DNA from: an uncultured Gammaproteobacteria bacterium
GTDB lineage: Bacteria > Pseudomonadota > Gammaproteobacteria > Steroidobacterales > MnTg04
DNA length: 64,000 nucleotides
Direction of reading: 5' to 3'
Assembly (NCBI GenBank): GCA_964568075.1
Contig: CAZMOM010000002.1
Location: forward strand, 32,398 to 96,397
Part shown: positions 1 to 64,000 of the stretch, piece after piece
How positions within the stretch are numbered: the first letter of the stretch is position 1
Layout of the letters: every line of letters starts with the position of its first letter
Translations under genes and position numbers: made by a program
The notes under the pieces: generated by a model
The model's input: only the letters and a program-made list of their open reading frames with translations
Database searches by the model: none
What the model was told of the DNA's origin: nothing

Positions 1-237
1 TTGCATGATTTTTATCAGCGCCTGGCCCGGGCTCAAGCTGCGATTGACCTCCTCACCGATGGCACGCTTTTTCACCTGTGACATGAAGTCCCTGACCACA
101 GGAAGGGCGACATCGGCCTCGAGCAGCGCCATCCGAACCTGGCGCAGGCTGTCCTTGATGTTTTCCTCGGTCAACCGGCCGCGGCCGATCAGGTCACGGG
201 TGGTCTGGACGAGTCGCTCATTCAGGCTGGCAAACAT
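1..237 (-). CDS. ffh: Signal recognition particle protein Ffh, N-terminal fragment (gene runs off the window start)
   Basis: Manual minus-strand translation from ATG 237-235 gives MFASLNERLVQTTRDLIGRGRLTEENIKDSLRQVRMALLEADVALPVVRDFMSQVKKRAIGEEV, the conserved Ffh N-domain. It is absent from the ORF track because it is truncated by the window edge. The divergent ffh/ypjD arrangement matches E. coli. Confidence 0.85.
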   Translation of the reverse strand, partial: MFASLNERLVQTTRDLIGRGRLTEENIKDSLRQVRMALLEADVALPVVRDFMSQVKKRAIGEEVNRSLSPGQALIKIMQ

Positions 238-320
238 CAGGCGAAGCCTCTCCACAATGCCGGAAGCAGGCAGTTTAACTGGCGTATGGCGGCGCGCAAG
301 CGCTTCTCATCCCACGCATC

Positions 321-1172
321 GTGTGCGATTATTTATCGGGTCTAAAGGATATCGACACGAATCTTGTGCTAACCGCCACCAGTCTCTTTGCCTATCTCGT
401 TTGTACGCTCCTGCTTTCCGGCAGAATCAGCGACCGAATCCACCGCAGCAGAACTTTCGGTGGTGTCTCCGGAGGCATCGCCTGGCTGCTGCATGGCTGG
501 ATGCTTTATTCGGCGATATTGGCCGCGCCGGGCATGATTTTGAACACCGGATCCGCTTTCTCATTTGTCGGCTGGATGATGGCGGCCATGGGCCTGATTT
601 TCATCGCCAAGCCGACTTTTTCGGGGTTGGCGATAATTCTGCTGGGCATCGGTGGCGTGAGCGTCCTCGCGACCGGGCTGGGCGGGCCTGGTTATAGCAG
701 CCCGGCGATGGACTGGCCTCTGAAGGCGCATATTCTTTTGTCGGCGGGGGCATATGGCCTGCTGAGTGTCGCGGCAGCTCTCGCTGTATTGCTGGCGATC
801 CAGGACAACCGATTACGCAGCCGCAAACCGACAGGCTGGCTAAGGCGTCTGCCGCCAATGGATGCAATGGAAGGCATGATGTTTGGCGCCATAACCATCG
901 GGTTTATCGGCCTGACCCTGGCAGTTTTTAGCGGATTGATCTTTGTCGAAAATTTATTTAGCCAGCACCTGGCCCATAAAACCGTACTTTCGCTGGTCAG
1001 CTGGCTTGTTTTTGGTGTTCTGGCACTGGGACGCTGGCGGTTCGGTTGGCGTGGCAGAATAGCGCTTCTTTGGGTCCTGGGCGGATTCACAATCCTGGCG
1101 CTCGCTTATTTCGGTAGCAAAATCGTACTGGAAGTTTTTTTGCACCGGCAGTGGAGCGTCAGTTTGCTATGA
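321..1172 (+). CDS. ypjD: Cytochrome c assembly family (CcsA/YpjD-like) inner membrane protein
   Basis: The 283-aa ORF is polytopic and hydrophobic. Its C-terminal HKTVLSLVSWLVFGVLALGRWRFGWRG...LAYFGSKIVLE resembles YpjD, and it is divergent from ffh as in E. coli. The start is uncertain: GTG 321 or GTG 366. Confidence 0.65.
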   Translation: MCDYLSGLKDIDTNLVLTATSLFAYLVCTLLLSGRISDRIHRSRTFGGVSGGIAWLLHGWMLYSAILAAPGMILNTGSAFSFVGWMMAAMGLIFIAKPTFSGLAIILLGIGGVSVLATGLGGPGYSSPAMDWPLKAHILLSAGAYGLLSVAAALAVLLAIQDNRLRSRKPTGWLRRLPPMDAMEGMMFGAITIGFIGLTLAVFSGLIFVENLFSQHLAHKTVLSLVSWLVFGVLALGRWRFGWRGRIALLWVLGGFTILALAYFGSKIVLEVFLHRQWSVSLL

Positions 1173-1258
1173 TTTACTGGCTCTAAGGTCTTTTTCTTGA
1201 CGATTCGCCACCAACTGGCCAACATGATCCTGATAAAAATACCGGAGGTGCTCACTCG

Positions 1259-2536
1259 TTGAGCGACGAATTTTCTCTCGGCACTCAGATCGGGATTCTG
1301 ATTGTCCTCTTGACGCTGTCTGCTTTTTTTTCCAGTACAGAAACCGCGTTGATGAGCCTCAATCGGTACCGCCTGCGGCATCGCTCGCGCTCTGGGCATC
1401 GCGGAGCGCAGCTTGCCGAGGCTTTGCTAAAAAGGCCGGATCGCATCATTAGTCTCATTCTGCTCGGTAATAACCTGACCCACATACTCGCGGCCTCGCT
1501 GACGACACTGATCGCTGTTCGCCAGTGGGGAGAACATTCGGTCGCGGTAGCAGCTCTGGTGCTGACTGTGATCATTCTGATTTTCGCCGAGGTCATTCCC
1601 AAGACCGCCGCGGCGATCAACCCGGAAAAAATCGCTTTGCCGGCGGCCTTCATTTACTACCCGTTGCTCAAGATTTTGCACCCGGTTGTATGGCTGTTGA
1701 ACGGTATATCCAATGGCGTGCTCTGGCTGATGGGGGTTCGAGGTCCAGACATTTACCAGCACCACCTGACCAAGGAGGAACTGCGGGTGGTGCTGACCGA
1801 GGCCGGAACGCGTATTCCCAGAAAAAGACAACAGATGATGACTCGTATACTGGATCTTGAAAAGGTCACAGTTGAAGACGTCATGGTACCAAGGGCCGAA
1901 GTCGTTGGTCTGGATCTCGCCCAGAACTGGGAGGATATTCTGCGCCAGATCCAAGACACGCAATACAGCAGGATACCGGTCTTCTCCGACGAGCTGGACA
2001 ATCTGCAGGGCGTTCTGCATTTGCGTTCGGTAATCAGGGACCTGGCGCACGGACGCCTCGAACGGGACGCACTGGCCAGAAGCCTGAGAGAGCCGTACTT
2101 CGTACACGAGGGAACGCCGTTAAACCGGCAATTGTTCCATTTTCAGAATGAGAAGCAACGCTTGGCGCTGGTCGTTGATGAATATGGCGATATTCAAGGG
2201 CTGGTCACTTTGGAGGATATCCTCGAGGAAATCGTCGGTGAATACACCACCGATCCCGCCGACATGGCTCGGGACGTACACCCCCAGAGGGACGGGACAT
2301 TTGTGGTCAATGGTGCCGCCAATGTGCGTGATTTGAATCGACTGATGAATTGGGATTTACCCGTCGATGGCCCGAAAACCCTGAACGGACTGATCGTGAA
2401 TTATCTTGAATCCATCCCGGAACCGGGAACTGGTCTGAAACTGGCCGGCTACCCGATCGAAATCCTGAATGTAGCCGACAACACCGTCAAGACCGTACGC
2501 ATACACCCGCGAAAAAATGCCGAACGGGGCGGCTAG
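1259..2536 (+). CDS. HlyC/CorC family transporter (DUF21/CNNM TM domain, CBS pair, CorC_HlyC domain)
   Basis: The 425-aa ORF starts at TTG with a GGAGGTG Shine-Dalgarno sequence upstream. The N-terminus LSAFFSSTETALMSLNRYRL is typical of DUF21. CBS-like repeats follow, then a C-terminal transporter-associated domain. Its position after ypjD matches E. coli yfjD. Confidence 0.85.
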   Translation: MSDEFSLGTQIGILIVLLTLSAFFSSTETALMSLNRYRLRHRSRSGHRGAQLAEALLKRPDRIISLILLGNNLTHILAASLTTLIAVRQWGEHSVAVAALVLTVIILIFAEVIPKTAAAINPEKIALPAAFIYYPLLKILHPVVWLLNGISNGVLWLMGVRGPDIYQHHLTKEELRVVLTEAGTRIPRKRQQMMTRILDLEKVTVEDVMVPRAEVVGLDLAQNWEDILRQIQDTQYSRIPVFSDELDNLQGVLHLRSVIRDLAHGRLERDALARSLREPYFVHEGTPLNRQLFHFQNEKQRLALVVDEYGDIQGLVTLEDILEEIVGEYTTDPADMARDVHPQRDGTFVVNGAANVRDLNRLMNWDLPVDGPKTLNGLIVNYLESIPEPGTGLKLAGYPIEILNVADNTVKTVRIHPRKNAERGG

Positions 2537-2709
2537 CCAGCGTGTCAAGAAGGACCTCCGGTCAGTATTGCGCCACGCTTCTTTTCGTCTCAATTCGGGC
2601 AAAGTGGTGGGTAGGACAGCGTCCCAGGTGAGCTCGAGGTCACTTTCCACTTTGTGGAGCTGTCTGCCGAAGCGGTCTTTTCCGCAAAGCTTCACAAACC
2701 ATGCTTGAA

Positions 2710-4071
2710 CTATGTCGTGTCGAGAAAAGCCGCCTTGATAGCCTGCGATAAGCGGCTGACCGGCACAATTTCGATACCGCCGAGCGGTTTTTTCGGCGCG
2801 TTCCTTGGCGAAACCAGCGCCCTGCGAAATCCGTGCTTTGCCGCCTCGGCCAGACGCTCTTCACCATAGGCGACGGGACGAACCTCACCGGCAAGACCGA
2901 CTTCGCCGAAACACACCAGATTCGAAGGTAACGGGCGGTCCCGGATACTGGATACGCAAGCCATCAGCACGGCAAGATCGGCCGCCGTATCGGCCACGCG
3001 CACGCCACCGACTACGTTGACAAAAACATCCTGGTCGGCGGCCGATATCCCTCCGTGGCGGTGCAACACCGCAAGGAGCAAGGCCAGGCGATTATGCTCC
3101 AGCCCGACACTGACCCTGCGCGGGTAGTTGCCCTGGCAGATGTCGACGAGAGACTGAATCTCAAGCAGCAGCGGCCGGCTGCCCTCCCGAGCAACCATGA
3201 CCACGCTGCCTGAAACCGGATCATCATGCCGCGAGACGAACATGGCGGACGGATCCAGGACTTCCTTCAATCCATCCGCGCCCATCGCGAAGACGCCCAG
3301 TTCATTGGCCGTGCCAAAGCGGTTCTTGACGGCCCGAATCAGCCGAAACCGGCTGCCAGGTTCATTTTCGAAATAAAGGACAGCGTCTACCATGTGTTCG
3401 AGCACGCGTGGCCCCGCAATATTGCCTTCTTTCGTCACGTGGCCAACGAGAAAAATAGCGCACCCGGATTGCTTCGCATAACGAACCAGCTGCGCACAAC
3501 AATCGCGTAACTGGGCAACCGATCCAGGAGTTGACTGCAATTCGTCGGAGACGAGTGTTTGAATCGAATCAACCACCAGCGCCCCGGGTTTTGAGCGCGC
3601 CGCGTGGGCCAGAACATTTTCCAGACTGGTATCCGCCAGAAGAGTCATTTCGCTGTGTTGCAGCCGCAGTCTTCTCGCCCTTATCCCCACCTGGCGCACC
3701 GATTCCTCGCCGGTCACATAAAGACAGGGAATTTCGGCGCTCAGGCCAGCCATCATTTGCAGCAGTAACGTGGACTTGCCGATCCCCGGATCGCCACCGA
3801 TCAGTGTTACCGACCCTTTGACAACGCCTCCGCCCAACACCCGATCGAATTCCTGCATTCCTGTCGCGATACGCTCCTCGTCTTCCGCTGCGGAATCGGT
3901 GAGCTTTTCCAGTCCGACATCGCCGGAATAGCCGGGAAGACGCGAAACCTTGGCAACTGCAGTCGCCTCGTCCAGTGAATTCCACGCCCCGCAATCGGGG
4001 CACTGACCCGCCCATTTCGGACTTTGCCCTCCGCAGGCGTTGCATACATAAACCGAACGCGTCTTCGCCAT
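2710..4071 (-). CDS. radA: DNA repair protein RadA/Sms
   Basis: The protein starts MAKTRSVYVCNACGGQSPKWAGQCPDCGAWNS (zinc ribbon). It has Walker A GDPGIGKST, a KNRFG motif and a Lon-like C-terminus. The ORF track extends to 4164, but the conserved start is ATG 4071. Confidence 0.95.
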   Translation of the reverse strand: MAKTRSVYVCNACGGQSPKWAGQCPDCGAWNSLDEATAVAKVSRLPGYSGDVGLEKLTDSAAEDEERIATGMQEFDRVLGGGVVKGSVTLIGGDPGIGKSTLLLQMMAGLSAEIPCLYVTGEESVRQVGIRARRLRLQHSEMTLLADTSLENVLAHAARSKPGALVVDSIQTLVSDELQSTPGSVAQLRDCCAQLVRYAKQSGCAIFLVGHVTKEGNIAGPRVLEHMVDAVLYFENEPGSRFRLIRAVKNRFGTANELGVFAMGADGLKEVLDPSAMFVSRHDDPVSGSVVMVAREGSRPLLLEIQSLVDICQGNYPRRVSVGLEHNRLALLLAVLHRHGGISAADQDVFVNVVGGVRVADTAADLAVLMACVSSIRDRPLPSNLVCFGEVGLAGEVRPVAYGEERLAEAAKHGFRRALVSPRNAPKKPLGGIEIVPVSRLSQAIKAAFLDTT

Positions 4072-4187
4072 TTCTGGCTCCGCCTTTGAACTGACGCGGA
4101 TATTAGCATGTGCCAGGAATACCGCCGGGAGTCGAAAATAGGCAAAAAGCTGCTTATACTTCATGCGACTTGGCCGTAAGGGACGCC

Positions 4188-6746
4188 ATGCCGGGACAAA
4201 ATGGAAAGTACTGGTCTGCGAACTGGACGACCGGATTCGGATTTACCGCTATTTTTTGTCTGTTCGCCTATTGGCTGGCGACCGGATTTTTCTATGCGCT
4301 GGAAGCGTATATCTATGACCGTGGCATTTTGCTGACCCAGGCGGAGTCCAGCGACCGGATCGCAGTCATCGCAATTGATGATCGAAGCATTCAGAACATC
4401 GGTCGCTGGCCATGGTCACGAAATATTATTGCCAGCCTTCTGGATCAACTCGCCGAGGCAAACACGCGGGTTATCGCCAGCACCATCCTGATGTCGGAAC
4501 CACAGCTTGACCCGGGCCTCGAGCAACTTGCCCAGCTGCGCAATCTGATCGGCGAACTCGAATCTTCGGACCAGGTCGGCGGCGGCAACGCCGACCTCGG
4601 CATCGCCCTCGAAGCACTGCGGGCCAGGCTCGATAAAAGTATCGAGGCGATCGACTATGACCGGCAACTCGTAGACAGCGTCCGCAGGGCCGGAAACATC
4701 ATTTTACCGATAGAGTTTCGCCTGGGAATGGCGCTCGGAAATCCGGACAACCCGCCCCCGGACTACGTTAGCAAAAACCAGCTATCAGAAATTGGCGCGG
4801 GTGCAAAACAGCAAGCTGGATTGCCGGCCAACGCGATGTCGCCTCCGATTGCAGAACTCGGTGAGGCCGCAATGGCGCTCGGGCACCTGAACCTGAATCT
4901 TGACCGGGACGGAAAGCTGCGCTCAGAGTTACTGGTATTGAATTACTTCGGGCAATTATATCCGTCGTTGGCACTCAGTATTGCCGCGAAAAGCCTGAAC
5001 ATGGACCACCGCGACATACGGGTACACGCCGACGGCGGCGTCAGCCTCGGAGGACTGTTTATTGGAACCCTGCCGGATTACAGCATGCTGAATTTTTTTT
5101 ATCCGGACAGGGGTTCACGGGCGGCATTCAGTGTCGATTCATTCTATGACGTCTGGACCGGCGTTATCCCGGCCGATAAATTCAAAGGCAAGATCGTGCT
5201 GATCGGACCGACGGCGACCGGAATCGGTGACTTTCAGTCGACTCCCATCGATGCCAGCACCGCGCCAATCCTGATACTTGCGCACACCGTGTCCAGTATT
5301 TTGCAGCAAAATTTCGTGGTTCGGCCGGACTGGGCCTGGGTTCTGGAATTCAGCGCGATCGCATTGATCGCACTTTATCTGGGCATGGTTTTACCACGCC
5401 TGCGAGCGGGAGCGGGTGCGTTGATCAGTTTATTGCTCGTCATGATCCTGATGGCCACCGAATACAGTTTGCTCGTGCTCGATGCAGAGTGGTTGCGCCT
5501 GGGAAGTCCCGCCCTGCTGATCATCAGCGGGCATCTCGTCATGACCGTGCGCAGTTTCCGGATAACGGAACGTCTTAGATTCAGGGCCGACGCCGAAGGC
5601 GCTGAAAGTAACAAGATGCTGGGCCTGGCTTTTCAGGGTCAGGGCCAGCTGGATATGGCATTCGAAAAATTCCGCCGCTGCCCGCACGACGATTCGATGA
5701 TGGACCTGCTGTACAACCTCGGGCTGGATTTTGAGCGCAAAAGACAATTCAATAAGGCGGGCGCGGTATATGGCCATATGGCCTCGCACGATATCGAATT
5801 CCGCGATATCCGGGAGCGAATGCAGCGCTCACAACAACTCGAGGAGACGATGATTTTCGGGGCGGGAAAATCCGCCGCCCGGGACTCATTGCTGATCGAG
5901 GGATCCGGTATTCAAAAACCGGTCCTGGGTCGCTATGAGATCGAAAAGGAAATAGGCAAAGGTGCCATGGGCGTCGTTTACCTGGGTCGTGACCCAAAGA
6001 TCAACCGGGTGGTTGCCATCAAAACGATTCCACTTGCGGATGAATTCGGGGAAGACGAGATAGACAGCGCCAAAGAAAGATTCTTCCGCGAAGCTGAAAC
6101 CGCTGGTCGCCTCAACCATCCGGATATTGTGACCGTTTACGATGCGGGTGAAGAACATGATCTCGCCTATATCGCGATGGAGTTCCTGGAGGGCGAGCAC
6201 TTAAATAAGTACACGGCACCAGAAAATTTGTTGCCGGTGGACACGGTACTGCGGATCATTTCCAGGGCGGCCGACGCACTGCATTATGCGCATGAACAAA
6301 ATGTCGTCCATCGTGATATAAAACCGGCCAATATCATCTATCTTGCGGAGAAAGACGAGCTGAAGATTACTGATTTTGGGATTGCCCGACTGACCGACTC
6401 ACATACGACCAAGACCGGCATTGTTCTGGGAACTCCGTCCTATATGTCGCCGGAACAGCTTGAAGGAAAAAATGTGACTGGTGCCTCGGACTTGTTTTCA
6501 CTTGGTGTTACGCTTTATCAGTTATTAACCGGCCAACTGCCATTTCAATCGGATTCTATGACTGGACTAATGTACAAGATTGCGAGCGCTGACCACTCAC
6601 CCGTTAGAACATATCGGCCGGAGTTACCCCAGTGCCTGGAAGATATCATCAGCCGCGCCCTGCAAAAGGAGACGGACCAGCGATTTGAAAACGGTGCCGC
6701 GATGGCCTCGGCCTTGCGTCAGTGCCAGGAGCAGTTGGGGGATTAG
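4188..6746 (+). CDS. CHASE2 sensor domain-containing serine/threonine protein kinase (Hanks type)
   Basis: The ORF spans 4110-6746 and the likely start is ATG 4188. An N-terminal TM is followed by a roughly 350-aa periplasmic CHASE2-like region and three TM helices. A TPR-like linker leads to a C-terminal kinase with VAIK, HRDIKPANI, DFGIARL and YMSPEQ motifs. Confidence 0.8.
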   Translation: MPGQNGKYWSANWTTGFGFTAIFCLFAYWLATGFFYALEAYIYDRGILLTQAESSDRIAVIAIDDRSIQNIGRWPWSRNIIASLLDQLAEANTRVIASTILMSEPQLDPGLEQLAQLRNLIGELESSDQVGGGNADLGIALEALRARLDKSIEAIDYDRQLVDSVRRAGNIILPIEFRLGMALGNPDNPPPDYVSKNQLSEIGAGAKQQAGLPANAMSPPIAELGEAAMALGHLNLNLDRDGKLRSELLVLNYFGQLYPSLALSIAAKSLNMDHRDIRVHADGGVSLGGLFIGTLPDYSMLNFFYPDRGSRAAFSVDSFYDVWTGVIPADKFKGKIVLIGPTATGIGDFQSTPIDASTAPILILAHTVSSILQQNFVVRPDWAWVLEFSAIALIALYLGMVLPRLRAGAGALISLLLVMILMATEYSLLVLDAEWLRLGSPALLIISGHLVMTVRSFRITERLRFRADAEGAESNKMLGLAFQGQGQLDMAFEKFRRCPHDDSMMDLLYNLGLDFERKRQFNKAGAVYGHMASHDIEFRDIRERMQRSQQLEETMIFGAGKSAARDSLLIEGSGIQKPVLGRYEIEKEIGKGAMGVVYLGRDPKINRVVAIKTIPLADEFGEDEIDSAKERFFREAETAGRLNHPDIVTVYDAGEEHDLAYIAMEFLEGEHLNKYTAPENLLPVDTVLRIISRAADALHYAHEQNVVHRDIKPANIIYLAEKDELKITDFGIARLTDSHTTKTGIVLGTPSYMSPEQLEGKNVTGASDLFSLGVTLYQLLTGQLPFQSDSMTGLMYKIASADHSPVRTYRPELPQCLEDIISRALQKETDQRFENGAAMASALRQCQEQLGD

Positions 6747-6748
6747 TT

Positions 6749-7582
6749 TTGGCACGCACGAAATTGGAAGACAAAATTCAGCACCTGGCAATCACTGATG
6801 TGGGCCGGGTTCGTGATCACAATGAAGACGCCATTGGTACAGACATGTCAGTGGGACTTTTAGTGCTTGCCGACGGCATGGGTGGTTATAATGCGGGAGA
6901 AGTGGCCAGCGGAATTGCGGTCAAAACGATTCTTGACCAGGTTCACGCGAGTATGGATAGTCTGGACCGGGGCGCGGTGGACTCGGAAACCGGCCTGATG
7001 CGCCAATCTATCGTATTGCGAGACGCCATTTCACGCGCCAACAAGATTATTAATCAGACCTCGGAAAGTCAGCCCCAATGCGAAGGAATGGGCACGACGA
7101 TTGTCGCGGCGCTATTTTACGACAATCGTGTTTCGATCGCCCACGTAGGCGACTCGAGGCTATACCGGCTCAGAAATGAGCGGTTTGAACAGATTACGAT
7201 GGATCATTCCCTTTTGCAGGAACTGGTCGATCGCGGATTTTACTCTGAAGATGAGGCGCAAAGATCGACCAACCGGAACTATGTGACCCGGGCGTTGGGT
7301 GTCGAGCAAAAGGTCGAAGTGGAGGTCCAGGAGGCGAAAGTCATGCCTGACGACTATTATATGCTCTGCTCGGACGGCCTTTCCGACATGGTCGAAGACG
7401 AAGATATTCACTTAACTATCAGCACTTTTAGTGCTAATCTTGACACAGTGGGTAAACAATTGGTCCAGCTCAGCAACGACAATGGCGGGCGGGATAACAT
7501 ATCTGTGATTGTTGCACACACAATGGAATGGTTCCCCGCCAAAACAGGGATGATGGATCGGATTAAGGGAATGTTCTCCTAA
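6749..7582 (+). CDS. PP2C-family serine/threonine phosphatase (Stp1/PppA-like)
   Basis: Motifs present are RVRDHNEDA, LADGMGGYNAGEVAS, GTTIV, AHVGDSRLY, CSDGLSD and GGRDNISVIV. The ORF opens at 6722 and overlaps the kinase stop. An in-frame TTG at 6749 sits just after that stop, so the exact start is uncertain. Confidence 0.85.
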   Translation: MARTKLEDKIQHLAITDVGRVRDHNEDAIGTDMSVGLLVLADGMGGYNAGEVASGIAVKTILDQVHASMDSLDRGAVDSETGLMRQSIVLRDAISRANKIINQTSESQPQCEGMGTTIVAALFYDNRVSIAHVGDSRLYRLRNERFEQITMDHSLLQELVDRGFYSEDEAQRSTNRNYVTRALGVEQKVEVEVQEAKVMPDDYYMLCSDGLSDMVEDEDIHLTISTFSANLDTVGKQLVQLSNDNGGRDNISVIVAHTMEWFPAKTGMMDRIKGMFS

Positions 7583-7616
7583 GCCGGTTTTATTGAGGAA
7601 TGACTCGAGGGACATA

Positions 7617-8378
7617 ATGGCGCGTTTGATTCTCAGCCTCGACGGGCAGGTGCTGGCCGAGTACAACATGACCAAAGAGCGGTATACCATCGGCCGGCTC
7701 CCGGACAACGATGTCCGTATCGATAATGCAGCTGTCAGCGGACATCATTCGCTGATCATCAACATTCTCAACGATTCATTCCTTGAAGATCTGAATAGCA
7801 CCAATGGAACCTACGTCAATGGCAAGCTGATCAAAAAGCATGCGCTTCAACATGACGACGTGATTACTGTCGGTCATCACCAGCTCAAGTTTGGCGATGA
7901 TGAGAGTGCGGAGCCAGACCTGGACGATTTCGAAAAAACCATGGTTATTCATCCCAGCTCGCAGAGCGAAGACGTCATTCGCAATGTCAATGTGGCTGTC
8001 GATGAGGCTGTCGGTGAAGTTGCAGGGGCAGCGCCTGCCGCCCGGGCAGATTCTGTAGAGGATCACACCAGCACCGTCGTCACGACTGGTGCGGCACCTT
8101 CGGCCGCCCTACCAAAAGCCAAAATTCAGGTGCTGAGCGGGCAATTCGCCGGACGCGAAATGGAACTGACCAAGGCCTTGACGACCCTTGGCCGCCCAGG
8201 AATCCAGGTGGCGGCGATCACGCGCAGGGCCGAAGGGTATTTCATCGTCAACGTGGACCCGGGCACCAAGGGGCACCCGAAAGTAAACGAGGAATCCATT
8301 GGGCCGCAGGCGCGTCAACTCAACGACAATGACGTTATCGAGCTGGCAGGCGTAAAGATGGGATTCTTTATCGACTAG
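7617..8378 (+). CDS. Tandem FHA domain protein
   Basis: The N-terminal FHA domain is canonical (YTIGRLPDNDVRIDNAAVSGHHSLI...NSTNGTYVNGKLI...DDVITVGHHQLKF). A low-complexity linker follows, then a second, more divergent FHA-like domain (LTTLGRPG...NDNDVIELAGVKMGF). The start is taken as ATG 7617. Confidence 0.8.
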   Translation: MARLILSLDGQVLAEYNMTKERYTIGRLPDNDVRIDNAAVSGHHSLIINILNDSFLEDLNSTNGTYVNGKLIKKHALQHDDVITVGHHQLKFGDDESAEPDLDDFEKTMVIHPSSQSEDVIRNVNVAVDEAVGEVAGAAPAARADSVEDHTSTVVTTGAAPSAALPKAKIQVLSGQFAGREMELTKALTTLGRPGIQVAAITRRAEGYFIVNVDPGTKGHPKVNEESIGPQARQLNDNDVIELAGVKMGFFID

Positions 8379-8392
8379 GCCCGCGCCCGGGA

Positions 8393-9466
8393 TCAATCAG
8401 ACCACTGCCTGCGAACACGCTGGGAAACCCCGCACAATAATTCATAGGCAACTGTATTCGCGGCCGCCGCGATACGCTCCACCGGCAGTTGATCCCCCCA
8501 CAGGATGACCTCGTCACCAGGACCGGCTGAGCTGCCGACACCGAGGTCAATCGCGATCAAATCCATCGATACACGTCCCACGAGAGCCGCTTCGGCCCCA
8601 TTCACCAGGACCGGAGTTCCATCTGGCAATGCCCACGGGTAGCCATCGCCATAACCGCAGGCGGCGATACCGATCACCGTCGATCCGGTCGCCTGCCAGC
8701 GTCGGCCATAACCGACTGTCTGCGCCGCGGTTAACGTCCTGGTGGCGACCAGGCTGGTCGAAAATTGCATTGCCGGCCGCAGTCCCAGTTCCAGCCCGGT
8801 TTTCCCCCTCAGCGACGATACGCCGTAGAGGCTGATACCGGGCCTCACCCAATCGAAGTGACTGTCGGGAATACCCAGTATCGCAGCCGAATTGGCGATG
8901 CTGCGTTCCGCGGGTATCTCCCGCGTTGAGTCCAGGAATTGCTTCAACTGCAGCGATGTAAATTCTGAATCAGAAGTCTCCGCATCCGCGAAATGACTCA
9001 TCAGACGAACCGGTTTTCTGACCGAAACCAGATCTTGCAGCCTTTGAAACGCAGCGGGAAAATCCCGGGGCGTGAACCCAAGCCTGTTCATCCCGGTATT
9101 CAGTTTCAGCCAGATTGCAACCTGGACATCCGGGGATTGTTCGAGAAGCTCCAGCTGGTTCGCGGAATGAACGACCAGTTCGAGTCGATGCTGGTGCGCG
9201 AGCCGTAAATTCTCCGCTGTCTGCACGCCCTGCAACAGGATGATCGCGGACTCGATGCCGGCATCCCGCAAGTGGATCCCCTCCTGAATCCTGGCGACTG
9301 CAAAACTGTCTGCTTCGTCCAGAGCCCGCGCCACGGGAATAATCCCATGGCCGTAGGCGTTCGCTTTGATCACTGCCATGATCTTGCTGGACGGCGCTAT
9401 TTTTCTTATTTGACGGAGGTTGTGGCGAATAGCTCCGGTATCAATCCGGGCCGTTGGCGAACTCAC
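8393..9466 (-). CDS. alr: Alanine racemase
   Basis: The 357-aa protein carries the PLP-lysine motif AVIKANAYGHG. The gene lies immediately downstream of dnaB, overlapping it by 4 nt, as in E. coli. Confidence 0.9.
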   Translation of the reverse strand: MSSPTARIDTGAIRHNLRQIRKIAPSSKIMAVIKANAYGHGIIPVARALDEADSFAVARIQEGIHLRDAGIESAIILLQGVQTAENLRLAHQHRLELVVHSANQLELLEQSPDVQVAIWLKLNTGMNRLGFTPRDFPAAFQRLQDLVSVRKPVRLMSHFADAETSDSEFTSLQLKQFLDSTREIPAERSIANSAAILGIPDSHFDWVRPGISLYGVSSLRGKTGLELGLRPAMQFSTSLVATRTLTAAQTVGYGRRWQATGSTVIGIAACGYGDGYPWALPDGTPVLVNGAEAALVGRVSMDLIAIDLGVGSSAGPGDEVILWGDQLPVERIAAAANTVAYELLCGVSQRVRRQWSD

Positions 9467-10866
9467 GTATAGTCGCCGAGCCCATATTCCTCGGCGACCA
9501 GGTTTTCGAACTTGGTGTATTCGCCGAGAAAGGTCAGGTGAAACTCACCAATGGGCCCGTTTCTTTGCTTGCCGATAATAATATCGGCCACGCCTTTTCT
9601 TGGTGTATCGGGGTCATAGACCTCTTCACGATAAATGAACGCGATCACGTCTGCATCCTGCTCAATCGCTCCGGATTCCCGCAGATCAGACATCACGGGC
9701 CTTTTGTCAGTGCGTTGCTCAACACTACGATTGAGCTGTGACAACGCGATGATTGGAATATTAAGTTCCTTGGCAAGCGATTTCAAAGAGCGCGAGATTT
9801 CCGATATCTCCGTCGCCCGATTTTCCCTGGTGCCTGTAATCACCATTAACTGCAAATAATCCAGGACTATCAAACCCAGGCCATGTTCTCGCTTCAGCCT
9901 TCTGGCGCGGGCGCGGATCTCGGTCGGGCTCAGCGAGGCTGTGTCGTCGATGAATATCGGTGCCTCCGACATGATCGCGACCGCGGAATTAATTCGCGTC
10001 CAGTCTTCATCTGAAAATCGCCCGGAACGCAAATTACTCTGATAAACCCGGCCGATAGAGCCGATCATCCTGAAGGCCAGTTGCTCCGCCGACATTTCCA
10101 TGCTGAAAAGAGCAGTCGGTACTCTACCGGCTATGGCTGCATTTTCGGCGATATTCAGCGCCAACGTTGTTTTGCCCATGGATGGCCTGCCGGCAATGAT
10201 AATCAGTTCACCGCCGTGCAAACCGGCAGTCATGGCATCCAGCTTCTGGAAACCCGTCGCGACGCCGGTAATATCGCCCTCTGAATGACTTAACTCGTCC
10301 AGCCGGTCGATGGCAGCCGGCAGTATTTTTTTCAGCCCCACAAAACCGGACCCGCTGCGTTGGCCCCGCTCTGCGATTTCAAAGACTTTCCTTTCCGCTT
10401 CGTCTACCAGCTCGCCGGCGCCACGGCCATCATTCGCATGCGCGCTGCTCGCGATCTCTCCGCCGACACGCATCAGTTCACGCAGCATTGAGCGTTCACG
10501 AACGATCTCGGCATAGGTCGTGATATTGGCGGCGCTGGGCGTGTCCTTCGCAAGACCGGCTATGTAGGCAAGGCCACCGGCGGCATCCAATTGACCGTTT
10601 TTCTCTAGGTGCTCCGAGACGGTCACCGCATCGCTGGGGATGCTTTTTTCGGACAATTCGCCGACAGCCGCATAGATCAGCTGATGGTCCCGGCGATAGA
10701 AATCACTGCTTTGAACCTGGTCGGCAATTCGATCCCAACCGCTGTTGTCCAGCAACAGCCCACCGAGTACCGCCTGTTCGGCCTCAACAGAGTGGGGAGG
10801 CAGTCGCAGGCTCTCCGCCGTTTGCGTACCGGGATATTGTGGCTGGACCGCTTCGACCATCGCCAT
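9463..10866 (-). CDS. dnaB: Replicative DNA helicase DnaB
   Basis: The 467-aa protein has PPHSVEAEQAVLGGLL, Walker A GRPSMGKTT and IVLDYLQLM motifs. Its length leaves no room for an intein. Confidence 0.95.
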   Translation of the reverse strand: MAMVEAVQPQYPGTQTAESLRLPPHSVEAEQAVLGGLLLDNSGWDRIADQVQSSDFYRRDHQLIYAAVGELSEKSIPSDAVTVSEHLEKNGQLDAAGGLAYIAGLAKDTPSAANITTYAEIVRERSMLRELMRVGGEIASSAHANDGRGAGELVDEAERKVFEIAERGQRSGSGFVGLKKILPAAIDRLDELSHSEGDITGVATGFQKLDAMTAGLHGGELIIIAGRPSMGKTTLALNIAENAAIAGRVPTALFSMEMSAEQLAFRMIGSIGRVYQSNLRSGRFSDEDWTRINSAVAIMSEAPIFIDDTASLSPTEIRARARRLKREHGLGLIVLDYLQLMVITGTRENRATEISEISRSLKSLAKELNIPIIALSQLNRSVEQRTDKRPVMSDLRESGAIEQDADVIAFIYREEVYDPDTPRKGVADIIIGKQRNGPIGEFHLTFLGEYTKFENLVAEEYGLGDYT

Positions 10867-10876
10867 ACTCTACACT

Positions 10877-11142
10877 AGTACTCCGTCAACGTGATATTGA
10901 TGGGTTCAGCGAGTCGTGAAACGGTTGACCGCACGGCGCGTCTCGCCGGCAATGGTGCAGTCCTTGCCAAGAGGCGCAACACCGCGGACGACCGTTTCAC
11001 GGCTCGCCCGAAGGGAGCTACCTGGATGATCCAATACGGCGTTGCAGCCCTTGCAAAGGGCGCGCCATTTCCTGCAGGCTGCGCCTTGTCTTGAATCATC
11101 CAGGTAGCTCTCAGCCCATCTATATCACCTCGACGGAGTACT
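10877..11142. other. Multi-stem palindromic element (candidate structured RNA or MITE-like element) between rplI and dnaB
   Basis: The closing helix pairs 10877-10897 (AGTACTCCGTCaacGTGATAT) with 11122-11142 (ATATCACctcGACGGAGTACT). An internal perfect 11-bp stem pairs 10915-10925 with 10991-11001. A perfect 16-bp stem pairs 11015-11030 with 11095-11110. Several smaller hairpins are also present. No credible coding frame exists here. Confidence 0.4.
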
Positions 11143-11181
11143 GGTTTACGGACGATTAAACTCGAGCTCAGACTGGCTGAT

Positions 11182-11718
11182 TCACTCGCTGGCCGGCGTT
11201 TCTTCGGTCGTATCCGCAGCATCGCTTTCAGTGGAATCCTCTTCGATTTCTTCAATACTGACCATCTCCGCACCATCACCGGTTACCCGAATAGTTATGT
11301 CCATATTGACCTCCGAGTGTAAATGCAGCGTTGCGCTGTGATCTCCGGCCACACGGATGGCGCCGTCCGCCATGCGAATTTCGCTGCGTTGAACTTCATG
11401 GCCCATCGCAGCAATAGCATCTGCCACGTCTATCGGACCAACCGAGCCAAACAATTTTCCTTCCGGCCCGACCCGGCTTTCGATCGTTACCACCAGCCCG
11501 GTAAGCCCGGCGGCTCTTTCCTGGGCCGTGCCCTGTTCAGCGTTTTCTTTCGCTTCCAGTTCCGCCCTTAACGCCTCCATTTTCGTCACGTTCTCGCTGG
11601 TCGCGAGTAAAGCTTTGCCCTGCGGCAAAAGAAAATTTCGCGCGTAACCAGATTTAACTTTGACCTGATCGCCAATTCCACCCAGGTTTTCGACTTTTTC
11701 GAGCAGTATTACATTCAT
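11182..11718 (-). CDS. rplI: 50S ribosomal protein L9 with acidic C-terminal extension
   Basis: The start MNVILLEKVENLGGIGDQVKVKSGYARNFLLPQGKA is canonical L9. About 30 extra acidic residues (EEIEEDSTESDAADTTEETPASE) follow the usual length of about 149 aa. Confidence 0.9.
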   Translation of the reverse strand: MNVILLEKVENLGGIGDQVKVKSGYARNFLLPQGKALLATSENVTKMEALRAELEAKENAEQGTAQERAAGLTGLVVTIESRVGPEGKLFGSVGPIDVADAIAAMGHEVQRSEIRMADGAIRVAGDHSATLHLHSEVNMDITIRVTGDGAEMVSIEEIEEDSTESDAADTTEETPASE

Positions 11719-11760
11719 TGTTTCACCATTTTATTGAGTATCCGGCCCGAGCCCGGCCTG

Positions 11761-12636
11761 TCACTTTCGCGAAAACAGTCTGCCACGCAGATCCAGCCAA
11801 TTATCCACCAGCCCCACTGCCAGTACCAAGGGTATTGCCAGCTGGGCTGCAAAAACGAGGGCCAGGTACATAATGATCAAGGGCGCGCGGCCCAGTCCGC
11901 TTTCCTTCACCACGGCATGTGCCACAGACAGCCCCTGAACCAAAAATACCGAGCCCGTCACCATGATCAGGCTGCCGGCGTTCGGTCCCTGCCAAAACAG
12001 GCCCGCCAAAAGACCCGCTGTGCTGATCAAACCGACGATCCTGCCGACGCGATATTGTCTGAACTCCGTGCCGAACTGATCGTTACCGATCAGCAATCCG
12101 TGCCAGTATCGCCCCAGCGCCAAACTGATTATCTGGGTGGCCAGTATGGCGCTTACCATAATTCCAGGCATCAGCTCCGCCATCCGCCGTATCAACTCCG
12201 GATCGGCCTGCAATGTGCCCTGACTGATCAGAGGACTCAGCCACTCGTGGACCTGCGGTTCAAAAGTGCTGCCCGGATCCGGTAAAAACAAACCCCATAC
12301 GACGATAACCACGACAGCGAGCAAACTGGCCAGCTGTAAAGCTATATTCAGCGAGCCAAATCGCTGCACCAGCCATGCCATGCCGATGACCATCGTCCAG
12401 CCGACCAAAGTGGCCGGAGCTTCCCAGATCTGATCTCCCGCGATCACCGCGAGCAATGCGAGAACCCCCGTAGCGGCCACCGCCGACAGGAGCGCCTGTC
12501 GCGGTGACTTCGCCAAACCGCACAACACCAGCAAGGCACTTGCAAAAGGGGCTGTCAGCTGCGACACCGCGAGCGCAACAGTCAACAAAACAACCCGCCA
12601 GCGATATGCCAGCGCCCACTTCAATATGTCCTGCAT
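11761..12636 (-). CDS. Polytopic membrane protein, DUF2232/YybS-like
   Basis: The 291-aa protein has about 8 predicted TM helices. The gene sits between rpsR and rplI, the same position as yybS in Bacillus. The family assignment rests on recollection and context, not a search. Confidence 0.5.
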   Translation of the reverse strand: MQDILKWALAYRWRVVLLTVALAVSQLTAPFASALLVLCGLAKSPRQALLSAVAATGVLALLAVIAGDQIWEAPATLVGWTMVIGMAWLVQRFGSLNIALQLASLLAVVVIVVWGLFLPDPGSTFEPQVHEWLSPLISQGTLQADPELIRRMAELMPGIMVSAILATQIISLALGRYWHGLLIGNDQFGTEFRQYRVGRIVGLISTAGLLAGLFWQGPNAGSLIMVTGSVFLVQGLSVAHAVVKESGLGRAPLIIMYLALVFAAQLAIPLVLAVGLVDNWLDLRGRLFSRK

Positions 12637-12667
12637 CGGATGCCGGGCAAATCAGCCCCGAAAATCC

Positions 12668-12892
12668 TCAGTGGCGATCGGTATATGGCAACAAAGCTAA
12701 ATATCGCGCCCGTTTGACCGCGGTTGCCAACTGCCGTTGATAATTCGACTTCGTGCCGGTAATACGGCTGGGCACTATTTTTCCCGTTTCCGTAATATAT
12801 GCCTTCAGCGTCACCAGGTCCTTGTAATCGATTTCCTTTACGCCATCGGCAGTAAACTTGCAGAATTTTCTGCGGCGATGAAATTTAGCCAT
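12668..12892 (-). CDS. rpsR: 30S ribosomal protein S18
   Basis: The 74-aa protein contains [42 protein letters not shown], which is canonical S18. Confidence 0.95.
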
Positions 12893-12918
12893 TTCTTTTC
12901 CTCAATTATCGATAGCGG

Positions 12919-13503
12919 TCAGGCGGTTTCAGCCGGGGCTTCATCATCGGATGCCTCGGCGGCTGCCGGCTCGACGGCTTCCGGCTCGACCGCTGCCGGC
13001 TCGACGGCTGCCGGCTCGACAGCTGCCGGTTCGACGGCTGCCGGCTCGACGGCTGCCGGCTCGATGGGCTCGTCTTCCACCGATTCAGCAGCTTCGACGA
13101 TATTCTCTTTGGTCTCGGCATCCGGAATTTTGTCTTCCGCATCCGGCTTTTCCGATCGGTGCTCCGGTTTGGCTTTGCTTTCTTCTTCAGCAATTGCCAT
13201 GAATGACGGCTCGCTAATCGCGGCTTCGCGATTAATTACCATGTGACGCAAAACCGCATCACTGAATCGAAAAGCGCCAACCAGCTCTTCCAACGCCGAT
13301 CGGTCGCACTCGATATTGAGCATCAGGTAGTGAGCCTTGTGGATTTTGTTGATCGGGTAGGCGAGCTGCCGCCTGCCCCAGTCTTCCTGCCGATGAATGG
13401 AGCCTCCGCTGGTTTCGATCATGGACCGATAGCGGTCCAGCATCGCAGGAACTTGTTCGCTCTGGTCGGGGTGGACCAGAAACACGATTTCGTAGTGTCT
13501 CAT
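12919..13503 (-). CDS. rpsF: 30S ribosomal protein S6 with long repeat-containing acidic C-terminal extension
   Basis: The start [25 protein letters not shown] is canonical S6, normally about 130 aa. This protein is 194 aa, with a tail containing (EPAAV)n and D/E-rich sequence. Confidence 0.9.
12961..13065. repeat. 15-bp tandem repeat x7 inside the rpsF 3' region
   Basis: Seven consecutive units of consensus GGCTGCCGGCTCGAC occur with 0-2 mismatches each. They are in frame and encode VEPAA/EPAAV repeats on the minus strand. Confidence 0.9.
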
Positions 13504-13644
13504 TTAATCTCCTTACGGATTAAACAGCCTCCCGGTTTTCCGGTGAGGCAAGGAGCCAGCGCTTTTTCGCGCGTTGTGTTTCTGCGCATTTCACAGCGGG
13601 CGGAATGCTATACAAATTGCTGTTTTCGGGCAAGCTTTTCCTGT

Positions 13645-14382
13645 TCAGGCGGAGCGCTGCCGCAGCGCCTCATACAGGCAGATCCCGGCGGCCACCGACA
13701 CATTAAGGCTGTCGACAGCGCCCAGCATCGGCAGAGACACCAGTTCCCCACAATGTTCCCTGGTCAGCCGCCGCAGGCCATGGCCCTCGCCTCCCAGTAC
13801 CAATGCCACCGGCCCCGTCAGAGTAGTGTCGAACAAGCTCCGCTCTCCTTCACCATCCAGGCCGATGATCTGGATGCCCTGCTCTGCCAACCAGCGCAGC
13901 ATGCGGGCGAGGTTGGTGACCTGAACCAGTGGAATCGTTTCGGCCGCTCCACTCGCGACCTTGCGCGTCGCCGGACTCAGTCCCGCAGATCTGCGACGGG
14001 GGGTAACAACAGCGGAAACGCCTGCGCCATCTGCAGACCTCAGGCAAGCCCCCAGATTATGCGGATCCTGGATTTCATCCAGAACGAGCAGGAATATCTT
14101 GCTGCCTGCGGCAAGTACCAGGTCTTTGAGGAATGCCTCGTTGTGCACCGTCTGCGGGCTGACCCAAGCCAGCAGACCCTGGTGGATAGCGTGATCGCTG
14201 ACCTGATCCAGCTGCGGCCGGCTCGCTCTCTCAACCGGTACGCCGAGCGACTCCGCCTGCCGCATCAGCTCGCCTGCGCGACGATCTTTGCGATCGCAAA
14301 TCAGGAGCTTCTCGATGCTGTGCGCCCGCGTCCGGAGTAGCGTTTCGATCGCGTGAAACCCATAGACGAAATTCCTGCTCAT
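13645..14382 (-). CDS. rlmB: 23S rRNA (guanosine-2'-O)-methyltransferase RlmB (SpoU/TrmH family)
   Basis: The 245-aa protein has SpoU motifs (LVLDEIQDPHNLGACLRSA, ALVLGGEGHGLR, LNVSVAAGICLYE). The gene lies directly downstream of rnr, overlapping it by 4 nt. Confidence 0.85.
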   Translation of the reverse strand: MSRNFVYGFHAIETLLRTRAHSIEKLLICDRKDRRAGELMRQAESLGVPVERASRPQLDQVSDHAIHQGLLAWVSPQTVHNEAFLKDLVLAAGSKIFLLVLDEIQDPHNLGACLRSADGAGVSAVVTPRRRSAGLSPATRKVASGAAETIPLVQVTNLARMLRWLAEQGIQIIGLDGEGERSLFDTTLTGPVALVLGGEGHGLRRLTREHCGELVSLPMLGAVDSLNVSVAAGICLYEALRQRSA

Positions 14383-16613
14383 CGTTTTCGTTTTCGATTT
14401 CGCGCCCGTGACTTTCTCGGTGGCGGATCGCCTACCAGTTCAAAATCGATCTTTCTTTGGTCCATATCGACGCGGCTGACACGCACCTGCAAGTGATCCG
14501 ACAGCCTGAATTCCGCGCGCTTTTTTTCACCAGTCAGCGTGTGGTGGGTTGGGTCGTGCTCATAATAATCCACCGGCAGTGCGCTGATGTGTACCAGGCC
14601 CTCGATCTGTTTTTCGGGAATCTGCACGAAAAGACCAAAATTGGTCACTCCTGATATTACCGCCGAAAACACCTGGCCAATTTTGTCCTGCATATACTCG
14701 CACTTGAGGTACTCCATGGCCTGACGCGTCGCGTCGTCCGCGCGCTGCTCTGCCTGCGAGCAGATTTGCCCCAGACCGATCATCTCTTTTTTCGAATAAG
14801 CGAATCGCCCCGCTTGGCCGCCAGCCAGAGCGTGCTTGATCGCCCGGTGCACCAGAAGATCAGGAAATCGGCGTATCGGCGACGTGAAATGTGCATATTC
14901 TGCCAGCGCCAAGCCAAAGTGACCGGCGTTGTCAGGTTCGTAAATCGCCTTGGACAAGGAACGCAGCAGAACCGTCTCGATCAGATCGGAATCGTCACGC
15001 GTCGTTACTTTCTCCAGCAAACGGCTGTAATCCATGGGCTTTGGCTTTTTCCCGCCACCCAGTGACAATCCCTCTGCTGCCAGAAACAATCGCAGACCTT
15101 CCATCTTTTCCTGGTCGGGCCCGGCATGGGAACGATAAAGAAAAGGAAGGCGTTTTCGATGAATAAAGCGGGCCGCTTCGATGTTGGCGGCGATCATGCA
15201 CTCTTCGATGATCCGGTGCGCGGCGTTGCGTGGATAGGCGACCAGGTTTTTCAGCGTCTTGTCGTTCGCAAAAACCGCCTTGACTTCGGGTATGTCGAAT
15301 TCCAGTGCTCCGCGCCGGTGGCGCGCACGGGCCATAGCGCGATAGGCTTCGTGCAAGGCCGAAAGAGGCGTCAACAGGCGCTGGTGCTTCCGTCGGCTCG
15401 CAGCACTCTTGTGAATCAGTATATCGGCCACCTCGGTGTAGGTCAGTCTCGCCGTCGATTGCATTACGGCTTCAAAAAAATCGGATGACAGTACCTTGCC
15501 CTGCTTCGACAGCTTCATCTCACAGACGAGGCACAGGCGGTCCACCTTGGGCTTGAGGCTGCACAGTCCATTGGAGAGGATTTCCGGCAACATCGGAATT
15601 ACCTCGCGCGGAAAATAGACCGACGTTCCGCGCCGCTGTGCTTCCCGGTCCAGCGCGGTGCCTGGTTTTACGTAGTGCGCGACATCGGCGATCGCCACCA
15701 GGATGGTCCAGCCTTCCCGATTTCTCTCACAATAAACCGCATCATCAAAATCCCTGGCATCGGCTCCGTCAATGGTGAGCAAGGGGGTGTCGCGCAGGTC
15801 GTAGCGGTCATATTTAGCGGCCTCCGGAACCCGCTTGCCATAGCGACTGAGCTCCTTTTCCACCGCTTCAGGCCAGACATTCGGCAGCCCATGCGCGCTG
15901 ATGGCGATCAGCGTTTCCATGCCGGGGTCGTCGACTTCGCCCAGGATTTGCTTCACCTGGCCGACCGCCGCGCTGTGCGCTGTTGGTTGTCCGGTAATCT
16001 TCAGGACAACGACCTGGCCTGGCCGGGCGCCTTTGCGGAATCTTGGCGCTACCGAAATGTAGCGGCTGTACCGGTTGTTATCCGGTATGACAAAACCCTT
16101 GCCCCGTTCAAGGTGAAATCCACCGACCAGCTCCGTTGTTTTACGTTCGAGAACTTCGACGATGACGCCCTCCGGCCTCCCCCGCCTGTCTTCGCCCCGT
16201 ACCCTGACCGCCACACGATCCCCGTGCATGACCTGGCGCATCTCGCGGGCCGTCAGAAAGATGTCTCGCGTACCTTCATTGTCCGGGATCAGGAATCCGA
16301 AACCGTCCGGGTGGCCCTGGATTCTCCCCGTAGTTAGCGGCAAATGGCCGGTCAGGCAGTACAACCCTTTACGGTTTTTGATTACCTGCCCGTCCCGGGC
16401 CATCGCTTCCATGCGTCTGGTCAGCGCCGACCGGGCACGTTGCCCTTTCAGCCCCAGCTGCGCATTGAGCTCCGTCAGGCTCAGCGGTCTGCCGACTTTC
16501 TCGAGGGACTGATTGATTAATGCTCTGCTGGGTATCGGAAAGCGATGGAGATTGGCTTCCCGAGCTGCTTCCGGATTACGATCCTTCCATTGTTTTTTCT
16601 TGACCATCTGCAC
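14379..16613 (-). CDS. rnr: Ribonuclease R
   Basis: The 744-aa protein has an RNB catalytic region (TIDGADARDFDDAV, HFGLALAEYAHFTSPIRRFPDLLVHR). It also has an S1 domain and a basic K/R C-terminal tail. Confidence 0.95.
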   Translation of the reverse strand: MQMVKKKQWKDRNPEAAREANLHRFPIPSRALINQSLEKVGRPLSLTELNAQLGLKGQRARSALTRRMEAMARDGQVIKNRKGLYCLTGHLPLTTGRIQGHPDGFGFLIPDNEGTRDIFLTAREMRQVMHGDRVAVRVRGEDRRGRPEGVIVEVLERKTTELVGGFHLERGKGFVIPDNNRYSRYISVAPRFRKGARPGQVVVLKITGQPTAHSAAVGQVKQILGEVDDPGMETLIAISAHGLPNVWPEAVEKELSRYGKRVPEAAKYDRYDLRDTPLLTIDGADARDFDDAVYCERNREGWTILVAIADVAHYVKPGTALDREAQRRGTSVYFPREVIPMLPEILSNGLCSLKPKVDRLCLVCEMKLSKQGKVLSSDFFEAVMQSTARLTYTEVADILIHKSAASRRKHQRLLTPLSALHEAYRAMARARHRRGALEFDIPEVKAVFANDKTLKNLVAYPRNAAHRIIEECMIAANIEAARFIHRKRLPFLYRSHAGPDQEKMEGLRLFLAAEGLSLGGGKKPKPMDYSRLLEKVTTRDDSDLIETVLLRSLSKAIYEPDNAGHFGLALAEYAHFTSPIRRFPDLLVHRAIKHALAGGQAGRFAYSKKEMIGLGQICSQAEQRADDATRQAMEYLKCEYMQDKIGQVFSAVISGVTNFGLFVQIPEKQIEGLVHISALPVDYYEHDPTHHTLTGEKKRAEFRLSDHLQVRVSRVDMDQRKIDFELVGDPPPRKSRARNRKRKR

Positions 16614-16719
16614 TCCATGCTTGTCGGTAGCCTGACAAGCTACCGGCAGATTGACAAGTATTTAGCGGGTGCATTACAGTGCGCGCCTCATTTCGTGGTG
16701 CATCGCGCCAGCCCTGCCT

Positions 16720-16806
16720 GCCCAGGTGGCGGAATTGGTAGACGCGCGGCGTTCAGGTCGCCGTGTCCTTACGGATGTGCGAGTTCGAGTCTCGCCCTGG
16801 GCACCA
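16720..16806 (+). tRNA. tRNA-Leu (anticodon CAG), CCA encoded
   Basis: GCCCAGGTGGCGGAATTGGTAGACGCG CGGCG TTCAGGT CGCCG ...long variable arm... GAGTTCGAGTCTCGCCCTGGGCACCA. The cloverleaf was folded by hand and is close to E. coli tRNA-Leu(CAG). Confidence 0.93.
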
Positions 16807-16842
16807 ATCTCTCTTTTTGCTTCTTTTTCTCTTGATTGGAAG

Positions 16843-17166
16843 AGAAAAAGAAGAAGACACTCCGTCCGCGCAGCGGACACCGACTTGTTACCACCATCCC
16901 CAACAAAACTGACGATATTGCAGCGGACATTGCCCCCTGTAGTCTGACGCAGGTGGCTTGACCTGCTCCCTCCCTTAGCTCAACCAGAAAAAGAAGAAGA
17001 CACTCCGTCCGCGCAGCGGACACCGACCTGTTACCACCATCCCCAACAAAATTGACGATATTGCAGCGGACATTGCCCCTTGTAGTCCGGCGCAGGTGGC
17101 TTGACCTGCTCCCTCCCTTAGCTCAACCAGAAAAAGAAGAAAGCAATTCGTCCGCGCAGCGGACAA
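16843..17166. repeat. 143-bp tandem repeat, about 2.25 copies, between tRNA-Leu and the 17172-17621 gene
   Basis: Copies start at 16843, 16986 and 17129. Copies 1 and 2 differ at about 5 positions. Each unit carries hairpins GTCCGC-gca-GCGGAC and GCAGGT-ggcttg-ACCTGC. A perfect 14-bp inverted repeat (16820-16833 / 16840-16853) joins the tRNA flank to the first unit. Confidence 0.85.
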
Positions 17167-17171
17167 CAGTT

Positions 17172-17621
17172 TCAGCCAGCAGCGTATTTTTCCGCGAACC
17201 ACCCCAGCGCTATGCAGCCAGCGAGATAATAGAAAATAGATTCCAGCGTCCACCAGCCCCAAAGCGCATCCGGAAGATTGAAAACTCCGGACCATCCCAG
17301 CGTTACCGTCGCAGCGATCAGGAACAGGACCAATCCGTACTTTGCGCCTTTGAGCCATCCGTCGCCGCCAAAGGATGCGCGAACCACGTCATAGACGCCC
17401 GCAATGACAAAGGACCCGATCAGTCCTGTGACGATCCATCGCGGCATCAAGGCCGCCATGTCGGGCGGCTCCTGGTTTAACTCCGGTCGCCAGAACTGCG
17501 CATGCATCTTGTAAAGTTCGTCCAGCACGCCCTCATGGATTAACGGGCCGCTAAAAATTGCGACTACCCATGCGGCTGCGTAGTAAACAATGCCGCCGAC
17601 AAATATCAGTTTCCAGTTCAT
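17172..17621 (-). CDS. Small integral membrane protein (about 4 TM, possibly DUF1761-like)
   Basis: The 149-aa ORF has hydrophobic helices separated by short loops. I recognised no diagnostic motif. Confidence 0.5.
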   Translation of the reverse strand: MNWKLIFVGGIVYYAAAWVVAIFSGPLIHEGVLDELYKMHAQFWRPELNQEPPDMAALMPRWIVTGLIGSFVIAGVYDVVRASFGGDGWLKGAKYGLVLFLIAATVTLGWSGVFNLPDALWGWWTLESIFYYLAGCIALGWFAEKYAAG

Positions 17622-17795
17622 TTTGGGTCTCCCAGGCTGTCCCAGCCATTAGTATAGTAAGCGTGTCGGACAATGCCATGCTGGGTCATGCGGGATGGGA
17701 CGGGCGGCCGGACTGGCTGAGTCTGCGTTTTTTCGTTTCGGCGTGGCATTTTGCTACGATGCAGACCTTCTCGGTCATGCTTGCGGGGAACGTAC

Positions 17796-19046
17796 ATGCA
17801 AAAACCGAACGGCACATTCACATTGTTACTCCTCGTCTCGTTTTTGGGGGCCTGCTCCGCTGATCCGGGCGGCAGTCTGCAACTGGAGATACTTGAATCG
17901 CCGGCGCTTGACCACAGCGGGGAACCGCATCTACAGGCCGGGCCAGACGGGAAAATAATCCTCAGCTGGCTTGAAAAAAAAGATCAGAGCGCGACGCTGC
18001 GTTACTCGGTATTCGCTCAGGACGAGTGGGGGAATCCCAGGACCGTGGCAAGCGGCGACAACTGGTTTGTCAACTGGGCTGATTATCCCTCGGTTACAGT
18101 TGTCGGTCCTGAGCTCTGGGCGGCCCACTGGCTGCAAAAAAAACCGGGCGGCACGTACGCCTATGACGTCAAAATCTCATTGTCACGGGATGGAATAAAC
18201 TGGCAGCCATCGATAAGTCCACACGATGACAATACGCCGACCGAGCACGGGTTTGTCAGCATGATTGGCCTGCGGGGAAAATTAGGCGCAGTCTGGCTGG
18301 ATGGCCGATACACCAGCGAAACGCAAAGCCACGAAACGGATCAAGGGTCCGGCGACCAGGACCATGACGGCATGACCTTGCGCTGGGCTGCCATCGGCGG
18401 CGATGGGCGGGTTGTCGAGTCAGTCGAACTTGATTCCCTGACCTGTGATTGCTGTCAGACCGATCTGGTCCAGGTTGGTGGCGGCGCAGCGGTGGTGTAT
18501 CGGGACCGTAGCCGAGATGAAACAAGGGACATCGGCATTATCCGCCTGACCAAAGACGGGTGGAGCGAACCGGCCATAGTTGCAAAAGATGACTGGAAGA
18601 TCGCCGGTTGCCCGGTCAACGGTCCGGCCATTGACAGCAGGCGTGATGAACTGGCGGTCGCCTGGTTTACCGCCGCCAATGATCAAAAGCGGGTCAAAGT
18701 TTCGTTTTCCGAAGATGGCGGGCATCACTTTTCGTCACCTGTCGATATCAGCCGCGGTGATCCCCTGGGAAGGGTAGACGTCAGCTGGGTCACCGATGAT
18801 CTTGTCGTCGTAAGCTGGCTGGAAGAACAGGATGACGGCAAGGCAGCGTTAACAATAAGATTCGTGTCGCGGGATGGAACGGCAGGCGCCGAAGAGACGA
18901 TCGCGGTGACCGGGAGCGAGCGCTCATCAGGTTTCCCGCAAATGCTGGCAACCGGGAATGAGTTGTTTTTTGCCTGGACCGATACCGGCGAGATACCGCG
19001 GGTTCTGACCGCTCGTCTTCCTCTGGCCGGCCTGATTGGCAGGTAG
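17796..19046 (+). CDS. Lipoprotein with BNR/Asp-box (sialidase-like beta-propeller) repeats
   Basis: The likely start ATG 17796 gives the signal MQKPNGTFTLLLLVSFLGAC, which contains a lipobox. Asp-box-like motifs SRDGINW and SEDGGHHF are present. Repeated W/beta-strand patterning is consistent with a propeller. Confidence 0.6.
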   Translation: MQKPNGTFTLLLLVSFLGACSADPGGSLQLEILESPALDHSGEPHLQAGPDGKIILSWLEKKDQSATLRYSVFAQDEWGNPRTVASGDNWFVNWADYPSVTVVGPELWAAHWLQKKPGGTYAYDVKISLSRDGINWQPSISPHDDNTPTEHGFVSMIGLRGKLGAVWLDGRYTSETQSHETDQGSGDQDHDGMTLRWAAIGGDGRVVESVELDSLTCDCCQTDLVQVGGGAAVVYRDRSRDETRDIGIIRLTKDGWSEPAIVAKDDWKIAGCPVNGPAIDSRRDELAVAWFTAANDQKRVKVSFSEDGGHHFSSPVDISRGDPLGRVDVSWVTDDLVVVSWLEEQDDGKAALTIRFVSRDGTAGAEETIAVTGSERSSGFPQMLATGNELFFAWTDTGEIPRVLTARLPLAGLIGR

Positions 19047-19056
19047 ATCCTGCGAC

Positions 19057-20136
19057 ATGACCGGCCACGGATTTCCCCGCGAGACGCCGGACACCGTTTG
19101 CATAGTCAGGCTGTCTGCGATAGGCGATTGTTGTCATGCCCTGCCGGTCATCCGAACGCTTCAGGACGCCTGGCCAGGGACAAACTTCACCTGGATTATT
19201 GGTGGCACCGAGTCCAAATTATTCGGCGGAATCCCTGATATCGAATTCCTGCCTCTAGATAAATCATCAGGTTTCAATGGCTTGAGAGAATTACGTAAAC
19301 AGTTACGTAACCGCCGATTTGATCTTCTTTTGCATATGCATCCGTCCATGCGGGCGAATCTGGCTAGCCTGTTTGTGCGCGTGGACCGCCGACTCGGCTT
19401 TGACAGAAAACGCGCCAGGGACCTGCAATGGTTGTTTTGCAATGAGCAAATCCCAGGGCGCAGCAGGCAGCATGTCATGGATTCGTTTTTCGGGTTTGCC
19501 GAGTCGCTCGGGATAACATCCCGTTCGATGCGCTGGGATATTCCCATTCCGGAACCAGACATCGAGTTTTCAGATCACACGATTCCGGACGACGTTCCGG
19601 CAGTCATCGTATCGCCATGCAGCAGCATGATGCGCGGCCGACAAAAAAATTATCGCAACTGGCTGCCGGATCGATACGCCGAAGTAATCGATCACGCGAA
19701 CGAACGGTGGCAGGCCAGCACTTTTTTGACCGGCGGCAGTTCCATGCAGGAAGAGGCCGTCGCGAACGCCATTATCGCAAAATGCAAAAACCCACCGGTT
19801 AACCTGATGGGCAAAACCACCCTGCTCCAGTTGCTGGCGATACTGAAAAAAGCCAGCGTGCTGGTCTGTCCCGATTCAGGCCCGGGTCACATGGCGACCG
19901 CGGTCGGCACCCCGGTCGTCGGCCTGTTTGCATCGACGAATCCTGCGCGCGCGGCGCCCTATCTGAGTACGGAGTGGCTGGTCAACGAATACCCGACCGC
20001 TTTGTTCGATGCTCATGGATTGTCCGTCGAACAAGCCAAATGGGGGAAACGCATCCACTCGCCTGAGGCCATGCAACTGGTACAGGTTGCCGATGTTTGT
20101 CACCAGCTGGATGCATTGCTCGACAAGTCGCAATAA
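19057..20136 (+). CDS. Glycosyltransferase family 9 (heptosyltransferase-like)
   Basis: The N-terminus ICIVRLSAIGDCCHALPVIRTLQDAWP and the C-terminus CPDSGPGHMATAVGTPVVGLF are typical of GT9. The gene overlaps the end of the upstream gene. Confidence 0.8.
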   Translation: MTGHGFPRETPDTVCIVRLSAIGDCCHALPVIRTLQDAWPGTNFTWIIGGTESKLFGGIPDIEFLPLDKSSGFNGLRELRKQLRNRRFDLLLHMHPSMRANLASLFVRVDRRLGFDRKRARDLQWLFCNEQIPGRSRQHVMDSFFGFAESLGITSRSMRWDIPIPEPDIEFSDHTIPDDVPAVIVSPCSSMMRGRQKNYRNWLPDRYAEVIDHANERWQASTFLTGGSSMQEEAVANAIIAKCKNPPVNLMGKTTLLQLLAILKKASVLVCPDSGPGHMATAVGTPVVGLFASTNPARAAPYLSTEWLVNEYPTALFDAHGLSVEQAKWGKRIHSPEAMQLVQVADVCHQLDALLDKSQ

Positions 20137-20163
20137 GACGTTGCCGGGGCAGCTGCTATCTCT

Positions 20164-21162
20164 TCAGGTTCGGTGATGCGGCAGTCCGACAAACGTGCCG
20201 CCGTTTTGCTCGCAAAGCAGGCGCATCAGTGTCGCGAATCGTATCGTGGTCGTCTGCAGGTGTGTTGGCAGCGTAAGAAGGGCCGGGAATCCGACCGCGT
20301 TGATCCGGACCAACCGCTTTCCATCGCGACCCTCCCGGTTAATCTGGCTTACTAAATTCAGAACCTGATCAATTGATCGGCCGGTAAATTCATCGCCAAA
20401 AACGTAGAGGCTGATTTTTTTGTCTGGCGAATAAAAAGTCTCTATGGCTTTGGTTATTCCTTCGACCGGACTGGAATTACTGAACGCGTTCCAGGTTTTG
20501 AGCCTGTCCATAATCGCTTTGCGCCGCCCGGGTGTATCGGGTATCCATTTTCCTGTGTAGCGGGTGAACATAAACTTACCCATATCGTTCATGACCTGGA
20601 TACCCTTGACCTTGGGATAAATTTCCAGCGTTTCCCGAAATTTCTCCAGCATCAGCGGCCAACTGTAGTTAATCATGCTCCCCGATGTATCGATGATGAA
20701 AATAATGTATTCGCTGTCGACGGGTATCCCGCCGATCAAATTGTCGTTTTCTGATTTCTGATAATCAGCCAGCAATCGCTTCATTTCGGACGTAAGCGAC
20801 TGGCGGGCGGCCGCCAGTTTTCCCTGGATGATATTGATCAACTCCGCGTCCTGACGGGAAGCGGCAAACTCGCCCTGAATTTTCGACATTTCCGCCTGCA
20901 GACGCGCCAGGCGTTGCCTGGCGACTGATAGCTGGTCTTCCCGGGAGATCATTTCCCGATTGAGAATACTGGTCTCGCCCCAGATCTCGTGCAAATCACG
21001 TTGCCGGTCCTCAAGCGCAGCCTGCAGATCGATGGCGGACTGCTCGATCACGACCGGCTCGAAAACCTTGGTCAGCACCAGCATCAGAATAACGGCGCCG
21101 AAACCACAGCAGATGACGTCAAGAAAGGACAGTGTGAGTCCTGTATCGCGCTTTCGCTTCAT
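20164..21162 (-). CDS. ExbD/TolR/MotB-like Asp-TM anchor, coiled coil and periplasmic vWA domain protein (paralogue 2)
   Basis: The N-terminus MKRKRDTGLTLSFLDVICCGFGAVILMLVL is a single TM with an embedded Asp (compare ExbD PFIDV, TolR PLLDV). A heptad-rich segment of about 100 aa follows. The vWA domain has MIDAS-like IIFIIDTSGSM and a later VFGDE. Confidence 0.7.
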   Translation of the reverse strand: MKRKRDTGLTLSFLDVICCGFGAVILMLVLTKVFEPVVIEQSAIDLQAALEDRQRDLHEIWGETSILNREMISREDQLSVARQRLARLQAEMSKIQGEFAASRQDAELINIIQGKLAAARQSLTSEMKRLLADYQKSENDNLIGGIPVDSEYIIFIIDTSGSMINYSWPLMLEKFRETLEIYPKVKGIQVMNDMGKFMFTRYTGKWIPDTPGRRKAIMDRLKTWNAFSNSSPVEGITKAIETFYSPDKKISLYVFGDEFTGRSIDQVLNLVSQINREGRDGKRLVRINAVGFPALLTLPTHLQTTTIRFATLMRLLCEQNGGTFVGLPHHRT

Positions 21163-21174
21163 GTCGCGCCTCCT

Positions 21175-22272
21175 CTACGGCCAGTCCCGGGAGGGGCTCA
21201 GAAAAGACCCCTTGGTGGCCATTGCCAGCTTCCAGTAATCGGACGATGCCGCCGGATCGCCTTCCATCGGAAACAGCACGATGTTGATGGGAATATTCAA
21301 AGGAAGATATCTCACCGCCCTGTCGAATAGTCTCTCTCTTTGTCGTCCTGTGACCGTTCCAGACGCCCTGATGTTCTCACCCTGGGTTGGTAAGCCATCG
21401 ACCAGCAAATAAACATTGTCCGGTTGGGGATGGAGCGATGTAATTACAGCAAACGCTGCGTGCAGGCTGGTGCCTTTCTCCGGGACCAGCCGCCGCAAAT
21501 TCTCGACCGCCCGGTTCAGGTCGCTGCCATCCCCCGCCTCCAGCCAGCGTCCAGCTGTGCCCTCCACCAACGGCGTTGCAGTCGTGTTAAACGCGTATAT
21601 CTGAAACTGGCTGGTTGGCGGAATCTGCGCGGTCAGCCAGTCAACCGTTTTAATCGCCCGTTGCCATTTCCTTGCCGCGAGCTTTTGCTCTGTCCGCATG
21701 TTCCGGCGTCGAATAACATTGACGATCGTTTCATCGAGCATGCTTGCCGACGCGTCAAGCAGAATCAATATGCGGTCGCCCCCCATCTGCATGCCCGTCA
21801 GATATTGCCTGTTTCCTTCGCCGATGAACGAACGCACGCTGTCTCCGCGCTGCTCGCCTTGTTCGACACCGCCTTCCAGTCTTCGGCGTTCCTCCTCGTT
21901 TGCCTGCAGGTCGGCTTTCAGTTTGTTGACGCTCTCTTTACTCGCCAACGTATCCTCATCCAGCCTCGCCAGTTCGACCCGGATTTTTTCCAGGTCCTGT
22001 GCGATCGAGTCGGCAAGACCATCGGTGACTGTTTCTTTCTCGTCCAGAATCGTGACGTTATTCCTGATTTGGACCAGGTATTCCTTACCTTCAAGAACCT
22101 GTTCTTCGAGCCGGGCAATTTCAGAAAGAAGATCGATGTTAGCTTCTTCTGTGCGCCGCTCTGTCGAATGATTGATAATCAGAAAAACAAGAATGACGGC
22201 GCCAAAACCACAGGACATACAATCCAGAAAAGACAAGTTAAAAACATTCATTTGTCGTTTTCTGAGAGCCAT
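21175..22272 (-). CDS. ExbD/TolR/MotB-like Asp-TM anchor, coiled coil and periplasmic vWA domain protein (paralogue 1)
   Basis: The TM segment NLSFLDCMSCGFGAVILVFLI is followed by a long coiled coil. The vWA domain carries ILILLDASASM, GTSLHAAF and YLLVDGLPTQG. ATG 22272 lies 1 nt after the upstream stop; an alternative TTG start is at 22284. Confidence 0.7.
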   Translation of the reverse strand: MALRKRQMNVFNLSFLDCMSCGFGAVILVFLIINHSTERRTEEANIDLLSEIARLEEQVLEGKEYLVQIRNNVTILDEKETVTDGLADSIAQDLEKIRVELARLDEDTLASKESVNKLKADLQANEEERRRLEGGVEQGEQRGDSVRSFIGEGNRQYLTGMQMGGDRILILLDASASMLDETIVNVIRRRNMRTEQKLAARKWQRAIKTVDWLTAQIPPTSQFQIYAFNTTATPLVEGTAGRWLEAGDGSDLNRAVENLRRLVPEKGTSLHAAFAVITSLHPQPDNVYLLVDGLPTQGENIRASGTVTGRQRERLFDRAVRYLPLNIPINIVLFPMEGDPAASSDYWKLAMATKGSFLSPSRDWP

Positions 22273-22273
22273 G

Positions 22274-23617
22274 TTAATCGCCAATACTGATCAGCTGAAC
22301 GGTCTCGCCCGGCGATCCCATGCGTATGACGTCGCCCAGCGCCAGTTCGGCGAACTCAGTGATCTTTCGCCCGTTGACGAACGTTCCATAACTCGAATGG
22401 TCTTCCACTGTCGTTCTTCCTTTCGCGCTTTTTACAGTACAGTGTTTCCGCGAAACGCCATCCAGCACACCGACCAGCTTTACGCCGCGCTCATTTTCGG
22501 GGGGGTCGATACCCAAAACCAGTGGGCCGTCGCTCAGAGAGTAGGCCCTGGCGCGGTAAAGCAAATGACTGGGCTTCGTATTCGACGACATCGCGATCCT
22601 GGCCGGGGACGATCCGCCGGACAACGGCAAACTGCTTAAAAAACCGACTTCGCCATTGCCCGGGCCGCTATTGCAAAGCCCTGGACGCGCAAGCACGCCG
22701 CGTGCCGCCGCGTTTTCATCCAGCCACCGCGATTCCAGCCCGTCTATCAAGCCCAGACTTTCTTTCAGGCCCGGAAATCCTGCCATTCGATGGCTAATCG
22801 CCATCAATCGGCCTTGCCGCGGTCGGACCTGCTGAACGATCTGCGGGTAAACAGCCGAACTTGCCGATAACAGATGATCGACGCCCAATTGCACCGTGTA
22901 GGTCTTGTCGTCTGCTTCAAGATCAATCGACGTGTTGCCACCGGATTCGACATCCGCCAGCCAGCTATCGAGCTTGTTAAACAGCTGTTGCTCCGTTGCC
23001 GCTTTGTGCAAGGGATCGAAGCGTGTCTGGCGGACGAATATATCTGCAACAATATTGGCCCAGTTTTCACGCAGCGCAGACAACCCCGTTTCACAGACGA
23101 CGAATACGCCGGCACGGGAAAGCTGGTCATCACTTTCCAACTCCGTCAATACGATTCGTTGTTGTTGAAGATCGAGATGCAGAGCGGGTAAATCAGGCTC
23201 GAGCGAAATGCCGGCTGCCACCGCCGCATCCACCATGCCCAGCACCGGGATATCCAGATCGGAAGCAATGCCCAGCATCAGCCCCATCTGTTCCTGATTC
23301 CAGGTTCCGGGTACCGCAACGATCAAGCCCGAATCGGGTTTGGCCAGTTGTTGCCAGATGTGCTCAAGATGGGCGTGAGCCAGATCGGCATTGGTTCGAA
23401 ATCGACCGGATGGATTCGACAACGGCTCCTGATTGAGTCCGCTCCAGAAACTGGTGTTTGTCCACAAGGGCTTCAGCCGTGATCTGTCGAACGCTTCCTG
23501 GCCAAGAAAAATATGCGGGCCATCCAGCACGGCACAGGCAGGGCTGCTAACGACTGTACGCTGGCCATCGCTGACCACGAGATCAACATCATTTATTTCC
23601 AGGACGAGATCAGACAA
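22274..23617 (-). CDS. Hsp70/actin-fold-like protein fused to a C-terminal FHA domain
   Basis: The central AVPGTWNQEQMGLMLGIASDLDIPVLGMVDAAVAAGI mirrors the Hsp70 motif ([32 protein letters not shown]). The N-terminal phosphate-1 region looks degenerate (LVLEINDVDLVV). The C-terminus has canonical FHA motifs (GVSRKHC...SSYGTFVNGRKI...GDVIRMG). Confidence 0.65.
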   Translation of the reverse strand: MSDLVLEINDVDLVVSDGQRTVVSSPACAVLDGPHIFLGQEAFDRSRLKPLWTNTSFWSGLNQEPLSNPSGRFRTNADLAHAHLEHIWQQLAKPDSGLIVAVPGTWNQEQMGLMLGIASDLDIPVLGMVDAAVAAGISLEPDLPALHLDLQQQRIVLTELESDDQLSRAGVFVVCETGLSALRENWANIVADIFVRQTRFDPLHKAATEQQLFNKLDSWLADVESGGNTSIDLEADDKTYTVQLGVDHLLSASSAVYPQIVQQVRPRQGRLMAISHRMAGFPGLKESLGLIDGLESRWLDENAAARGVLARPGLCNSGPGNGEVGFLSSLPLSGGSSPARIAMSSNTKPSHLLYRARAYSLSDGPLVLGIDPPENERGVKLVGVLDGVSRKHCTVKSAKGRTTVEDHSSYGTFVNGRKITEFAELALGDVIRMGSPGETVQLISIGD

Positions 23618-23631
23618 CGGCGTCTCCTGCT

Positions 23632-24429
23632 TTAGCGGACCTGTAAATGTCGAATCAGTTGTTCATCGACATAAGTTTGGGAATCCAGAACTAGCCCCTC
23701 TTGCGCCTCCTGCAACTGGTGCAACAAAAACATTACGATGATGCTGATGATCAGTGCGACAAATGTCGAATTGAAAGCGATACCGAGTGCCTGCGTGACC
23801 CCGGTAATGTCTCCGGCGACCGCTTCATTGGCACGGCCCAGGGCCTGACCGATCCCCCTTACCGTGCCGATAAATCCCACAGACGGTATCGCCCACGCCA
23901 GATAGCGCACCATGGACAGTTCGGTATCCATGCGTTCCGATTCCGTATCGCAAACCGCCTTGACCGCTGTGGATACATCCTGGATGCTCTTCGTCGCACG
24001 AAACCGGTGCAGGGCCGTCAACAGGGCTCGCGGTAACAACCGCCTTTGTTGCTCAATATTCATCGCCTGCAAGGGTCTCGCGTATTCCCGCGTGTCCTCC
24101 GGCAGCACGCTGGTTCCTTCACGGACGGAAATCAGTTTTTCCAACAGGAAACTGCGTTCGCGGTTCGTTACGATCGCCTTGTAACCCATCAGCGCGAACG
24201 CCCAGAGCATCAGGATAAAACAGGTTTCCTGTTCAAAGTCCCTGATAATGACGTAAAGGGATCGCTGTGGAACATAGTTTTCATCCTGCTCGAGCAGGAC
24301 AGCTCGTTCCAGAATTACGGCTTCAGCTCTTGGCCGGACCATCGAAACATAGATCGCGTGAACGATAATGACCGCAAGTATCAGGGAAAAGACCTGATAC
24401 AAAAATTCAACTGGATAGCGTCGCTGCAT
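23632..24429 (-). CDS. MotA/TolQ/ExbB family proton channel protein
   Basis: The 265-aa protein has N-terminal TM helices and a cytoplasmic insert. Its C-terminal signature is YLAWAIPSVGFIGTVRGIGQAL...GVTQALGIAFNSTFVALIISIIVMFLLHQL, which matches the MotA_ExbB core pattern. Confidence 0.8.
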   Translation of the reverse strand: MQRRYPVEFLYQVFSLILAVIIVHAIYVSMVRPRAEAVILERAVLLEQDENYVPQRSLYVIIRDFEQETCFILMLWAFALMGYKAIVTNRERSFLLEKLISVREGTSVLPEDTREYARPLQAMNIEQQRRLLPRALLTALHRFRATKSIQDVSTAVKAVCDTESERMDTELSMVRYLAWAIPSVGFIGTVRGIGQALGRANEAVAGDITGVTQALGIAFNSTFVALIISIIVMFLLHQLQEAQEGLVLDSQTYVDEQLIRHLQVR

Positions 24430-24447
24430 AACCTTCCTTTGGAAAAA

Positions 24448-24729
24448 TCAGATATCGACCGGGTATGAGATAGACAGGTCACTGGACACCTTTTCGCTGG
24501 GCACAAAACTGTCCAGATCATCGATGGTTTGCGGCCGTTCCTCGCGTGGTTCTACGACCTGGGCTGCAGCGGCCATATCGTCGGCAGCAACCGCTGGCGC
24601 CGGATCGGCTACTCCCTGCTGCTCAGCGGTCCGGTCGGCGTCTTCTTCCTGAGCAACGAGGGGCCCGGAAAACCAAAAACAAATGGACAAGAGTATTCCC
24701 TGCGCTATGTTTCCTGCGTGCCTGATCAC
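24448..24729 (-). CDS. Small secreted acidic protein (signal peptide)
   Basis: The 93-aa protein has the signal MIRHAGNIAQGILLSICFWFSGPLVAQ followed by an E/D/A/P-rich region. Its placement within the operon is tight (14- and 18-nt gaps). I recognised no domain. Confidence 0.5.
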   Translation of the reverse strand: MIRHAGNIAQGILLSICFWFSGPLVAQEEDADRTAEQQGVADPAPAVAADDMAAAAQVVEPREERPQTIDDLDSFVPSEKVSSDLSISYPVDI

Positions 24730-24743
24730 ATCAGAACCTCCAC

Positions 24744-27245
24744 TTATTCAAGATACCGCGCCAGCCGAAAGCCCAGATCGTCACGCGGGTCCTTGGCGTA
24801 ATCGCGAAAACCGACCCTCAATTCGCTGACACCGCCGGATGTCCAGCTGGACCCGCGAACAACATAATACTCCCCACTGGCCGGGCCTAGCGGATCCGTA
24901 GTAAGTTTTCCGGCCCGCAGAGGGTCTGCCGAGTAATAGTCATGCACCCACTCCGCGACGTTGCCAGCCAAATCAAAAAACCCGGTATCGGTGGCGTCAA
25001 ATGAGCCCGTGGGGGAGGTGGCCGCATATTTATCGTCGTAGCCTTCGATAACCACTGACACCATCATGCGTGCCGAGTTATCTGCGAAATTTCCGGAGCC
25101 ACTGAGCGGAGGCAGATTTTCGCCCCATGGATAGCGATTTTTCACGCCCTGCCTCGTTTGTCGTTGCGCCATGGCCCATTCCGCCTCGGTCGGCAGTCGA
25201 TAACCGGTAGTCATCGGGCTGGCGCCGACCAGCAGGTCATTCTCCGCAACATAGGCTGGCGGCAATCCGTCTTTTTCACTTAACCAGTTACAATATCTCG
25301 CGGCATCCTGCCAACTGATCTGGACAACCGGATGAGTATTTTGGTTCAAACTCGTTTTCTTGACGGCGCCGGAATTATGCTCCCGGCTAAACTTGCGAAA
25401 CTCCGCATTACTGACTTCATGAGTCCCCAGATAAAAAGGCTTCTCCAGTACTACAGGATGCTCGATCTCATTCGAGCGTCGCCCCGGTTGGCGACGCGGC
25501 GTTCCCATATCGATGCGTCCACCTTTGATTAAATTCAGTTTCTGCCCGGCCGCAGTCTCGATCGTCTTCGGAATCGACTCCCAGCGAGCCTGTTCAAGCG
25601 TTTTCAGATGCGCCACAAGCTGTTGCTCAAAGCCGGGCCGCGGCGTTACCCGGGCATGAAACGGCGCAAATCCTGGTTTGGAAAACTCGATCAGATGTGG
25701 CTGCGCGGATAATTTGAGCTGAAGATTGGTTTCGCCGCGATTGACTCCGTCAACTTTCACCGTAGCACCGGCTGGTTCGCTTTTGACTGTGACGAGGCCG
25801 ACCAGCGCCTGCAGGTTAACCAACACGCTGGCGTCCTGATCGGAACGCACTCGCAGATTGCGCGTTGCATTTCGGTGGCCTGCCAATGAAAACGCCAATT
25901 GATATTCGCGGTCGGGCGCCAACGCGATGCTCAATGGTGTTCGGCCCCGGTACTGCCGGTTTACGGTCACGCTCGCCCCGGGCGGGTTACTGCGAACCGA
26001 TACTTTTCCGTCGGCCTTGAGCAGCGTCACGGGCAGAAGCTGATGATTTCCGGCAATGACATCGATATTTTCCTGCCAGGTCTTGAACCCTTTTCTGCTA
26101 ATTTTCAGCTGCCGGCTACCCTGTAGCAATTCAACCGTCAGCGGGGTACTGCCGATTTCCAGATCATCGACAAAAACCCGCGCAACGGACGGCACGGACG
26201 TGAGTTCATAATTTGCCCAGGCGGGCAACATCTCTATTGTCAGGCTCAGTTCGTGTCCTCCGCCTTCCACCTGGATTGTCTGTCGATGATCGAGATAACG
26301 ATCCGCGCGTAACAGCAACTCATGTTCGCCAGATTCAAGATCGATATCGGACAGGGGCGTTACGCCGAGATCCCTGTCGTCCACCCGAACCGAAGAAATA
26401 GCGACCGGCGTACTTTGAATGCGAAAGTAATCCGGTAGCCTGTTGAGCTGAAACAGTACCTCCTGATTGGCTGACCCATCGACCCGGAACGTTTCCCGGA
26501 GCGGATGATATCCCTGCTTTTGTGCCGAAACCCTGGCATCGCCCTGTAACAGCAGGTAACGGCCACCCAATTCAAAACTCAACCATGCGCCGTCAACGTC
26601 AAATTTATCCGGCATCGGTTCGATGACAACGCGCACGGCTGTAGCCGAAAACATAAATGCTGCCAATGCTGCAAGGATCAAAAACCCGGCCACAATCGCC
26701 ATGGGCAACGGACGAAAACGGTCTTTGCGATCGAGCCTTTGCGTGCTCCGCGAAAATGAGCCGGGAACAATTTTCTGCGCGGAGATTTCGGTCGCTGACG
26801 GTTTGGCAGTCACGCTGAGATCGCCTGGAGTATCTGGCGACGTCAGTACCCATGACTTGACGCCATCCGACTCCTCTTCGCCCGGTGGCAAAGTCGAATT
26901 GGTGTCACGGGCCTGAAGATAGAGAATGCCGCCACGCCCGTCGGAGGCGAAATTTAGAATCAGCGGCCCCGCTCGTACGCGGTCACCATTACTCAGCAGG
27001 ACGGAGTCATCGATTTTTCGGCCGTTGACGAAAACACCCGGCGACCCGGACTCGATCTTCAGGGTCACTTTGCCGGCGTCGACGACAAAACTCGCTACCG
27101 GCTGCTGAACGTTGGTTGGCAAACTGCTCACCGGCAAGATCTCGCCGGTTTTGTCCAGAACCAGATAAAGCTCCGACTGGCTCTGTTGCTTATCGCCCGC
27201 TGACCGGTTGGTGTCAGTATGATTGGTCAAATCTTTTCCTCGCAC
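24744..27245 (-). CDS. FHA-like, TM, PEGA repeats and FGE-sulfatase (SUMF1/EgtB/PvdO-type) domain protein
   Basis: The cytoplasmic N-terminus has an FHA-like core (GVFVNGRKIDDSVLLSNGDRVRAGPLIL). A TM (MAIVAGFLILAALAAFMF) follows, then about 5 PEGA-like repeats (for example ARVFVDDLEIGSTPLTVELLQGSRQLKISRKGF). The C-terminus has FGE-type motifs (HPVVQISWQDAARYCNWL, GYRLPTEAEWAMA, GNVAEWVHDYY, VVRGSSW). The start is GTG 27245 or the TTG overlapping the upstream TGA. Confidence 0.8.
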   Translation of the reverse strand: MRGKDLTNHTDTNRSAGDKQQSQSELYLVLDKTGEILPVSSLPTNVQQPVASFVVDAGKVTLKIESGSPGVFVNGRKIDDSVLLSNGDRVRAGPLILNFASDGRGGILYLQARDTNSTLPPGEEESDGVKSWVLTSPDTPGDLSVTAKPSATEISAQKIVPGSFSRSTQRLDRKDRFRPLPMAIVAGFLILAALAAFMFSATAVRVVIEPMPDKFDVDGAWLSFELGGRYLLLQGDARVSAQKQGYHPLRETFRVDGSANQEVLFQLNRLPDYFRIQSTPVAISSVRVDDRDLGVTPLSDIDLESGEHELLLRADRYLDHRQTIQVEGGGHELSLTIEMLPAWANYELTSVPSVARVFVDDLEIGSTPLTVELLQGSRQLKISRKGFKTWQENIDVIAGNHQLLPVTLLKADGKVSVRSNPPGASVTVNRQYRGRTPLSIALAPDREYQLAFSLAGHRNATRNLRVRSDQDASVLVNLQALVGLVTVKSEPAGATVKVDGVNRGETNLQLKLSAQPHLIEFSKPGFAPFHARVTPRPGFEQQLVAHLKTLEQARWESIPKTIETAAGQKLNLIKGGRIDMGTPRRQPGRRSNEIEHPVVLEKPFYLGTHEVSNAEFRKFSREHNSGAVKKTSLNQNTHPVVQISWQDAARYCNWLSEKDGLPPAYVAENDLLVGASPMTTGYRLPTEAEWAMAQRQTRQGVKNRYPWGENLPPLSGSGNFADNSARMMVSVVIEGYDDKYAATSPTGSFDATDTGFFDLAGNVAEWVHDYYSADPLRAGKLTTDPLGPASGEYYVVRGSSWTSGGVSELRVGFRDYAKDPRDDLGFRLARYLE

Positions 27246-29611
27246 CGTATCAATACGGGCTCAGGCGATTCGCCAGGCCTGATGACGATTTGCTTTCTGA
27301 CATCGCGATACCCGTCACGAGTACCGATCAGGGTATACCGGCCAGGCAAAAGCTCCAGCGAATGATTGTTAAATGAACCCAGCCTGCCGATCTGGTAAAC
27401 GAAAACTTCGGTCATCGTGTCAGAGACCAGATCTATTTTTACCGGTATTCGGGCGAGCTGGAGTTGCAATTGCAACTGAACCAGTTGGCTGCTCAGCCGC
27501 GGACCAGGATTCGGCAAAAGATGTACCTGCTCGAGAAAACCCAGCGCCGCCTGGTAAACACCGTCTTCAGCCAGGCGCTCTGGCTTTTCTGTGTATAAAA
27601 CGAACTCCTCGTCCACGCCGATCATTTTTTGCGCCAGCGTTACGCCCTCGCGGCCAAACACGAGGTTGGGATCAAGTTTCAGCGCCGACTGGTACGCCAG
27701 CAGTGCTCGCTCCCATCGTTCATTGGCCGCATGGCCGTCGGCCTGTATACGGTATCGGCTGATTTCATTCAGCTTCATGACCTCATCGACCTGGTGCAGA
27801 CCATCCTTGGCGTCGACCGAGCCGGGATTAAGTCTTAGCGCCACCTGAAACGATTTCTTTGCCTGCTCCAGCTTGTTTTGGGCCAGGTAGGAAAATCCGT
27901 CGGACATCGACCGACTGAAATTCTGCCTGGCCAGACTTTTCTCCAAATCGCCAAGTGCGTTTATTGCCGGCTGCCAGGCTGGATTCAGATTTAGCACCTT
28001 GCGATAGGCGTCGCGCGCGGCAGAAATCTGATCTTCGTGCAAAAGGGATTCCGCGTCTGTCATCAACTGAAGTACCTGGTCGAGATTCTGCGCCCGAGCC
28101 AACCCTTGCCGAGCCCTGTTACTGTTCGAATAGATTGCAACCGCCAATTCATACTGCTGTTGGGCGCCGGTCGAATTACCGTCCGCCAAAGCGCTATCTC
28201 CGGCATCCAGCGCCGCTTCGAACACCGGGTTCACACGGTCGGTCAGCGCGTCGCTTTTTTCCAGCGCCGAGACATAGCTGGCCAGCGCAGCCAAATAATT
28301 TCCTTCGCGAAATAATGAATCTCCCTCGCGGGCCTGCTCAACTGCCGCGATAAACTCCTCGGCGGCCCAGAGATTGACGGCTCGATCTTCCAGTGCAATT
28401 TGCCGCCTCAACAATTGCGCAACCAGGCGCTCCGCCTGCTCGCGATTGCGCGCCGCTTCGGCAGACTCATAAGGGGCCAGCCTGGTCGCCTCTTGCACAT
28501 CGGCCAAGTCAGCAGCGGTTGAATTTAAGCTTTCTGGCGGCAACCCGGATTCGGGAGATGCGGTCAGCGTCTGATCGGGTTTTCTTTTAGCGACCTGCTC
28601 CGGTAAATACAAAAAAACGGCAGCAGCCAACAACAACAGGACGGCCATGATCAACCCGGGTATCCACGGTCGCCTGTCCAATAGATCCTGATCGACCGTG
28701 CCAGAGAGATCAGCGCTCACCGGCGCCACTGCGTGACGACGGATTTGTGTGATTTTGTCTGGCTCACTGTTTCCGGCGGCCGGTTGTTCTCCCGGCGGCA
28801 GCGTGGCTGTGCTGCCAAGACCGGTGGCATCGGCAAGCGCATTGCGTACCGCAGCGACCGATGAGGGCCTTTCAGCCGGAATCTTGGCCAGCATGCTCAT
28901 GATCAACGTGGTAAGGCCCGCCGGAAGCGGGTAGTCCGTCTGCGGCGGAACGGGTACCTCGTTCCGTATCTTGTCGTGATCGATGCTGGGATGAAACGGC
29001 GGCTTGCCCGTGAGCAGCTCGTAGATCATGACCCCCAATGCGTAGATGTCGTCGGCGACTGCGGCAGGATCGCCGTCAAGTTGCTGCGGACTGATCGAAT
29101 AGGGCGAGCCGCCTCCTTCGATTCCAGCGGAATCCCCGCTGAGCCCGCCGATCCCGAAGTCGCTGAGTTTGACCGTTCCATCGAGCGCAATCAGCACATT
29201 TTTGAGTTTGAGATCGCGGTGAACCATGCCCGCCTTGTGGGCATATTCCACCGCTTCGAGGACCGGAAACAGCATCGGCAGCCAATCTTTGTAGTGACGG
29301 CCAGCCATGGCCTCGAGATCGTCGCCTTCCACATATTCCATTGAGAAAAAGTGGCTATCGTCACTGCTGAAGAAATCCAGGACGCGAGTGATATTTGGAT
29401 GTACGAGCTTGCGAATGAGACTGCATTCCTTGCGCAGCCTTTCGACCATGTCCGGGTTGGCGGCGAGGGCAGGCTTTAGAATCTTGACAGCGACCCGGCT
29501 CGAAAACTCCTTGTCCTCAGCAAGCCAGACGTCGCCCATCCCCCCATGCCCCAATGGAGCGATCAGTGAAAAACGGCCGGATAATATTTGTCCCTTGTGG
29601 TATTCCTGCAT
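27227..29611 (-). CDS. Serine/threonine protein kinase (Hanks), TM, periplasmic TPR repeats and C-terminal PEGA-like domain
   Basis: Kinase motifs are GHGGMGDVW, VAVKILK, HRDLKLKNVLI and LSDFGIG. The TM is PGLIMAVLLLLAAAVFLYL. At least 5 TPR-like repeats follow, and the C-terminus (LELLPGRYTLIGTRDGYRDVRKQIVIRPG) is PEGA-like. Confidence 0.85.
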   Translation of the reverse strand: MQEYHKGQILSGRFSLIAPLGHGGMGDVWLAEDKEFSSRVAVKILKPALAANPDMVERLRKECSLIRKLVHPNITRVLDFFSSDDSHFFSMEYVEGDDLEAMAGRHYKDWLPMLFPVLEAVEYAHKAGMVHRDLKLKNVLIALDGTVKLSDFGIGGLSGDSAGIEGGGSPYSISPQQLDGDPAAVADDIYALGVMIYELLTGKPPFHPSIDHDKIRNEVPVPPQTDYPLPAGLTTLIMSMLAKIPAERPSSVAAVRNALADATGLGSTATLPPGEQPAAGNSEPDKITQIRRHAVAPVSADLSGTVDQDLLDRRPWIPGLIMAVLLLLAAAVFLYLPEQVAKRKPDQTLTASPESGLPPESLNSTAADLADVQEATRLAPYESAEAARNREQAERLVAQLLRRQIALEDRAVNLWAAEEFIAAVEQAREGDSLFREGNYLAALASYVSALEKSDALTDRVNPVFEAALDAGDSALADGNSTGAQQQYELAVAIYSNSNRARQGLARAQNLDQVLQLMTDAESLLHEDQISAARDAYRKVLNLNPAWQPAINALGDLEKSLARQNFSRSMSDGFSYLAQNKLEQAKKSFQVALRLNPGSVDAKDGLHQVDEVMKLNEISRYRIQADGHAANERWERALLAYQSALKLDPNLVFGREGVTLAQKMIGVDEEFVLYTEKPERLAEDGVYQAALGFLEQVHLLPNPGPRLSSQLVQLQLQLQLARIPVKIDLVSDTMTEVFVYQIGRLGSFNNHSLELLPGRYTLIGTRDGYRDVRKQIVIRPGESPEPVLIRCEEKI

Positions 29612-29626
29612 CGTTTGAAAGGCTAT

Positions 29627-30865
29627 TTATGGCCGGGCGCCATCCGGTTTCGGGACCCCACCCTGTTCGTCCACAATAAAACCGGTTTCCGCAGCGTAAA
29701 TTTCCCGCAGAATATCCCGCCACTCATCGAATTGCGCATCGACGGTACCGGTCAGCTCCACAGTCTGGCCCTCCACATCAACCACCAACGGTGCGACCTG
29801 GGCTTCCATGGATTCGCTCAACTCCTTGATCGCCTCGAAATGGAGCTTCGATTCTTTCGATTTATCCAGGCCGCTCTTAATTGCTGTTATGCCACCGATT
29901 ATGGCGCCGGTCGAGGCGAGCTGGCCTGCCTGGGTATGGGATTTCTGACTGGCTGCGATTCCGCCGATCACCATCAGCCCGCCCGCGAGCAACCGGTTTC
30001 TGGCGGATGCCTTAAGTTCTCTAAGCGCCTGCGCCTCTTCGAAGGTATATTTCCGCCACTCCGAATACGGCTGATCCATTTGCCGATACAGCCCCGCGTA
30101 ATACTCATCCAGCGTATCGACATACATATATTCACGTTGGCGGATACGCAACATCCTGCCGACCATCGGGTCGTCGGTCGATGGCAAACGTCGTACCCGG
30201 TATTTACCTCTTCGGTTTTCCAGGTAATCGCCAAATACTTCCGGTGACAGATCGCCGGCAAATCGCAATTCTGCAACCCGCCGCACGTTCGTCAACTGAT
30301 CTTCAGTCATTTTTTGACGTACCGCCAGCAAATCATTGGCGATGGCATGATATAAATCCTGGAACGGGTCGCCACGCGACGGAATATATTCCTTATAGGC
30401 GTACTTACTCGCCTTATCCTGATATCTTTTTTTCAGCCATTGCTGCCCCGTCGCATCAACTGCCTCAATTTCGAGTTTTAGTATCTCTCCATCTGACGAA
30501 ATAATTTCGCCAAATACGATCAAGTCCATGCCGGCCGTCACTTTTGGCAGAACACGAACAGCGCCCCAATTCCCGGTGTCCTCAAGAACGCGCTTCACCT
30601 GATACGCCATGTACCGGGCTTCGGCCTTGCGAACCTCAGGGAAAATGTTTCGACTGTCTTCCTCGGTCGCCTGCTCGTCCAGATTAGACTCCAGACCAGG
30701 ATCGAAGATCACGATACCGACATCCAGCACGGTCGAATCCTGTATCTCCGCTCCCGCCTTGATCAGTCGGGTTGGATTAGCCTTAATTATATTCTGCTGC
30801 ACACAACCGCTGACCAAAAGTACGATCAGTAACACGATCCCTGTGTAAAATTTTGTGTTCTGCAT
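29627..30865 (-). CDS. Lipoprotein with C-terminal glycine-zipper segments
   Basis: The signal plus lipobox is MQNTKFYTGIVLLIVLLVSGC. Gly-zipper-like segments LLAGGLMVIGGIAAS and GAIIGGITAIKSG occur near residue 300. The start overlaps the upstream stop (TAATG). Confidence 0.6.
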   Translation of the reverse strand: MQNTKFYTGIVLLIVLLVSGCVQQNIIKANPTRLIKAGAEIQDSTVLDVGIVIFDPGLESNLDEQATEEDSRNIFPEVRKAEARYMAYQVKRVLEDTGNWGAVRVLPKVTAGMDLIVFGEIISSDGEILKLEIEAVDATGQQWLKKRYQDKASKYAYKEYIPSRGDPFQDLYHAIANDLLAVRQKMTEDQLTNVRRVAELRFAGDLSPEVFGDYLENRRGKYRVRRLPSTDDPMVGRMLRIRQREYMYVDTLDEYYAGLYRQMDQPYSEWRKYTFEEAQALRELKASARNRLLAGGLMVIGGIAASQKSHTQAGQLASTGAIIGGITAIKSGLDKSKESKLHFEAIKELSESMEAQVAPLVVDVEGQTVELTGTVDAQFDEWRDILREIYAAETGFIVDEQGGVPKPDGARP

Positions 30866-32574
30866 TATTGTCCAGTCGCTTTCTTGTACGCCCGGTATTC
30901 GTCCCAGAGTTTATCTCTAAGAACCGGGTCAAGTTCGTTTTCCGCCGCCTCACGCAGCTGTCTCGCGACGATGTCATCATCGCTCCCATCAGGAATATCT
31001 TCCGGTGGCGGGCTGGGCTGGGCATTGCCGCCCTCTTTCCGGATCAATGAGGATTTATCCTGCCCGTTGCTCGCTTCACCCGCGGTTTGCCCCGCCTGCG
31101 CAATCAGGAGATCGTCTTCGCCCGCAATCGTGTCGCCATCGTCGGAACCGAATCCCCGGTCGTTTCCTTCGTCGCCAAACTCACCGCCACCGATAGCAAT
31201 TCCAATTTTTGAACCCCGACCGGCCAGTAACACACCGTCAAGAGTCGCCAGGGAACCGGACAATTGCGCATCCAGAACCACCACCCGGTCCGCTGACGTT
31301 CGCGCGCCGGGAATAACCAATATGACTCCGCTGCCACTAGAAGAACCGTCATCAAGGCCCGGCATTCCCGGCAGACCGAGTCCACCCGGCAGCATGATTC
31401 CACCCGGCAAGAGTATGCTTCCGGGAACGGTTGTGAGGTCACCGGCGAGAACCATCCTGACGCCTGCATTCTGTCCGTTTGCCTGGTCAGCGTCGGTGTC
31501 CACTGAGCGCATCCCCTCGTTTATTGCATTCATGACCTGCGCCAGACCTTGTAATGCGGCAAGCCTGACCTGCAATTCTTCTCCCGGTGAACCTTCACTC
31601 GACTCATCGGCGTCGGAACCCTGCTGCGGTTTCGAACCGCTTTCTAATTCTGCCGTTTCACCGCTTTGCGTTTTGGCTGCGCCGCTGGCCAAAGCCGCGC
31701 TGGCTTTTTCGACTTCCGCCGCAACCTCGACCAAAGCTTCGCCGACCGCTATCCTCAGTGCCTCCTGGTATTCCGGGCTGCCCATGTCCGGCAGGTCCCC
31801 TGCCCGATTGTCCGCATCAGCATCGGCTGATCGGACCGAATTCATTTGCGACTCTGCAACCGCGTCGATCAAGTCCTGAAGCGTCTGCCGCGCCCGCGCC
31901 ATGGCCTGGTCAGCGCTCTGCAGATCGGCCGCGGACGCAGCATCGGTCTGCTTTGCCGACTGGCCACCGGCGTTCCCGCTACTGCTGTCGGCTACCTGAG
32001 TCTCGTCGCTGGAGACAGAATCGCCCTGGGCACTCTCCGTCTTTTCCTGGTCATTCTGCTGGTCGGCGTCGGCGACCGCCTGGTCGGCTGCCTTCTGCTC
32101 GTCTTCGTCGTCTTCCTCCTCGTTCGAACTGGCCGCCGCCTCCGACTCGCTTAATTCCGGTTCTTGCTGCTCATCGGTAGCCTCGGCAACGGCTTCGGCC
32201 GCTTCATCCAGCGCCTCATTGGCAGCTTGTATCGCCTCGTCCGCAGCCTGCATGGCCTCGTCTCCGGACGCTGATTCAGATTCGTCGCTGCTGCTGTCGG
32301 CCGCGGCACTGCTCGCCGCTGCTGACGAGCTGCTTTGCTGACTGTATTCGGGACTGGAGGACGCGCTGCTCGATGAACTCTCCTGGCTTTGCGTCTGCAA
32401 CTCGGCCATGCTCTGACTCGCCGACGAAGTCTGCGTCTGGCTTTGACTTTGTGACTGCGACTGGCTTTGCGAAGACGATTCGGATTGCTGCTGCGGTGGC
32501 GTCACACAGCCGGCGATCAGGAAAACGCAAACAACCGGTATCCATCTGTGAATTCTGATATTTGTAGTCATCAT
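30865..32574 (-). CDS. Hyper-acidic, low-complexity (S/Q/E/D/A-rich) lipoprotein
   Basis: The likely start at 32574 gives MMTTNIRIHRWIPVVCVFLIAGC, which contains a lipobox. It is followed by SQSQSQSQSQSQTQT and long S/A/E/D tracts (EEDDEDEQ). The C-terminus is an ordered-looking helix, DDDIVARQLREAAENELDPVLRDKLWDEYRAYKK. Confidence 0.6.
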   Translation of the reverse strand: MMTTNIRIHRWIPVVCVFLIAGCVTPPQQQSESSSQSQSQSQSQSQTQTSSASQSMAELQTQSQESSSSSASSSPEYSQQSSSSAAASSAAADSSSDESESASGDEAMQAADEAIQAANEALDEAAEAVAEATDEQQEPELSESEAAASSNEEEDDEDEQKAADQAVADADQQNDQEKTESAQGDSVSSDETQVADSSSGNAGGQSAKQTDAASAADLQSADQAMARARQTLQDLIDAVAESQMNSVRSADADADNRAGDLPDMGSPEYQEALRIAVGEALVEVAAEVEKASAALASGAAKTQSGETAELESGSKPQQGSDADESSEGSPGEELQVRLAALQGLAQVMNAINEGMRSVDTDADQANGQNAGVRMVLAGDLTTVPGSILLPGGIMLPGGLGLPGMPGLDDGSSSGSGVILVIPGARTSADRVVVLDAQLSGSLATLDGVLLAGRGSKIGIAIGGGEFGDEGNDRGFGSDDGDTIAGEDDLLIAQAGQTAGEASNGQDKSSLIRKEGGNAQPSPPPEDIPDGSDDDIVARQLREAAENELDPVLRDKLWDEYRAYKKATGQ

Positions 32575-32803
32575 GAAACCTGCCTTTGGCTTTTTTTGGT
32601 GAGCCAGATCGAGCGAACCTACCGCAATTAATCGCGGTCCAAGGATACTCGCCCGCTCCTCGTGGTCACAACCATTCATTCGTGGCTGTTTTGGGGCACT
32701 CCCTTGATTAGACTGGCAATCCGGTTAAAGTTCTGCTATCCGGGGCGGAACTATTATCGCTCCTACCGCTCGTAACTGAACAGATACTGGAAGAAACGTA
32801 TTG

Positions 32804-33514
32804 ATGCATAACAACTCCGGGCCGTCGAGAAGTTTCGCTTATAACTATATGTTTTTTAAACATATTTATTTTTCCTCGTTTTTTCGGTGCGTCTTTCTGG
32901 CGATCGCCGGCACCTGCCTTGCCGGCTGCGTAAACATAATTAGCGCCGTGGGTAGCTTTCCTGTGCCGCCTGGCGAAAAAATGCCGTTGACCATCGCCCT
33001 GTATTTCGCCGAAGAATTCAGAAATTATGCGCCTGTCGAAGATCTATACCAAAAAAACGACTGGCAGGTAAATCTGGGAATAGCGAGTACCCAAATGTTT
33101 AGCCAGGTATTTAGCAACATCAGCCGCGACACCGTTATCCTGGATAAAAAGCCAGGCAGTGATTCTCAGGTCGCGGCGGATCTCATCGTCGTCCCGTCAA
33201 TAACCGATTTCGGACTGCTCGACCCGGCGGTGACTCCACTCGACTTTTTTTCCATGTCCTTCAAGTACAGGGTTGATATATTCACACCCGATGGGGCGTT
33301 GCTGGACGAATGGACTTTCAACGCTTATGGCAAGACAGCGTCCCGCGTATTTGGCGATAAGGAGTCAGTCAGACAAGCGCTGTTAATTGCCCTGCGCGAT
33401 GCTGCCGCTTCTCTGACACTCGATTTTTCGCGCCAGCCCGGGGTAAGGGGATTGCTCATGAAAACGAAATCGAAAACCATTGCCGAGGCAAATCAGGATG
33501 TCGCAAACAATTAA
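32804..33514 (+). CDS. Lipoprotein, unknown function
   Basis: The signal FFRCVFLAIAGTCLAGC contains a lipobox. The gene is divergent from the nine-gene operon. The start is uncertain (TTG 32801, ATG 32804 or ATG 32849). Confidence 0.5.
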   Translation: MHNNSGPSRSFAYNYMFFKHIYFSSFFRCVFLAIAGTCLAGCVNIISAVGSFPVPPGEKMPLTIALYFAEEFRNYAPVEDLYQKNDWQVNLGIASTQMFSQVFSNISRDTVILDKKPGSDSQVAADLIVVPSITDFGLLDPAVTPLDFFSMSFKYRVDIFTPDGALLDEWTFNAYGKTASRVFGDKESVRQALLIALRDAAASLTLDFSRQPGVRGLLMKTKSKTIAEANQDVANN

Positions 33515-34211
33515 ATATCCGAAAAACAGTTCCGCAGTAAGAATCCGGCTGGGGGCGGCACTGTTGCTTTTCGCGGTCGCGCTCGGCGGTTGCGTCAACT
33601 CGCAAGTCGAGGAATTTCGCCACCTGTCTGGCACGCAGCCCATCGAAGCTATTCAGGAATACGAATCAGTCGTCGTTTTAACGCGAAGGACCCATACGGG
33701 AAAAGAAACAGAGGAATCTTTTACCAATTGTGTGTCCGATAAATTAAAATCCGGTAAACGGTCGTTGCGGGTAACTGATCAAGCTCGTTTTGTCGATCTG
33801 ATGTTTCCGTATTTCGAACCGAGGCTTGCTCCGAACAACCTCTACGAATTGCCAACTTTACTGGCTCGACCGGGTGTCCTGGATCGAATGAACGATATCG
33901 GTGTTCGATATATGATCTGGATCGATGGAAGTACGCAGAGCCTGGACCAGGGCGGTACGATGACCTGCGCATTGAGTCCTGCCGGCGCCGGGTGCCTGGG
34001 CTTCACCTGGCGGGAAAAAGAGTCCAGTTACGAAGCATCCATCTGGGATCTGAAAACCCAGGAAATCAAAGGCACGATCAGTGCCGATGCCAAAGGCACG
34101 TCCTTTATGCCCGCGCTGATCATTCCCATCCCAATGATAGCTCGAACTGCGAAGGCCGCCTGCAACGGCCTGGCAAGCCAGATTCATGCCTTTCTGACGG
34201 AGCAGGGATAG
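33498..34211 (+). CDS. Lipoprotein, unknown function
   Basis: MSQTIKYPKNSSAVRIRLGAALLLFAVALGGC contains a lipobox. The gene overlaps the end of the previous gene. I recognised no domain. Confidence 0.5.
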   Translation: MSQTIKYPKNSSAVRIRLGAALLLFAVALGGCVNSQVEEFRHLSGTQPIEAIQEYESVVVLTRRTHTGKETEESFTNCVSDKLKSGKRSLRVTDQARFVDLMFPYFEPRLAPNNLYELPTLLARPGVLDRMNDIGVRYMIWIDGSTQSLDQGGTMTCALSPAGAGCLGFTWREKESSYEASIWDLKTQEIKGTISADAKGTSFMPALIIPIPMIARTAKAACNGLASQIHAFLTEQG

Positions 34212-34223
34212 GTCGCCGGATAA

Positions 34224-35768
34224 TCAGTTTACCGGGGAAACGGTGTCGGAAAATTCTTCCCGGAACAGTTCCGGCGTTGCGACCGGCTTCCCATCGATAA
34301 ATCGAGGCCGATAAATAGAGCGACGAACCTCTTTTCTGAACTGCGTGAGCATCGAGGCCGGCGCAGTCGACTGAGTGACTTCCACATTATCGACATGACC
34401 GTTGGACATGACCACAAAAGACGCCTCCGCGAACGTGCCGTCGTATTTGGTATATCGCCCTGCTGCATTGATCCTTGGCCTGGGCTTTATATACCGCAGT
34501 CGTTTTGGCCGGCCAAAAAACAGGTCGGCTAACTCAAGCGAATTGGTTTCCGCCTCAATGATTTCCAGGGCTTTCTGATAGGTCTCGATGCCCAGGTCCG
34601 TTTTTCCTATCTTCAAGTACAGATCACCCAGTCGGATATGAACCCTCATCCTTTCGGCCGCTGTGACCGTATCCTCGTGCATGTCAACGATCCGTAAGGC
34701 TCGCATGAGCGCTTCCAAAGCCTGATTCGTCGTTGCGCCCTGCACTCTGTCCGGTCCAATCCGTCGATTCGCAGTCTGTCTTGAGATAAAGGCCGGATCA
34801 ATTCTGGGATCGTAAAACCCCGTGGCTGATAAGGTCGCCGCTTCGTTCATGCGTCGTTGTCGAACTTCGCGTACCTGTTGTTCAAATTGTCGAACCGACG
34901 CCACCCCAAGCAAAAGATCGATAAGCGCGATATCGTTTTCGCCCAGACTGTTTTCGGTGACGTGTATGGCTGCAAAGTAAAGGTTCTTGGCGTCGTCAAG
35001 CATGCGGACGCTGGCCTTGAACCTGGCCAGCCTGACCATCGAAGGAACCGCCAATACCGAATTCCTGCCATAACGATGGATATCGACATTATTTAGAAGC
35101 TCTTGTGCTTTGTTCGCACTATCCAGATCGCGCCCTGCCAGGTGGCTGACCGTCATCAGTTCCAACGCTGCAGCTTGGTCGGGGCTATACACGCCATCGT
35201 GGCGATGGCTGATATGCTGGGAGCGAAAAAACAAGTTTATGGCTTCGTCGTGATTACCGGCATTTTGCAAAGTCCTGCCCCAGCCGTTAATCACTTCGAC
35301 CAGACGGGCATCATAAATTCCGCCGTCTCTTTCAATCAGGTCGGTCGCGCGTCGGTAGTTCCCGAGTGCCTCCGCCTCATTACCAGTTAGCGCCTGGATT
35401 GACGCCAGGTTGGCTATTGGCCTGATCAGTGCCGGGTCGAAAGGATTCTCGGGATCGCCAGCCCGTTCAATCCCCATCCGGGCCAGCGCCAAAGCATCCG
35501 GGTGACGCTTCGCCAACAACATTTTCTGCGACTCTTCGATCAGCTGATCGCTGGCCAGATCACCCGGAATAATCAGTGGCGCCGGTTCCGTGTCAGTCTC
35601 GCCCGATGCCGGAAAATCGTCCGTTGATGACTGAACCAATGAAAGGTCATCGGCTCCCGTTGCGGCATTTTCAGAAGGATCGGCGGTCCGCCCCGTCTCA
35701 GGCAGATTTTGCGCAAACACAGCCAGCGGGGAAAAAAGAACAGCCAGAAAAAATAAATTGCGCGGCAT
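34224..35768 (-). CDS. Secreted TPR-repeat protein with TonB C-terminal-like domain (no TM anchor)
   Basis: The cleavable-looking signal is MPRNLFFLAVLFSPLAVFAQ. Multiple TPR-like helical repeats follow. The C-terminus (GTFAEASFVVMSNGHVDNVEVTQSTAPASMLTQFRKEVRRSIYRPRFIDGKPV) fits the TonB_C pattern. Confidence 0.65.
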   Translation of the reverse strand: MPRNLFFLAVLFSPLAVFAQNLPETGRTADPSENAATGADDLSLVQSSTDDFPASGETDTEPAPLIIPGDLASDQLIEESQKMLLAKRHPDALALARMGIERAGDPENPFDPALIRPIANLASIQALTGNEAEALGNYRRATDLIERDGGIYDARLVEVINGWGRTLQNAGNHDEAINLFFRSQHISHRHDGVYSPDQAAALELMTVSHLAGRDLDSANKAQELLNNVDIHRYGRNSVLAVPSMVRLARFKASVRMLDDAKNLYFAAIHVTENSLGENDIALIDLLLGVASVRQFEQQVREVRQRRMNEAATLSATGFYDPRIDPAFISRQTANRRIGPDRVQGATTNQALEALMRALRIVDMHEDTVTAAERMRVHIRLGDLYLKIGKTDLGIETYQKALEIIEAETNSLELADLFFGRPKRLRYIKPRPRINAAGRYTKYDGTFAEASFVVMSNGHVDNVEVTQSTAPASMLTQFRKEVRRSIYRPRFIDGKPVATPELFREEFSDTVSPVN

Positions 35769-36128
35769 TTTAGACAGTGAATATCCCTTTTGTAGAATCA
35801 GCCCAACCTGGCGGGTCGTCGGACGTGCGTTTGTCTAAAGTGACCCACAGTTATTGGTAAAAGTTCAGCTTGTCTTGTGTTGCGTCGCGCCATGTTCCCT
35901 CTGTCGGGATCAGCCGCAGTCGCTCTCCAATCGGTTGTACACCACGAGTGCCGGCCGCTGCAAGAGCAGCGAGTCGAAGCCTTTTGCGCCGGATGATGCC
36001 ATAGTGCCCGGACATCGGGGTGCCGCGCACATCGAGCAAAAACTTGAAGGGCGGACCGGTCCAGGTATAGATTTGGAGCGTTGCCGATCCGAGCGTTCGG
36101 CGTTCGCTTGCGCAACTGATCGGACCCC

Positions 36129-37652
36129 ATGCTGTCAAAACCACTGGAGATATCAGCCATGCCAGAAAATTACGCCGGGATTGGATGCGCGTACACGTTG
36201 CGCCCAATGCTCTGCCTTGCACTCGTCGGGCTTTTGCTGACTTCCTGCGCGTCGAACCCCACCGGCGGCACTGATTTCGTCCTGATGTCCGAAGAGAAAG
36301 AACTGCAGATCGGTGCCGAAATGCATCCGCAGATCATTAGACAATATGGCGTTTACCGAGATCAGAATTTGCAGGGCTATGTCAACCGGATCGGTCAAAA
36401 ACTGGCGGCAGTGAGCCACAGGCCAGAGCTCACCTATCATTTTACCGTGCTTGATGACGACACGGTCAACGCCTTCGCGACGCCTGGTGGATACATTTAT
36501 ATCACGCGAGGAATAATGGCCTATCTCGGTTCCGAAGCGGAGCTGGCTGCAATCATCGGCCATGAAATCGCTCATGTCACCGCACGGCACGCGGTACAGC
36601 AACATGGGAAGTCATCTATTCTCAGAGTGCTGAGTACTGTGGTTGGATTGGCAACACCTTTTCAGACCGGCGGTGTTTTGACCGACTATGTCGGTGGCGC
36701 ATTGTTAAGTGGCTTTGGCAGAAAAGCGGAACTTGAAGCGGATGAACTGGGAGCGGAATACATAGCGAAGGCCGGGTATCAGCCGGAGTCTTTGCTGAAG
36801 ACCCTCGGTGTGATGAAGCAATTAGAGTTGTTCGAACTGGAACAGGCGAAGCAGGAAGGGCGTGAGGCGCAGGTTTACCACGGGATTTTCGCCACTCATC
36901 CTGACCACGACACACGGTTGCAGGAGGTTGTCAGGTCCGCGGACAAACTGCAGGTGCGCTCGGACGCGATAGTTAAATCCGAGGTTTATCTGCGCCAGAT
37001 CAGGGGCCTGGCGTATGGCGATTCAAGCGCCAACCGGGTCATCCGGGACAACCGCTTTTATGACCGGACGCTGGGAATAAAGGTTGCGTTTCCCGATGGC
37101 TGGGTAGTCAGAAATTTGAAGAATAGAGTTATTGCGACTTCGGAAAACGGCGATGCCACGTTGTATTTTAGTTCGATCCGTATTGGTGATAATCCCGTTC
37201 CAAAAACCATTCTTCGGCAAAAAATGGGTGCGAAAAATACTCGCGACACCCGTAACATTACGATTGACGGGTTGCGGTCCTATCTCGCTATATCCGATTT
37301 TACAGAATCCCTTTACGGGAAACGGCCAGTTCGCTATGCGCTTATCATGGATGGGCGAAGAAAAATAGGGTACATATTTGCCGGGGCCGGCCGCAACGAC
37401 CGGCACAATATTTCTGCCGATGCTGATTTTATCAAGACCATTTTTAGTTTTGACCGCATGACAAGAGATGACTATCGACTGGCCAGAGTTCCGGTAATCG
37501 GCCTCCTGCGAGCGGATGGCGTCGCCGGGTACGCCGCAATTTCGGAAGACTCCCCTTTGCAGTCGCATGCCGAGGATCAGATTCGCTTACTCAATCGCGC
37601 TTATCCAACCGGTGAGCCCGAGGCAGGCAGTATTATCAAAGTTGTTGAATGA
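36129..37652 (+). CDS. M48 family metalloprotease (lipoprotein) with long C-terminal extension
   Basis: It has the HExxH motif IIGHEIAHVTARH and the lipobox region LALVGLLLTSCAS. The start is ambiguous (36129, 36159 or 36207). Confidence 0.8.
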   Translation: MLSKPLEISAMPENYAGIGCAYTLRPMLCLALVGLLLTSCASNPTGGTDFVLMSEEKELQIGAEMHPQIIRQYGVYRDQNLQGYVNRIGQKLAAVSHRPELTYHFTVLDDDTVNAFATPGGYIYITRGIMAYLGSEAELAAIIGHEIAHVTARHAVQQHGKSSILRVLSTVVGLATPFQTGGVLTDYVGGALLSGFGRKAELEADELGAEYIAKAGYQPESLLKTLGVMKQLELFELEQAKQEGREAQVYHGIFATHPDHDTRLQEVVRSADKLQVRSDAIVKSEVYLRQIRGLAYGDSSANRVIRDNRFYDRTLGIKVAFPDGWVVRNLKNRVIATSENGDATLYFSSIRIGDNPVPKTILRQKMGAKNTRDTRNITIDGLRSYLAISDFTESLYGKRPVRYALIMDGRRKIGYIFAGAGRNDRHNISADADFIKTIFSFDRMTRDDYRLARVPVIGLLRADGVAGYAAISEDSPLQSHAEDQIRLLNRAYPTGEPEAGSIIKVVE

Positions 37653-37713
37653 ATTGGCCGGTTGCCAAACTCTCCCATTCAGTCAAATCCGATCACTTTA
37701 TCAGGGTCAAATA

Positions 37714-38844
37714 ATGCACATTTTTTGCTCGACTTTTCGAACACGCCTGCTGGTCTTTGTGTTGCTGCTTCTTTTTAACATGGCAGGCATAGCCCAGGGA
37801 CAAGGCACAGATACGGACGAACAAGACGAAGCATTGTGGAAAGTATTCGAAGACATCCGGCCTTCGGTGGTCACGTTGAGAGCGTTCGACGCCAACGACA
37901 GGCTGCGAAACGTCAGCAGCGGCTTCATCGTATCCGACGACGGTCTGATCGCAACAAATCTGAAACTTCTGGACGGAATTTCCCGCATCGAAATGCAGAC
38001 CGCCGATGAGCGCACCCGGGACATCCATCTAATTGCGGCTACGGACTCAAACTGGGGTATTGCGTTATTGCGATCCGCTGACAAGATATCGCCGCGGTTA
38101 ACGTTGAAATCTGACAGCAGAGCAAATATTGGCGACGACATCATTGTCATTGGCAGCCCGCAGGGCATTAATGTCACATTGTCCCAGGGATCCGTAGTCT
38201 CGTTTATCGAGCATCGTGGCAACGATCGGCTGATGCAGATTTCCAACGATTTTAGTCCGGGCATGATTGGAGGACCGGTACTCAACGAATCGGGAGAAGT
38301 GGTTGGAATATTGACATTCGTTATGAGATCCGGTCGACCGGCGCATTTGGCCGTCCCCGTCGATGTTGTGCTGGGCATGATGGAAACCAGTCTGACATCG
38401 GCTACCGAGCGGGATCTCAAGCCATTGCAAAGAAGAATCGCAGAATTAAAAACCCAGCTAGACGAACTTCGCCAGGGACTCGAAGCACAATGCAGCGATG
38501 ACGATATCGCACTGATCGATTCGGTTATCCGCAATGCGATCAAGTCAGGCGCAGTCATCTTCAATAAGGGCGATACTTTGGCGTGTTTCAGAATTTATGA
38601 AGGCGCGAGTTACCAGATACTTTACCGCATCCACGACAGGTGCAAGATCGCGAGTCGCTTTCTGGAAAAAACGCTGTTTGAAGCGGCTACAATACGCGAC
38701 CCGGGACAATACGATTCACTGTCAGCCGCCCGGGCCTGGATCATGCGCGGCGCGTTTGACTCACTGACCGGGGACCGAAACCGGCCAATTGAGGGACAAC
38801 AAGCCATTTCCGGGACGCGAACGGACGACGAAACCGGGACCTGA
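37714..38844 (+). CDS. Secreted trypsin-fold (S1C/HtrA-like) pseudoprotease with coiled-coil/helical C-terminal domain
   Basis: The start ATG 37714 gives the signal MHIFCSTFRTRLLVFVLLLLFNMAGIAQG. The fold motifs align to HtrA, but the catalytic positions read TNLKLL (His to Lys), GIALLR (Asp to Gly) and PGMIGGP (Ser to Ile). Confidence 0.65.
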   Translation: MHIFCSTFRTRLLVFVLLLLFNMAGIAQGQGTDTDEQDEALWKVFEDIRPSVVTLRAFDANDRLRNVSSGFIVSDDGLIATNLKLLDGISRIEMQTADERTRDIHLIAATDSNWGIALLRSADKISPRLTLKSDSRANIGDDIIVIGSPQGINVTLSQGSVVSFIEHRGNDRLMQISNDFSPGMIGGPVLNESGEVVGILTFVMRSGRPAHLAVPVDVVLGMMETSLTSATERDLKPLQRRIAELKTQLDELRQGLEAQCSDDDIALIDSVIRNAIKSGAVIFNKGDTLACFRIYEGASYQILYRIHDRCKIASRFLEKTLFEAATIRDPGQYDSLSAARAWIMRGAFDSLTGDRNRPIEGQQAISGTRTDDETGT

Positions 38845-38871
38845 CACCCAGTTGTTTATGCCACCCGGAAA

Positions 38872-41091
38872 CTAAAAGACCTGGCCCACGTAGAAAAAGG
38901 CATTTCCTTTTCCGCCTTCGGCGAGTCCATATCCGAGATACACAGGCCCGAAAAAAGAATCCAGACCAAAATACAGGCTGCCGGCCCAGAGGCCATTATC
39001 GAACCGAAAATCGCTCCTGGTCTGCCACACGTTCCCGTACTCCAGACTGAGACCGAGATACATCGGCAGCAAATTGAATCGACCGATTCGGCGACGATAG
39101 TCCGCGGATAACAAGCCCGAGTGTTGCCCGCTCAGCTCGTCGATCTGATACCCGGACAACCGACCGAAACCGCCCAGGCGGAATAGATTATGAATCGGCG
39201 CATCGTCATCCTTTGTTGAATTCAGTATCACCTTCAGGGTGAGCGTATTTCGCCCTCGCGGTAGCGCGACGCCCGCTTCCAGGCCGATCTGCTCGAAAGA
39301 ATCATCGGACCCCAAAGATTGCCTTGATCCAAGGTACTGAATCGAGCCCCATGTACCTGACAGCGGGAAAAAAAGATTGTCCAGCTCATCCCAGGCAAAG
39401 CGGACCAAAAACTCGCCGCCGTCAAACTTCTGTTGAGGAGTCAGCGGATCTCCAATTCTGATCTGGGTATGCCCATGAAATCTGCGGATGCCGGCGCTCA
39501 GCGCGCCCCAGGTTCCGAATTCGCGTCCGGCGAACAACGATCCTTGTTTGCCCGATAACTGAAACTGAGACGTAATCTCGCCCTGCGTGTCAAACACGTT
39601 GACGAAACGCTCCAGCAAACTAATGCGGGAATGGAAAAAATACTCTCCGGCATAATCCAGCGGCTGGTGGAGCTCGGTCGCTATCTGTGATTGATCGCCA
39701 AACCTGGCAATCGTTCGCCATTCTCCGCCTCGCGAATTGATTGGCATCCTGGTGTAGGCAACTGTCAGGCTGAATTTGTTATCGCCCCCAAAGTCGTCGG
39801 CGAAGGAGGCTCCAAATTGCAGGTAGTTCGGTCCCCACGATCGCTCTTTTGCTCTGATTACCAGCGTATTGACTGCGCCCTGTTCAATGACCTCATAAGT
39901 GACCGACGAGAAAAGCTCGAGACCATAAACTCGCGAAAGATCCCGGGAAAGCGCATCTGAATCCAGCGGCTCGCCCATTTCCACATTCAAATAGCTTTCG
40001 ATAAGACGGTCGGCTACGGTGGACTCGTTATCGATCCGCATCGCGTGAATGACCGGCATGCCCGACCTCGAATCGAGCCGGGCTCTAAGTTTTAAATCGT
40101 AACCGCTTGCATCCATTGCCAGTTCCTGCAAACGACGTCGATATCCACTGGCCGCGATGCGACCTCTTTCGACGATCGAACTGGTCTTGCCGAATGTTGA
40201 GCTGGTAATACCGTCCAGCTCCGGAACGATTAATATATCGCCATCGCCAAGCGTGGCTATTTGTCGTTCGGTGCTGCGTCTCGTCACGAGGATACTCAAT
40301 TGCTCTGTGATCGAAATTATTGAGTCCAATTCCTCCCTTGGCATCAGCGGCGTACTGACATCCACGGCGATAACGATGTCTGCTCCCATATCGCGAACGA
40401 CGTCGACTGGCAGGTTGTTCGCAATCCCGCCATCGACGAGCAATCGTCCATCGGTATTCGCCGGCGCGATCAACACAGGTATCGACATGCTCGCCCGTAT
40501 CGCCTCCGCGAGGCTCCCTTCTTTCAAAACCACCTGCTCGCCGGTCGCAAGGTCCGTCGCAACCGCCCGAAACGGAATGGCAAGCTGGCTAAAATCACCA
40601 GGCACCCGGCGGGCGCCAAAATGACGTTTAAAAAGCAGGTCTATCTTCTGGCCATCGAGAATACCCGGCGGAAACTTTAGTTCGCCAGCGGAAAACCCCG
40701 GACGACTTTTGATCAAAAACAGATCGTCGTCCCGCTTGCGCCGGAATGAGCGATCCTTTCGCGGGATGCGGTCATCATAGGCATCTTCCCAGCTGACACC
40801 GGCGACGACATCCTCGATTTGCTCAACGGAAAGACCAGCGGCATAAAACCCGCCAACGATGGCTCCCATGCTGGTGCCGGCAATGTAATCGATCGGTACG
40901 TGGTACTCCTCCAGGAATCTTAATACGCCGATGTGAGCTGCGCCCCTGGAACCGCCTCCGCTCAGCGCCAGCCCTATCCTGGGTCTGTCGGCGCTGTCCG
41001 CTATCCCGGTCTGATCGACTGCGTTTTGCGCGGCCAGTGTCTGCGAAGCAGCCCAGCCGGCCAGCAGGATAACGGTACAAATCGTCTTCAT
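38872..41091 (-). CDS. Patatin-like phospholipase fused to POTRA/Omp85-type beta-barrel (PlpD-like, type Vd secretion architecture)
   Basis: A signal peptide is followed by the patatin motifs GLALSGGGSRGAAHIGV and GTSMGAIVGG (GxSxG). The C-terminal half is rich in beta-strands and ends GNAFFYVGQVF, an aromatic terminus typical of outer-membrane barrels. Confidence 0.8.
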   Translation of the reverse strand: MKTICTVILLAGWAASQTLAAQNAVDQTGIADSADRPRIGLALSGGGSRGAAHIGVLRFLEEYHVPIDYIAGTSMGAIVGGFYAAGLSVEQIEDVVAGVSWEDAYDDRIPRKDRSFRRKRDDDLFLIKSRPGFSAGELKFPPGILDGQKIDLLFKRHFGARRVPGDFSQLAIPFRAVATDLATGEQVVLKEGSLAEAIRASMSIPVLIAPANTDGRLLVDGGIANNLPVDVVRDMGADIVIAVDVSTPLMPREELDSIISITEQLSILVTRRSTERQIATLGDGDILIVPELDGITSSTFGKTSSIVERGRIAASGYRRRLQELAMDASGYDLKLRARLDSRSGMPVIHAMRIDNESTVADRLIESYLNVEMGEPLDSDALSRDLSRVYGLELFSSVTYEVIEQGAVNTLVIRAKERSWGPNYLQFGASFADDFGGDNKFSLTVAYTRMPINSRGGEWRTIARFGDQSQIATELHQPLDYAGEYFFHSRISLLERFVNVFDTQGEITSQFQLSGKQGSLFAGREFGTWGALSAGIRRFHGHTQIRIGDPLTPQQKFDGGEFLVRFAWDELDNLFFPLSGTWGSIQYLGSRQSLGSDDSFEQIGLEAGVALPRGRNTLTLKVILNSTKDDDAPIHNLFRLGGFGRLSGYQIDELSGQHSGLLSADYRRRIGRFNLLPMYLGLSLEYGNVWQTRSDFRFDNGLWAGSLYFGLDSFFGPVYLGYGLAEGGKGNAFFYVGQVF

Positions 41092-41274
41092 TTCAGACCC
41101 TTGAGAAAATGGTTGTGCGGCTCACAATCGAACCCGAGCGCAATCATACCTGCATTGCTAAATGTAAATACTTGAACCACTCGGACTTCCCCCGCACATT
41201 TGGCCTGCGTATGATTCACAGACTTGGTCTCCTGCCACACACACTTCGCTATTAACTGACGGAACACTGTATCG

Positions 41275-43875
<2,601 letters not shown>

Positions 43876-43902
43876 TTGTCAGTTCCTGAATGAATCCCGG
43901 GT

Positions 43903-44772
43903 TTATTGTGCGCCGCGGGCTGATTTCAGATAATCGAAAAACTCGCTATCCGGATCGATAACGAAGAGATCTCTCTGTCCACTAAACGCCGAACGGTACG
44001 CCTGGAGGCTCCGATGGAAAGAATAAAATTCCGCATCCTGACGAAAGGCGTCCGCGTAAATCGCCGCAGCTTTGGCATCGCCTTCACCACGGATGATTTC
44101 CGACTGCTTGTAGGCTTCCGCCAGCAATATGGTTCTTTCGCGATCGGCATTCGATTTGATTTCTTCTGCCCGTTCCGCACCTTCGGCCCTGAGTTGCTTG
44201 GCGATACGGACTCTCTCCTGACGCATGCGTTCGAATACCGACCCGCTGACTTCATCGGGCAGATCGATTCGCTTGACGCGAACATCGATTAACTTGATGC
44301 CCAGTTCCGACGCAACTTCCGTCGTGTCGACCAGCATGGCATCCATAAAATCGGATCGCTCAGCGGAAACCAGTTGTTGAATACTTCTCTCCGCAACCGC
44401 CCTGCGCAAACCGTCGGTAATGATCGAAAGCAGGCGTGTGACCGCAATCTGCTCGCTGCCACCCGTGGCCCGATAAAAAAGACCGACATCGGTAATGCGC
44501 CATTTGACGAAGAAATCGACCAGCACGTACTTCGTGCCAGCGGTCAAAAATCGCTCCGGTCGTTTGTCGACGGTCATCAGACGTTTTTCAAATTTTATCA
44601 CGTTGTCGATCGGCCACTTGAAATGCAGGCCTGGCTCATGATCGGACTGGATAATTTCACCAAACCGGAACCGCAGCGCCAGTTCGGTTTCCAAGACCGT
44701 AAAGAAAGACATGCTGGCAACCAGCGCACCAACCAAAAGAACCATAACGGCGCCAATACCTCTGAAATTCAT
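43903..44772 (-). CDS. hflC: Protease modulator HflC (SPFH/band-7)
   Basis: The 289-aa protein has an N-terminal TM and an SPFH domain. The gene is downstream of hflK, overlapping it by 4 nt. Confidence 0.9.
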   Translation of the reverse strand: MNFRGIGAVMVLLVGALVASMSFFTVLETELALRFRFGEIIQSDHEPGLHFKWPIDNVIKFEKRLMTVDKRPERFLTAGTKYVLVDFFVKWRITDVGLFYRATGGSEQIAVTRLLSIITDGLRRAVAERSIQQLVSAERSDFMDAMLVDTTEVASELGIKLIDVRVKRIDLPDEVSGSVFERMRQERVRIAKQLRAEGAERAEEIKSNADRERTILLAEAYKQSEIIRGEGDAKAAAIYADAFRQDAEFYSFHRSLQAYRSAFSGQRDLFVIDPDSEFFDYLKSARGAQ

Positions 44773-45881
44773 CGCCTTGTCCTCCCGCTGCGCTCCTCAT
44801 CCCTTTGTGAGCCCGGGCCATTGTTGTCTGTCGCCGGTCCCAGATTTATCGTCCCCGCGCCTCCCTGACGCCGCTGCTCCATCAGTTTATCCACCGGCAG
44901 ATAAAGCAAATTGCCACTGGCCGCCGCGTCCAGAAAAACCTTGCTGACTGACCCGTAAACTTCCTCGATGGTCTGCAGGTACAACCGTTTTCGAGTCACG
45001 TCGGGCGCCTTGCGATATTCGGCAAGCAGGGCCAGGAAGCGGCTGGATTCACCTTCGGCGTCTGCCACCACGCGGGCCTTGTGTGCTTCGGCATCCTGAA
45101 TCTGCCTGACCGCCTTGCCGCGGGCCCGGGGCAGGATATCGTTCTCGTAAGCTTCCGCTTCGAGGATCAGGCGTTCCTGGTCTTCGCCCGCTCGGGTCGC
45201 GTCATCCACCGCTGCCTGGACCTGGGCCGGCGGCGTCGCGTTCACCAGGTTGACGACCATGATTTCTATGCCGGTGCCATACTGATCCAGCGTTTGTTGC
45301 AACAGTTGTTTGGTTCTGTCGACAATTTCAGCCCGGCCGAAACCCATGACTTTTTGCGCGGTGCTGGTGCCGACCACTTCACGAATAGCGCTCTGGCTGA
45401 CTTCGGAAAGAGACAGGCTCGGGTTTCTGACGTTGAAGACCCACGCTTTGGCATCGCTGCGCCGGTACTGCACCGACATCTCGATAGAGACGATATTTTC
45501 ATCGGTGGTCAGCATCTGCGTCTGGTGGTCGTACTCCTCGGTATTGGCGATGTTGACCTTGATGACTTCGTCGATCAGAGGAATCCGCCAATGCAGTCCT
45601 GGTTGAGTCGTGGTCGTGTATTTCCCGAAACGAAGAATGACGCCTTGCTCGGGCGCATCGATTTTATAAAAACCGCCCGCCAACAGCGCGCCGATGATCA
45701 GCGCTGCGATCAATCCGAAACTGAACCCACCCAGGCCCGATCTACCGCCACCACCGGATCCCCCGAACAGACTGCCCAAACGTTCCTGCATTTTTTTAAC
45801 GACCTCGTCCAGATCGGGCGGACCTTGCTGAGGATCCTTATTCCATGGACTCTTGCCGTTTCCCGAGTCATTCCACGCCAT
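44769..45881 (-). CDS. hflK: Protease modulator HflK (SPFH/band-7)
   Basis: The start MAWNDSGNGKSPWNKDPQQGPPDLDEVVKK is a typical HflK N-terminus. An SPFH domain and a coiled coil follow. Confidence 0.9.
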   Translation of the reverse strand: MAWNDSGNGKSPWNKDPQQGPPDLDEVVKKMQERLGSLFGGSGGGGRSGLGGFSFGLIAALIIGALLAGGFYKIDAPEQGVILRFGKYTTTTQPGLHWRIPLIDEVIKVNIANTEEYDHQTQMLTTDENIVSIEMSVQYRRSDAKAWVFNVRNPSLSLSEVSQSAIREVVGTSTAQKVMGFGRAEIVDRTKQLLQQTLDQYGTGIEIMVVNLVNATPPAQVQAAVDDATRAGEDQERLILEAEAYENDILPRARGKAVRQIQDAEAHKARVVADAEGESSRFLALLAEYRKAPDVTRKRLYLQTIEEVYGSVSKVFLDAAASGNLLYLPVDKLMEQRRQGGAGTINLGPATDNNGPGSQRDEERSGRTRR

Positions 45882-45901
45882 ATGACACCATTCCTGATAA
45901 A

Positions 45902-47236
45902 TTAGTGCGCGACACCAGCGCGCAATTGTAGAAACCCCGCATCCGGTTCACAAGAAGATATCTTCAGTGCACCGGGGTCCAATTCCAGTCGCCTGCAAAG
46001 GCGCTCAAATTCTCTTATTTGCAACTCGATTTCCAGCTCGTAACCGCCACCATCAATACCGGCCTCAGCCAACACGCAGTCGAGCTCGTACAAACGTGCC
46101 CTCACGTCCGCCCGCTCGACACCTAGCGTCAACACGCCACGCACCTGATCCCGCAGGAAATGGTCCTGCAAAGCCTGGGCAACCAGATGCAGGCCGTCAC
46201 CGGTAATCGACGATAGCCACACGTTCGCTGTTCTATCGGCCAGCGCACGATCCAGTTTCGGGGGTTGATCACAAAGATCCGTCTTGTTAAAGACCCTGAT
46301 CTGAGGCACCCGATCGGCCCCTATCTCGGCCAGAATTTCGTTGACCTGTTGTTCTTTCTCGTCCCTGCTGGGATCGGCACCATCTATGACGTGCAACAGC
46401 AGGTCCGCTTCCCGCGTCTCGGTCAGCGTTGACCTGAACGCGGCAACGAGCTCGTGAGGCAAGTCGCGAACGAAACCCACAGTATCAGCCAGCACGATAT
46501 CGCCAGCCCCGCCCAGCGAATATTTTCGCAAGGTCGGGTCCAGCGATGCGAAAAGTTGGTCGGCAACGTAAACGCTTTCATTTGTAAGCGCGTTAAACAA
46601 GGTCGACTTTCCGGCGTTGGTGTAGCCAACCAATGCTACGGTTGGCACTTGGGAACGCCGTCTGTTTCGCCGGCTCATCGAACGGCGCCTTTGCACTTTA
46701 TCGAGCCGCCGGCGCAATTGTTTTATTCGTCCAGCGAGCAGGCGCCGGTCTGTCTCCAGCTGGGTTTCACCCGGTCCTCGCAAACCGATACCGCCTTTTT
46801 GTCTTTCGAGGTGGGTCCACCCACGGACGAGCCGGGTCGATAAATGTCTTAACTGCGCAAGTTCAACCTGGAGTTTGCCTTCCGAGCTCCGGGCGCGGTT
46901 GGCAAATATATCCAGGATCAAACCGGTGCGGTCCAGAACCCGGCACTCGATCGATCGCTCCAGATTTCTCTCCTGCGAAGGGCTGAGCGCGACGCTAAAC
47001 AACACGAGTTCCGCTTTTGCGGCCCTCACGGCATCGCCAATTTCCGCAACCTTTCCTGACCCAATGAAATAGCGTGAAGCCGGTGTTGAGCGGTTAATGA
47101 TCAACTCCGCTACGATTTGCGCACCAGCCGAGTCGGCAAGCGCTTTGAACTCATCTGTATCATGGTCGGACAGCGGGCTGCCGAGACCGATATGGACCAG
47201 ACAGGTTTTTTCACCTGATCTAGGGCGATCTATCAC
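45902..47236 (-). CDS. hflX: GTPase HflX
   Basis: GTPase motifs VALVGYTNAGKSTLFN, DTVGF and NKTD are present. The gene lies between hfq and hflK. Confidence 0.9.
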   Translation of the reverse strand: MIDRPRSGEKTCLVHIGLGSPLSDHDTDEFKALADSAGAQIVAELIINRSTPASRYFIGSGKVAEIGDAVRAAKAELVLFSVALSPSQERNLERSIECRVLDRTGLILDIFANRARSSEGKLQVELAQLRHLSTRLVRGWTHLERQKGGIGLRGPGETQLETDRRLLAGRIKQLRRRLDKVQRRRSMSRRNRRRSQVPTVALVGYTNAGKSTLFNALTNESVYVADQLFASLDPTLRKYSLGGAGDIVLADTVGFVRDLPHELVAAFRSTLTETREADLLLHVIDGADPSRDEKEQQVNEILAEIGADRVPQIRVFNKTDLCDQPPKLDRALADRTANVWLSSITGDGLHLVAQALQDHFLRDQVRGVLTLGVERADVRARLYELDCVLAEAGIDGGGYELEIELQIREFERLCRRLELDPGALKISSCEPDAGFLQLRAGVAH

Positions 47237-47254
47237 ACTACTCCTGCAAACCGT

Positions 47255-47539
47255 TCATTCCGTGGAATCGGTATCACCGGCATCGCCAGCACCATCGCCG
47301 CCATCCTTATGTTGGTCGTCGCTCATCGGGAGCTTGACGTTGCGAGCCGGCACCACGGTCGATATGGCATGTTTATAGACCATCTGGTTCACACTGTTTC
47401 GCAGTAGAACCACAAACTGGTCAAAAGAATCGATCTGGCCCTGCAATTTGATACCGTTTACCAGGTAGACGGAAACGGGCACTCTCTCCTTGCGCAGGGC
47501 GTTTAAGAAAGGATCCTGTAAAGATTGTCCCTTGGCCAT
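47255..47539 (-). CDS. hfq: RNA chaperone Hfq
   Basis: [48 protein letters not shown] is canonical Hfq. The C-terminal tail is acidic and Gly/Asp-rich. Confidence 0.95.
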
Positions 47540-47660
47540 TTATTTCTCCTTATTATTCAAGGCCTTCGTATTGTTTTTGTCGCCACATACGCCCGGCCGC
47601 CAGTCGCATAGCGGGCAGATAGTCGGGCGGATACCTAAATTTTAGCACAGTGGCGGAGAC

Positions 47661-48611
47661 TTACCCGTGAATTTCAAGCCATTGACTCACCATGCAATTA
47701 ATGGGGTCAAGTGGCGAATCTTCAAGGACTGGCACCATTTCGAGTGTCTCGTCCGCCCTGAGCCAGGTCATCTGGCGTTTTGCCAGCCGTCGCGTTGCGA
47801 CTCTCGCTTCGTCAATCGCCTGCTTGAATCCGATCTCGCCACTTAAATAGCGCCACAACTGACGATATCCGACAGCACGAATAGCCGGCAGGTCCGGGTG
47901 CAGGTCGTCCCGCCGATACAACGTTTCGACTTCTTTCAGAAATCCACGTTCGAGCATCGAATCGAGACGCTCGTCGATGCGCCCACTCAGTCGCTCACGG
48001 TCGTCCGGCCACAACGCTATGCGCAGGTAGCCGATCCGTTGTTCACCGACAGACTGGTTTTGCAAGTCGGTGATGTTCCGGCCGGTCAATTCAAATACCT
48101 CCAGCGCGCGCTGAATGCGTTGCGCATCGGTTGGCTTGATCCGGGCCGCTGCGACCGGGTCAATTTTCTTTAACCGCTGATGCATTGCCGGCCATCCGCT
48201 GCGCGCCGCCTCCGCGTCCAGGTTCTGTCTAATTTCGGTATTCGCGCCGGGTAAGTCAGCCAGCCCCTTTGTCAATGCACTGAAATATAACATCGTGCCA
48301 CCGACGAGGAGTGGCAGGCGATCGCGGCTTCGAATTTCACCGATCAATTGCAGGGAATCGCGGCGAAACTCGCCGGCCGAATAAGCATCCGCCGGGTCCC
48401 TGATATCGATCAGGTGGTGTATGGTCGACGCTCTTTCCGCAGCCGTTGGTTTTGCCGTCCCAATATCCATTCCGCGATACACCATCGCAGAATCCACGCT
48501 GATAATTTCGATTGGAAAACGCTTCGCCAGCCCAAGCGCGACAGCAGTTTTTCCGGTCGCGGTTGGGCCCATCAGCAAAATTGCAGACGATGCCGGTTGT
48601 GGCCTGGTCAT
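47661..48611 (-). CDS. miaA: tRNA dimethylallyltransferase
   Basis: The P-loop [14 protein letters not shown] is present. The synteny mutL-miaA-hfq is conserved, and the gene overlaps mutL by 4 nt. Confidence 0.9.
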
Positions 48612-50365
48612 TGTCCACGCAGAAACAGGCGATCCAACTCGGCCATGCTGATGCCGGTCCAGGTCGGTCTGCCATGATTACATTGATCGCTGCGCTCGGT
48701 TTTCTCCATATCCCTGAGTAACGCGTTCATCTCCGGAATCGTCAGCTGCCGGTTTGCACGTACCGATGTATGGCAAGCCATCGTGGCGAGCAGTTCGTCG
48801 AGCAGATTCTCGATCCGCTGGCTCTGGCCATGTTCGCGAAGGTCAGCCAGCACATCGCGTACCAACGTTTCGGCGTCGGCGCCTTGCAATATCGCTGGAA
48901 TTTGTCTGAGCGCCAGACTCTCCGGACCATTGCGATCGATTTCCATGCCCAGACTTGTAAATAACTCACTCTTTTGTTCGGCCAATTCAGCCTCCTCCTG
49001 CGACACCTTTATGCTGACGGGCACCAGCAGAGGCTGTGTCTTTAACTGCCCTTCTGACAACGCATTTTTCATCCGTTCATAGGTAACTCTTTCGTGGGCA
49101 GAATGAATATCGACCAGAACCATCCCCCGGCGATTCTCGGCGAGAATATAGACGCCATGGAGTTGGGCGAGCGCAAATCCCAGCGGTGCGTCTGCATCGA
49201 CGGACTCATCAACACCTGTTTGGGTCTCCCGGTAAAGCGCCAGGTACGCAGCGCCGGCGTCGGCGGTTCCCAGGCCGAGTCCCGCCTGGCGCAGCGGACC
49301 ATGATCACCGCCAGATACGGTTATTCCGGCAGGTTTTGGCGCCGACCCTTGCGCCGCGACCCCGCCGGGGCGTGTATTCGAGAGTAGCTGGTGCAAGCTT
49401 CGATAAATAAAATCATGCACCAGCCGGCTGTCGCGAAATCGCACTTCGTGCTTTGTCGGGTGCGCGTTGACATCCAGATCGCCCGGATCCATTTCAAGGT
49501 AGATAACGAAGGCCGGGTATCGGCCATGAAAAAGAACGTCCTGGAAACCCTGCCGAACGGCATGAGCGACCAGTTTGTCCCTGACCATGCGGCCATTGAC
49601 ATAAAAGTACTGCATATCCGGCTGACTTCGTGAAAACGTGGGTTGCGCAACCCAGCCCCACAAATGTAACCCTGAAGACCGGTGATCCAGTTGCAGCAAA
49701 CTTTCGACGAAAGTTTCACCGCAGATCGAAGACAAGCGCCCACGATGATCCGAATCGCCTTTGGCGGCAGTCCAGTGAGCGATGTTTCTGCGGTTATGAC
49801 GGATTCGAAATCCGGTCGAAAACCGACTCAGCGCAACGCGCTTGATCAGGCGGTCAATATGTTGCCACTCGGTTCTTTCGGCACGCAGAAACTTGCGGCG
49901 GGCGGGTGTGTTGTAAAAAAGATCGCGAACCTCAACCGTCGTGCCCGGCGTATGCGGAATGGGTTCCGGCGCACTGATCTGCCCATCCCTCGCTTCGACT
50001 TGCCATCCGCGATCGTTTTTTTCGGTCCTCGATGACAGCCTCAGGCGGCTGACCGACGCGATGCTCGGTAAAGCCTCTCCACGGAAACCGAGGCTGGCAA
50101 TGTGCTCCAGGTCTTCCAACGATTCAATTTTGCTGGTCGCATGACGCGACAACGCCAGAATCAATTCCTCCTGAGAAATTCCGCAACCATTGTCCCGGAC
50201 TCTGATCAGCCCGGCCCCGCCTTTTTCAATATCGACTTCGATCTGGCTCGCGCCAGAATCGAGGCTGTTTTCCAGCAATTCCTTGACTACCGATGCCGGG
50301 CGCTCGATGACTTCGCCAGCCGCGATCTGGTTGATCAGCTGGGTGGGGAGCTCGCGTATGGGCAT
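48608..50365 (-). CDS. mutL: DNA mismatch repair protein MutL
   Basis: The start [39 protein letters not shown] is the GHKL ATPase N-terminus. The protein is 585 aa. Confidence 0.95.
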
Positions 50366-50447
50366 GGGTTATCCTTTCATCAGTAACCGGTACAAGCGAT
50401 CTGCGATCGCAGGCACCCGACAAAGGATTATATGACGATAAAGGGAA

Positions 50448-51779
50448 TCAGTAACGAACGGGTATCTGCAGGACCTGTCCGACCATGATCCGGTCACCGC
50501 GCAGGCTATTATGATCTCGCAGCCGGCTTAGCGGGACACGGTAATGGCTGGCGATACCACTCAGGGTTTCGCCCCGCCGGATGACGTGAGCAGTTTGTAT
50601 TTTCGATTTGGGCACATTGCCCTGGGCGATCAATGTTCCGGCAGGCGGGTTGTCATGCAGGTATATCGACACGCCGCTCAGTATCGCCCCGGCCAGCCGG
50701 CGCTGATGCGACTGGTCACGGAGTTTCTTCTCCTCCTGAGAATTGGAAATGAACGCGATTTCAACAAGGATCGACGGGATATCCGGTGATTTAAGCACCA
50801 GAAAGTTCGCCTGCTGGACCTTTTGCTTGTGTACGGACCCAACTGCAGCCAGCTCATCCAGTATGCTGTCGGCAGCATGCATGCTGGCGCTGATCGCATA
50901 CGATTGTGACAGGTCGAGCAACACCGAAGCCAATACATCGTCCTTATCGGCCAGCGAAACCCCGCCAATCAGATCAGAAGCATTTTCTCTTTCAGCCAGA
51001 CGGCGGGCGGCCTCGTCGCTGGCCCCTTTTTCAGACAACACATAAACCGAGGCCCCATGTGCTTTCCGGTTGTTAAACGAATCCGCATGTATCGAAACGA
51101 ACAGGTCGGCCCTGTGCTGACGTGCTTTTTCCATTCTCTGTGCATGGGGCAGAAAATAATCCCCATCGCGAACCAAAAAGGCACGCATCCCCGGCCGGTC
51201 GTCAATCATTTTTGCCACACGTCTGGCGACTTGCAGGACGACGTCTTTTTCCCGGGTACCGCGTCTCCCGATAGCGCCAGGGTCCTCACCACCATGACCG
51301 GGATCAATGGCTACGATTACGTCGCGGCCAGGCTGGTTGGCCGGTCTCAGTTCACGCACCGGCTTTTGCGACTCAATAGCGGCGAGATCGATAACCAGCC
51401 GGTAACCATATTTTTCGTTCGGTTTTAACAGGAAACTTTTTGGGCGCACCCGCCGGTCCAAATCCAGTACTACGCGCAGAGTTCCGTCCCTTTGTATTCC
51501 ACTGCGAATATTGGCGACAAACCCCTGCGCCGCCGGCAGGCTGACCTTGTCCCTGTTCAGCGCGCCCCTTTTGATATCGATGACCACACGATCAGGAGAT
51601 TTGAGAATCAGCAGGTCGTATTCCGCGGGGCGGTCGAGATCGAGCACGACCCGCGTGTTGTCCGGTGCGGCCCACAGACGCAAGCCGTGAATGTTGACAG
51701 TCGCTATTGATTGCACGGCCCAGAGCATCCCTGCTATGCCGATCAGAATTACCCGGTAAATGGCGGTCAAAAAACGCAT
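50448..51779 (-). CDS. amiB: N-acetylmuramoyl-L-alanine amidase (AMIN, Amidase_3 and LysM domains)
   Basis: An AMIN-like N-terminus is followed by VIAIDPGHGGEDPGA and a C-terminal LysM (HVIRRGETLSGIASHYRV). ATG 51779 is preferred because it has an AAGGA Shine-Dalgarno sequence. The synteny mutL-amiB-tsaE matches E. coli. Confidence 0.85.
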   Translation of the reverse strand: MRFLTAIYRVILIGIAGMLWAVQSIATVNIHGLRLWAAPDNTRVVLDLDRPAEYDLLILKSPDRVVIDIKRGALNRDKVSLPAAQGFVANIRSGIQRDGTLRVVLDLDRRVRPKSFLLKPNEKYGYRLVIDLAAIESQKPVRELRPANQPGRDVIVAIDPGHGGEDPGAIGRRGTREKDVVLQVARRVAKMIDDRPGMRAFLVRDGDYFLPHAQRMEKARQHRADLFVSIHADSFNNRKAHGASVYVLSEKGASDEAARRLAERENASDLIGGVSLADKDDVLASVLLDLSQSYAISASMHAADSILDELAAVGSVHKQKVQQANFLVLKSPDIPSILVEIAFISNSQEEKKLRDQSHQRRLAGAILSGVSIYLHDNPPAGTLIAQGNVPKSKIQTAHVIRRGETLSGIASHYRVPLSRLRDHNSLRGDRIMVGQVLQIPVRY

Positions 51780-51809
51780 ATGACCCGATCCTTGCAAAAT
51801 CTGGCTTCA

Positions 51810-51838
51810 TATATAAAACGGATCGCTCAATTGTTCAA
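51810..51838 (-). promoter_or_regulatory. Candidate sigma70 promoter with AT-rich UP-like tract upstream of amiB
   Basis: On the minus strand the sequence reads TTGAAC (51838-51833), a 17-nt spacer, then TATATA (51815-51810). It is preceded by AAAAGAAAAATATTAAAAAAAA within an unusually AT-rich 180-bp gap. Confidence 0.45.
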
Positions 51839-51976
51839 CTTTTTTTTAATATTTTTCTTTTATTAAACATCTAATTAGCAGTGATATTTAAAACTGTTCT
51901 GCTCGCAGGGTGGCGGAAGCTCGGCGTCTGGACCTCGACTGATTCAACCGTGAACGGAAAACTTTATGTGCCGGGA

Positions 51977-52480
51977 TTAGTCGCCAGGTGACAGCGGAAG
52001 CCTGGCCAGTAGCGTCTTCCCTCGCTCGCCTGGACCGGTGAGGACCGCCGTCCGCTCTTCGCCTGAGTAATCAAGCGATACGATGCAATCCATTCGCCGC
52101 ATCAATAGCGGCGCTTTCTCCGGCCATTCGACCAGCGTCAGACCGGGCTCATCAAGAAAGTCAGATAACCCAAGGAATTCCAGCTCGCCCGGGTCAGCCA
52201 GCCGATACAGGTCGAGATGATAAACCGGGCCAAAATCGGTCTGGTACGGTTCGACCAGCGTATAGCTTGGGCTTTTGACCCGGTCTTTCACGCCCAGTGC
52301 CTGCAGCAGTCCTCTCGCGAGCGTGGTCTTCCCTGCCCCCAGTGGCCCGACCAGCCCGACGAGAACGGGCCGGTCGAATGGTGTCAGGCCACCGGCAAGC
52401 AAAGCGCCGGCCGCCAGTGTTTCTTCCGTATTCGCCAGTTTCCAGTTCAGGCTTTCGGGTTGACCCATTGCCTTATCCAA
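51977..52480 (-). CDS. tsaE: tRNA threonylcarbamoyladenosine biosynthesis ATPase TsaE
   Basis: The motif GPLGAGKTTLARGLLQALG is followed by VKSPSYTLVEPY. The start is uncertain (52480 or 52468), and the gene overlaps the 3' end of nnr. Confidence 0.85.
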   Translation of the reverse strand: MDKAMGQPESLNWKLANTEETLAAGALLAGGLTPFDRPVLVGLVGPLGAGKTTLARGLLQALGVKDRVKSPSYTLVEPYQTDFGPVYHLDLYRLADPGELEFLGLSDFLDEPGLTLVEWPEKAPLLMRRMDCIVSLDYSGEERTAVLTGPGERGKTLLARLPLSPGD

Positions 52481-53928
52481 TACATGAGGTCGCCGGCTAC
52501 AACCCCGCGCTCACCTTCGCTCGCCGCTTGATCGCCTGCCAATGCATGAATCAGCACGCCGCTCCGTGCACTGCGATACAGATCGCCGGTCTGCGCCAGC
52601 AATCCACCGACCAGGCCTGTCAGTACGTCACCCATACCGGGCGCAGCCATGCCCGGATTGCCGTAGCGGCAAAGCGCGGGCACCTCGCTTTCGTCCTGAA
52701 CCAAGGTGCCAGCACCTTTCAAAATAACGATCCCGCCATACTTTTCCTGAACCGACCGCACGGCCGCAAGGCGATCCATTTGCACCGCCTTATTGTCGAT
52801 ACCCAGCAGTCGGGCGGCTTCACCCGGATGGGGGGTCAAAATCCAGTCGTCTCGCCGAATCGGGTTCCTGGCGAGCCAGTTCAGGCCATCCGCGTCGATA
52901 ACCATGGGCAGTTCGATTGCGGTCGCAGCCCGCCAGATCTGGTCGGCCCATTCGCTTTGGCCCAGCCCGGGACCCAAGGCGATAACGTCTGCTTTGTCGG
53001 CCATCGCCAGCACATGGTCAGCCCGATCCACACCGTGGCACATCAGCTCCGGCCGCGCCGCAAAGTAATCGAGATGATCCGGATGGGTTGCAACGCTGAC
53101 CAGACCGGCTCCGCTGCGCAAGGCGGCTTCGCCCGCCAGGCAGACGGCGCCGGGCATTCCGGGTCCGCCGCCGACGATCAGCAAATGACCAAAATCCCCC
53201 TTGTGGGCTGTTTTGCGTCGCGGCGGCAACAGTTCCCGGATTTCATCCCGCTTTAACAGGCGCACCCGTGGCTCTGCCCCCGCGTAGACACCGTCCGGGA
53301 CATTCAGATTGTCGAAAAAAATCTCGCCGCAGTATTCACTGCCCTGCCCGAGAAAAAGACCGGCTTTCAGTGCGACGAAACTGATGGTCGAAGTCGCCTT
53401 GACGGCGACGCCCAGCGGTTGACCCGAATCGGCGGACAGTCCGCTGGGAATATCCAGCGCGACTACCGGGCATCGCTGTTCGTTTATCGCCACGATGGCA
53501 GCGGCGAAATCGCCGCTGACTTCCCGGTCCAGCCCGGTTCCAAGAATACCGTCCACGATGAGGTCAGCGCCATCCAGTCCCGAGTCAGTGTAGTCGTCAG
53601 CCGTGCCGCCAGCGGCCAGATAATCCTGCCAGGCGGTTGCGGCATCGCCCTGCAGCAAATTACCAGGACGTAACATCATGACCCGAACTTGCCTGTCTGC
53701 CGCGATGGCAAGCGTCGCGATGACCAGCGCATCACCTGCATTGTTGCCGGCGCCGCATACGACGACTATTCGCTGCGCATCCGGCCAGGTTTCGTCAAGC
53801 AACCGAAACGCAGCGGTACCTGCCCTGCACATCAGCGTATAACCCGGTATCGCGTGCTGTTTGATCGCCCGCCTGTCGAACTCTCGAACCTGGCTCGCCA
53901 GATACAAATTTCCCGGAAGCGATTGCAT
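52447..53928 (-). CDS. nnr: Bifunctional NAD(P)H-hydrate repair enzyme Nnr (epimerase/dehydratase, YjeF)
   Basis: The 493-aa protein has a YjeF_N domain (VVCGAGNNAGDA) and a carbohydrate-kinase-like C-terminus (HKGDFGHLLIVGG, GMGDVLTG). Confidence 0.9.
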   Translation of the reverse strand: MQSLPGNLYLASQVREFDRRAIKQHAIPGYTLMCRAGTAAFRLLDETWPDAQRIVVVCGAGNNAGDALVIATLAIAADRQVRVMMLRPGNLLQGDAATAWQDYLAAGGTADDYTDSGLDGADLIVDGILGTGLDREVSGDFAAAIVAINEQRCPVVALDIPSGLSADSGQPLGVAVKATSTISFVALKAGLFLGQGSEYCGEIFFDNLNVPDGVYAGAEPRVRLLKRDEIRELLPPRRKTAHKGDFGHLLIVGGGPGMPGAVCLAGEAALRSGAGLVSVATHPDHLDYFAARPELMCHGVDRADHVLAMADKADVIALGPGLGQSEWADQIWRAATAIELPMVIDADGLNWLARNPIRRDDWILTPHPGEAARLLGIDNKAVQMDRLAAVRSVQEKYGGIVILKGAGTLVQDESEVPALCRYGNPGMAAPGMGDVLTGLVGGLLAQTGDLYRSARSGVLIHALAGDQAASEGERGVVAGDLMYWIRQWVNPKA

Positions 53929-53954
53929 GGTGCTGATTATAATGTCAGCGACAC

Positions 53955-55025
53955 ATGATTACCTCGGCAAAAAAAAATTTAGCTCTGCCCGAAAAGATCC
54001 GTACCTGGGGCCGCGAACTGGGGTTTCAGCAGGTGGGCTTTGGCAGCCTGAATCTTGCTGAAGACGAGGAACACCTGGCGCGCTGGCTGGAGGCTGGTCA
54101 TCACGGGTCGATGGAGTACATGGAAAGACACGGCGCGAAAAGGAGTCGCCCTCGGGAACTGGTACCGGGATCGGTCAGTGTAATCAGCGTTCGTATGGAC
54201 TATCTGCCGGACGCAGCCGATAGCTGGCAAAATCTGCGAGACAATGAGCTCGCCTATGTGTCCCGTTACGCGCTCGGTCGCGATTATCACAAATTGTTAA
54301 GGCCGCGCCTTGCGAAGCTCGCGGAAAAAATCCGCGAGTCGGTCGGAGAATTCGGCTACCGGGTATTTGTGGACAGCGCTCCCGTGATGGAAAAAGCGCT
54401 GGCGAGAAATTCAGGCCTGGGATGGATCGGCAAGCACAGCAACCTGATCAACCGAACAGCCGGTTCCTGGTTTTTCCTCGGTGAGATATTCGTCGATATA
54501 CCGTTGCCACCTGCCTCACCGGTTACCGATCATTGCGGATCTTGCACAGCCTGCCTGGACGTTTGCCCGACACAAGCGATCATCGCGCCATACCAGGTGG
54601 ACGCAAGACGGTGCATCTCGTATCTGACCATCGAAAATAAGGGCGCGATACCCGTAGAACTGAGATCGGCGATTGGTAATCGCGTTTTCGGTTGCGATGA
54701 CTGCCAGCTGATCTGCCCGTGGAACAAATTCGCCAAAATTACTGCGGAAAAAGACTTTCAGCCTCGCCATGAACTCGACCAGAGAAAACTGACCGACCTG
54801 TTTTCGTGGAGCGAAGAAAAATTTCTGCGCAGCACGCTTGGCAGCGCAATCCGGAGGACGGGCTATTCGGGCTGGCTAAGAAATCTTGCTGTCGCGTTGG
54901 GTAACTCAAAGCCAGCGCAAGATGTGGTTAACAGTCTGCACGCACGCAAGGACTACCCTGACGCGATGGTCAGAGAACACATCATCTGGGCTCTCGAACA
55001 GCTCAGCGCCAGGAAAGTCAAGTGA
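53955..55025 (+). CDS. queG: Epoxyqueuosine reductase
   Basis: 4Fe-4S motifs CGSCTACLDVCP and CDDCQLICPWNKF are present, with a HEAT-like C-terminus. The gene is divergent from nnr as in E. coli. Confidence 0.9.
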   Translation: MITSAKKNLALPEKIRTWGRELGFQQVGFGSLNLAEDEEHLARWLEAGHHGSMEYMERHGAKRSRPRELVPGSVSVISVRMDYLPDAADSWQNLRDNELAYVSRYALGRDYHKLLRPRLAKLAEKIRESVGEFGYRVFVDSAPVMEKALARNSGLGWIGKHSNLINRTAGSWFFLGEIFVDIPLPPASPVTDHCGSCTACLDVCPTQAIIAPYQVDARRCISYLTIENKGAIPVELRSAIGNRVFGCDDCQLICPWNKFAKITAEKDFQPRHELDQRKLTDLFSWSEEKFLRSTLGSAIRRTGYSGWLRNLAVALGNSKPAQDVVNSLHARKDYPDAMVREHIIWALEQLSARKVK

Positions 55026-55184
55026 AAACAGTCCCGTGATATGTAAAAAACGGAACTGCTTCAAAGTAATACGCTGAAATCCCTTTATTCTTAACCTTAT
55101 AGTGATGTGTTGATTGTTCGGGGGCCGACCCTTGGATATGACATAAGACGCTCTTGTACTTACCTACACGGTCAGGAGGATCGG

Positions 55185-56141
55185 GTGGCCACTTCGACCA
55201 GTGCATTATACCGAATGCTGACAAGCGATATGCAGCTGTTCCATGGCGTCGATCCGGAACTGGTTGCGTCCTTTCTAGGCGACACCGAGCGGCTGGATAT
55301 CAAGGCCGATGATCTGTTGCTATCGCCTGACAAGGAAAACAAGAATCTCTATCTCGTACTGAGCGGCTGCCTGCAGGTTCACCTTGATAGCCTGAGCAAC
55401 GCTCCATTGACAAAACTTCCGCAAGGCTCGTGTGCGGGCGAAATGTCGATCATTGAAGACAGGGACCCATCCGCCTACGTCGTTGCTACCGAAGACAGTC
55501 ATCTGATTGTGATGGGGCACGACCTGCTCTGGTCAATTATAAATACGTCACACGCATTTGCGAGAAATCTGCTGGTCTTGTTGTCAGCACGGGTCCGCTT
55601 TGACAACAAGATAATCGTCGACAATGTTGGTGCTTTGAAACAATTTGAACGTAACGCCGTCACCGATGCCTTGACCGATCTGAAAAACCGCCACTGGATG
55701 GAGGATATGTTCCGACGCAAGATAAAGCGTTGCCAGACCGATGCGGAATCGCTCTGTCTCGGAATTGCGGATGTCGATTATTTCAAGCGATTCAATGACA
55801 GTTATGGTCACCTGGCGGGCGACGAAGCGCTGGTTTTTGTTGCGGGTTCCTTGCGCGGCCAATTCAGGCCAACCGACCTGCTTGCCCGTTATGGTGGCGA
55901 CGAGTTTGTCGTTTTATTGCCGGATACCAACCTCGAAGAAGCCCGGCAATCGGCAGAGCGGGTTCGCAAAGCCGTTGAAGAAGGCGACCCGTTGGGCGAC
56001 CAGGGTCCCCCGTTCAAAATCACCATCTCTATCGGTATCGCACAAATGCAGCCCGGCGACGTGCTGGAAACACTGTTGCAGCGCGCAGATTCTGCGCTCT
56101 ACCAGGCGAAACTCAGCGGTCGAAACCGCGTATCAGGATAA
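55185..56141 (+). CDS. Cyclic-nucleotide-binding domain and GGDEF diguanylate cyclase
   Basis: The N-terminal cNMP-binding-like region contains GSCAGEMSIIEDRDPSAYVVA. The GGDEF domain has the active site RYGGDEF and the I-site RPTD five residues upstream. The start is uncertain: GTG 55185 after an AGGAGGA Shine-Dalgarno sequence, or ATG 55215. Confidence 0.8.
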   Translation: MATSTSALYRMLTSDMQLFHGVDPELVASFLGDTERLDIKADDLLLSPDKENKNLYLVLSGCLQVHLDSLSNAPLTKLPQGSCAGEMSIIEDRDPSAYVVATEDSHLIVMGHDLLWSIINTSHAFARNLLVLLSARVRFDNKIIVDNVGALKQFERNAVTDALTDLKNRHWMEDMFRRKIKRCQTDAESLCLGIADVDYFKRFNDSYGHLAGDEALVFVAGSLRGQFRPTDLLARYGGDEFVVLLPDTNLEEARQSAERVRKAVEEGDPLGDQGPPFKITISIGIAQMQPGDVLETLLQRADSALYQAKLSGRNRVSG

Positions 56142-56161
56142 TCCGGAATTACCGTCGCTGC

Positions 56162-56542
56162 TCAGGCGGCTTGAACCGGAGTGGTAAGGACGCTTCGTGT
56201 AATCTCATTTTTTTCGTTTAGATAAATGAGGCGAGGCTTATGCAGGGCGGCAGCCTGTTCTGACATCCCGGCATAGGCGCATATGATCAGGCGATCCCCC
56301 GGGGAAGCCTTGTGCGCCGCCGCTCCATTGATCGATATCACATGCGACCCACGCTCAGCACGTATCGCGTATGTGGTAAAGCGTTCACCGTTGGCCACGT
56401 TATAAATCTGGATCTGCTCGTACTCGATGATGCCTGCGGCATCCAGCAGGTCTGTATCGATGGCACAGGAACCCTCATAGTCCAGTTCAGCATGCGTGAC
56501 GCTGGCGCGATGTAGTTTTGCTTTCAGCAGGATCAGCTGCAT
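56162..56542 (-). CDS. panD: Aspartate 1-decarboxylase
   Basis: [29 protein letters not shown] includes the self-processing Gly-Ser site. The ORF track extends 24 codons further upstream. Confidence 0.9.
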
Positions 56543-56636
56543 CCTGTTTTCCCTGGTGGTTAATCCGCGGCGCCGGAATGCGGTCCGGCTGGGCTGGTGC
56601 GAAATTTTACCCACCGGCCTGCGCTTCTACAAGCCA

Positions 56637-57485
56637 TTATAACGAAAACAAAAGGTTATCAATCAGTCGTGTAGACCCCAGGCGTGCTGCGGCCAGCAAG
56701 ACCAGGTTCCTGTCGCCGGGAGCGGGAACCGCCAGGTCCTCCGCCCGGCGCAGTTCAAAATAATCCAATCTGAAACCGGCATCTGTCAGCTTTGCTCGCG
56801 ATTGTTGCAACAGCGTATCGGTCTCTTGCCCCCCCAGCATGACTGCCTCGCCGGCCGTCTGTAATTCAGCGAACAGCCGCGGCGCCAGCGCACGCTCCTC
56901 TTCGCTCAAATATCGATTGCGCGAGCTTATCGCCAGGCCATCGGGTCCACGGCAGGTTGGACGGTCAATGATTGCAACAGGGATACCTCGCTCTTTGACG
57001 AGACGACGAATCACCAGCAACTGCTGGTAATCTTTCTGGCCAAAAACTGCGAAATCCGGCCTGACGATCCGAAAAAGTCGTTCGACGACGGTAGCGACGC
57101 CGTCGAAATGACCTGGCCGGCCTGCGCCACACAGCACGGCACCCAATTCGCCTGCCGACACGGTTTCCGCAGCCTCCCGGCCACCCGGATACATTGTCTC
57201 GACGTCGGGCGAGAAAGCGACATCGACCCGTTCCCGTTCGAGCAGTATCAAATCCTGCTCGAGCTGTCTCGGGTAACGATCGAAGTCTTCTGACGGTCCA
57301 AATTGCAACGGATTGACAAAAATACTGACCACCAGACAATCCGCTTTCTCGCGTGCCAACCTGATCAGGCTCAGATGCCCTTCATGCAGATCGCCCATCG
57401 TGGGCACAAATCCGACTGCAAGTCCCCTATCTTTACAACGGTCGACCCGAACCGTCAGCGGTTCAACAGAACTGTAGGTCTGCAT
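56637..57485 (-). CDS. panC: Pantoate-beta-alanine ligase
   Basis: Motifs GFVPTMGDLHEGHLSL and VSIFVNPLQF are present in a 282-aa protein. Confidence 0.9.
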   Translation of the reverse strand: MQTYSSVEPLTVRVDRCKDRGLAVGFVPTMGDLHEGHLSLIRLAREKADCLVVSIFVNPLQFGPSEDFDRYPRQLEQDLILLERERVDVAFSPDVETMYPGGREAAETVSAGELGAVLCGAGRPGHFDGVATVVERLFRIVRPDFAVFGQKDYQQLLVIRRLVKERGIPVAIIDRPTCRGPDGLAISSRNRYLSEEERALAPRLFAELQTAGEAVMLGGQETDTLLQQSRAKLTDAGFRLDYFELRRAEDLAVPAPGDRNLVLLAAARLGSTRLIDNLLFSL

Positions 57486-58315
57486 TAACTGAAACAGTGC
57501 TCCGGCGCCGGGTATGCGCCGCTGCGTACCGCTTCCACATAGGCTTTTACCGCGTCGATCGGGCTGCGGCCACCATCAGTAAAATCCTGCGCAAAGCGGG
57601 GTTTGCGTCCGATCGTGATATTCAGAATGTCATACAAAACCAAAATCTGGCCGTCCGCATCCGGACCCGCTCCGATCCCGATGACAGGTATCTTGAGTTC
57701 ACTGGTAATTTTCGCGCCCAACTCATTGGGAATGCATTCGAGCAAAACGATGTCAGCCCCGGCGCGTTCGAGCGCCTTGGCATCCAGGAGCATCTGTTTC
57801 GCCGTCGCACGGTCGCGCCCCTGGATCTTGTAGCCGCCCAGCTTGTGCACGGATTGTGGCTTCAAGCCGATGTGAGCACAGACCGGTACATCCCTGGATG
57901 CCAGGTATTCGACGACATCGACCTGCATCGCGCCACCTTCGAGCTTGACCATCTTGGCCCGTCCTTCCTGCATCAGGCGCCGGGCATTGCCCATCGCCTC
58001 CATGGGCGTCGTGTAACTGAGAAACGGCATATCGGCGACCAGGAAAGACCGAGTCAGGCCGCGGGCGACTGCCTTGCAATGATAAACCACGTCGTCCACG
58101 GTCACCGGCACGGTCGTCGGGTGACCCTGGATTACCATGCCCAGCGAATCTCCTACCAGCACCAGGTCGATGCCAGCTTCATCAACCAGATTGGCAAAAC
58201 TGGCATCATAGGCGGTCAGACAGGCGATCGCTTTCCCCTCCGCCTTCATGCCGACCAGCGTCGTGATCGTTACCGGCGGCTGATCAGAATCTCTTTGCTG
58301 CAGATGTGTGTACAT
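57485..58315 (-). CDS. panB: 3-methyl-2-oxobutanoate hydroxymethyltransferase
   Basis: Motifs CLTAYDASFA, VGDSLGMV and VKLEGG are present. The conserved start is at 58315; the ORF track extends to 58381. Confidence 0.9.
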   Translation of the reverse strand: MYTHLQQRDSDQPPVTITTLVGMKAEGKAIACLTAYDASFANLVDEAGIDLVLVGDSLGMVIQGHPTTVPVTVDDVVYHCKAVARGLTRSFLVADMPFLSYTTPMEAMGNARRLMQEGRAKMVKLEGGAMQVDVVEYLASRDVPVCAHIGLKPQSVHKLGGYKIQGRDRATAKQMLLDAKALERAGADIVLLECIPNELGAKITSELKIPVIGIGAGPDADGQILVLYDILNITIGRKPRFAQDFTDGGRSPIDAVKAYVEAVRSGAYPAPEHCFS

Positions 58316-58325
58316 AGTCGTCCTT

Positions 58326-58979
58326 TCAGGCGATGCTGCGGCTGACCGGGTTGTAAAAGTGCCGACCGCTGCGAATGGCACTGACCTGTTCGAACAATTG
58401 CCGATAATCGGTTTCGTCGCCGACCGGATCTATATCCGCAGTATTAACTATCAATAGCGGCGAGTCGTCGTAATGGTGAAAAAACCGTGCATAGGCTTCC
58501 ATCAGGCTCTCCAGATAATCGCGCCGGATCATTCGTTCGAATTTTACGCCGCGCTTGGCGATACGTTCCAACAGGACCTTGACCGGTGCCTGCAGGTAGA
58601 TCACCAGATCCGGCGTTGGCGCCTGGATATCCAGCCGGTCGTAAATTTGCTGATATAAATCCCATTCCTGGGGGCCCAGCGTCAACTCGGCAAACAGCCG
58701 GTCCTTTGCCATCAGGTAATCGGCCACCTTTACGGGGCTGAACAGATCACGCTGACGCTCGATCTCGAGCTGCCTCGCGCGCTGAAACAGGAAAAACAAC
58801 TGGGCCGGCAACGCACCGCTGCGCGGGTCCTCGTAAAACCTTTCGAGAAAAGGATTATCCCACGGCTGCTCCTCGACCAGCGCACAATCAAAGCTGTCTG
58901 CCAGCCGTCTGGCCAGGCTGGTTTTGCCGACGCCGATCGGGCCTTCCACGACAATATAGCGGGGACTGGCGGCAATCAT
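58326..58979 (-). CDS. Deoxynucleoside kinase family protein
   Basis: The P-loop YIVVEGPIGVGKTSLARRLA is followed by the pattern NPFLERFYEDP...LPAQLFFL. The protein is 217 aa and the gene lies between folK and panB. Confidence 0.75.
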   Translation of the reverse strand: MIAASPRYIVVEGPIGVGKTSLARRLADSFDCALVEEQPWDNPFLERFYEDPRSGALPAQLFFLFQRARQLEIERQRDLFSPVKVADYLMAKDRLFAELTLGPQEWDLYQQIYDRLDIQAPTPDLVIYLQAPVKVLLERIAKRGVKFERMIRRDYLESLMEAYARFFHHYDDSPLLIVNTADIDPVGDETDYRQLFEQVSAIRSGRHFYNPVSRSIA

Positions 58980-59482
58980 GCGTTGCTATCTCCTGCATCG
59001 GCATATCGCTTCAGACCCTGTCGTCCACAAGCGGCTGCGAGTTGGCTGACTCGTCCCCGCCCTGGCACTATCAGCTCGGGAGCGATTTCCTTCAAAGGAT
59101 ACAGGACAAAACTTCGTTCATGAACACCGGGATGCGGCAGTGTCAAATGATCGCCGGCGACACGCAAACGACCGTAAATCAGCAAGTCGAGATCAAGGAC
59201 CCTCGGCCCCCAGTGTGTCGTGCGTTGCCGGCCACGCCGGTCTTCCAACGAACGCAAATAAGCCAGCAGATTTTCCGCGACCATCGTGGTCAGAAATCCA
59301 CAGGCGGCGTTGACAAAGTCGGGCTGGTCCCCGGGGCCCATCGGTGGACCGATATACAGGCTGGAAATCGCCAGATCCCTGATTTTATTGCATTTTTTTA
59401 ATTCCTCGATCGCCCACTCGACCTGGCGGGCCGGATCATCGAGATTGCTTCCGATGCCGACATAAGCTGGATGCCAGACCAC
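58976..59482 (-). CDS. folK: 2-amino-4-hydroxy-6-hydroxymethyldihydropteridine diphosphokinase
   Basis: AYVGIGSNLDDP...QPDFVNAA...WGPRVLDLDLLIYG...LTLPHP aligns to E. coli FolK. The start is taken as GTG 59482, just after the pcnB stop; the longer ORF to 59659 overlaps pcnB. Confidence 0.8.
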   Translation of the reverse strand: MVWHPAYVGIGSNLDDPARQVEWAIEELKKCNKIRDLAISSLYIGPPMGPGDQPDFVNAACGFLTTMVAENLLAYLRSLEDRRGRQRTTHWGPRVLDLDLLIYGRLRVAGDHLTLPHPGVHERSFVLYPLKEIAPELIVPGRGRVSQLAAACGRQGLKRYADAGDSNA

Positions 59483-59495
59483 GCCGTCTACGTCC

Positions 59496-60920
59496 TTACT
59501 CTTTGTTATCCGCAACGGCAAACCGCTTTTGCCGCCCGCGTCGCCTTGGCCGACGTCTGCCCTTGCCTTGTTTGGCGCCCCCCGCGACCTGCGCCATTTC
59601 CCGCTGACCTTTTTCGTCCCGAGTCTGAATCTGTGTCCACCACTGAGCCGCTTCGTCACCGAAATCGCCGCTCGACGCCCTGAGCAACATGAAATCGTAA
59701 GCGGCCCGGAATCTTGGATGATGCAAAAAACGCAGGCTGCGCACGCCTTTTCGGGTGTTGAATCTCGATTGCAGCGCCAGCATTTCTTTTAGCGGCGTGA
59801 TCGTGCGGCGCGGAATGGAGACATGACTCTGTTGTGCTTTTACCACGTCTTCCACCGCTTGTTGCGTAGCCGGTACCGGCGCCTTGCCAGCGGCGATCAA
59901 CCGATCGGCGCGTGTCTTGATCGGCCCCCACAAAAGCACGGCGAACAAAAAGAACGTGGTTACCGGTTTTTCCTCGTCGACCCGGGCATCGGTGCTCGCC
60001 ACACCGCCGTCGATCAGTCGGCGTAGTTTTCCGTCGGTGTCGCTGGCCAGCTCTGCGCTCAACGAGGGAAACAAATACGTCAACAGGTCGTAATGCTCGA
60101 GCAACCGCAGACTCTCGGTCGCGCAGCCGGTCAGAAACATTTTGCTCAGTTCGTCGAAAAGGCGCGCCGGCGGAACATCCGCCAACAGATCGCCCAGTTG
60201 CCAAAGCGGCTGTTCCGATAATTCATCGATCGTAAAACCCAGTTTCGCCGAGAACCGCACGGCCCTGAGCATGCGAACCGGGTCCTCACGATAGCGTGTC
60301 TCCGGATCGCCGATCACTTTCAGCAAGCGCTGTTCGATATCCTTAACGCCGCCGACATAGTCCCAGATGCTGTAACCATCCAGCGTGTAATACAGCGCAT
60401 TGGCCGTAAAATCGCGACGCCAGACATCGTCTTCGAGTTTACCGTAGCGATTGTCACGGAGAATCCTGCCCCCGGCGTCGGTCTGGCCCCTGACATCGTC
60501 GCCGTCCAGTGCGTCATGCGTCGCCCTGAATGTTGCCACTTCGATGATTTCGCGCCCGAAGTGAATATGCGCCAGGCGAAACCGCCGCCCGATCAGCCGG
60601 CAGTTCCTGAACAGCTGGCGAACCTCTTCCGGGCGCGCATCGGTTGCCACATCGAAATCCTTTGGCTGATGCCCAAGCAACAAATCGCGGACACAGCCGC
60701 CGACCAGGAAAGACTGATAGCCGCCACGATGCAGCCGGTGCAGGACCTTGATCGCGTTATCCGAAATATTGGCGCGCGATACCGTGTGATCGGCTCGTGG
60801 AATGATGGACGGACGATGGCTCGCCCGCCGTTTGTCGTCACTCAAATGGGATGCTCCGGTTGAGCAATTCAGGTGGGGCCGTATAATACCACCCCCCACC
60901 ATCAGTGGTATTACAAGCAC
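59496..60920 (-). CDS. pcnB: Poly(A) polymerase I
   Basis: Motifs LVGGCVRDLLLGHQPKDFDVAT and RDFTANALYY are present, with a basic C-terminal tail. The true start is probably downstream of 60920, which abuts the tRNA-Glu gene; it may be non-canonical as in E. coli. Confidence 0.85.
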   Translation of the reverse strand: MLVIPLMVGGGIIRPHLNCSTGASHLSDDKRRASHRPSIIPRADHTVSRANISDNAIKVLHRLHRGGYQSFLVGGCVRDLLLGHQPKDFDVATDARPEEVRQLFRNCRLIGRRFRLAHIHFGREIIEVATFRATHDALDGDDVRGQTDAGGRILRDNRYGKLEDDVWRRDFTANALYYTLDGYSIWDYVGGVKDIEQRLLKVIGDPETRYREDPVRMLRAVRFSAKLGFTIDELSEQPLWQLGDLLADVPPARLFDELSKMFLTGCATESLRLLEHYDLLTYLFPSLSAELASDTDGKLRRLIDGGVASTDARVDEEKPVTTFFLFAVLLWGPIKTRADRLIAAGKAPVPATQQAVEDVVKAQQSHVSIPRRTITPLKEMLALQSRFNTRKGVRSLRFLHHPRFRAAYDFMLLRASSGDFGDEAAQWWTQIQTRDEKGQREMAQVAGGAKQGKGRRRPRRRGRQKRFAVADNKE

Positions 60921-60923
60921 CGT

Positions 60924-60998
60924 GCTCCCTTCGTCTAGCGGTCAGGACGTCGGCCTCTCACGCCGAAAACAGGGGTTCGATTCCCCTAGGGAGCGCCA
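60924..60998 (+). tRNA. tRNA-Glu (anticodon CUC), CCA encoded
   Basis: GCTCCCT TC GTCT AGCGGTCA GGAC G TCGGC CTCTCAC GCCGA AAAC AGGGG TTCGATT CCCCT AGGGAGC G CCA. The cloverleaf was folded by hand and is similar to E. coli tRNA-Glu apart from the anticodon. Confidence 0.9.
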
Positions 60999-61276
60999 AA
61001 AAAAGAACGGTGAACACCACCTGTCGGGGGCGATCTATTAGTTGCTGTCGGTGCATAACCCGTAAAAACTGACAGATTCTTCCCAGCTGTGCTCATTATC
61101 ACGGAGAATGGGAGAAAGGAGACGGTGATCAAGAATTATTAATCATTGGCTTACGGAGACTTTCTTATGTAATTTCTAGAAAATGTTTCCGCGGAAATAT
61201 TTCTGGCGATATCTGGAATCAAGTTAGCGCTATGCCGTCTGCTTCCGGCCATAATCGGACAAATTGCTGAACGGCG

Positions 61277-61876
61277 CTATGGCCGAATCTGTCGCTCCTC
61301 TGATTGAGCCTTTGCACCCACAATCAAAAGCCAAAAGATAATCGGCAATTCCCCCATCTCAAGAAGCGTGATGAGCGGGGAAATAGCAGCCTTGTATTGC
61401 GGCAACACCAAGAACATAAAACTACTCAGCAAATAGGCGAAGCCTGCAATTATGAGCAAGACACCCAGAATCTTGGGAATGAAGCGAGATTTATATACAA
61501 GAAGTCCGAAGGGAAAAAGCCAGAGCCCCCAAAATATCTGGATGATCTGTAACCCCTGGCTATGCAAACGGAGAAATACATATGCAGCGGATTCCAGCTG
61601 AGGATATTCGAATACGGACAAAAAGTCAGCGCCACTCAAGATTATCAAAGCGGCAATTTGATTGAACGCGTTAACAAATCCTGTAGAGACGCTAATCACC
61701 ACCAATGTCACCATGAGTATCGCTTGCTTGTGGCTAATGTCTTTTAGTAAACGGTATAAAGCCAGAACCAGAAACACAAATATGACGTTTGAAATGAGAC
61801 CACTAAGAATGCCCGTGCGAAAAAGCAGTTCAGAAGACGTAATGTTGTTGGCAGTAGCCGCGGCATCTCCAAACAC
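61277..61876 (-). CDS. DUF4386-like membrane protein, possibly 5'-truncated or using a non-canonical start
   Basis: The protein is hydrophobic and the gene is AT-richer than its surroundings. The frame stays open upstream to about 61975 (TRPREQQESQGGYIYILALTGIFNLIYVPSTLIV) but contains no ATG. The GTG at 61876 would remove the first TM helix. Confidence 0.5.
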   Translation of the reverse strand: MFGDAAATANNITSSELLFRTGILSGLISNVIFVFLVLALYRLLKDISHKQAILMVTLVVISVSTGFVNAFNQIAALIILSGADFLSVFEYPQLESAAYVFLRLHSQGLQIIQIFWGLWLFPFGLLVYKSRFIPKILGVLLIIAGFAYLLSSFMFLVLPQYKAAISPLITLLEMGELPIIFWLLIVGAKAQSEERQIRP

Positions 61877-62262
61877 GATAAGCGTGGAGGGAACATAGAT
61901 AAGATTAAAAATGCCGGTTAGGGCCAGTATGTAGATATAGCCACCCTGCGATTCTTGCTGTTCTCTTGGTCGAGTTCACGTCCGTAATCCTTTCGATTGA
62001 TTTCGCCTGAGATGCGGCAAGGGTCAGCTCAGGGTCGTTTGCTGTCGTTCAAAACTCTACCACCCCAACGTCCGCTTTAGGGTCAAAAGCGGACATATTA
62101 TTTGGCACCAAAACCGCGTTCAAAGTCAGTGTATCTACCGGTTTCAAAAGTTTTTGATGAATGATGCCGCCCCGTAGCTTATCGGACGCGTGTCGGCAGT
62201 TTGCCGCCCGATCGAGTCCCTTTTTCTCCGCGAAAACCTCGCGATTCGATTAAACTCAGCGC

Positions 62263-62637
62263 ATGGAAATCTTCAAAGCCTTTCAGATCGAAGCCGCGCA
62301 TCGATTGCCCAATGTGCCGGAAGATCACAAGTGCCACCGCCTGCACGGGCATTCTTTCCGGATCGAGGTGCATGTGTCCGGTAAGGTTGGCGAAAACAGC
62401 GGCTGGGTCATGGATTTTGCCGATCTCAAAAAAGCATTCCAGCCATTATTCGACCAACTCGATCACCGTTATCTGAACGAGATCCCGGGACTGGAGAATC
62501 CGACCAGCGAAAACATGGCGCGCTGGATCTGGGTACGCTTGGTTGAAGAACTCCCCGGCCTGTGCCGGGTAGTGGTTTGCGAAACCTGTAACTCCGGTTG
62601 CAGTTATTCGGTCACGGGCCTGGCTGCCGGCTCATAG
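62263..62637 (+). CDS. queD: 6-carboxy-5,6,7,8-tetrahydropterin synthase
   Basis: MEIFKAFQIEAAHRLPNVPEDHKCHRLHGHSF...GWVMDFADLK...LDHRYLN is the typical QueD/PTPS pattern. Confidence 0.85.
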   Translation: MEIFKAFQIEAAHRLPNVPEDHKCHRLHGHSFRIEVHVSGKVGENSGWVMDFADLKKAFQPLFDQLDHRYLNEIPGLENPTSENMARWIWVRLVEELPGLCRVVVCETCNSGCSYSVTGLAAGS

Positions 62638-62756
62638 CCCGAGTCGGATCTGTATTGAGAGATCAAATTTACCGGTTTTTTGAGAATTCTGCTCAGACAG
62701 GCCACGGCCACCCGTCGCCCACAGGATAAAACCTGACTCTGAATCAGGGCAGCAAG

Positions 62757-63065
62757 CTACAGATTCTTGCTCCGCGATGCAGCCAGTTCACCAAAAAGGC
62801 TGACGATGGTCTCGGCTGCCTGGTCCGCCTCTTCTGCCGACATCTTGCGGACGGTAGCAAATACAGGACCTTCCCCGTTGCTCGGCCTGATCCGGGTCAG
62901 GTCACCCGTCAGACGCTTAAATTTGCCCCTGGCGGTTTTGGGAAGCTGATCCGGATCCAGATCATCGAGATAGTCTGTATAGGCCCCGATCAAACGCTGC
63001 TTGATGTCACCCGATCCGGCCAACTCCAGGGTGGCCCGGAAAAATCGCTCTTTCGTCTCCGACAT
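62757..63065 (-). CDS. Hypothetical protein (102 aa)
   Basis: This is an ORF of plausible composition with no recognised motif. Confidence 0.4.
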   Translation of the reverse strand: MSETKERFFRATLELAGSGDIKQRLIGAYTDYLDDLDPDQLPKTARGKFKRLTGDLTRIRPSNGEGPVFATVRKMSAEEADQAAETIVSLFGELAASRSKNL

Positions 63066-63395
63066 GTTGTCCCCTTAGTTCTTTTCGGACCATTTATCGT
63101 GGATTCCGAATATTTTGAGGCTCTTTGGCGTGCGGCCAAAACCTGTATTTGCAAATCCGTATGCAATTCAACAGGCTGAAGAAACAATATATACATATTT
63201 GTGGCCGATGCAACCTGCCTCCGCCGGAAGGAAAACAGATCGAAACAATATACCCGGACACAAATCCAGGCCCTGCTCAGGATATCCGGGCGAATCGTAC
63301 AGCCGGACTCTCAGTCGCACACTAAAGAAACACTGGCCTCAAATAAAAAAGTCGCGGTGTATCCGGCATGGTCGCTGCCGTAAGATAGCGGCGCG

Positions 63396-63836
63396 ATGGA
63401 ATTGCCAGAAGAGAAGCCCGGCCTGCTACGGCGGTTTGCGGTCATGTTTTATGAACTGCTTATTCTGCTCGCCTTGATGATGATGGCGACTGCAGCGCTG
63501 ATGCCGGTTGCCCGCGCCGCCATCGTGACTGACAACCTCGCGTACCAGATTTATCTGCTCGCCATTATCGTTGGCTACTTCAGTTTCTTCTGGATAAGGC
63601 GTGGCCGGACTTTGCCGATGCAGACCTGGCACCTCCGGCTGGTTCGCTTTGACCGGCGCCCGTTGACCGCAATCGATGCGCTCCGGCGGCTCCTGTATTC
63701 GCTTCTTTCCTGGCTGCCGCTCGGGCTCGGCTACTTTTGGGTTTTGTTCGACAAGGACAAGCTGGCCTGGCATGACCACTTGTCGCGTACCTGCCTGGTG
63801 CTGGACCCGCCGCAGAAGGACCGTGCCGCGGATTAA
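63396..63836 (+). CDS. RDD family membrane protein
   Basis: RRFAVMFYELLILLALMMM, two or three TM helices and a C-terminal WHDHLSRTCLV fit the RDD pattern. The gene is adjacent to an LptF/G-like gene, as is often seen. Confidence 0.6.
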   Translation: MELPEEKPGLLRRFAVMFYELLILLALMMMATAALMPVARAAIVTDNLAYQIYLLAIIVGYFSFFWIRRGRTLPMQTWHLRLVRFDRRPLTAIDALRRLLYSLLSWLPLGLGYFWVLFDKDKLAWHDHLSRTCLVLDPPQKDRAAD

Positions 63837-64000
63837 TGAACCCGGCTCAAACCGACCGCCAGGACCAGGGCCAGCAAAACGACCGGGCCCCAACCCACCA
63901 GCAGCGGATCCAGATCAAAAACGTCGCCTGAATAATAAAGGCTCCGCGACCCGAGCCGGTAAATCATCCCGATGACGACGCCGGCCACCAGCCGAGTGCC
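63833..64000 (-). CDS. LptF/LptG family permease, C-terminal fragment (gene continues beyond window end)
   Basis: Manual minus-strand translation gives GTRLVAGVVIGMIYRLGSRSLYYSGDVFDLDPLLVGWGPVVLLALVLAVGLSRVH followed by a stop. This resembles the last TM region of LptG/LptF. It is a partial gene, so confidence is low. Confidence 0.4.
   Translation of the reverse strand, partial: GTRLVAGVVIGMIYRLGSRSLYYSGDVFDLDPLLVGWGPVVLLALVLAVGLSRVH

Follow-up and report, generated by a model that had tools for sequence, protein, structure and literature searches.

Two neighbouring genes on the minus strand, at 24744-29611 of the 64-kb window (by which we mean the whole stretch of DNA analyzed), encode a membrane protein with an FGE-sulfatase domain and a membrane Hanks kinase. 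Are they a free-standing sensor pair that echoes the threonine phosphorylation pathway (TPP) of the T6SS, as a sequence-only reading had proposed, or do they belong to another envelope system?

Domain architecture of the two proteins

The features of the two genes are the following.

27227-29611 (-): kinase/TPR protein of 794 aa, a bitopic inner-membrane protein according to Pfam, motifs and TM prediction
28847-29563 (-): its cytoplasmic Hanks Ser/Thr kinase domain, residues 17-255 (Pfam)
28604-28672 (-): its single TM helix, about residues 314-336
About residues 400-690 of the same protein (-): periplasmic TPR region
27230-27496 (-): its C-terminal PEGA/transthyretin-like beta-sandwich, residues 706-794
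24744-27245 (-): PEGA-FGE protein, an ORF of 833 aa (likely 828 aa), bitopic inner-membrane protein
About 26916-27185 (-): its non-canonical FHA-like cytoplasmic domain, about residues 21-110 (833-aa numbering)
26892-26894 (-): Thr118, conserved in the S-T-L-P-P of its Ser/Thr/Pro-rich linker
About residues 176-200 of the same protein (-): TM helix (175-195 in the AF2 model)
About residues 202-546 (-): five PEGA modules
24756-25532 (-): FGE-like domain, residues 572-830, predicted to be non-catalytic

Residues 17-255 of the 794-aa protein match Pkinase (6e-41) and are followed by TPR repeats (Pfam). The Hanks catalytic motifs are complete (GHGGMG, VAVK, HRDLKLKN of the form HRDLKxxN, and DFG), and the G-loop, the VAIK Lys, the HRD Asp and the DFG Asp are kept in 10 orthologues, three of which have HGD. 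By its motifs the protein is an intact Hanks kinase, for which activity is predicted. Periplasmic TPR and PEGA domains had been assigned to it. The TPR region is clear, but the PEGA match is sub-threshold in the window protein (12.9 bits, Pfam cutoff 20.8; CarboxypepD_reg E 0.049), and a PEGA-like domain is supported at family level only: hhalign aligns the C-terminal family to the first PEGA repeat of the PEGA-FGE family (89% probability, E 2e-6), and 17 of 32 orthologues match CarboxypepD_reg while 9 match PEGA. Orthologues without the kinase retain a short tail, the TM helix, the TPR region and the beta-sandwich, which suggests that the kinase is an add-on to a structural protein.

In the PEGA-FGE protein, the profile searches that had been suggested as a check gave matches for FGE-sulfatase (PF03781, residues 572-830, 2.3e-43) and PEGA (PF08308, 163.7 bits, above the gathering score). 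The AF2 model (pLDDT 82) places five beta-sandwich modules between the TM helix and the FGE-like domain, in agreement with an FGE domain tethered to the membrane behind five PEGA repeats. The cytoplasmic FHA-like module seen from the letters alone is borderline in Pfam (20.0-21.1 bits, cutoff 20.7). Its fold is backed by a profile of 14 orthologous N-termini, which matches solved FHA domains (Rv1747 at 1.6e-5, Ki-67 and EssC), and by a confident AF2 beta-sandwich at residues 16-105. Neither the G-R pair nor S-x-x-H is conserved in this domain, and it may therefore not read phosphothreonine at all. Just after it, 12 of the 14 extensions carry a linker Thr in x-T-x-(P/A)-(P/S); the exceptions are L009 and L012, the two loci of this set without a kinase in the cluster.

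Both ORFs are on the minus strand, as had been described, and the genes do overlap, but probably by less than the 27227-27245 given earlier. That extent presumes the longest ORF, with a GTG start and 833 aa. A TTG at 27230 is favoured as the start of the PEGA-FGE gene by the database gene model of 828 aa and by a Shine-Dalgarno sequence (GAGGAA) 5 nt upstream, inside the kinase gene. With this start the overlap with the kinase stop would be 4 nt (TTGA).

The FGE-like domain as a predicted binding module

Foldseek confirmed the FGE fold (E 1e-12, TM 0.65-0.75 to FGE, TvpA and PvdO, PvdO giving 0.75); comparison with human and bacterial FGE gave E 1e-12 and TMt 0.61-0.68. The domain shares this fold, at 25% identity, with SUMF1/FGE and with the non-catalytic relatives PvdO and TvpA. 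It differs from SUMF1/FGE at Cys336 and Cys341: Ser and Glu occupy these positions in the alignment of the window protein, the family as a whole has His/Ser/Gln and Glu there, and none of the 30 relatives has a Cys at either catalytic column. The Cys pair and copper ligands had been named as the point that would separate an enzyme from a binding module, and the absence of the pair in 30/30 speaks for the module. Since the catalytic, Cu(I)-binding pair is lost, we read the domain as a lectin-fold binding or scaffold module of the periplasm, and place it functionally with the binding-type FGE-fold proteins; this function is a prediction from the residues.

A conserved cluster around a TolQ-like motor

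Both genes belong to an operon of nine genes, whose synteny extends to about 45 species-level genomes. Its other genes, and those that accompany it, are listed below.

30865-32679 (-): first gene of the operon (g604), encoding an acidic low-complexity protein rich in Ser, Gln and Glu, putatively a lipoprotein (LIAGC lipobox, ORF residues 55-59)
29627-30865 (-): conserved outer-membrane-type lipoprotein (g412, LVSGC), a marker of the system
24448-24729 (-): small secreted protein (g93), whose signal peptide is followed by a variable acidic spacer and then by the invariant C-terminal motif given below
23632-24429 (-): TolQ/ExbB/MotA-like subunit of a proton channel, presumably a pentameric stator, with three TM helices
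22274-23617 (-): cytoplasmic protein (f447) with an Hsp70-NBD/actin-like domain (about residues 1-330) and an FHA domain (about 350-447, DNA 22277-22570)
21175-22284 (-): vWA-A, with a short cytoplasmic tail, an ExbD/TolR-like trans-pore helix, a periplasmic coiled coil and a vWA domain (database start 22251)
20164-21162 (-): vWA-B, a paralogue of vWA-A; the shared Asp-bearing helix reads SFLDVIxCGFGA, and the protein also has a coiled coil and a vWA-like domain containing IDTSGSM
32801-34211 (+): two small lipoproteins (p237 and p243), divergently transcribed here, which accompany the cluster in about 24 loci
34224-35768 (-): secreted TPR protein of 514 aa with TPR matches, linked to the cluster in several loci
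36129-37652 (+): M48 metallopeptidase lipoprotein (PF01435 at 7.5e-36), found with the cluster at some 11 loci

The operon thus encodes two lipoproteins and the TPR, PEGA-FGE, small secreted, TolQ/ExbB-like, Hsp70-like/FHA and two vWA proteins. The order lipoprotein, TPR (with or without kinase), PEGA-FGE (with or without FHA), small secreted protein, TolQ-like, Hsp70-like/FHA, vWA-A and vWA-B is conserved, and the kinase/TPR and PEGA-FGE genes are kept adjacent in about 45 species-level genomes, more than expected by chance. The extended conserved cluster has 9-13 genes, including the M48 peptidase. Most orthologous clusters have neither the kinase domain nor the FHA extension. The cluster lies among core genes of the chromosome (rnr, rlmB, dnaB, hflKC and purA), and the PEGA-FGE tree indicates vertical conservation across families. 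The two proteins are conserved members of a TolQ-like/TPH-vWA motor cluster and not a free-standing pair.

The TolQ-like protein matches PF01618 at 3.4e-14 and the TolQ model at 2.8e-5, and is conserved in 45 loci. Its gene has no adjacent tolR, exbD or motB, and no ExbD/TolR/MotB match was found in the operon. The helix FSLSFLDxMxCGFGAV of vWA-A, with its invariant Asp, and the DxSxS MIDAS motif are conserved in 43 loci, and VWA_2 matches at 4e-5, under the Pfam cutoff. vWA-B has no Pfam match; vWA-A cross-matches it at 23-46 bits in every locus, and its motifs are kept in 42 loci. The FLD motif has its Asp in at least 90% of the 43 vWA-A and 42 vWA-B sequences. These two proteins, with their Asp-bearing helices, are the separate stator-associated carriers of vWA domains that had been recognized from the letters.

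A TolQ/vWA core was described in silico in 2025 in Proteobacteria and Verrucomicrobia (PMC12204202). That paper covers tolQ-like and vWA genes only, and never mentions kinase, FGE or PEGA. The cluster studied here shares with this family a TolQ/ExbB-like gene without a tolR/exbD partner and, in place of that partner, a heterologous pair of vWA proteins that are tethered to the membrane and bear the conserved proton-binding Asp on their N-terminal helix. It differs in that the core is embedded in a 9-13-gene cluster, with a kinase/FHA layer in one clade. By its gene content and motifs, the window cluster matches the TolQ-like/TPH-vWA motor family.

The FHA domain of the Hsp70-like protein is well supported (Pfam 3.2e-11), with SRKH and S-x-G-T-F-V-N-G motifs; in the window the Arg of the canonical G-R pair is lacking. 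The family profile matches FHA domains and many Hsp70 NBDs (one at 3.7e-5), and in the alignment canonical FHA motifs appear in the kinase clade only. An ORF ending like the small secreted protein, in F-x-PSE-x-(I/V)S-x-D-x-x-(V/I)-x-(F/Y)PVDI-COOH, is present between the PEGA-FGE and TolQ-like genes in nearly all loci.

A second kinase/PP2C/FHA operon is found in the window at 4110-8378, its CHASE2 kinase being 17 kb from the cluster. The sole PP2C of the window (6722-7582) belongs to this separate operon.

Co-variation of the kinase and FHA modules

The kinase domain is present at 11 loci, all in one clade of the PEGA-FGE tree. The FHA-like extension of the FGE protein occurs at all 11 of them and at 2 of 33 kinase-less loci (Fisher p = 1e-8, phylogeny-blind). 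A canonical FHA on the Hsp70-like protein follows the same pattern, at 7/7 against 2/24 loci (p = 1.4e-5, same phylogeny-blind test), seven being those of the 11 kinase loci whose sequence covers the Hsp70-like gene. As the kinase loci form one clade, this co-variation rests on few events, namely one gain or retention and some three to four losses. In the OM182 sister lineage (L024) the domain is a pseudokinase, with HRD changed to HGF, DFG to RGF, and the VAIK Lys and G-loop lost; there the FGE extension is absent and the FHA motifs are eroded. L009 and L013 have a canonical-looking FHA and no kinase in the cluster, which suggests that the FHA readers can work with kinases encoded elsewhere, such as the CHASE2 kinase. 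Taken over all loci, the distribution shows a kinase/FHA layer apparently grafted onto the structural subunits in one clade and decaying as a unit.

Comparison with T6SS and T9SS

The pair has several traits in common with the TPP of the Pseudomonas aeruginosa H1-T6SS (TagQRST-PpkA-Fha1-PppA): the Hanks kinase is bitopic and has its ectodomain in the periplasm, its periplasmic partner is FGE-like (COG1262), and there are cytoplasmic FHA readers for an envelope-spanning machine. The domain vocabulary recognized earlier (Hanks kinase, FHA modules, FGE-like periplasmic domain, vWA) is thus correct. However, no defining feature of the pathway was found beyond these generic domains. The ectodomain of PpkA is a vWA domain, whereas the kinase here has TPR and PEGA-like regions, with no vWA match in the ectodomain of the 794-aa protein (Pfam), and the vWA domains are on the motor subunits. 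TagR, a soluble periplasmic protein of the COG1262/FGE-like type, acts with the lipoprotein TagQ and the ABC transporter TagST; an FGE-like domain is present here too, on a multi-domain protein that is tethered to the membrane by way of five PEGA modules and has an FHA-like domain of its own. The FHA reader is C-terminal to an Hsp70-like domain, unlike TagH-type Fha1, and scores 18.8 bits with the TagH model (TIGR03354, cutoff 120.25). No PP2C is present in the operon or within 10 kb on either side of any related locus, and TagQ, TagS/T and an ABC transporter are absent from the cluster. Pfam searches of all ORFs of at least 150 aa detected no T6SS component (tssA-M, hcp, vgrG) in the 64-kb window, as had been stated for this stretch. 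The T6SS reading of the pair is, in our view, an analogy only.

A link to the T9SS proteins GldJ and GldK had also been drawn. It holds as a superfamily likeness and not as a closer kinship, the PEGA-FGE protein scoring 93.2 bits with GldK (TIGR03525, cutoff 350), and PorK (Foldseek E 1e-7) ranking far behind FGE and TvpA (E 1e-12) and PvdO. In common with the PorK(GldK)-PorN ring and the 5:2 PorL/M (GldL/M) motor, the cluster has a non-catalytic periplasmic protein of FGE fold, encoded beside a motor of the MotA/ExbB superfamily whose partner subunits have long periplasmic arms. Unlike the lipoprotein GldK/PorK, the PEGA-FGE protein is a bitopic inner-membrane protein with a cytoplasmic domain and TM helix at its N-terminus. 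No PorL, PorM, PorN, Sov or GldL/M/N-like genes were found in the cluster (Pfam), and the hosts here are Gammaproteobacteria, unlike those of the T9SS.

A proposed phosphorylation switch on an envelope machine

The pair probably represents subunits of a TolQ-motor envelope system to which one clade has added a Thr-phosphorylation switch. We observed the domains, topology, synteny, co-variation and loss of the Cys pair; what we infer is the relation of kinase and substrate, the docking and the output. The two genes would encode integral subunits of a conserved trans-envelope system driven by the TolQ/ExbB-like proton channel, in which the vWA pair fills the role of ExbD/TolR by inserting its Asp-bearing helix into the channel. 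In every species the system has a bitopic TPR/beta-sandwich protein and a bitopic protein with five PEGA modules and an FGE-like domain, encoded side by side; their periplasmic parts may co-assemble through the shared PEGA modules, as had been suggested. Three cytoplasmic modules come together in the kinase clade, to which this genome belongs: the TPR protein has the kinase, predicted to be active; the FGE protein has the FHA-like domain and a conserved Thr-x-Pro-Pro linker; and the FHA of the Hsp70-like protein has canonical residues for reading phosphothreonine. The kinase may be controlled by the state of the periplasmic assembly, with ligand binding or contacts among the TPR, PEGA and FGE domains as possible triggers, and would phosphorylate itself and/or the linker Thr of its translationally coupled neighbour. 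The FHA of the Hsp70-like protein could then dock on that phosphothreonine and so gate how the motor complex assembles or works. In this way the principle of the T6SS TPP would have been acquired independently on a different machine, and control of an envelope machine by Thr phosphorylation, as proposed from the letters, is the best reading of these sequence data.

More tentatively, as a possibility that we would not yet bet on, the whole cluster may be a new trans-envelope nanomachine in which, in one clade, a Thr-phosphorylation switch of its own gates assembly or firing. Two vWA-headed rotor or arm subunits and a TolQ-like pentamer driven by the PMF would be combined with an inner-membrane PEGA-FGE-like scaffold and its TPR partner, several outer-membrane lipoproteins, and a secreted peptide ligand with the invariant C-terminal FPVDI, in an architecture analogous to T9SS PorLM-PorKN or Tol-Pal. 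Phosphorylation of the linker Thr of the FGE protein by the kinase would recruit the Hsp70-like/FHA protein, and a T6SS-type phospho-gate would then have been invented independently on a new machine class.

Other explanations were weighed against the motor-subunit reading. The kinase might be a general envelope-stress regulator fused to a structural TPR protein, with substrates outside the cluster and FHA domains that read other kinases. The canonical-looking FHA of L009 and L013, the kinase/PP2C/FHA operon at 4110-8378 and the absence of a phosphatase from the clusters all fit this proposal. We nevertheless consider it unlikely, because the kinase, the FGE extension and the FHA motifs of the Hsp70-like protein are tightly coupled in presence and decay, including in L024, the conserved linker Thr is confined to kinase-clade loci, and the kinase and FGE genes are translationally coupled. 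That the FGE-like domain is a periplasmic enzyme (an FGE-, PvdO- or EgtB-like oxidase), with the kinase sensing its substrate or product, is very improbable. The FGE-sulfatase match (2e-43), the TM of 0.75 to PvdO and partial matches to PvdO, SenA, EgtB and OvoA models would agree with it. However, both Cu-binding, catalytic Cys residues are gone in all relatives, the NCBIfam enzyme matches are far under their cutoffs (for PvdO, 60 bits against 500), the DinB-type domain needed by EgtB/OvoA/SenA is absent from the window protein, and the cluster has no sulfatase or biosynthetic genes.

A displaced or orphan TPP module (PpkA/TagR-like) serving a T6SS elsewhere in the genome would explain the shared vocabulary of a membrane Hanks kinase, FHA proteins and a COG1262 domain as in TagR. 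It is barely credible, since in about 45 genomes the pair is accompanied by the TolQ-like/vWA cluster and never by T6SS genes, and both proteins have orthologues that lack the kinase and FHA modules. The TPR and beta-sandwich ectodomain, the low TagH score, the lack of PP2C, TagQ and TagST in any cluster and of T6SS genes in the window point the same way, and this explanation is largely refuted by synteny. Least probable of all is an anti-phage defence system using a Hanks kinase. The PADLOC kinase models PD-T4-6, mad6 and MkoA do match (1e-33 to 1e-58), but over the generic kinase domain only; the only defence matches of other cluster proteins are marginal ones, to ZorA (E 0.0012) and LmuB (E 0.0089), the cluster sits at a core-chromosome site (by rnr, rlmB, dnaB, hflKC and purA) with vertical conservation across families, and the kinase is absent from most of its versions.

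The TolQ-like/vWA motor family was predicted only in 2025, and this locus now defines a conserved partner set for it: two bitopic proteins (PEGA-FGE and TPR), the Hsp70-like/FHA protein, the small secreted protein with an invariant C-terminus, and lipoproteins. For experiments it offers a Thr that may be phosphorylated, a protein that may read it and, in the pseudokinase lineage, a natural control. Should the proposed switch be real, Thr phosphorylation would gate a second kind of bacterial envelope machine, besides the T6SS.

Lipoproteins of the operon

The first gene of the operon has no Pfam match. Its database gene model starts at 32253, and translation probably begins at Met36/37; some 30 loci share a weakly conserved C-terminal stretch of 200 aa. 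The second lipoprotein, also without a Pfam or NCBIfam match, has an alpha/beta domain at its N-terminus, besides a long helical hairpin and a Gly-zipper segment (AF2 pLDDT 76), with a weak likeness to TolB-N/LptE (Foldseek E 5e-4, TM 0.22). It was found in 42 loci at 140-400 bits, and public data contain more than 3043 clusters of it at 90% identity, all annotated as 'hypothetical', with 1343 representatives at 50%.

Genomic context and conservation

The kinase-TPR and PEGA-FGE proteins are most aptly seen as a pair of structural subunits in a recently predicted TolQ-like/TPH-vWA envelope system which, to judge from sequence comparison, carry an added Hanks-kinase/FHA phospho-switch in one gammaproteobacterial clade. 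The two long minus-strand ORFs with kinase and FGE domains are present as the sequence-only reading described them, and occupy the third and fourth places in a compact operon of nine genes on the minus strand (32679 to 20164):

30865-32679, minus strand: gene 1, g604, an acidic low-complexity putative lipoprotein
29627-30865, minus strand: gene 2, g412, a conserved lipoprotein with no Pfam match
27227-29611, minus strand: gene 3, kinase-TPR protein of 794 aa, upstream of PEGA-FGE
24744-27245, minus strand: gene 4, PEGA-FGE protein (833-aa ORF), downstream neighbour of the kinase gene
24448-24729, minus strand: gene 5, g93, a 93-aa secreted protein
Gene 6, minus strand: TolQ/ExbB/MotA-like protein (PF01618, 3e-14)
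Gene 7, minus strand: f447, a cytoplasmic protein of 447 aa with a C-terminal FHA domain (Pfam, 3e-11)
Gene 8, minus strand: vWA-A, with a short tail, an invariant-Asp helix (FLDxxxCGFGA), a coiled coil and, in its vWA domain, a MIDAS motif of the form DxSxS
Gene 9, minus strand: vWA-B, a paralogue of vWA-A that shares these features

The vWA domains lie, as had been noted, on separate motor-associated proteins encoded in the same operon as the TolQ-like gene, and there is no ExbD/TolR/MotB gene in the operon. The family profile of f447 matches Hsp70 nucleotide-binding domains as well as FHA domains. The g604 product is very acidic and rich in Ser, Gln and Glu, with runs of the SQSQSQ type; its lipobox is 55 residues into the longest ORF, and the public gene model begins downstream of it. 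Core housekeeping genes flank the operon (a heptosyltransferase, rnr, rlmB, dnaB, hflX/K/C, purA, mutL and miaA), and the window itself is part of a 190-kb gammaproteobacterial MAG scaffold. A 739-aa fusion of a patatin-like phospholipase and an Omp85-type domain (38872-41091, minus strand) is an ordinary PlpD-like envelope protein near the cluster. Scans for promoters and terminators gave background levels and were uninformative. A role in anti-phage defence was rejected, the PADLOC matches being a generic kinase domain and marginal ZorA and LmuB.

The PEGA-FGE alignment was scanned against one genome per species, giving about 45 loci with a full-length homologue, and the stop-to-stop ORFs of all loci were searched with the window proteins split into domains. 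The order g604-like, g412, TPR protein, PEGA-FGE, small ORF, TolQ-like, Hsp70-like/FHA, vWA-A and vWA-B recurs, often with two small lipoproteins, a TPR protein and an M48 peptidase added, which in the window are divergent at 32.8-37.7 kb. Hosts include Pseudomonadales, Cellvibrionales, Porticoccaceae, Steroidobacteraceae, Woeseiaceae, Methylophaga, Nitrosomonadaceae and an Opitutales MAG, and the same cluster is present in Microbulbifer harenosus. A distant subgroup (L041-L050; Methylophaga, Nitrosomonadaceae, Poriferihabitaceae and others) has no Hsp70-like/FHA gene, and vWA-A directly follows the TolQ-like gene. In the Candidatus Foliamicus chromosomes (L017 and L021), g412, kinase-TPR and FHA-PEGA-FGE stand by themselves, the 10 kb downstream being free of motor genes, and in L022 this triad and the motor genes are about 4.7 kb apart, with other DNA in between; the triad therefore behaves as a separable module. 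A 10-kb contig labelled Nostoc favosum (NZ_JAIVFQ010000159.1; L028), from a cyanobacterial assembly, carries the proteobacterial cluster type, including the kinase, and is probably a contaminant since it groups with Steroidobacteraceae in the tree.

The motor core of this cluster was described purely in silico in PMC12204202 (Mol Biol Evol 2025), as tolQ homologues without tolR or exbD that are tightly linked to a heterologous pair of membrane-tethered vWA proteins, whose TolR/ExbD-like trans-pore helix with a conserved Asp is predicted inside the pentamer. That paper gives the function as unknown and never mentions kinase, FGE or PEGA, and our full-text literature search found no published link of PEGA, FGE-sulfatase, FHA, kinase and TolQ. 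As proposed there for the TolQ-like pentamer and the vWA pair, the pentamer and a vWA-A/vWA-B heterodimer would form a PMF-driven 5:2 motor with vWA heads reaching the periplasm. The PEGA-FGE and TPR proteins would be its inner-membrane-anchored periplasmic subunits, acting as scaffold or in binding.

Domain architecture of the two proteins

Pfam places a Pkinase domain at residues 17-255 of the kinase-TPR protein (6e-41), along with several TPR matches. Its Hanks motifs are intact (GHGGMG, VAVK, HRDLKLKN and DFG). A single hydrophobic helix at about residues 314-336 makes the kinase domain cytoplasmic and the TPR region periplasmic. The C-terminal ~90 residues fall under Pfam thresholds (PEGA 12.9 bits; CarboxypepD_reg E 0.049), and among 32 orthologues this domain matches CarboxypepD_reg in 17 and PEGA in nine. 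With a 32-member alignment, hhalign paired it with the first PEGA repeat of the neighbouring family (89%, E 2e-6), and it may fairly be called a PEGA-like beta-sandwich. The proposal that both proteins share PEGA modules thus holds for the kinase at the family level, and for PEGA-FGE outright (Pfam, 164 bits, with five modules).

The PEGA-FGE protein also matches FGE-sulfatase (Pfam, 2e-43) and has a hydrophobic helix at residues 176-200. In its AF2 model (pLDDT 82) the N-terminus folds confidently as a beta-sandwich, and after a single TM helix come five beta-sandwich modules and then the FGE-like domain. The FHA-like module that had been reported on this protein scores right at the Pfam cutoff (20-21 bits; cutoff 20.7), but a profile of 14 orthologous N-termini found solved FHA domains (Rv1747 at 1.6e-5, Ki-67 and the non-canonical FHA of EssC), in line with the modelled beta-sandwich. 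The G-R and S-x-x-H residues are absent, and by analogy with EssC the domain may be a phospho-independent interaction module.

The two genes overlap, as had been described, by 19 nt (27227-27245) if the 833-aa ORF is taken. The public gene model starts five codons later, at a TTG at 27230 (828 aa), which is preceded at 5 nt by a GAGGAA Shine-Dalgarno sequence and shares the letters TTGA with the kinase stop, so the overlap is probably 4 nt. Either length suggests translational coupling.

The FGE-like domain as a non-catalytic module

The C-terminal domain is FGE-like in fold as well as in profile: its neighbours in Foldseek are FGEs, the DGR variable protein TvpA and PvdO (E ~1e-12, TM 0.61-0.75). 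In the HMMER alignment, GGSYMC(336)HRSYC(341) of human FGE pairs with GSSWTSGGVSE of the window protein, and across 30 relatives the catalytic Cys columns hold His, Ser, Gln, Met or Leu and Glu, Pro, Asp or Ala, with Cys in none. As both catalytic Cys are missing from the window protein and all 30 relatives, a role as an enzyme was rejected; judged by its residues, the domain is a non-catalytic lectin-fold module for binding or scaffolding. General statements that FGS domains act as binding modules are available (PMC7159879).

The suggested likeness to GldJ/GldK stands at the superfamily level and goes no further. The NCBIfam models for GldK, PvdO, SenA and EgtB were matched far under their cutoffs, the Foldseek match to PorK was far weaker (E 1e-7) than those to the nearest folds, and orthology with PorK/GldK was rejected on score, topology and context. 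The PorLM-PorKN part of the T9SS offers an intriguing possible parallel in architecture, a 5:2 motor beside a non-catalytic FGE-fold protein.

Comparison with the T6SS phosphorylation pathway

In the T6SS, the ectodomain of PpkA is a vWA domain, and TagR is presumably FGE-like. The threonine phosphorylation pathway comprises TagQRST-PpkA-Fha1-PppA (PMC10482370), and TagR is labelled COG1262 (PMC13584744). The cluster shares logic and domain vocabulary with this pathway, and to that extent the echo seen in the sequence-only reading is real, but every feature of membership that could be tested fails. There are no T6SS genes in the 64-kb window, as that reading had stated; the kinase ectodomain differs from that described for PpkA; TagH-type Fha is absent (18.8 bits against a cutoff of 120); and PP2C, TagQ and TagST have no counterparts in the cluster. 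A displaced T6SS regulator, which would share this vocabulary, is contradicted by the conserved synteny. The earlier interpretation was thus partly supported, with the pair placed as structural subunits of the TolQ-like/TPH-vWA system.

The kinase/FHA layer

The TPR protein bears a kinase domain in only 11 loci: the window, L007, L011, L017, L021, L022, L028, L029, L034, L038 and L039. Elsewhere its length is about 500-560 aa, and the same periplasmic part is joined through a TM helix to a short tail in the cytoplasm. The kinase form is present on the complete chromosomes OZ252226.1 and OZ242252.1; among cultured relatives, Woeseia and Steroidobacter are examples for the kinase form and Microbulbifer for the kinase-less one. 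The PEGA-FGE protein carries the ~120-residue FHA-like extension in 11/11 kinase-domain loci, while its tail is about 50 residues in kinase-less loci, with L009 and L012 as exceptions. The C-terminus of the Hsp70-like protein has canonical FHA signatures (G-x-SRxHC ... D-x-S-x-x-G-T-x-x-N) in all seven kinase-bearing loci whose contig includes the gene; these positions are eroded in 22 of the 24 kinase-less loci, with the domain length kept. Counts for the kinase domain are 11/0/2/31 against the extension (Fisher p = 1e-8) and 7/0/2/22 against the canonical FHA (p = 1.4e-5), and since the kinase-domain loci all fall in one clade of a neighbour-joining tree of the PEGA-FGE core, few independent events are involved and the tests overstate significance. 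The kinase/FHA layer is a co-varying add-on to the cluster.

Apart from L024, which belongs to the window's sister lineage, all the kinase-domain orthologues retain the catalytic motifs, together with a family-specific SPQQL that replaces APE. There, the 780-aa kinase-TPR orthologue (L024:7436-9775; OM182 clade MAG CAJJAA010000040.1) has a pseudokinase, the G-loop and VAIK Lys being gone and HRD and DFG changed to HGF and RGF. The FGE protein of this locus is also without the FHA-like extension at its N-terminus, and the Hsp70-like protein has lost its canonical FHA residues, an informative case of decay within the kinase clade.

In 12 of the 14 extensions the FHA-like domain is directly followed by a Thr within x-T-x-(P/A)-(P/S), which in the window is S-T118-L-P-P (Thr113 in the 828-aa model); the remaining two extensions are those whose loci have no cluster kinase. 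We infer from its pattern of conservation that this Thr may be a phospho-acceptor at which an FHA domain docks. In the kinase clade, the kinase would report on or control the assembly through phosphate transfer to itself and/or to the linker Thr of the FGE protein, its translationally coupled neighbour, and the canonical FHA of the Hsp70-like protein would dock on the phosphorylated site and so gate assembly or activity. Against such a phospho-switch stand the single-clade distribution, the good FHA domains of L009 and L013 in loci without a cluster kinase, the missing Arg of the G-R pair in the f447 FHA of the window, and the absence of a PP2C gene from all the clusters.

A separate classical Ser/Thr signalling operon lies at 4110-8378 on the plus strand:

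4110-6746, plus strand: CHASE2-Hanks kinase of 878 aa
6722-7582, plus strand: PP2C phosphatase, the only one in the window
7593-8378, plus strand: canonical FHA protein (FHA 5.8e-22)

This operon could cross-talk with the FHA modules of the TolQ-like/vWA cluster.

The g412 and g93 proteins

The most conserved unknown of the system is g412, with more than 3043 clusters at 90% identity and 1343 representatives at 50% identity, 427 of them at E<=1e-30. The relatives named among the matches listed are called either 'hypothetical protein' or 'outer membrane lipoprotein SlyB', all of them without a Pfam domain. In its AF2 model (pLDDT 76) an alpha/beta domain is accompanied by a long helical hairpin and a Gly-zipper segment; the weak TolB-N/LptE-like matches of the modelled alpha/beta domain in the fold search (E 5e-4, TM 0.22) are a hint and not an assignment.

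An ORF like g93 lies between the PEGA-FGE and TolQ-like genes in nearly all loci. A variable acidic spacer is followed by an invariant C-terminal motif, F-x-PSEEISED-x-x-V-x-FPVDI-COOH (C-terminal peptide of g93: ...PSEKVSSDLSISYPVDI), and SFPVDI is kept even in the counterparts of the most distant clusters. As a candidate ligand, the g93 protein may be bound by the vWA MIDAS sites or by the FGE-like domain.
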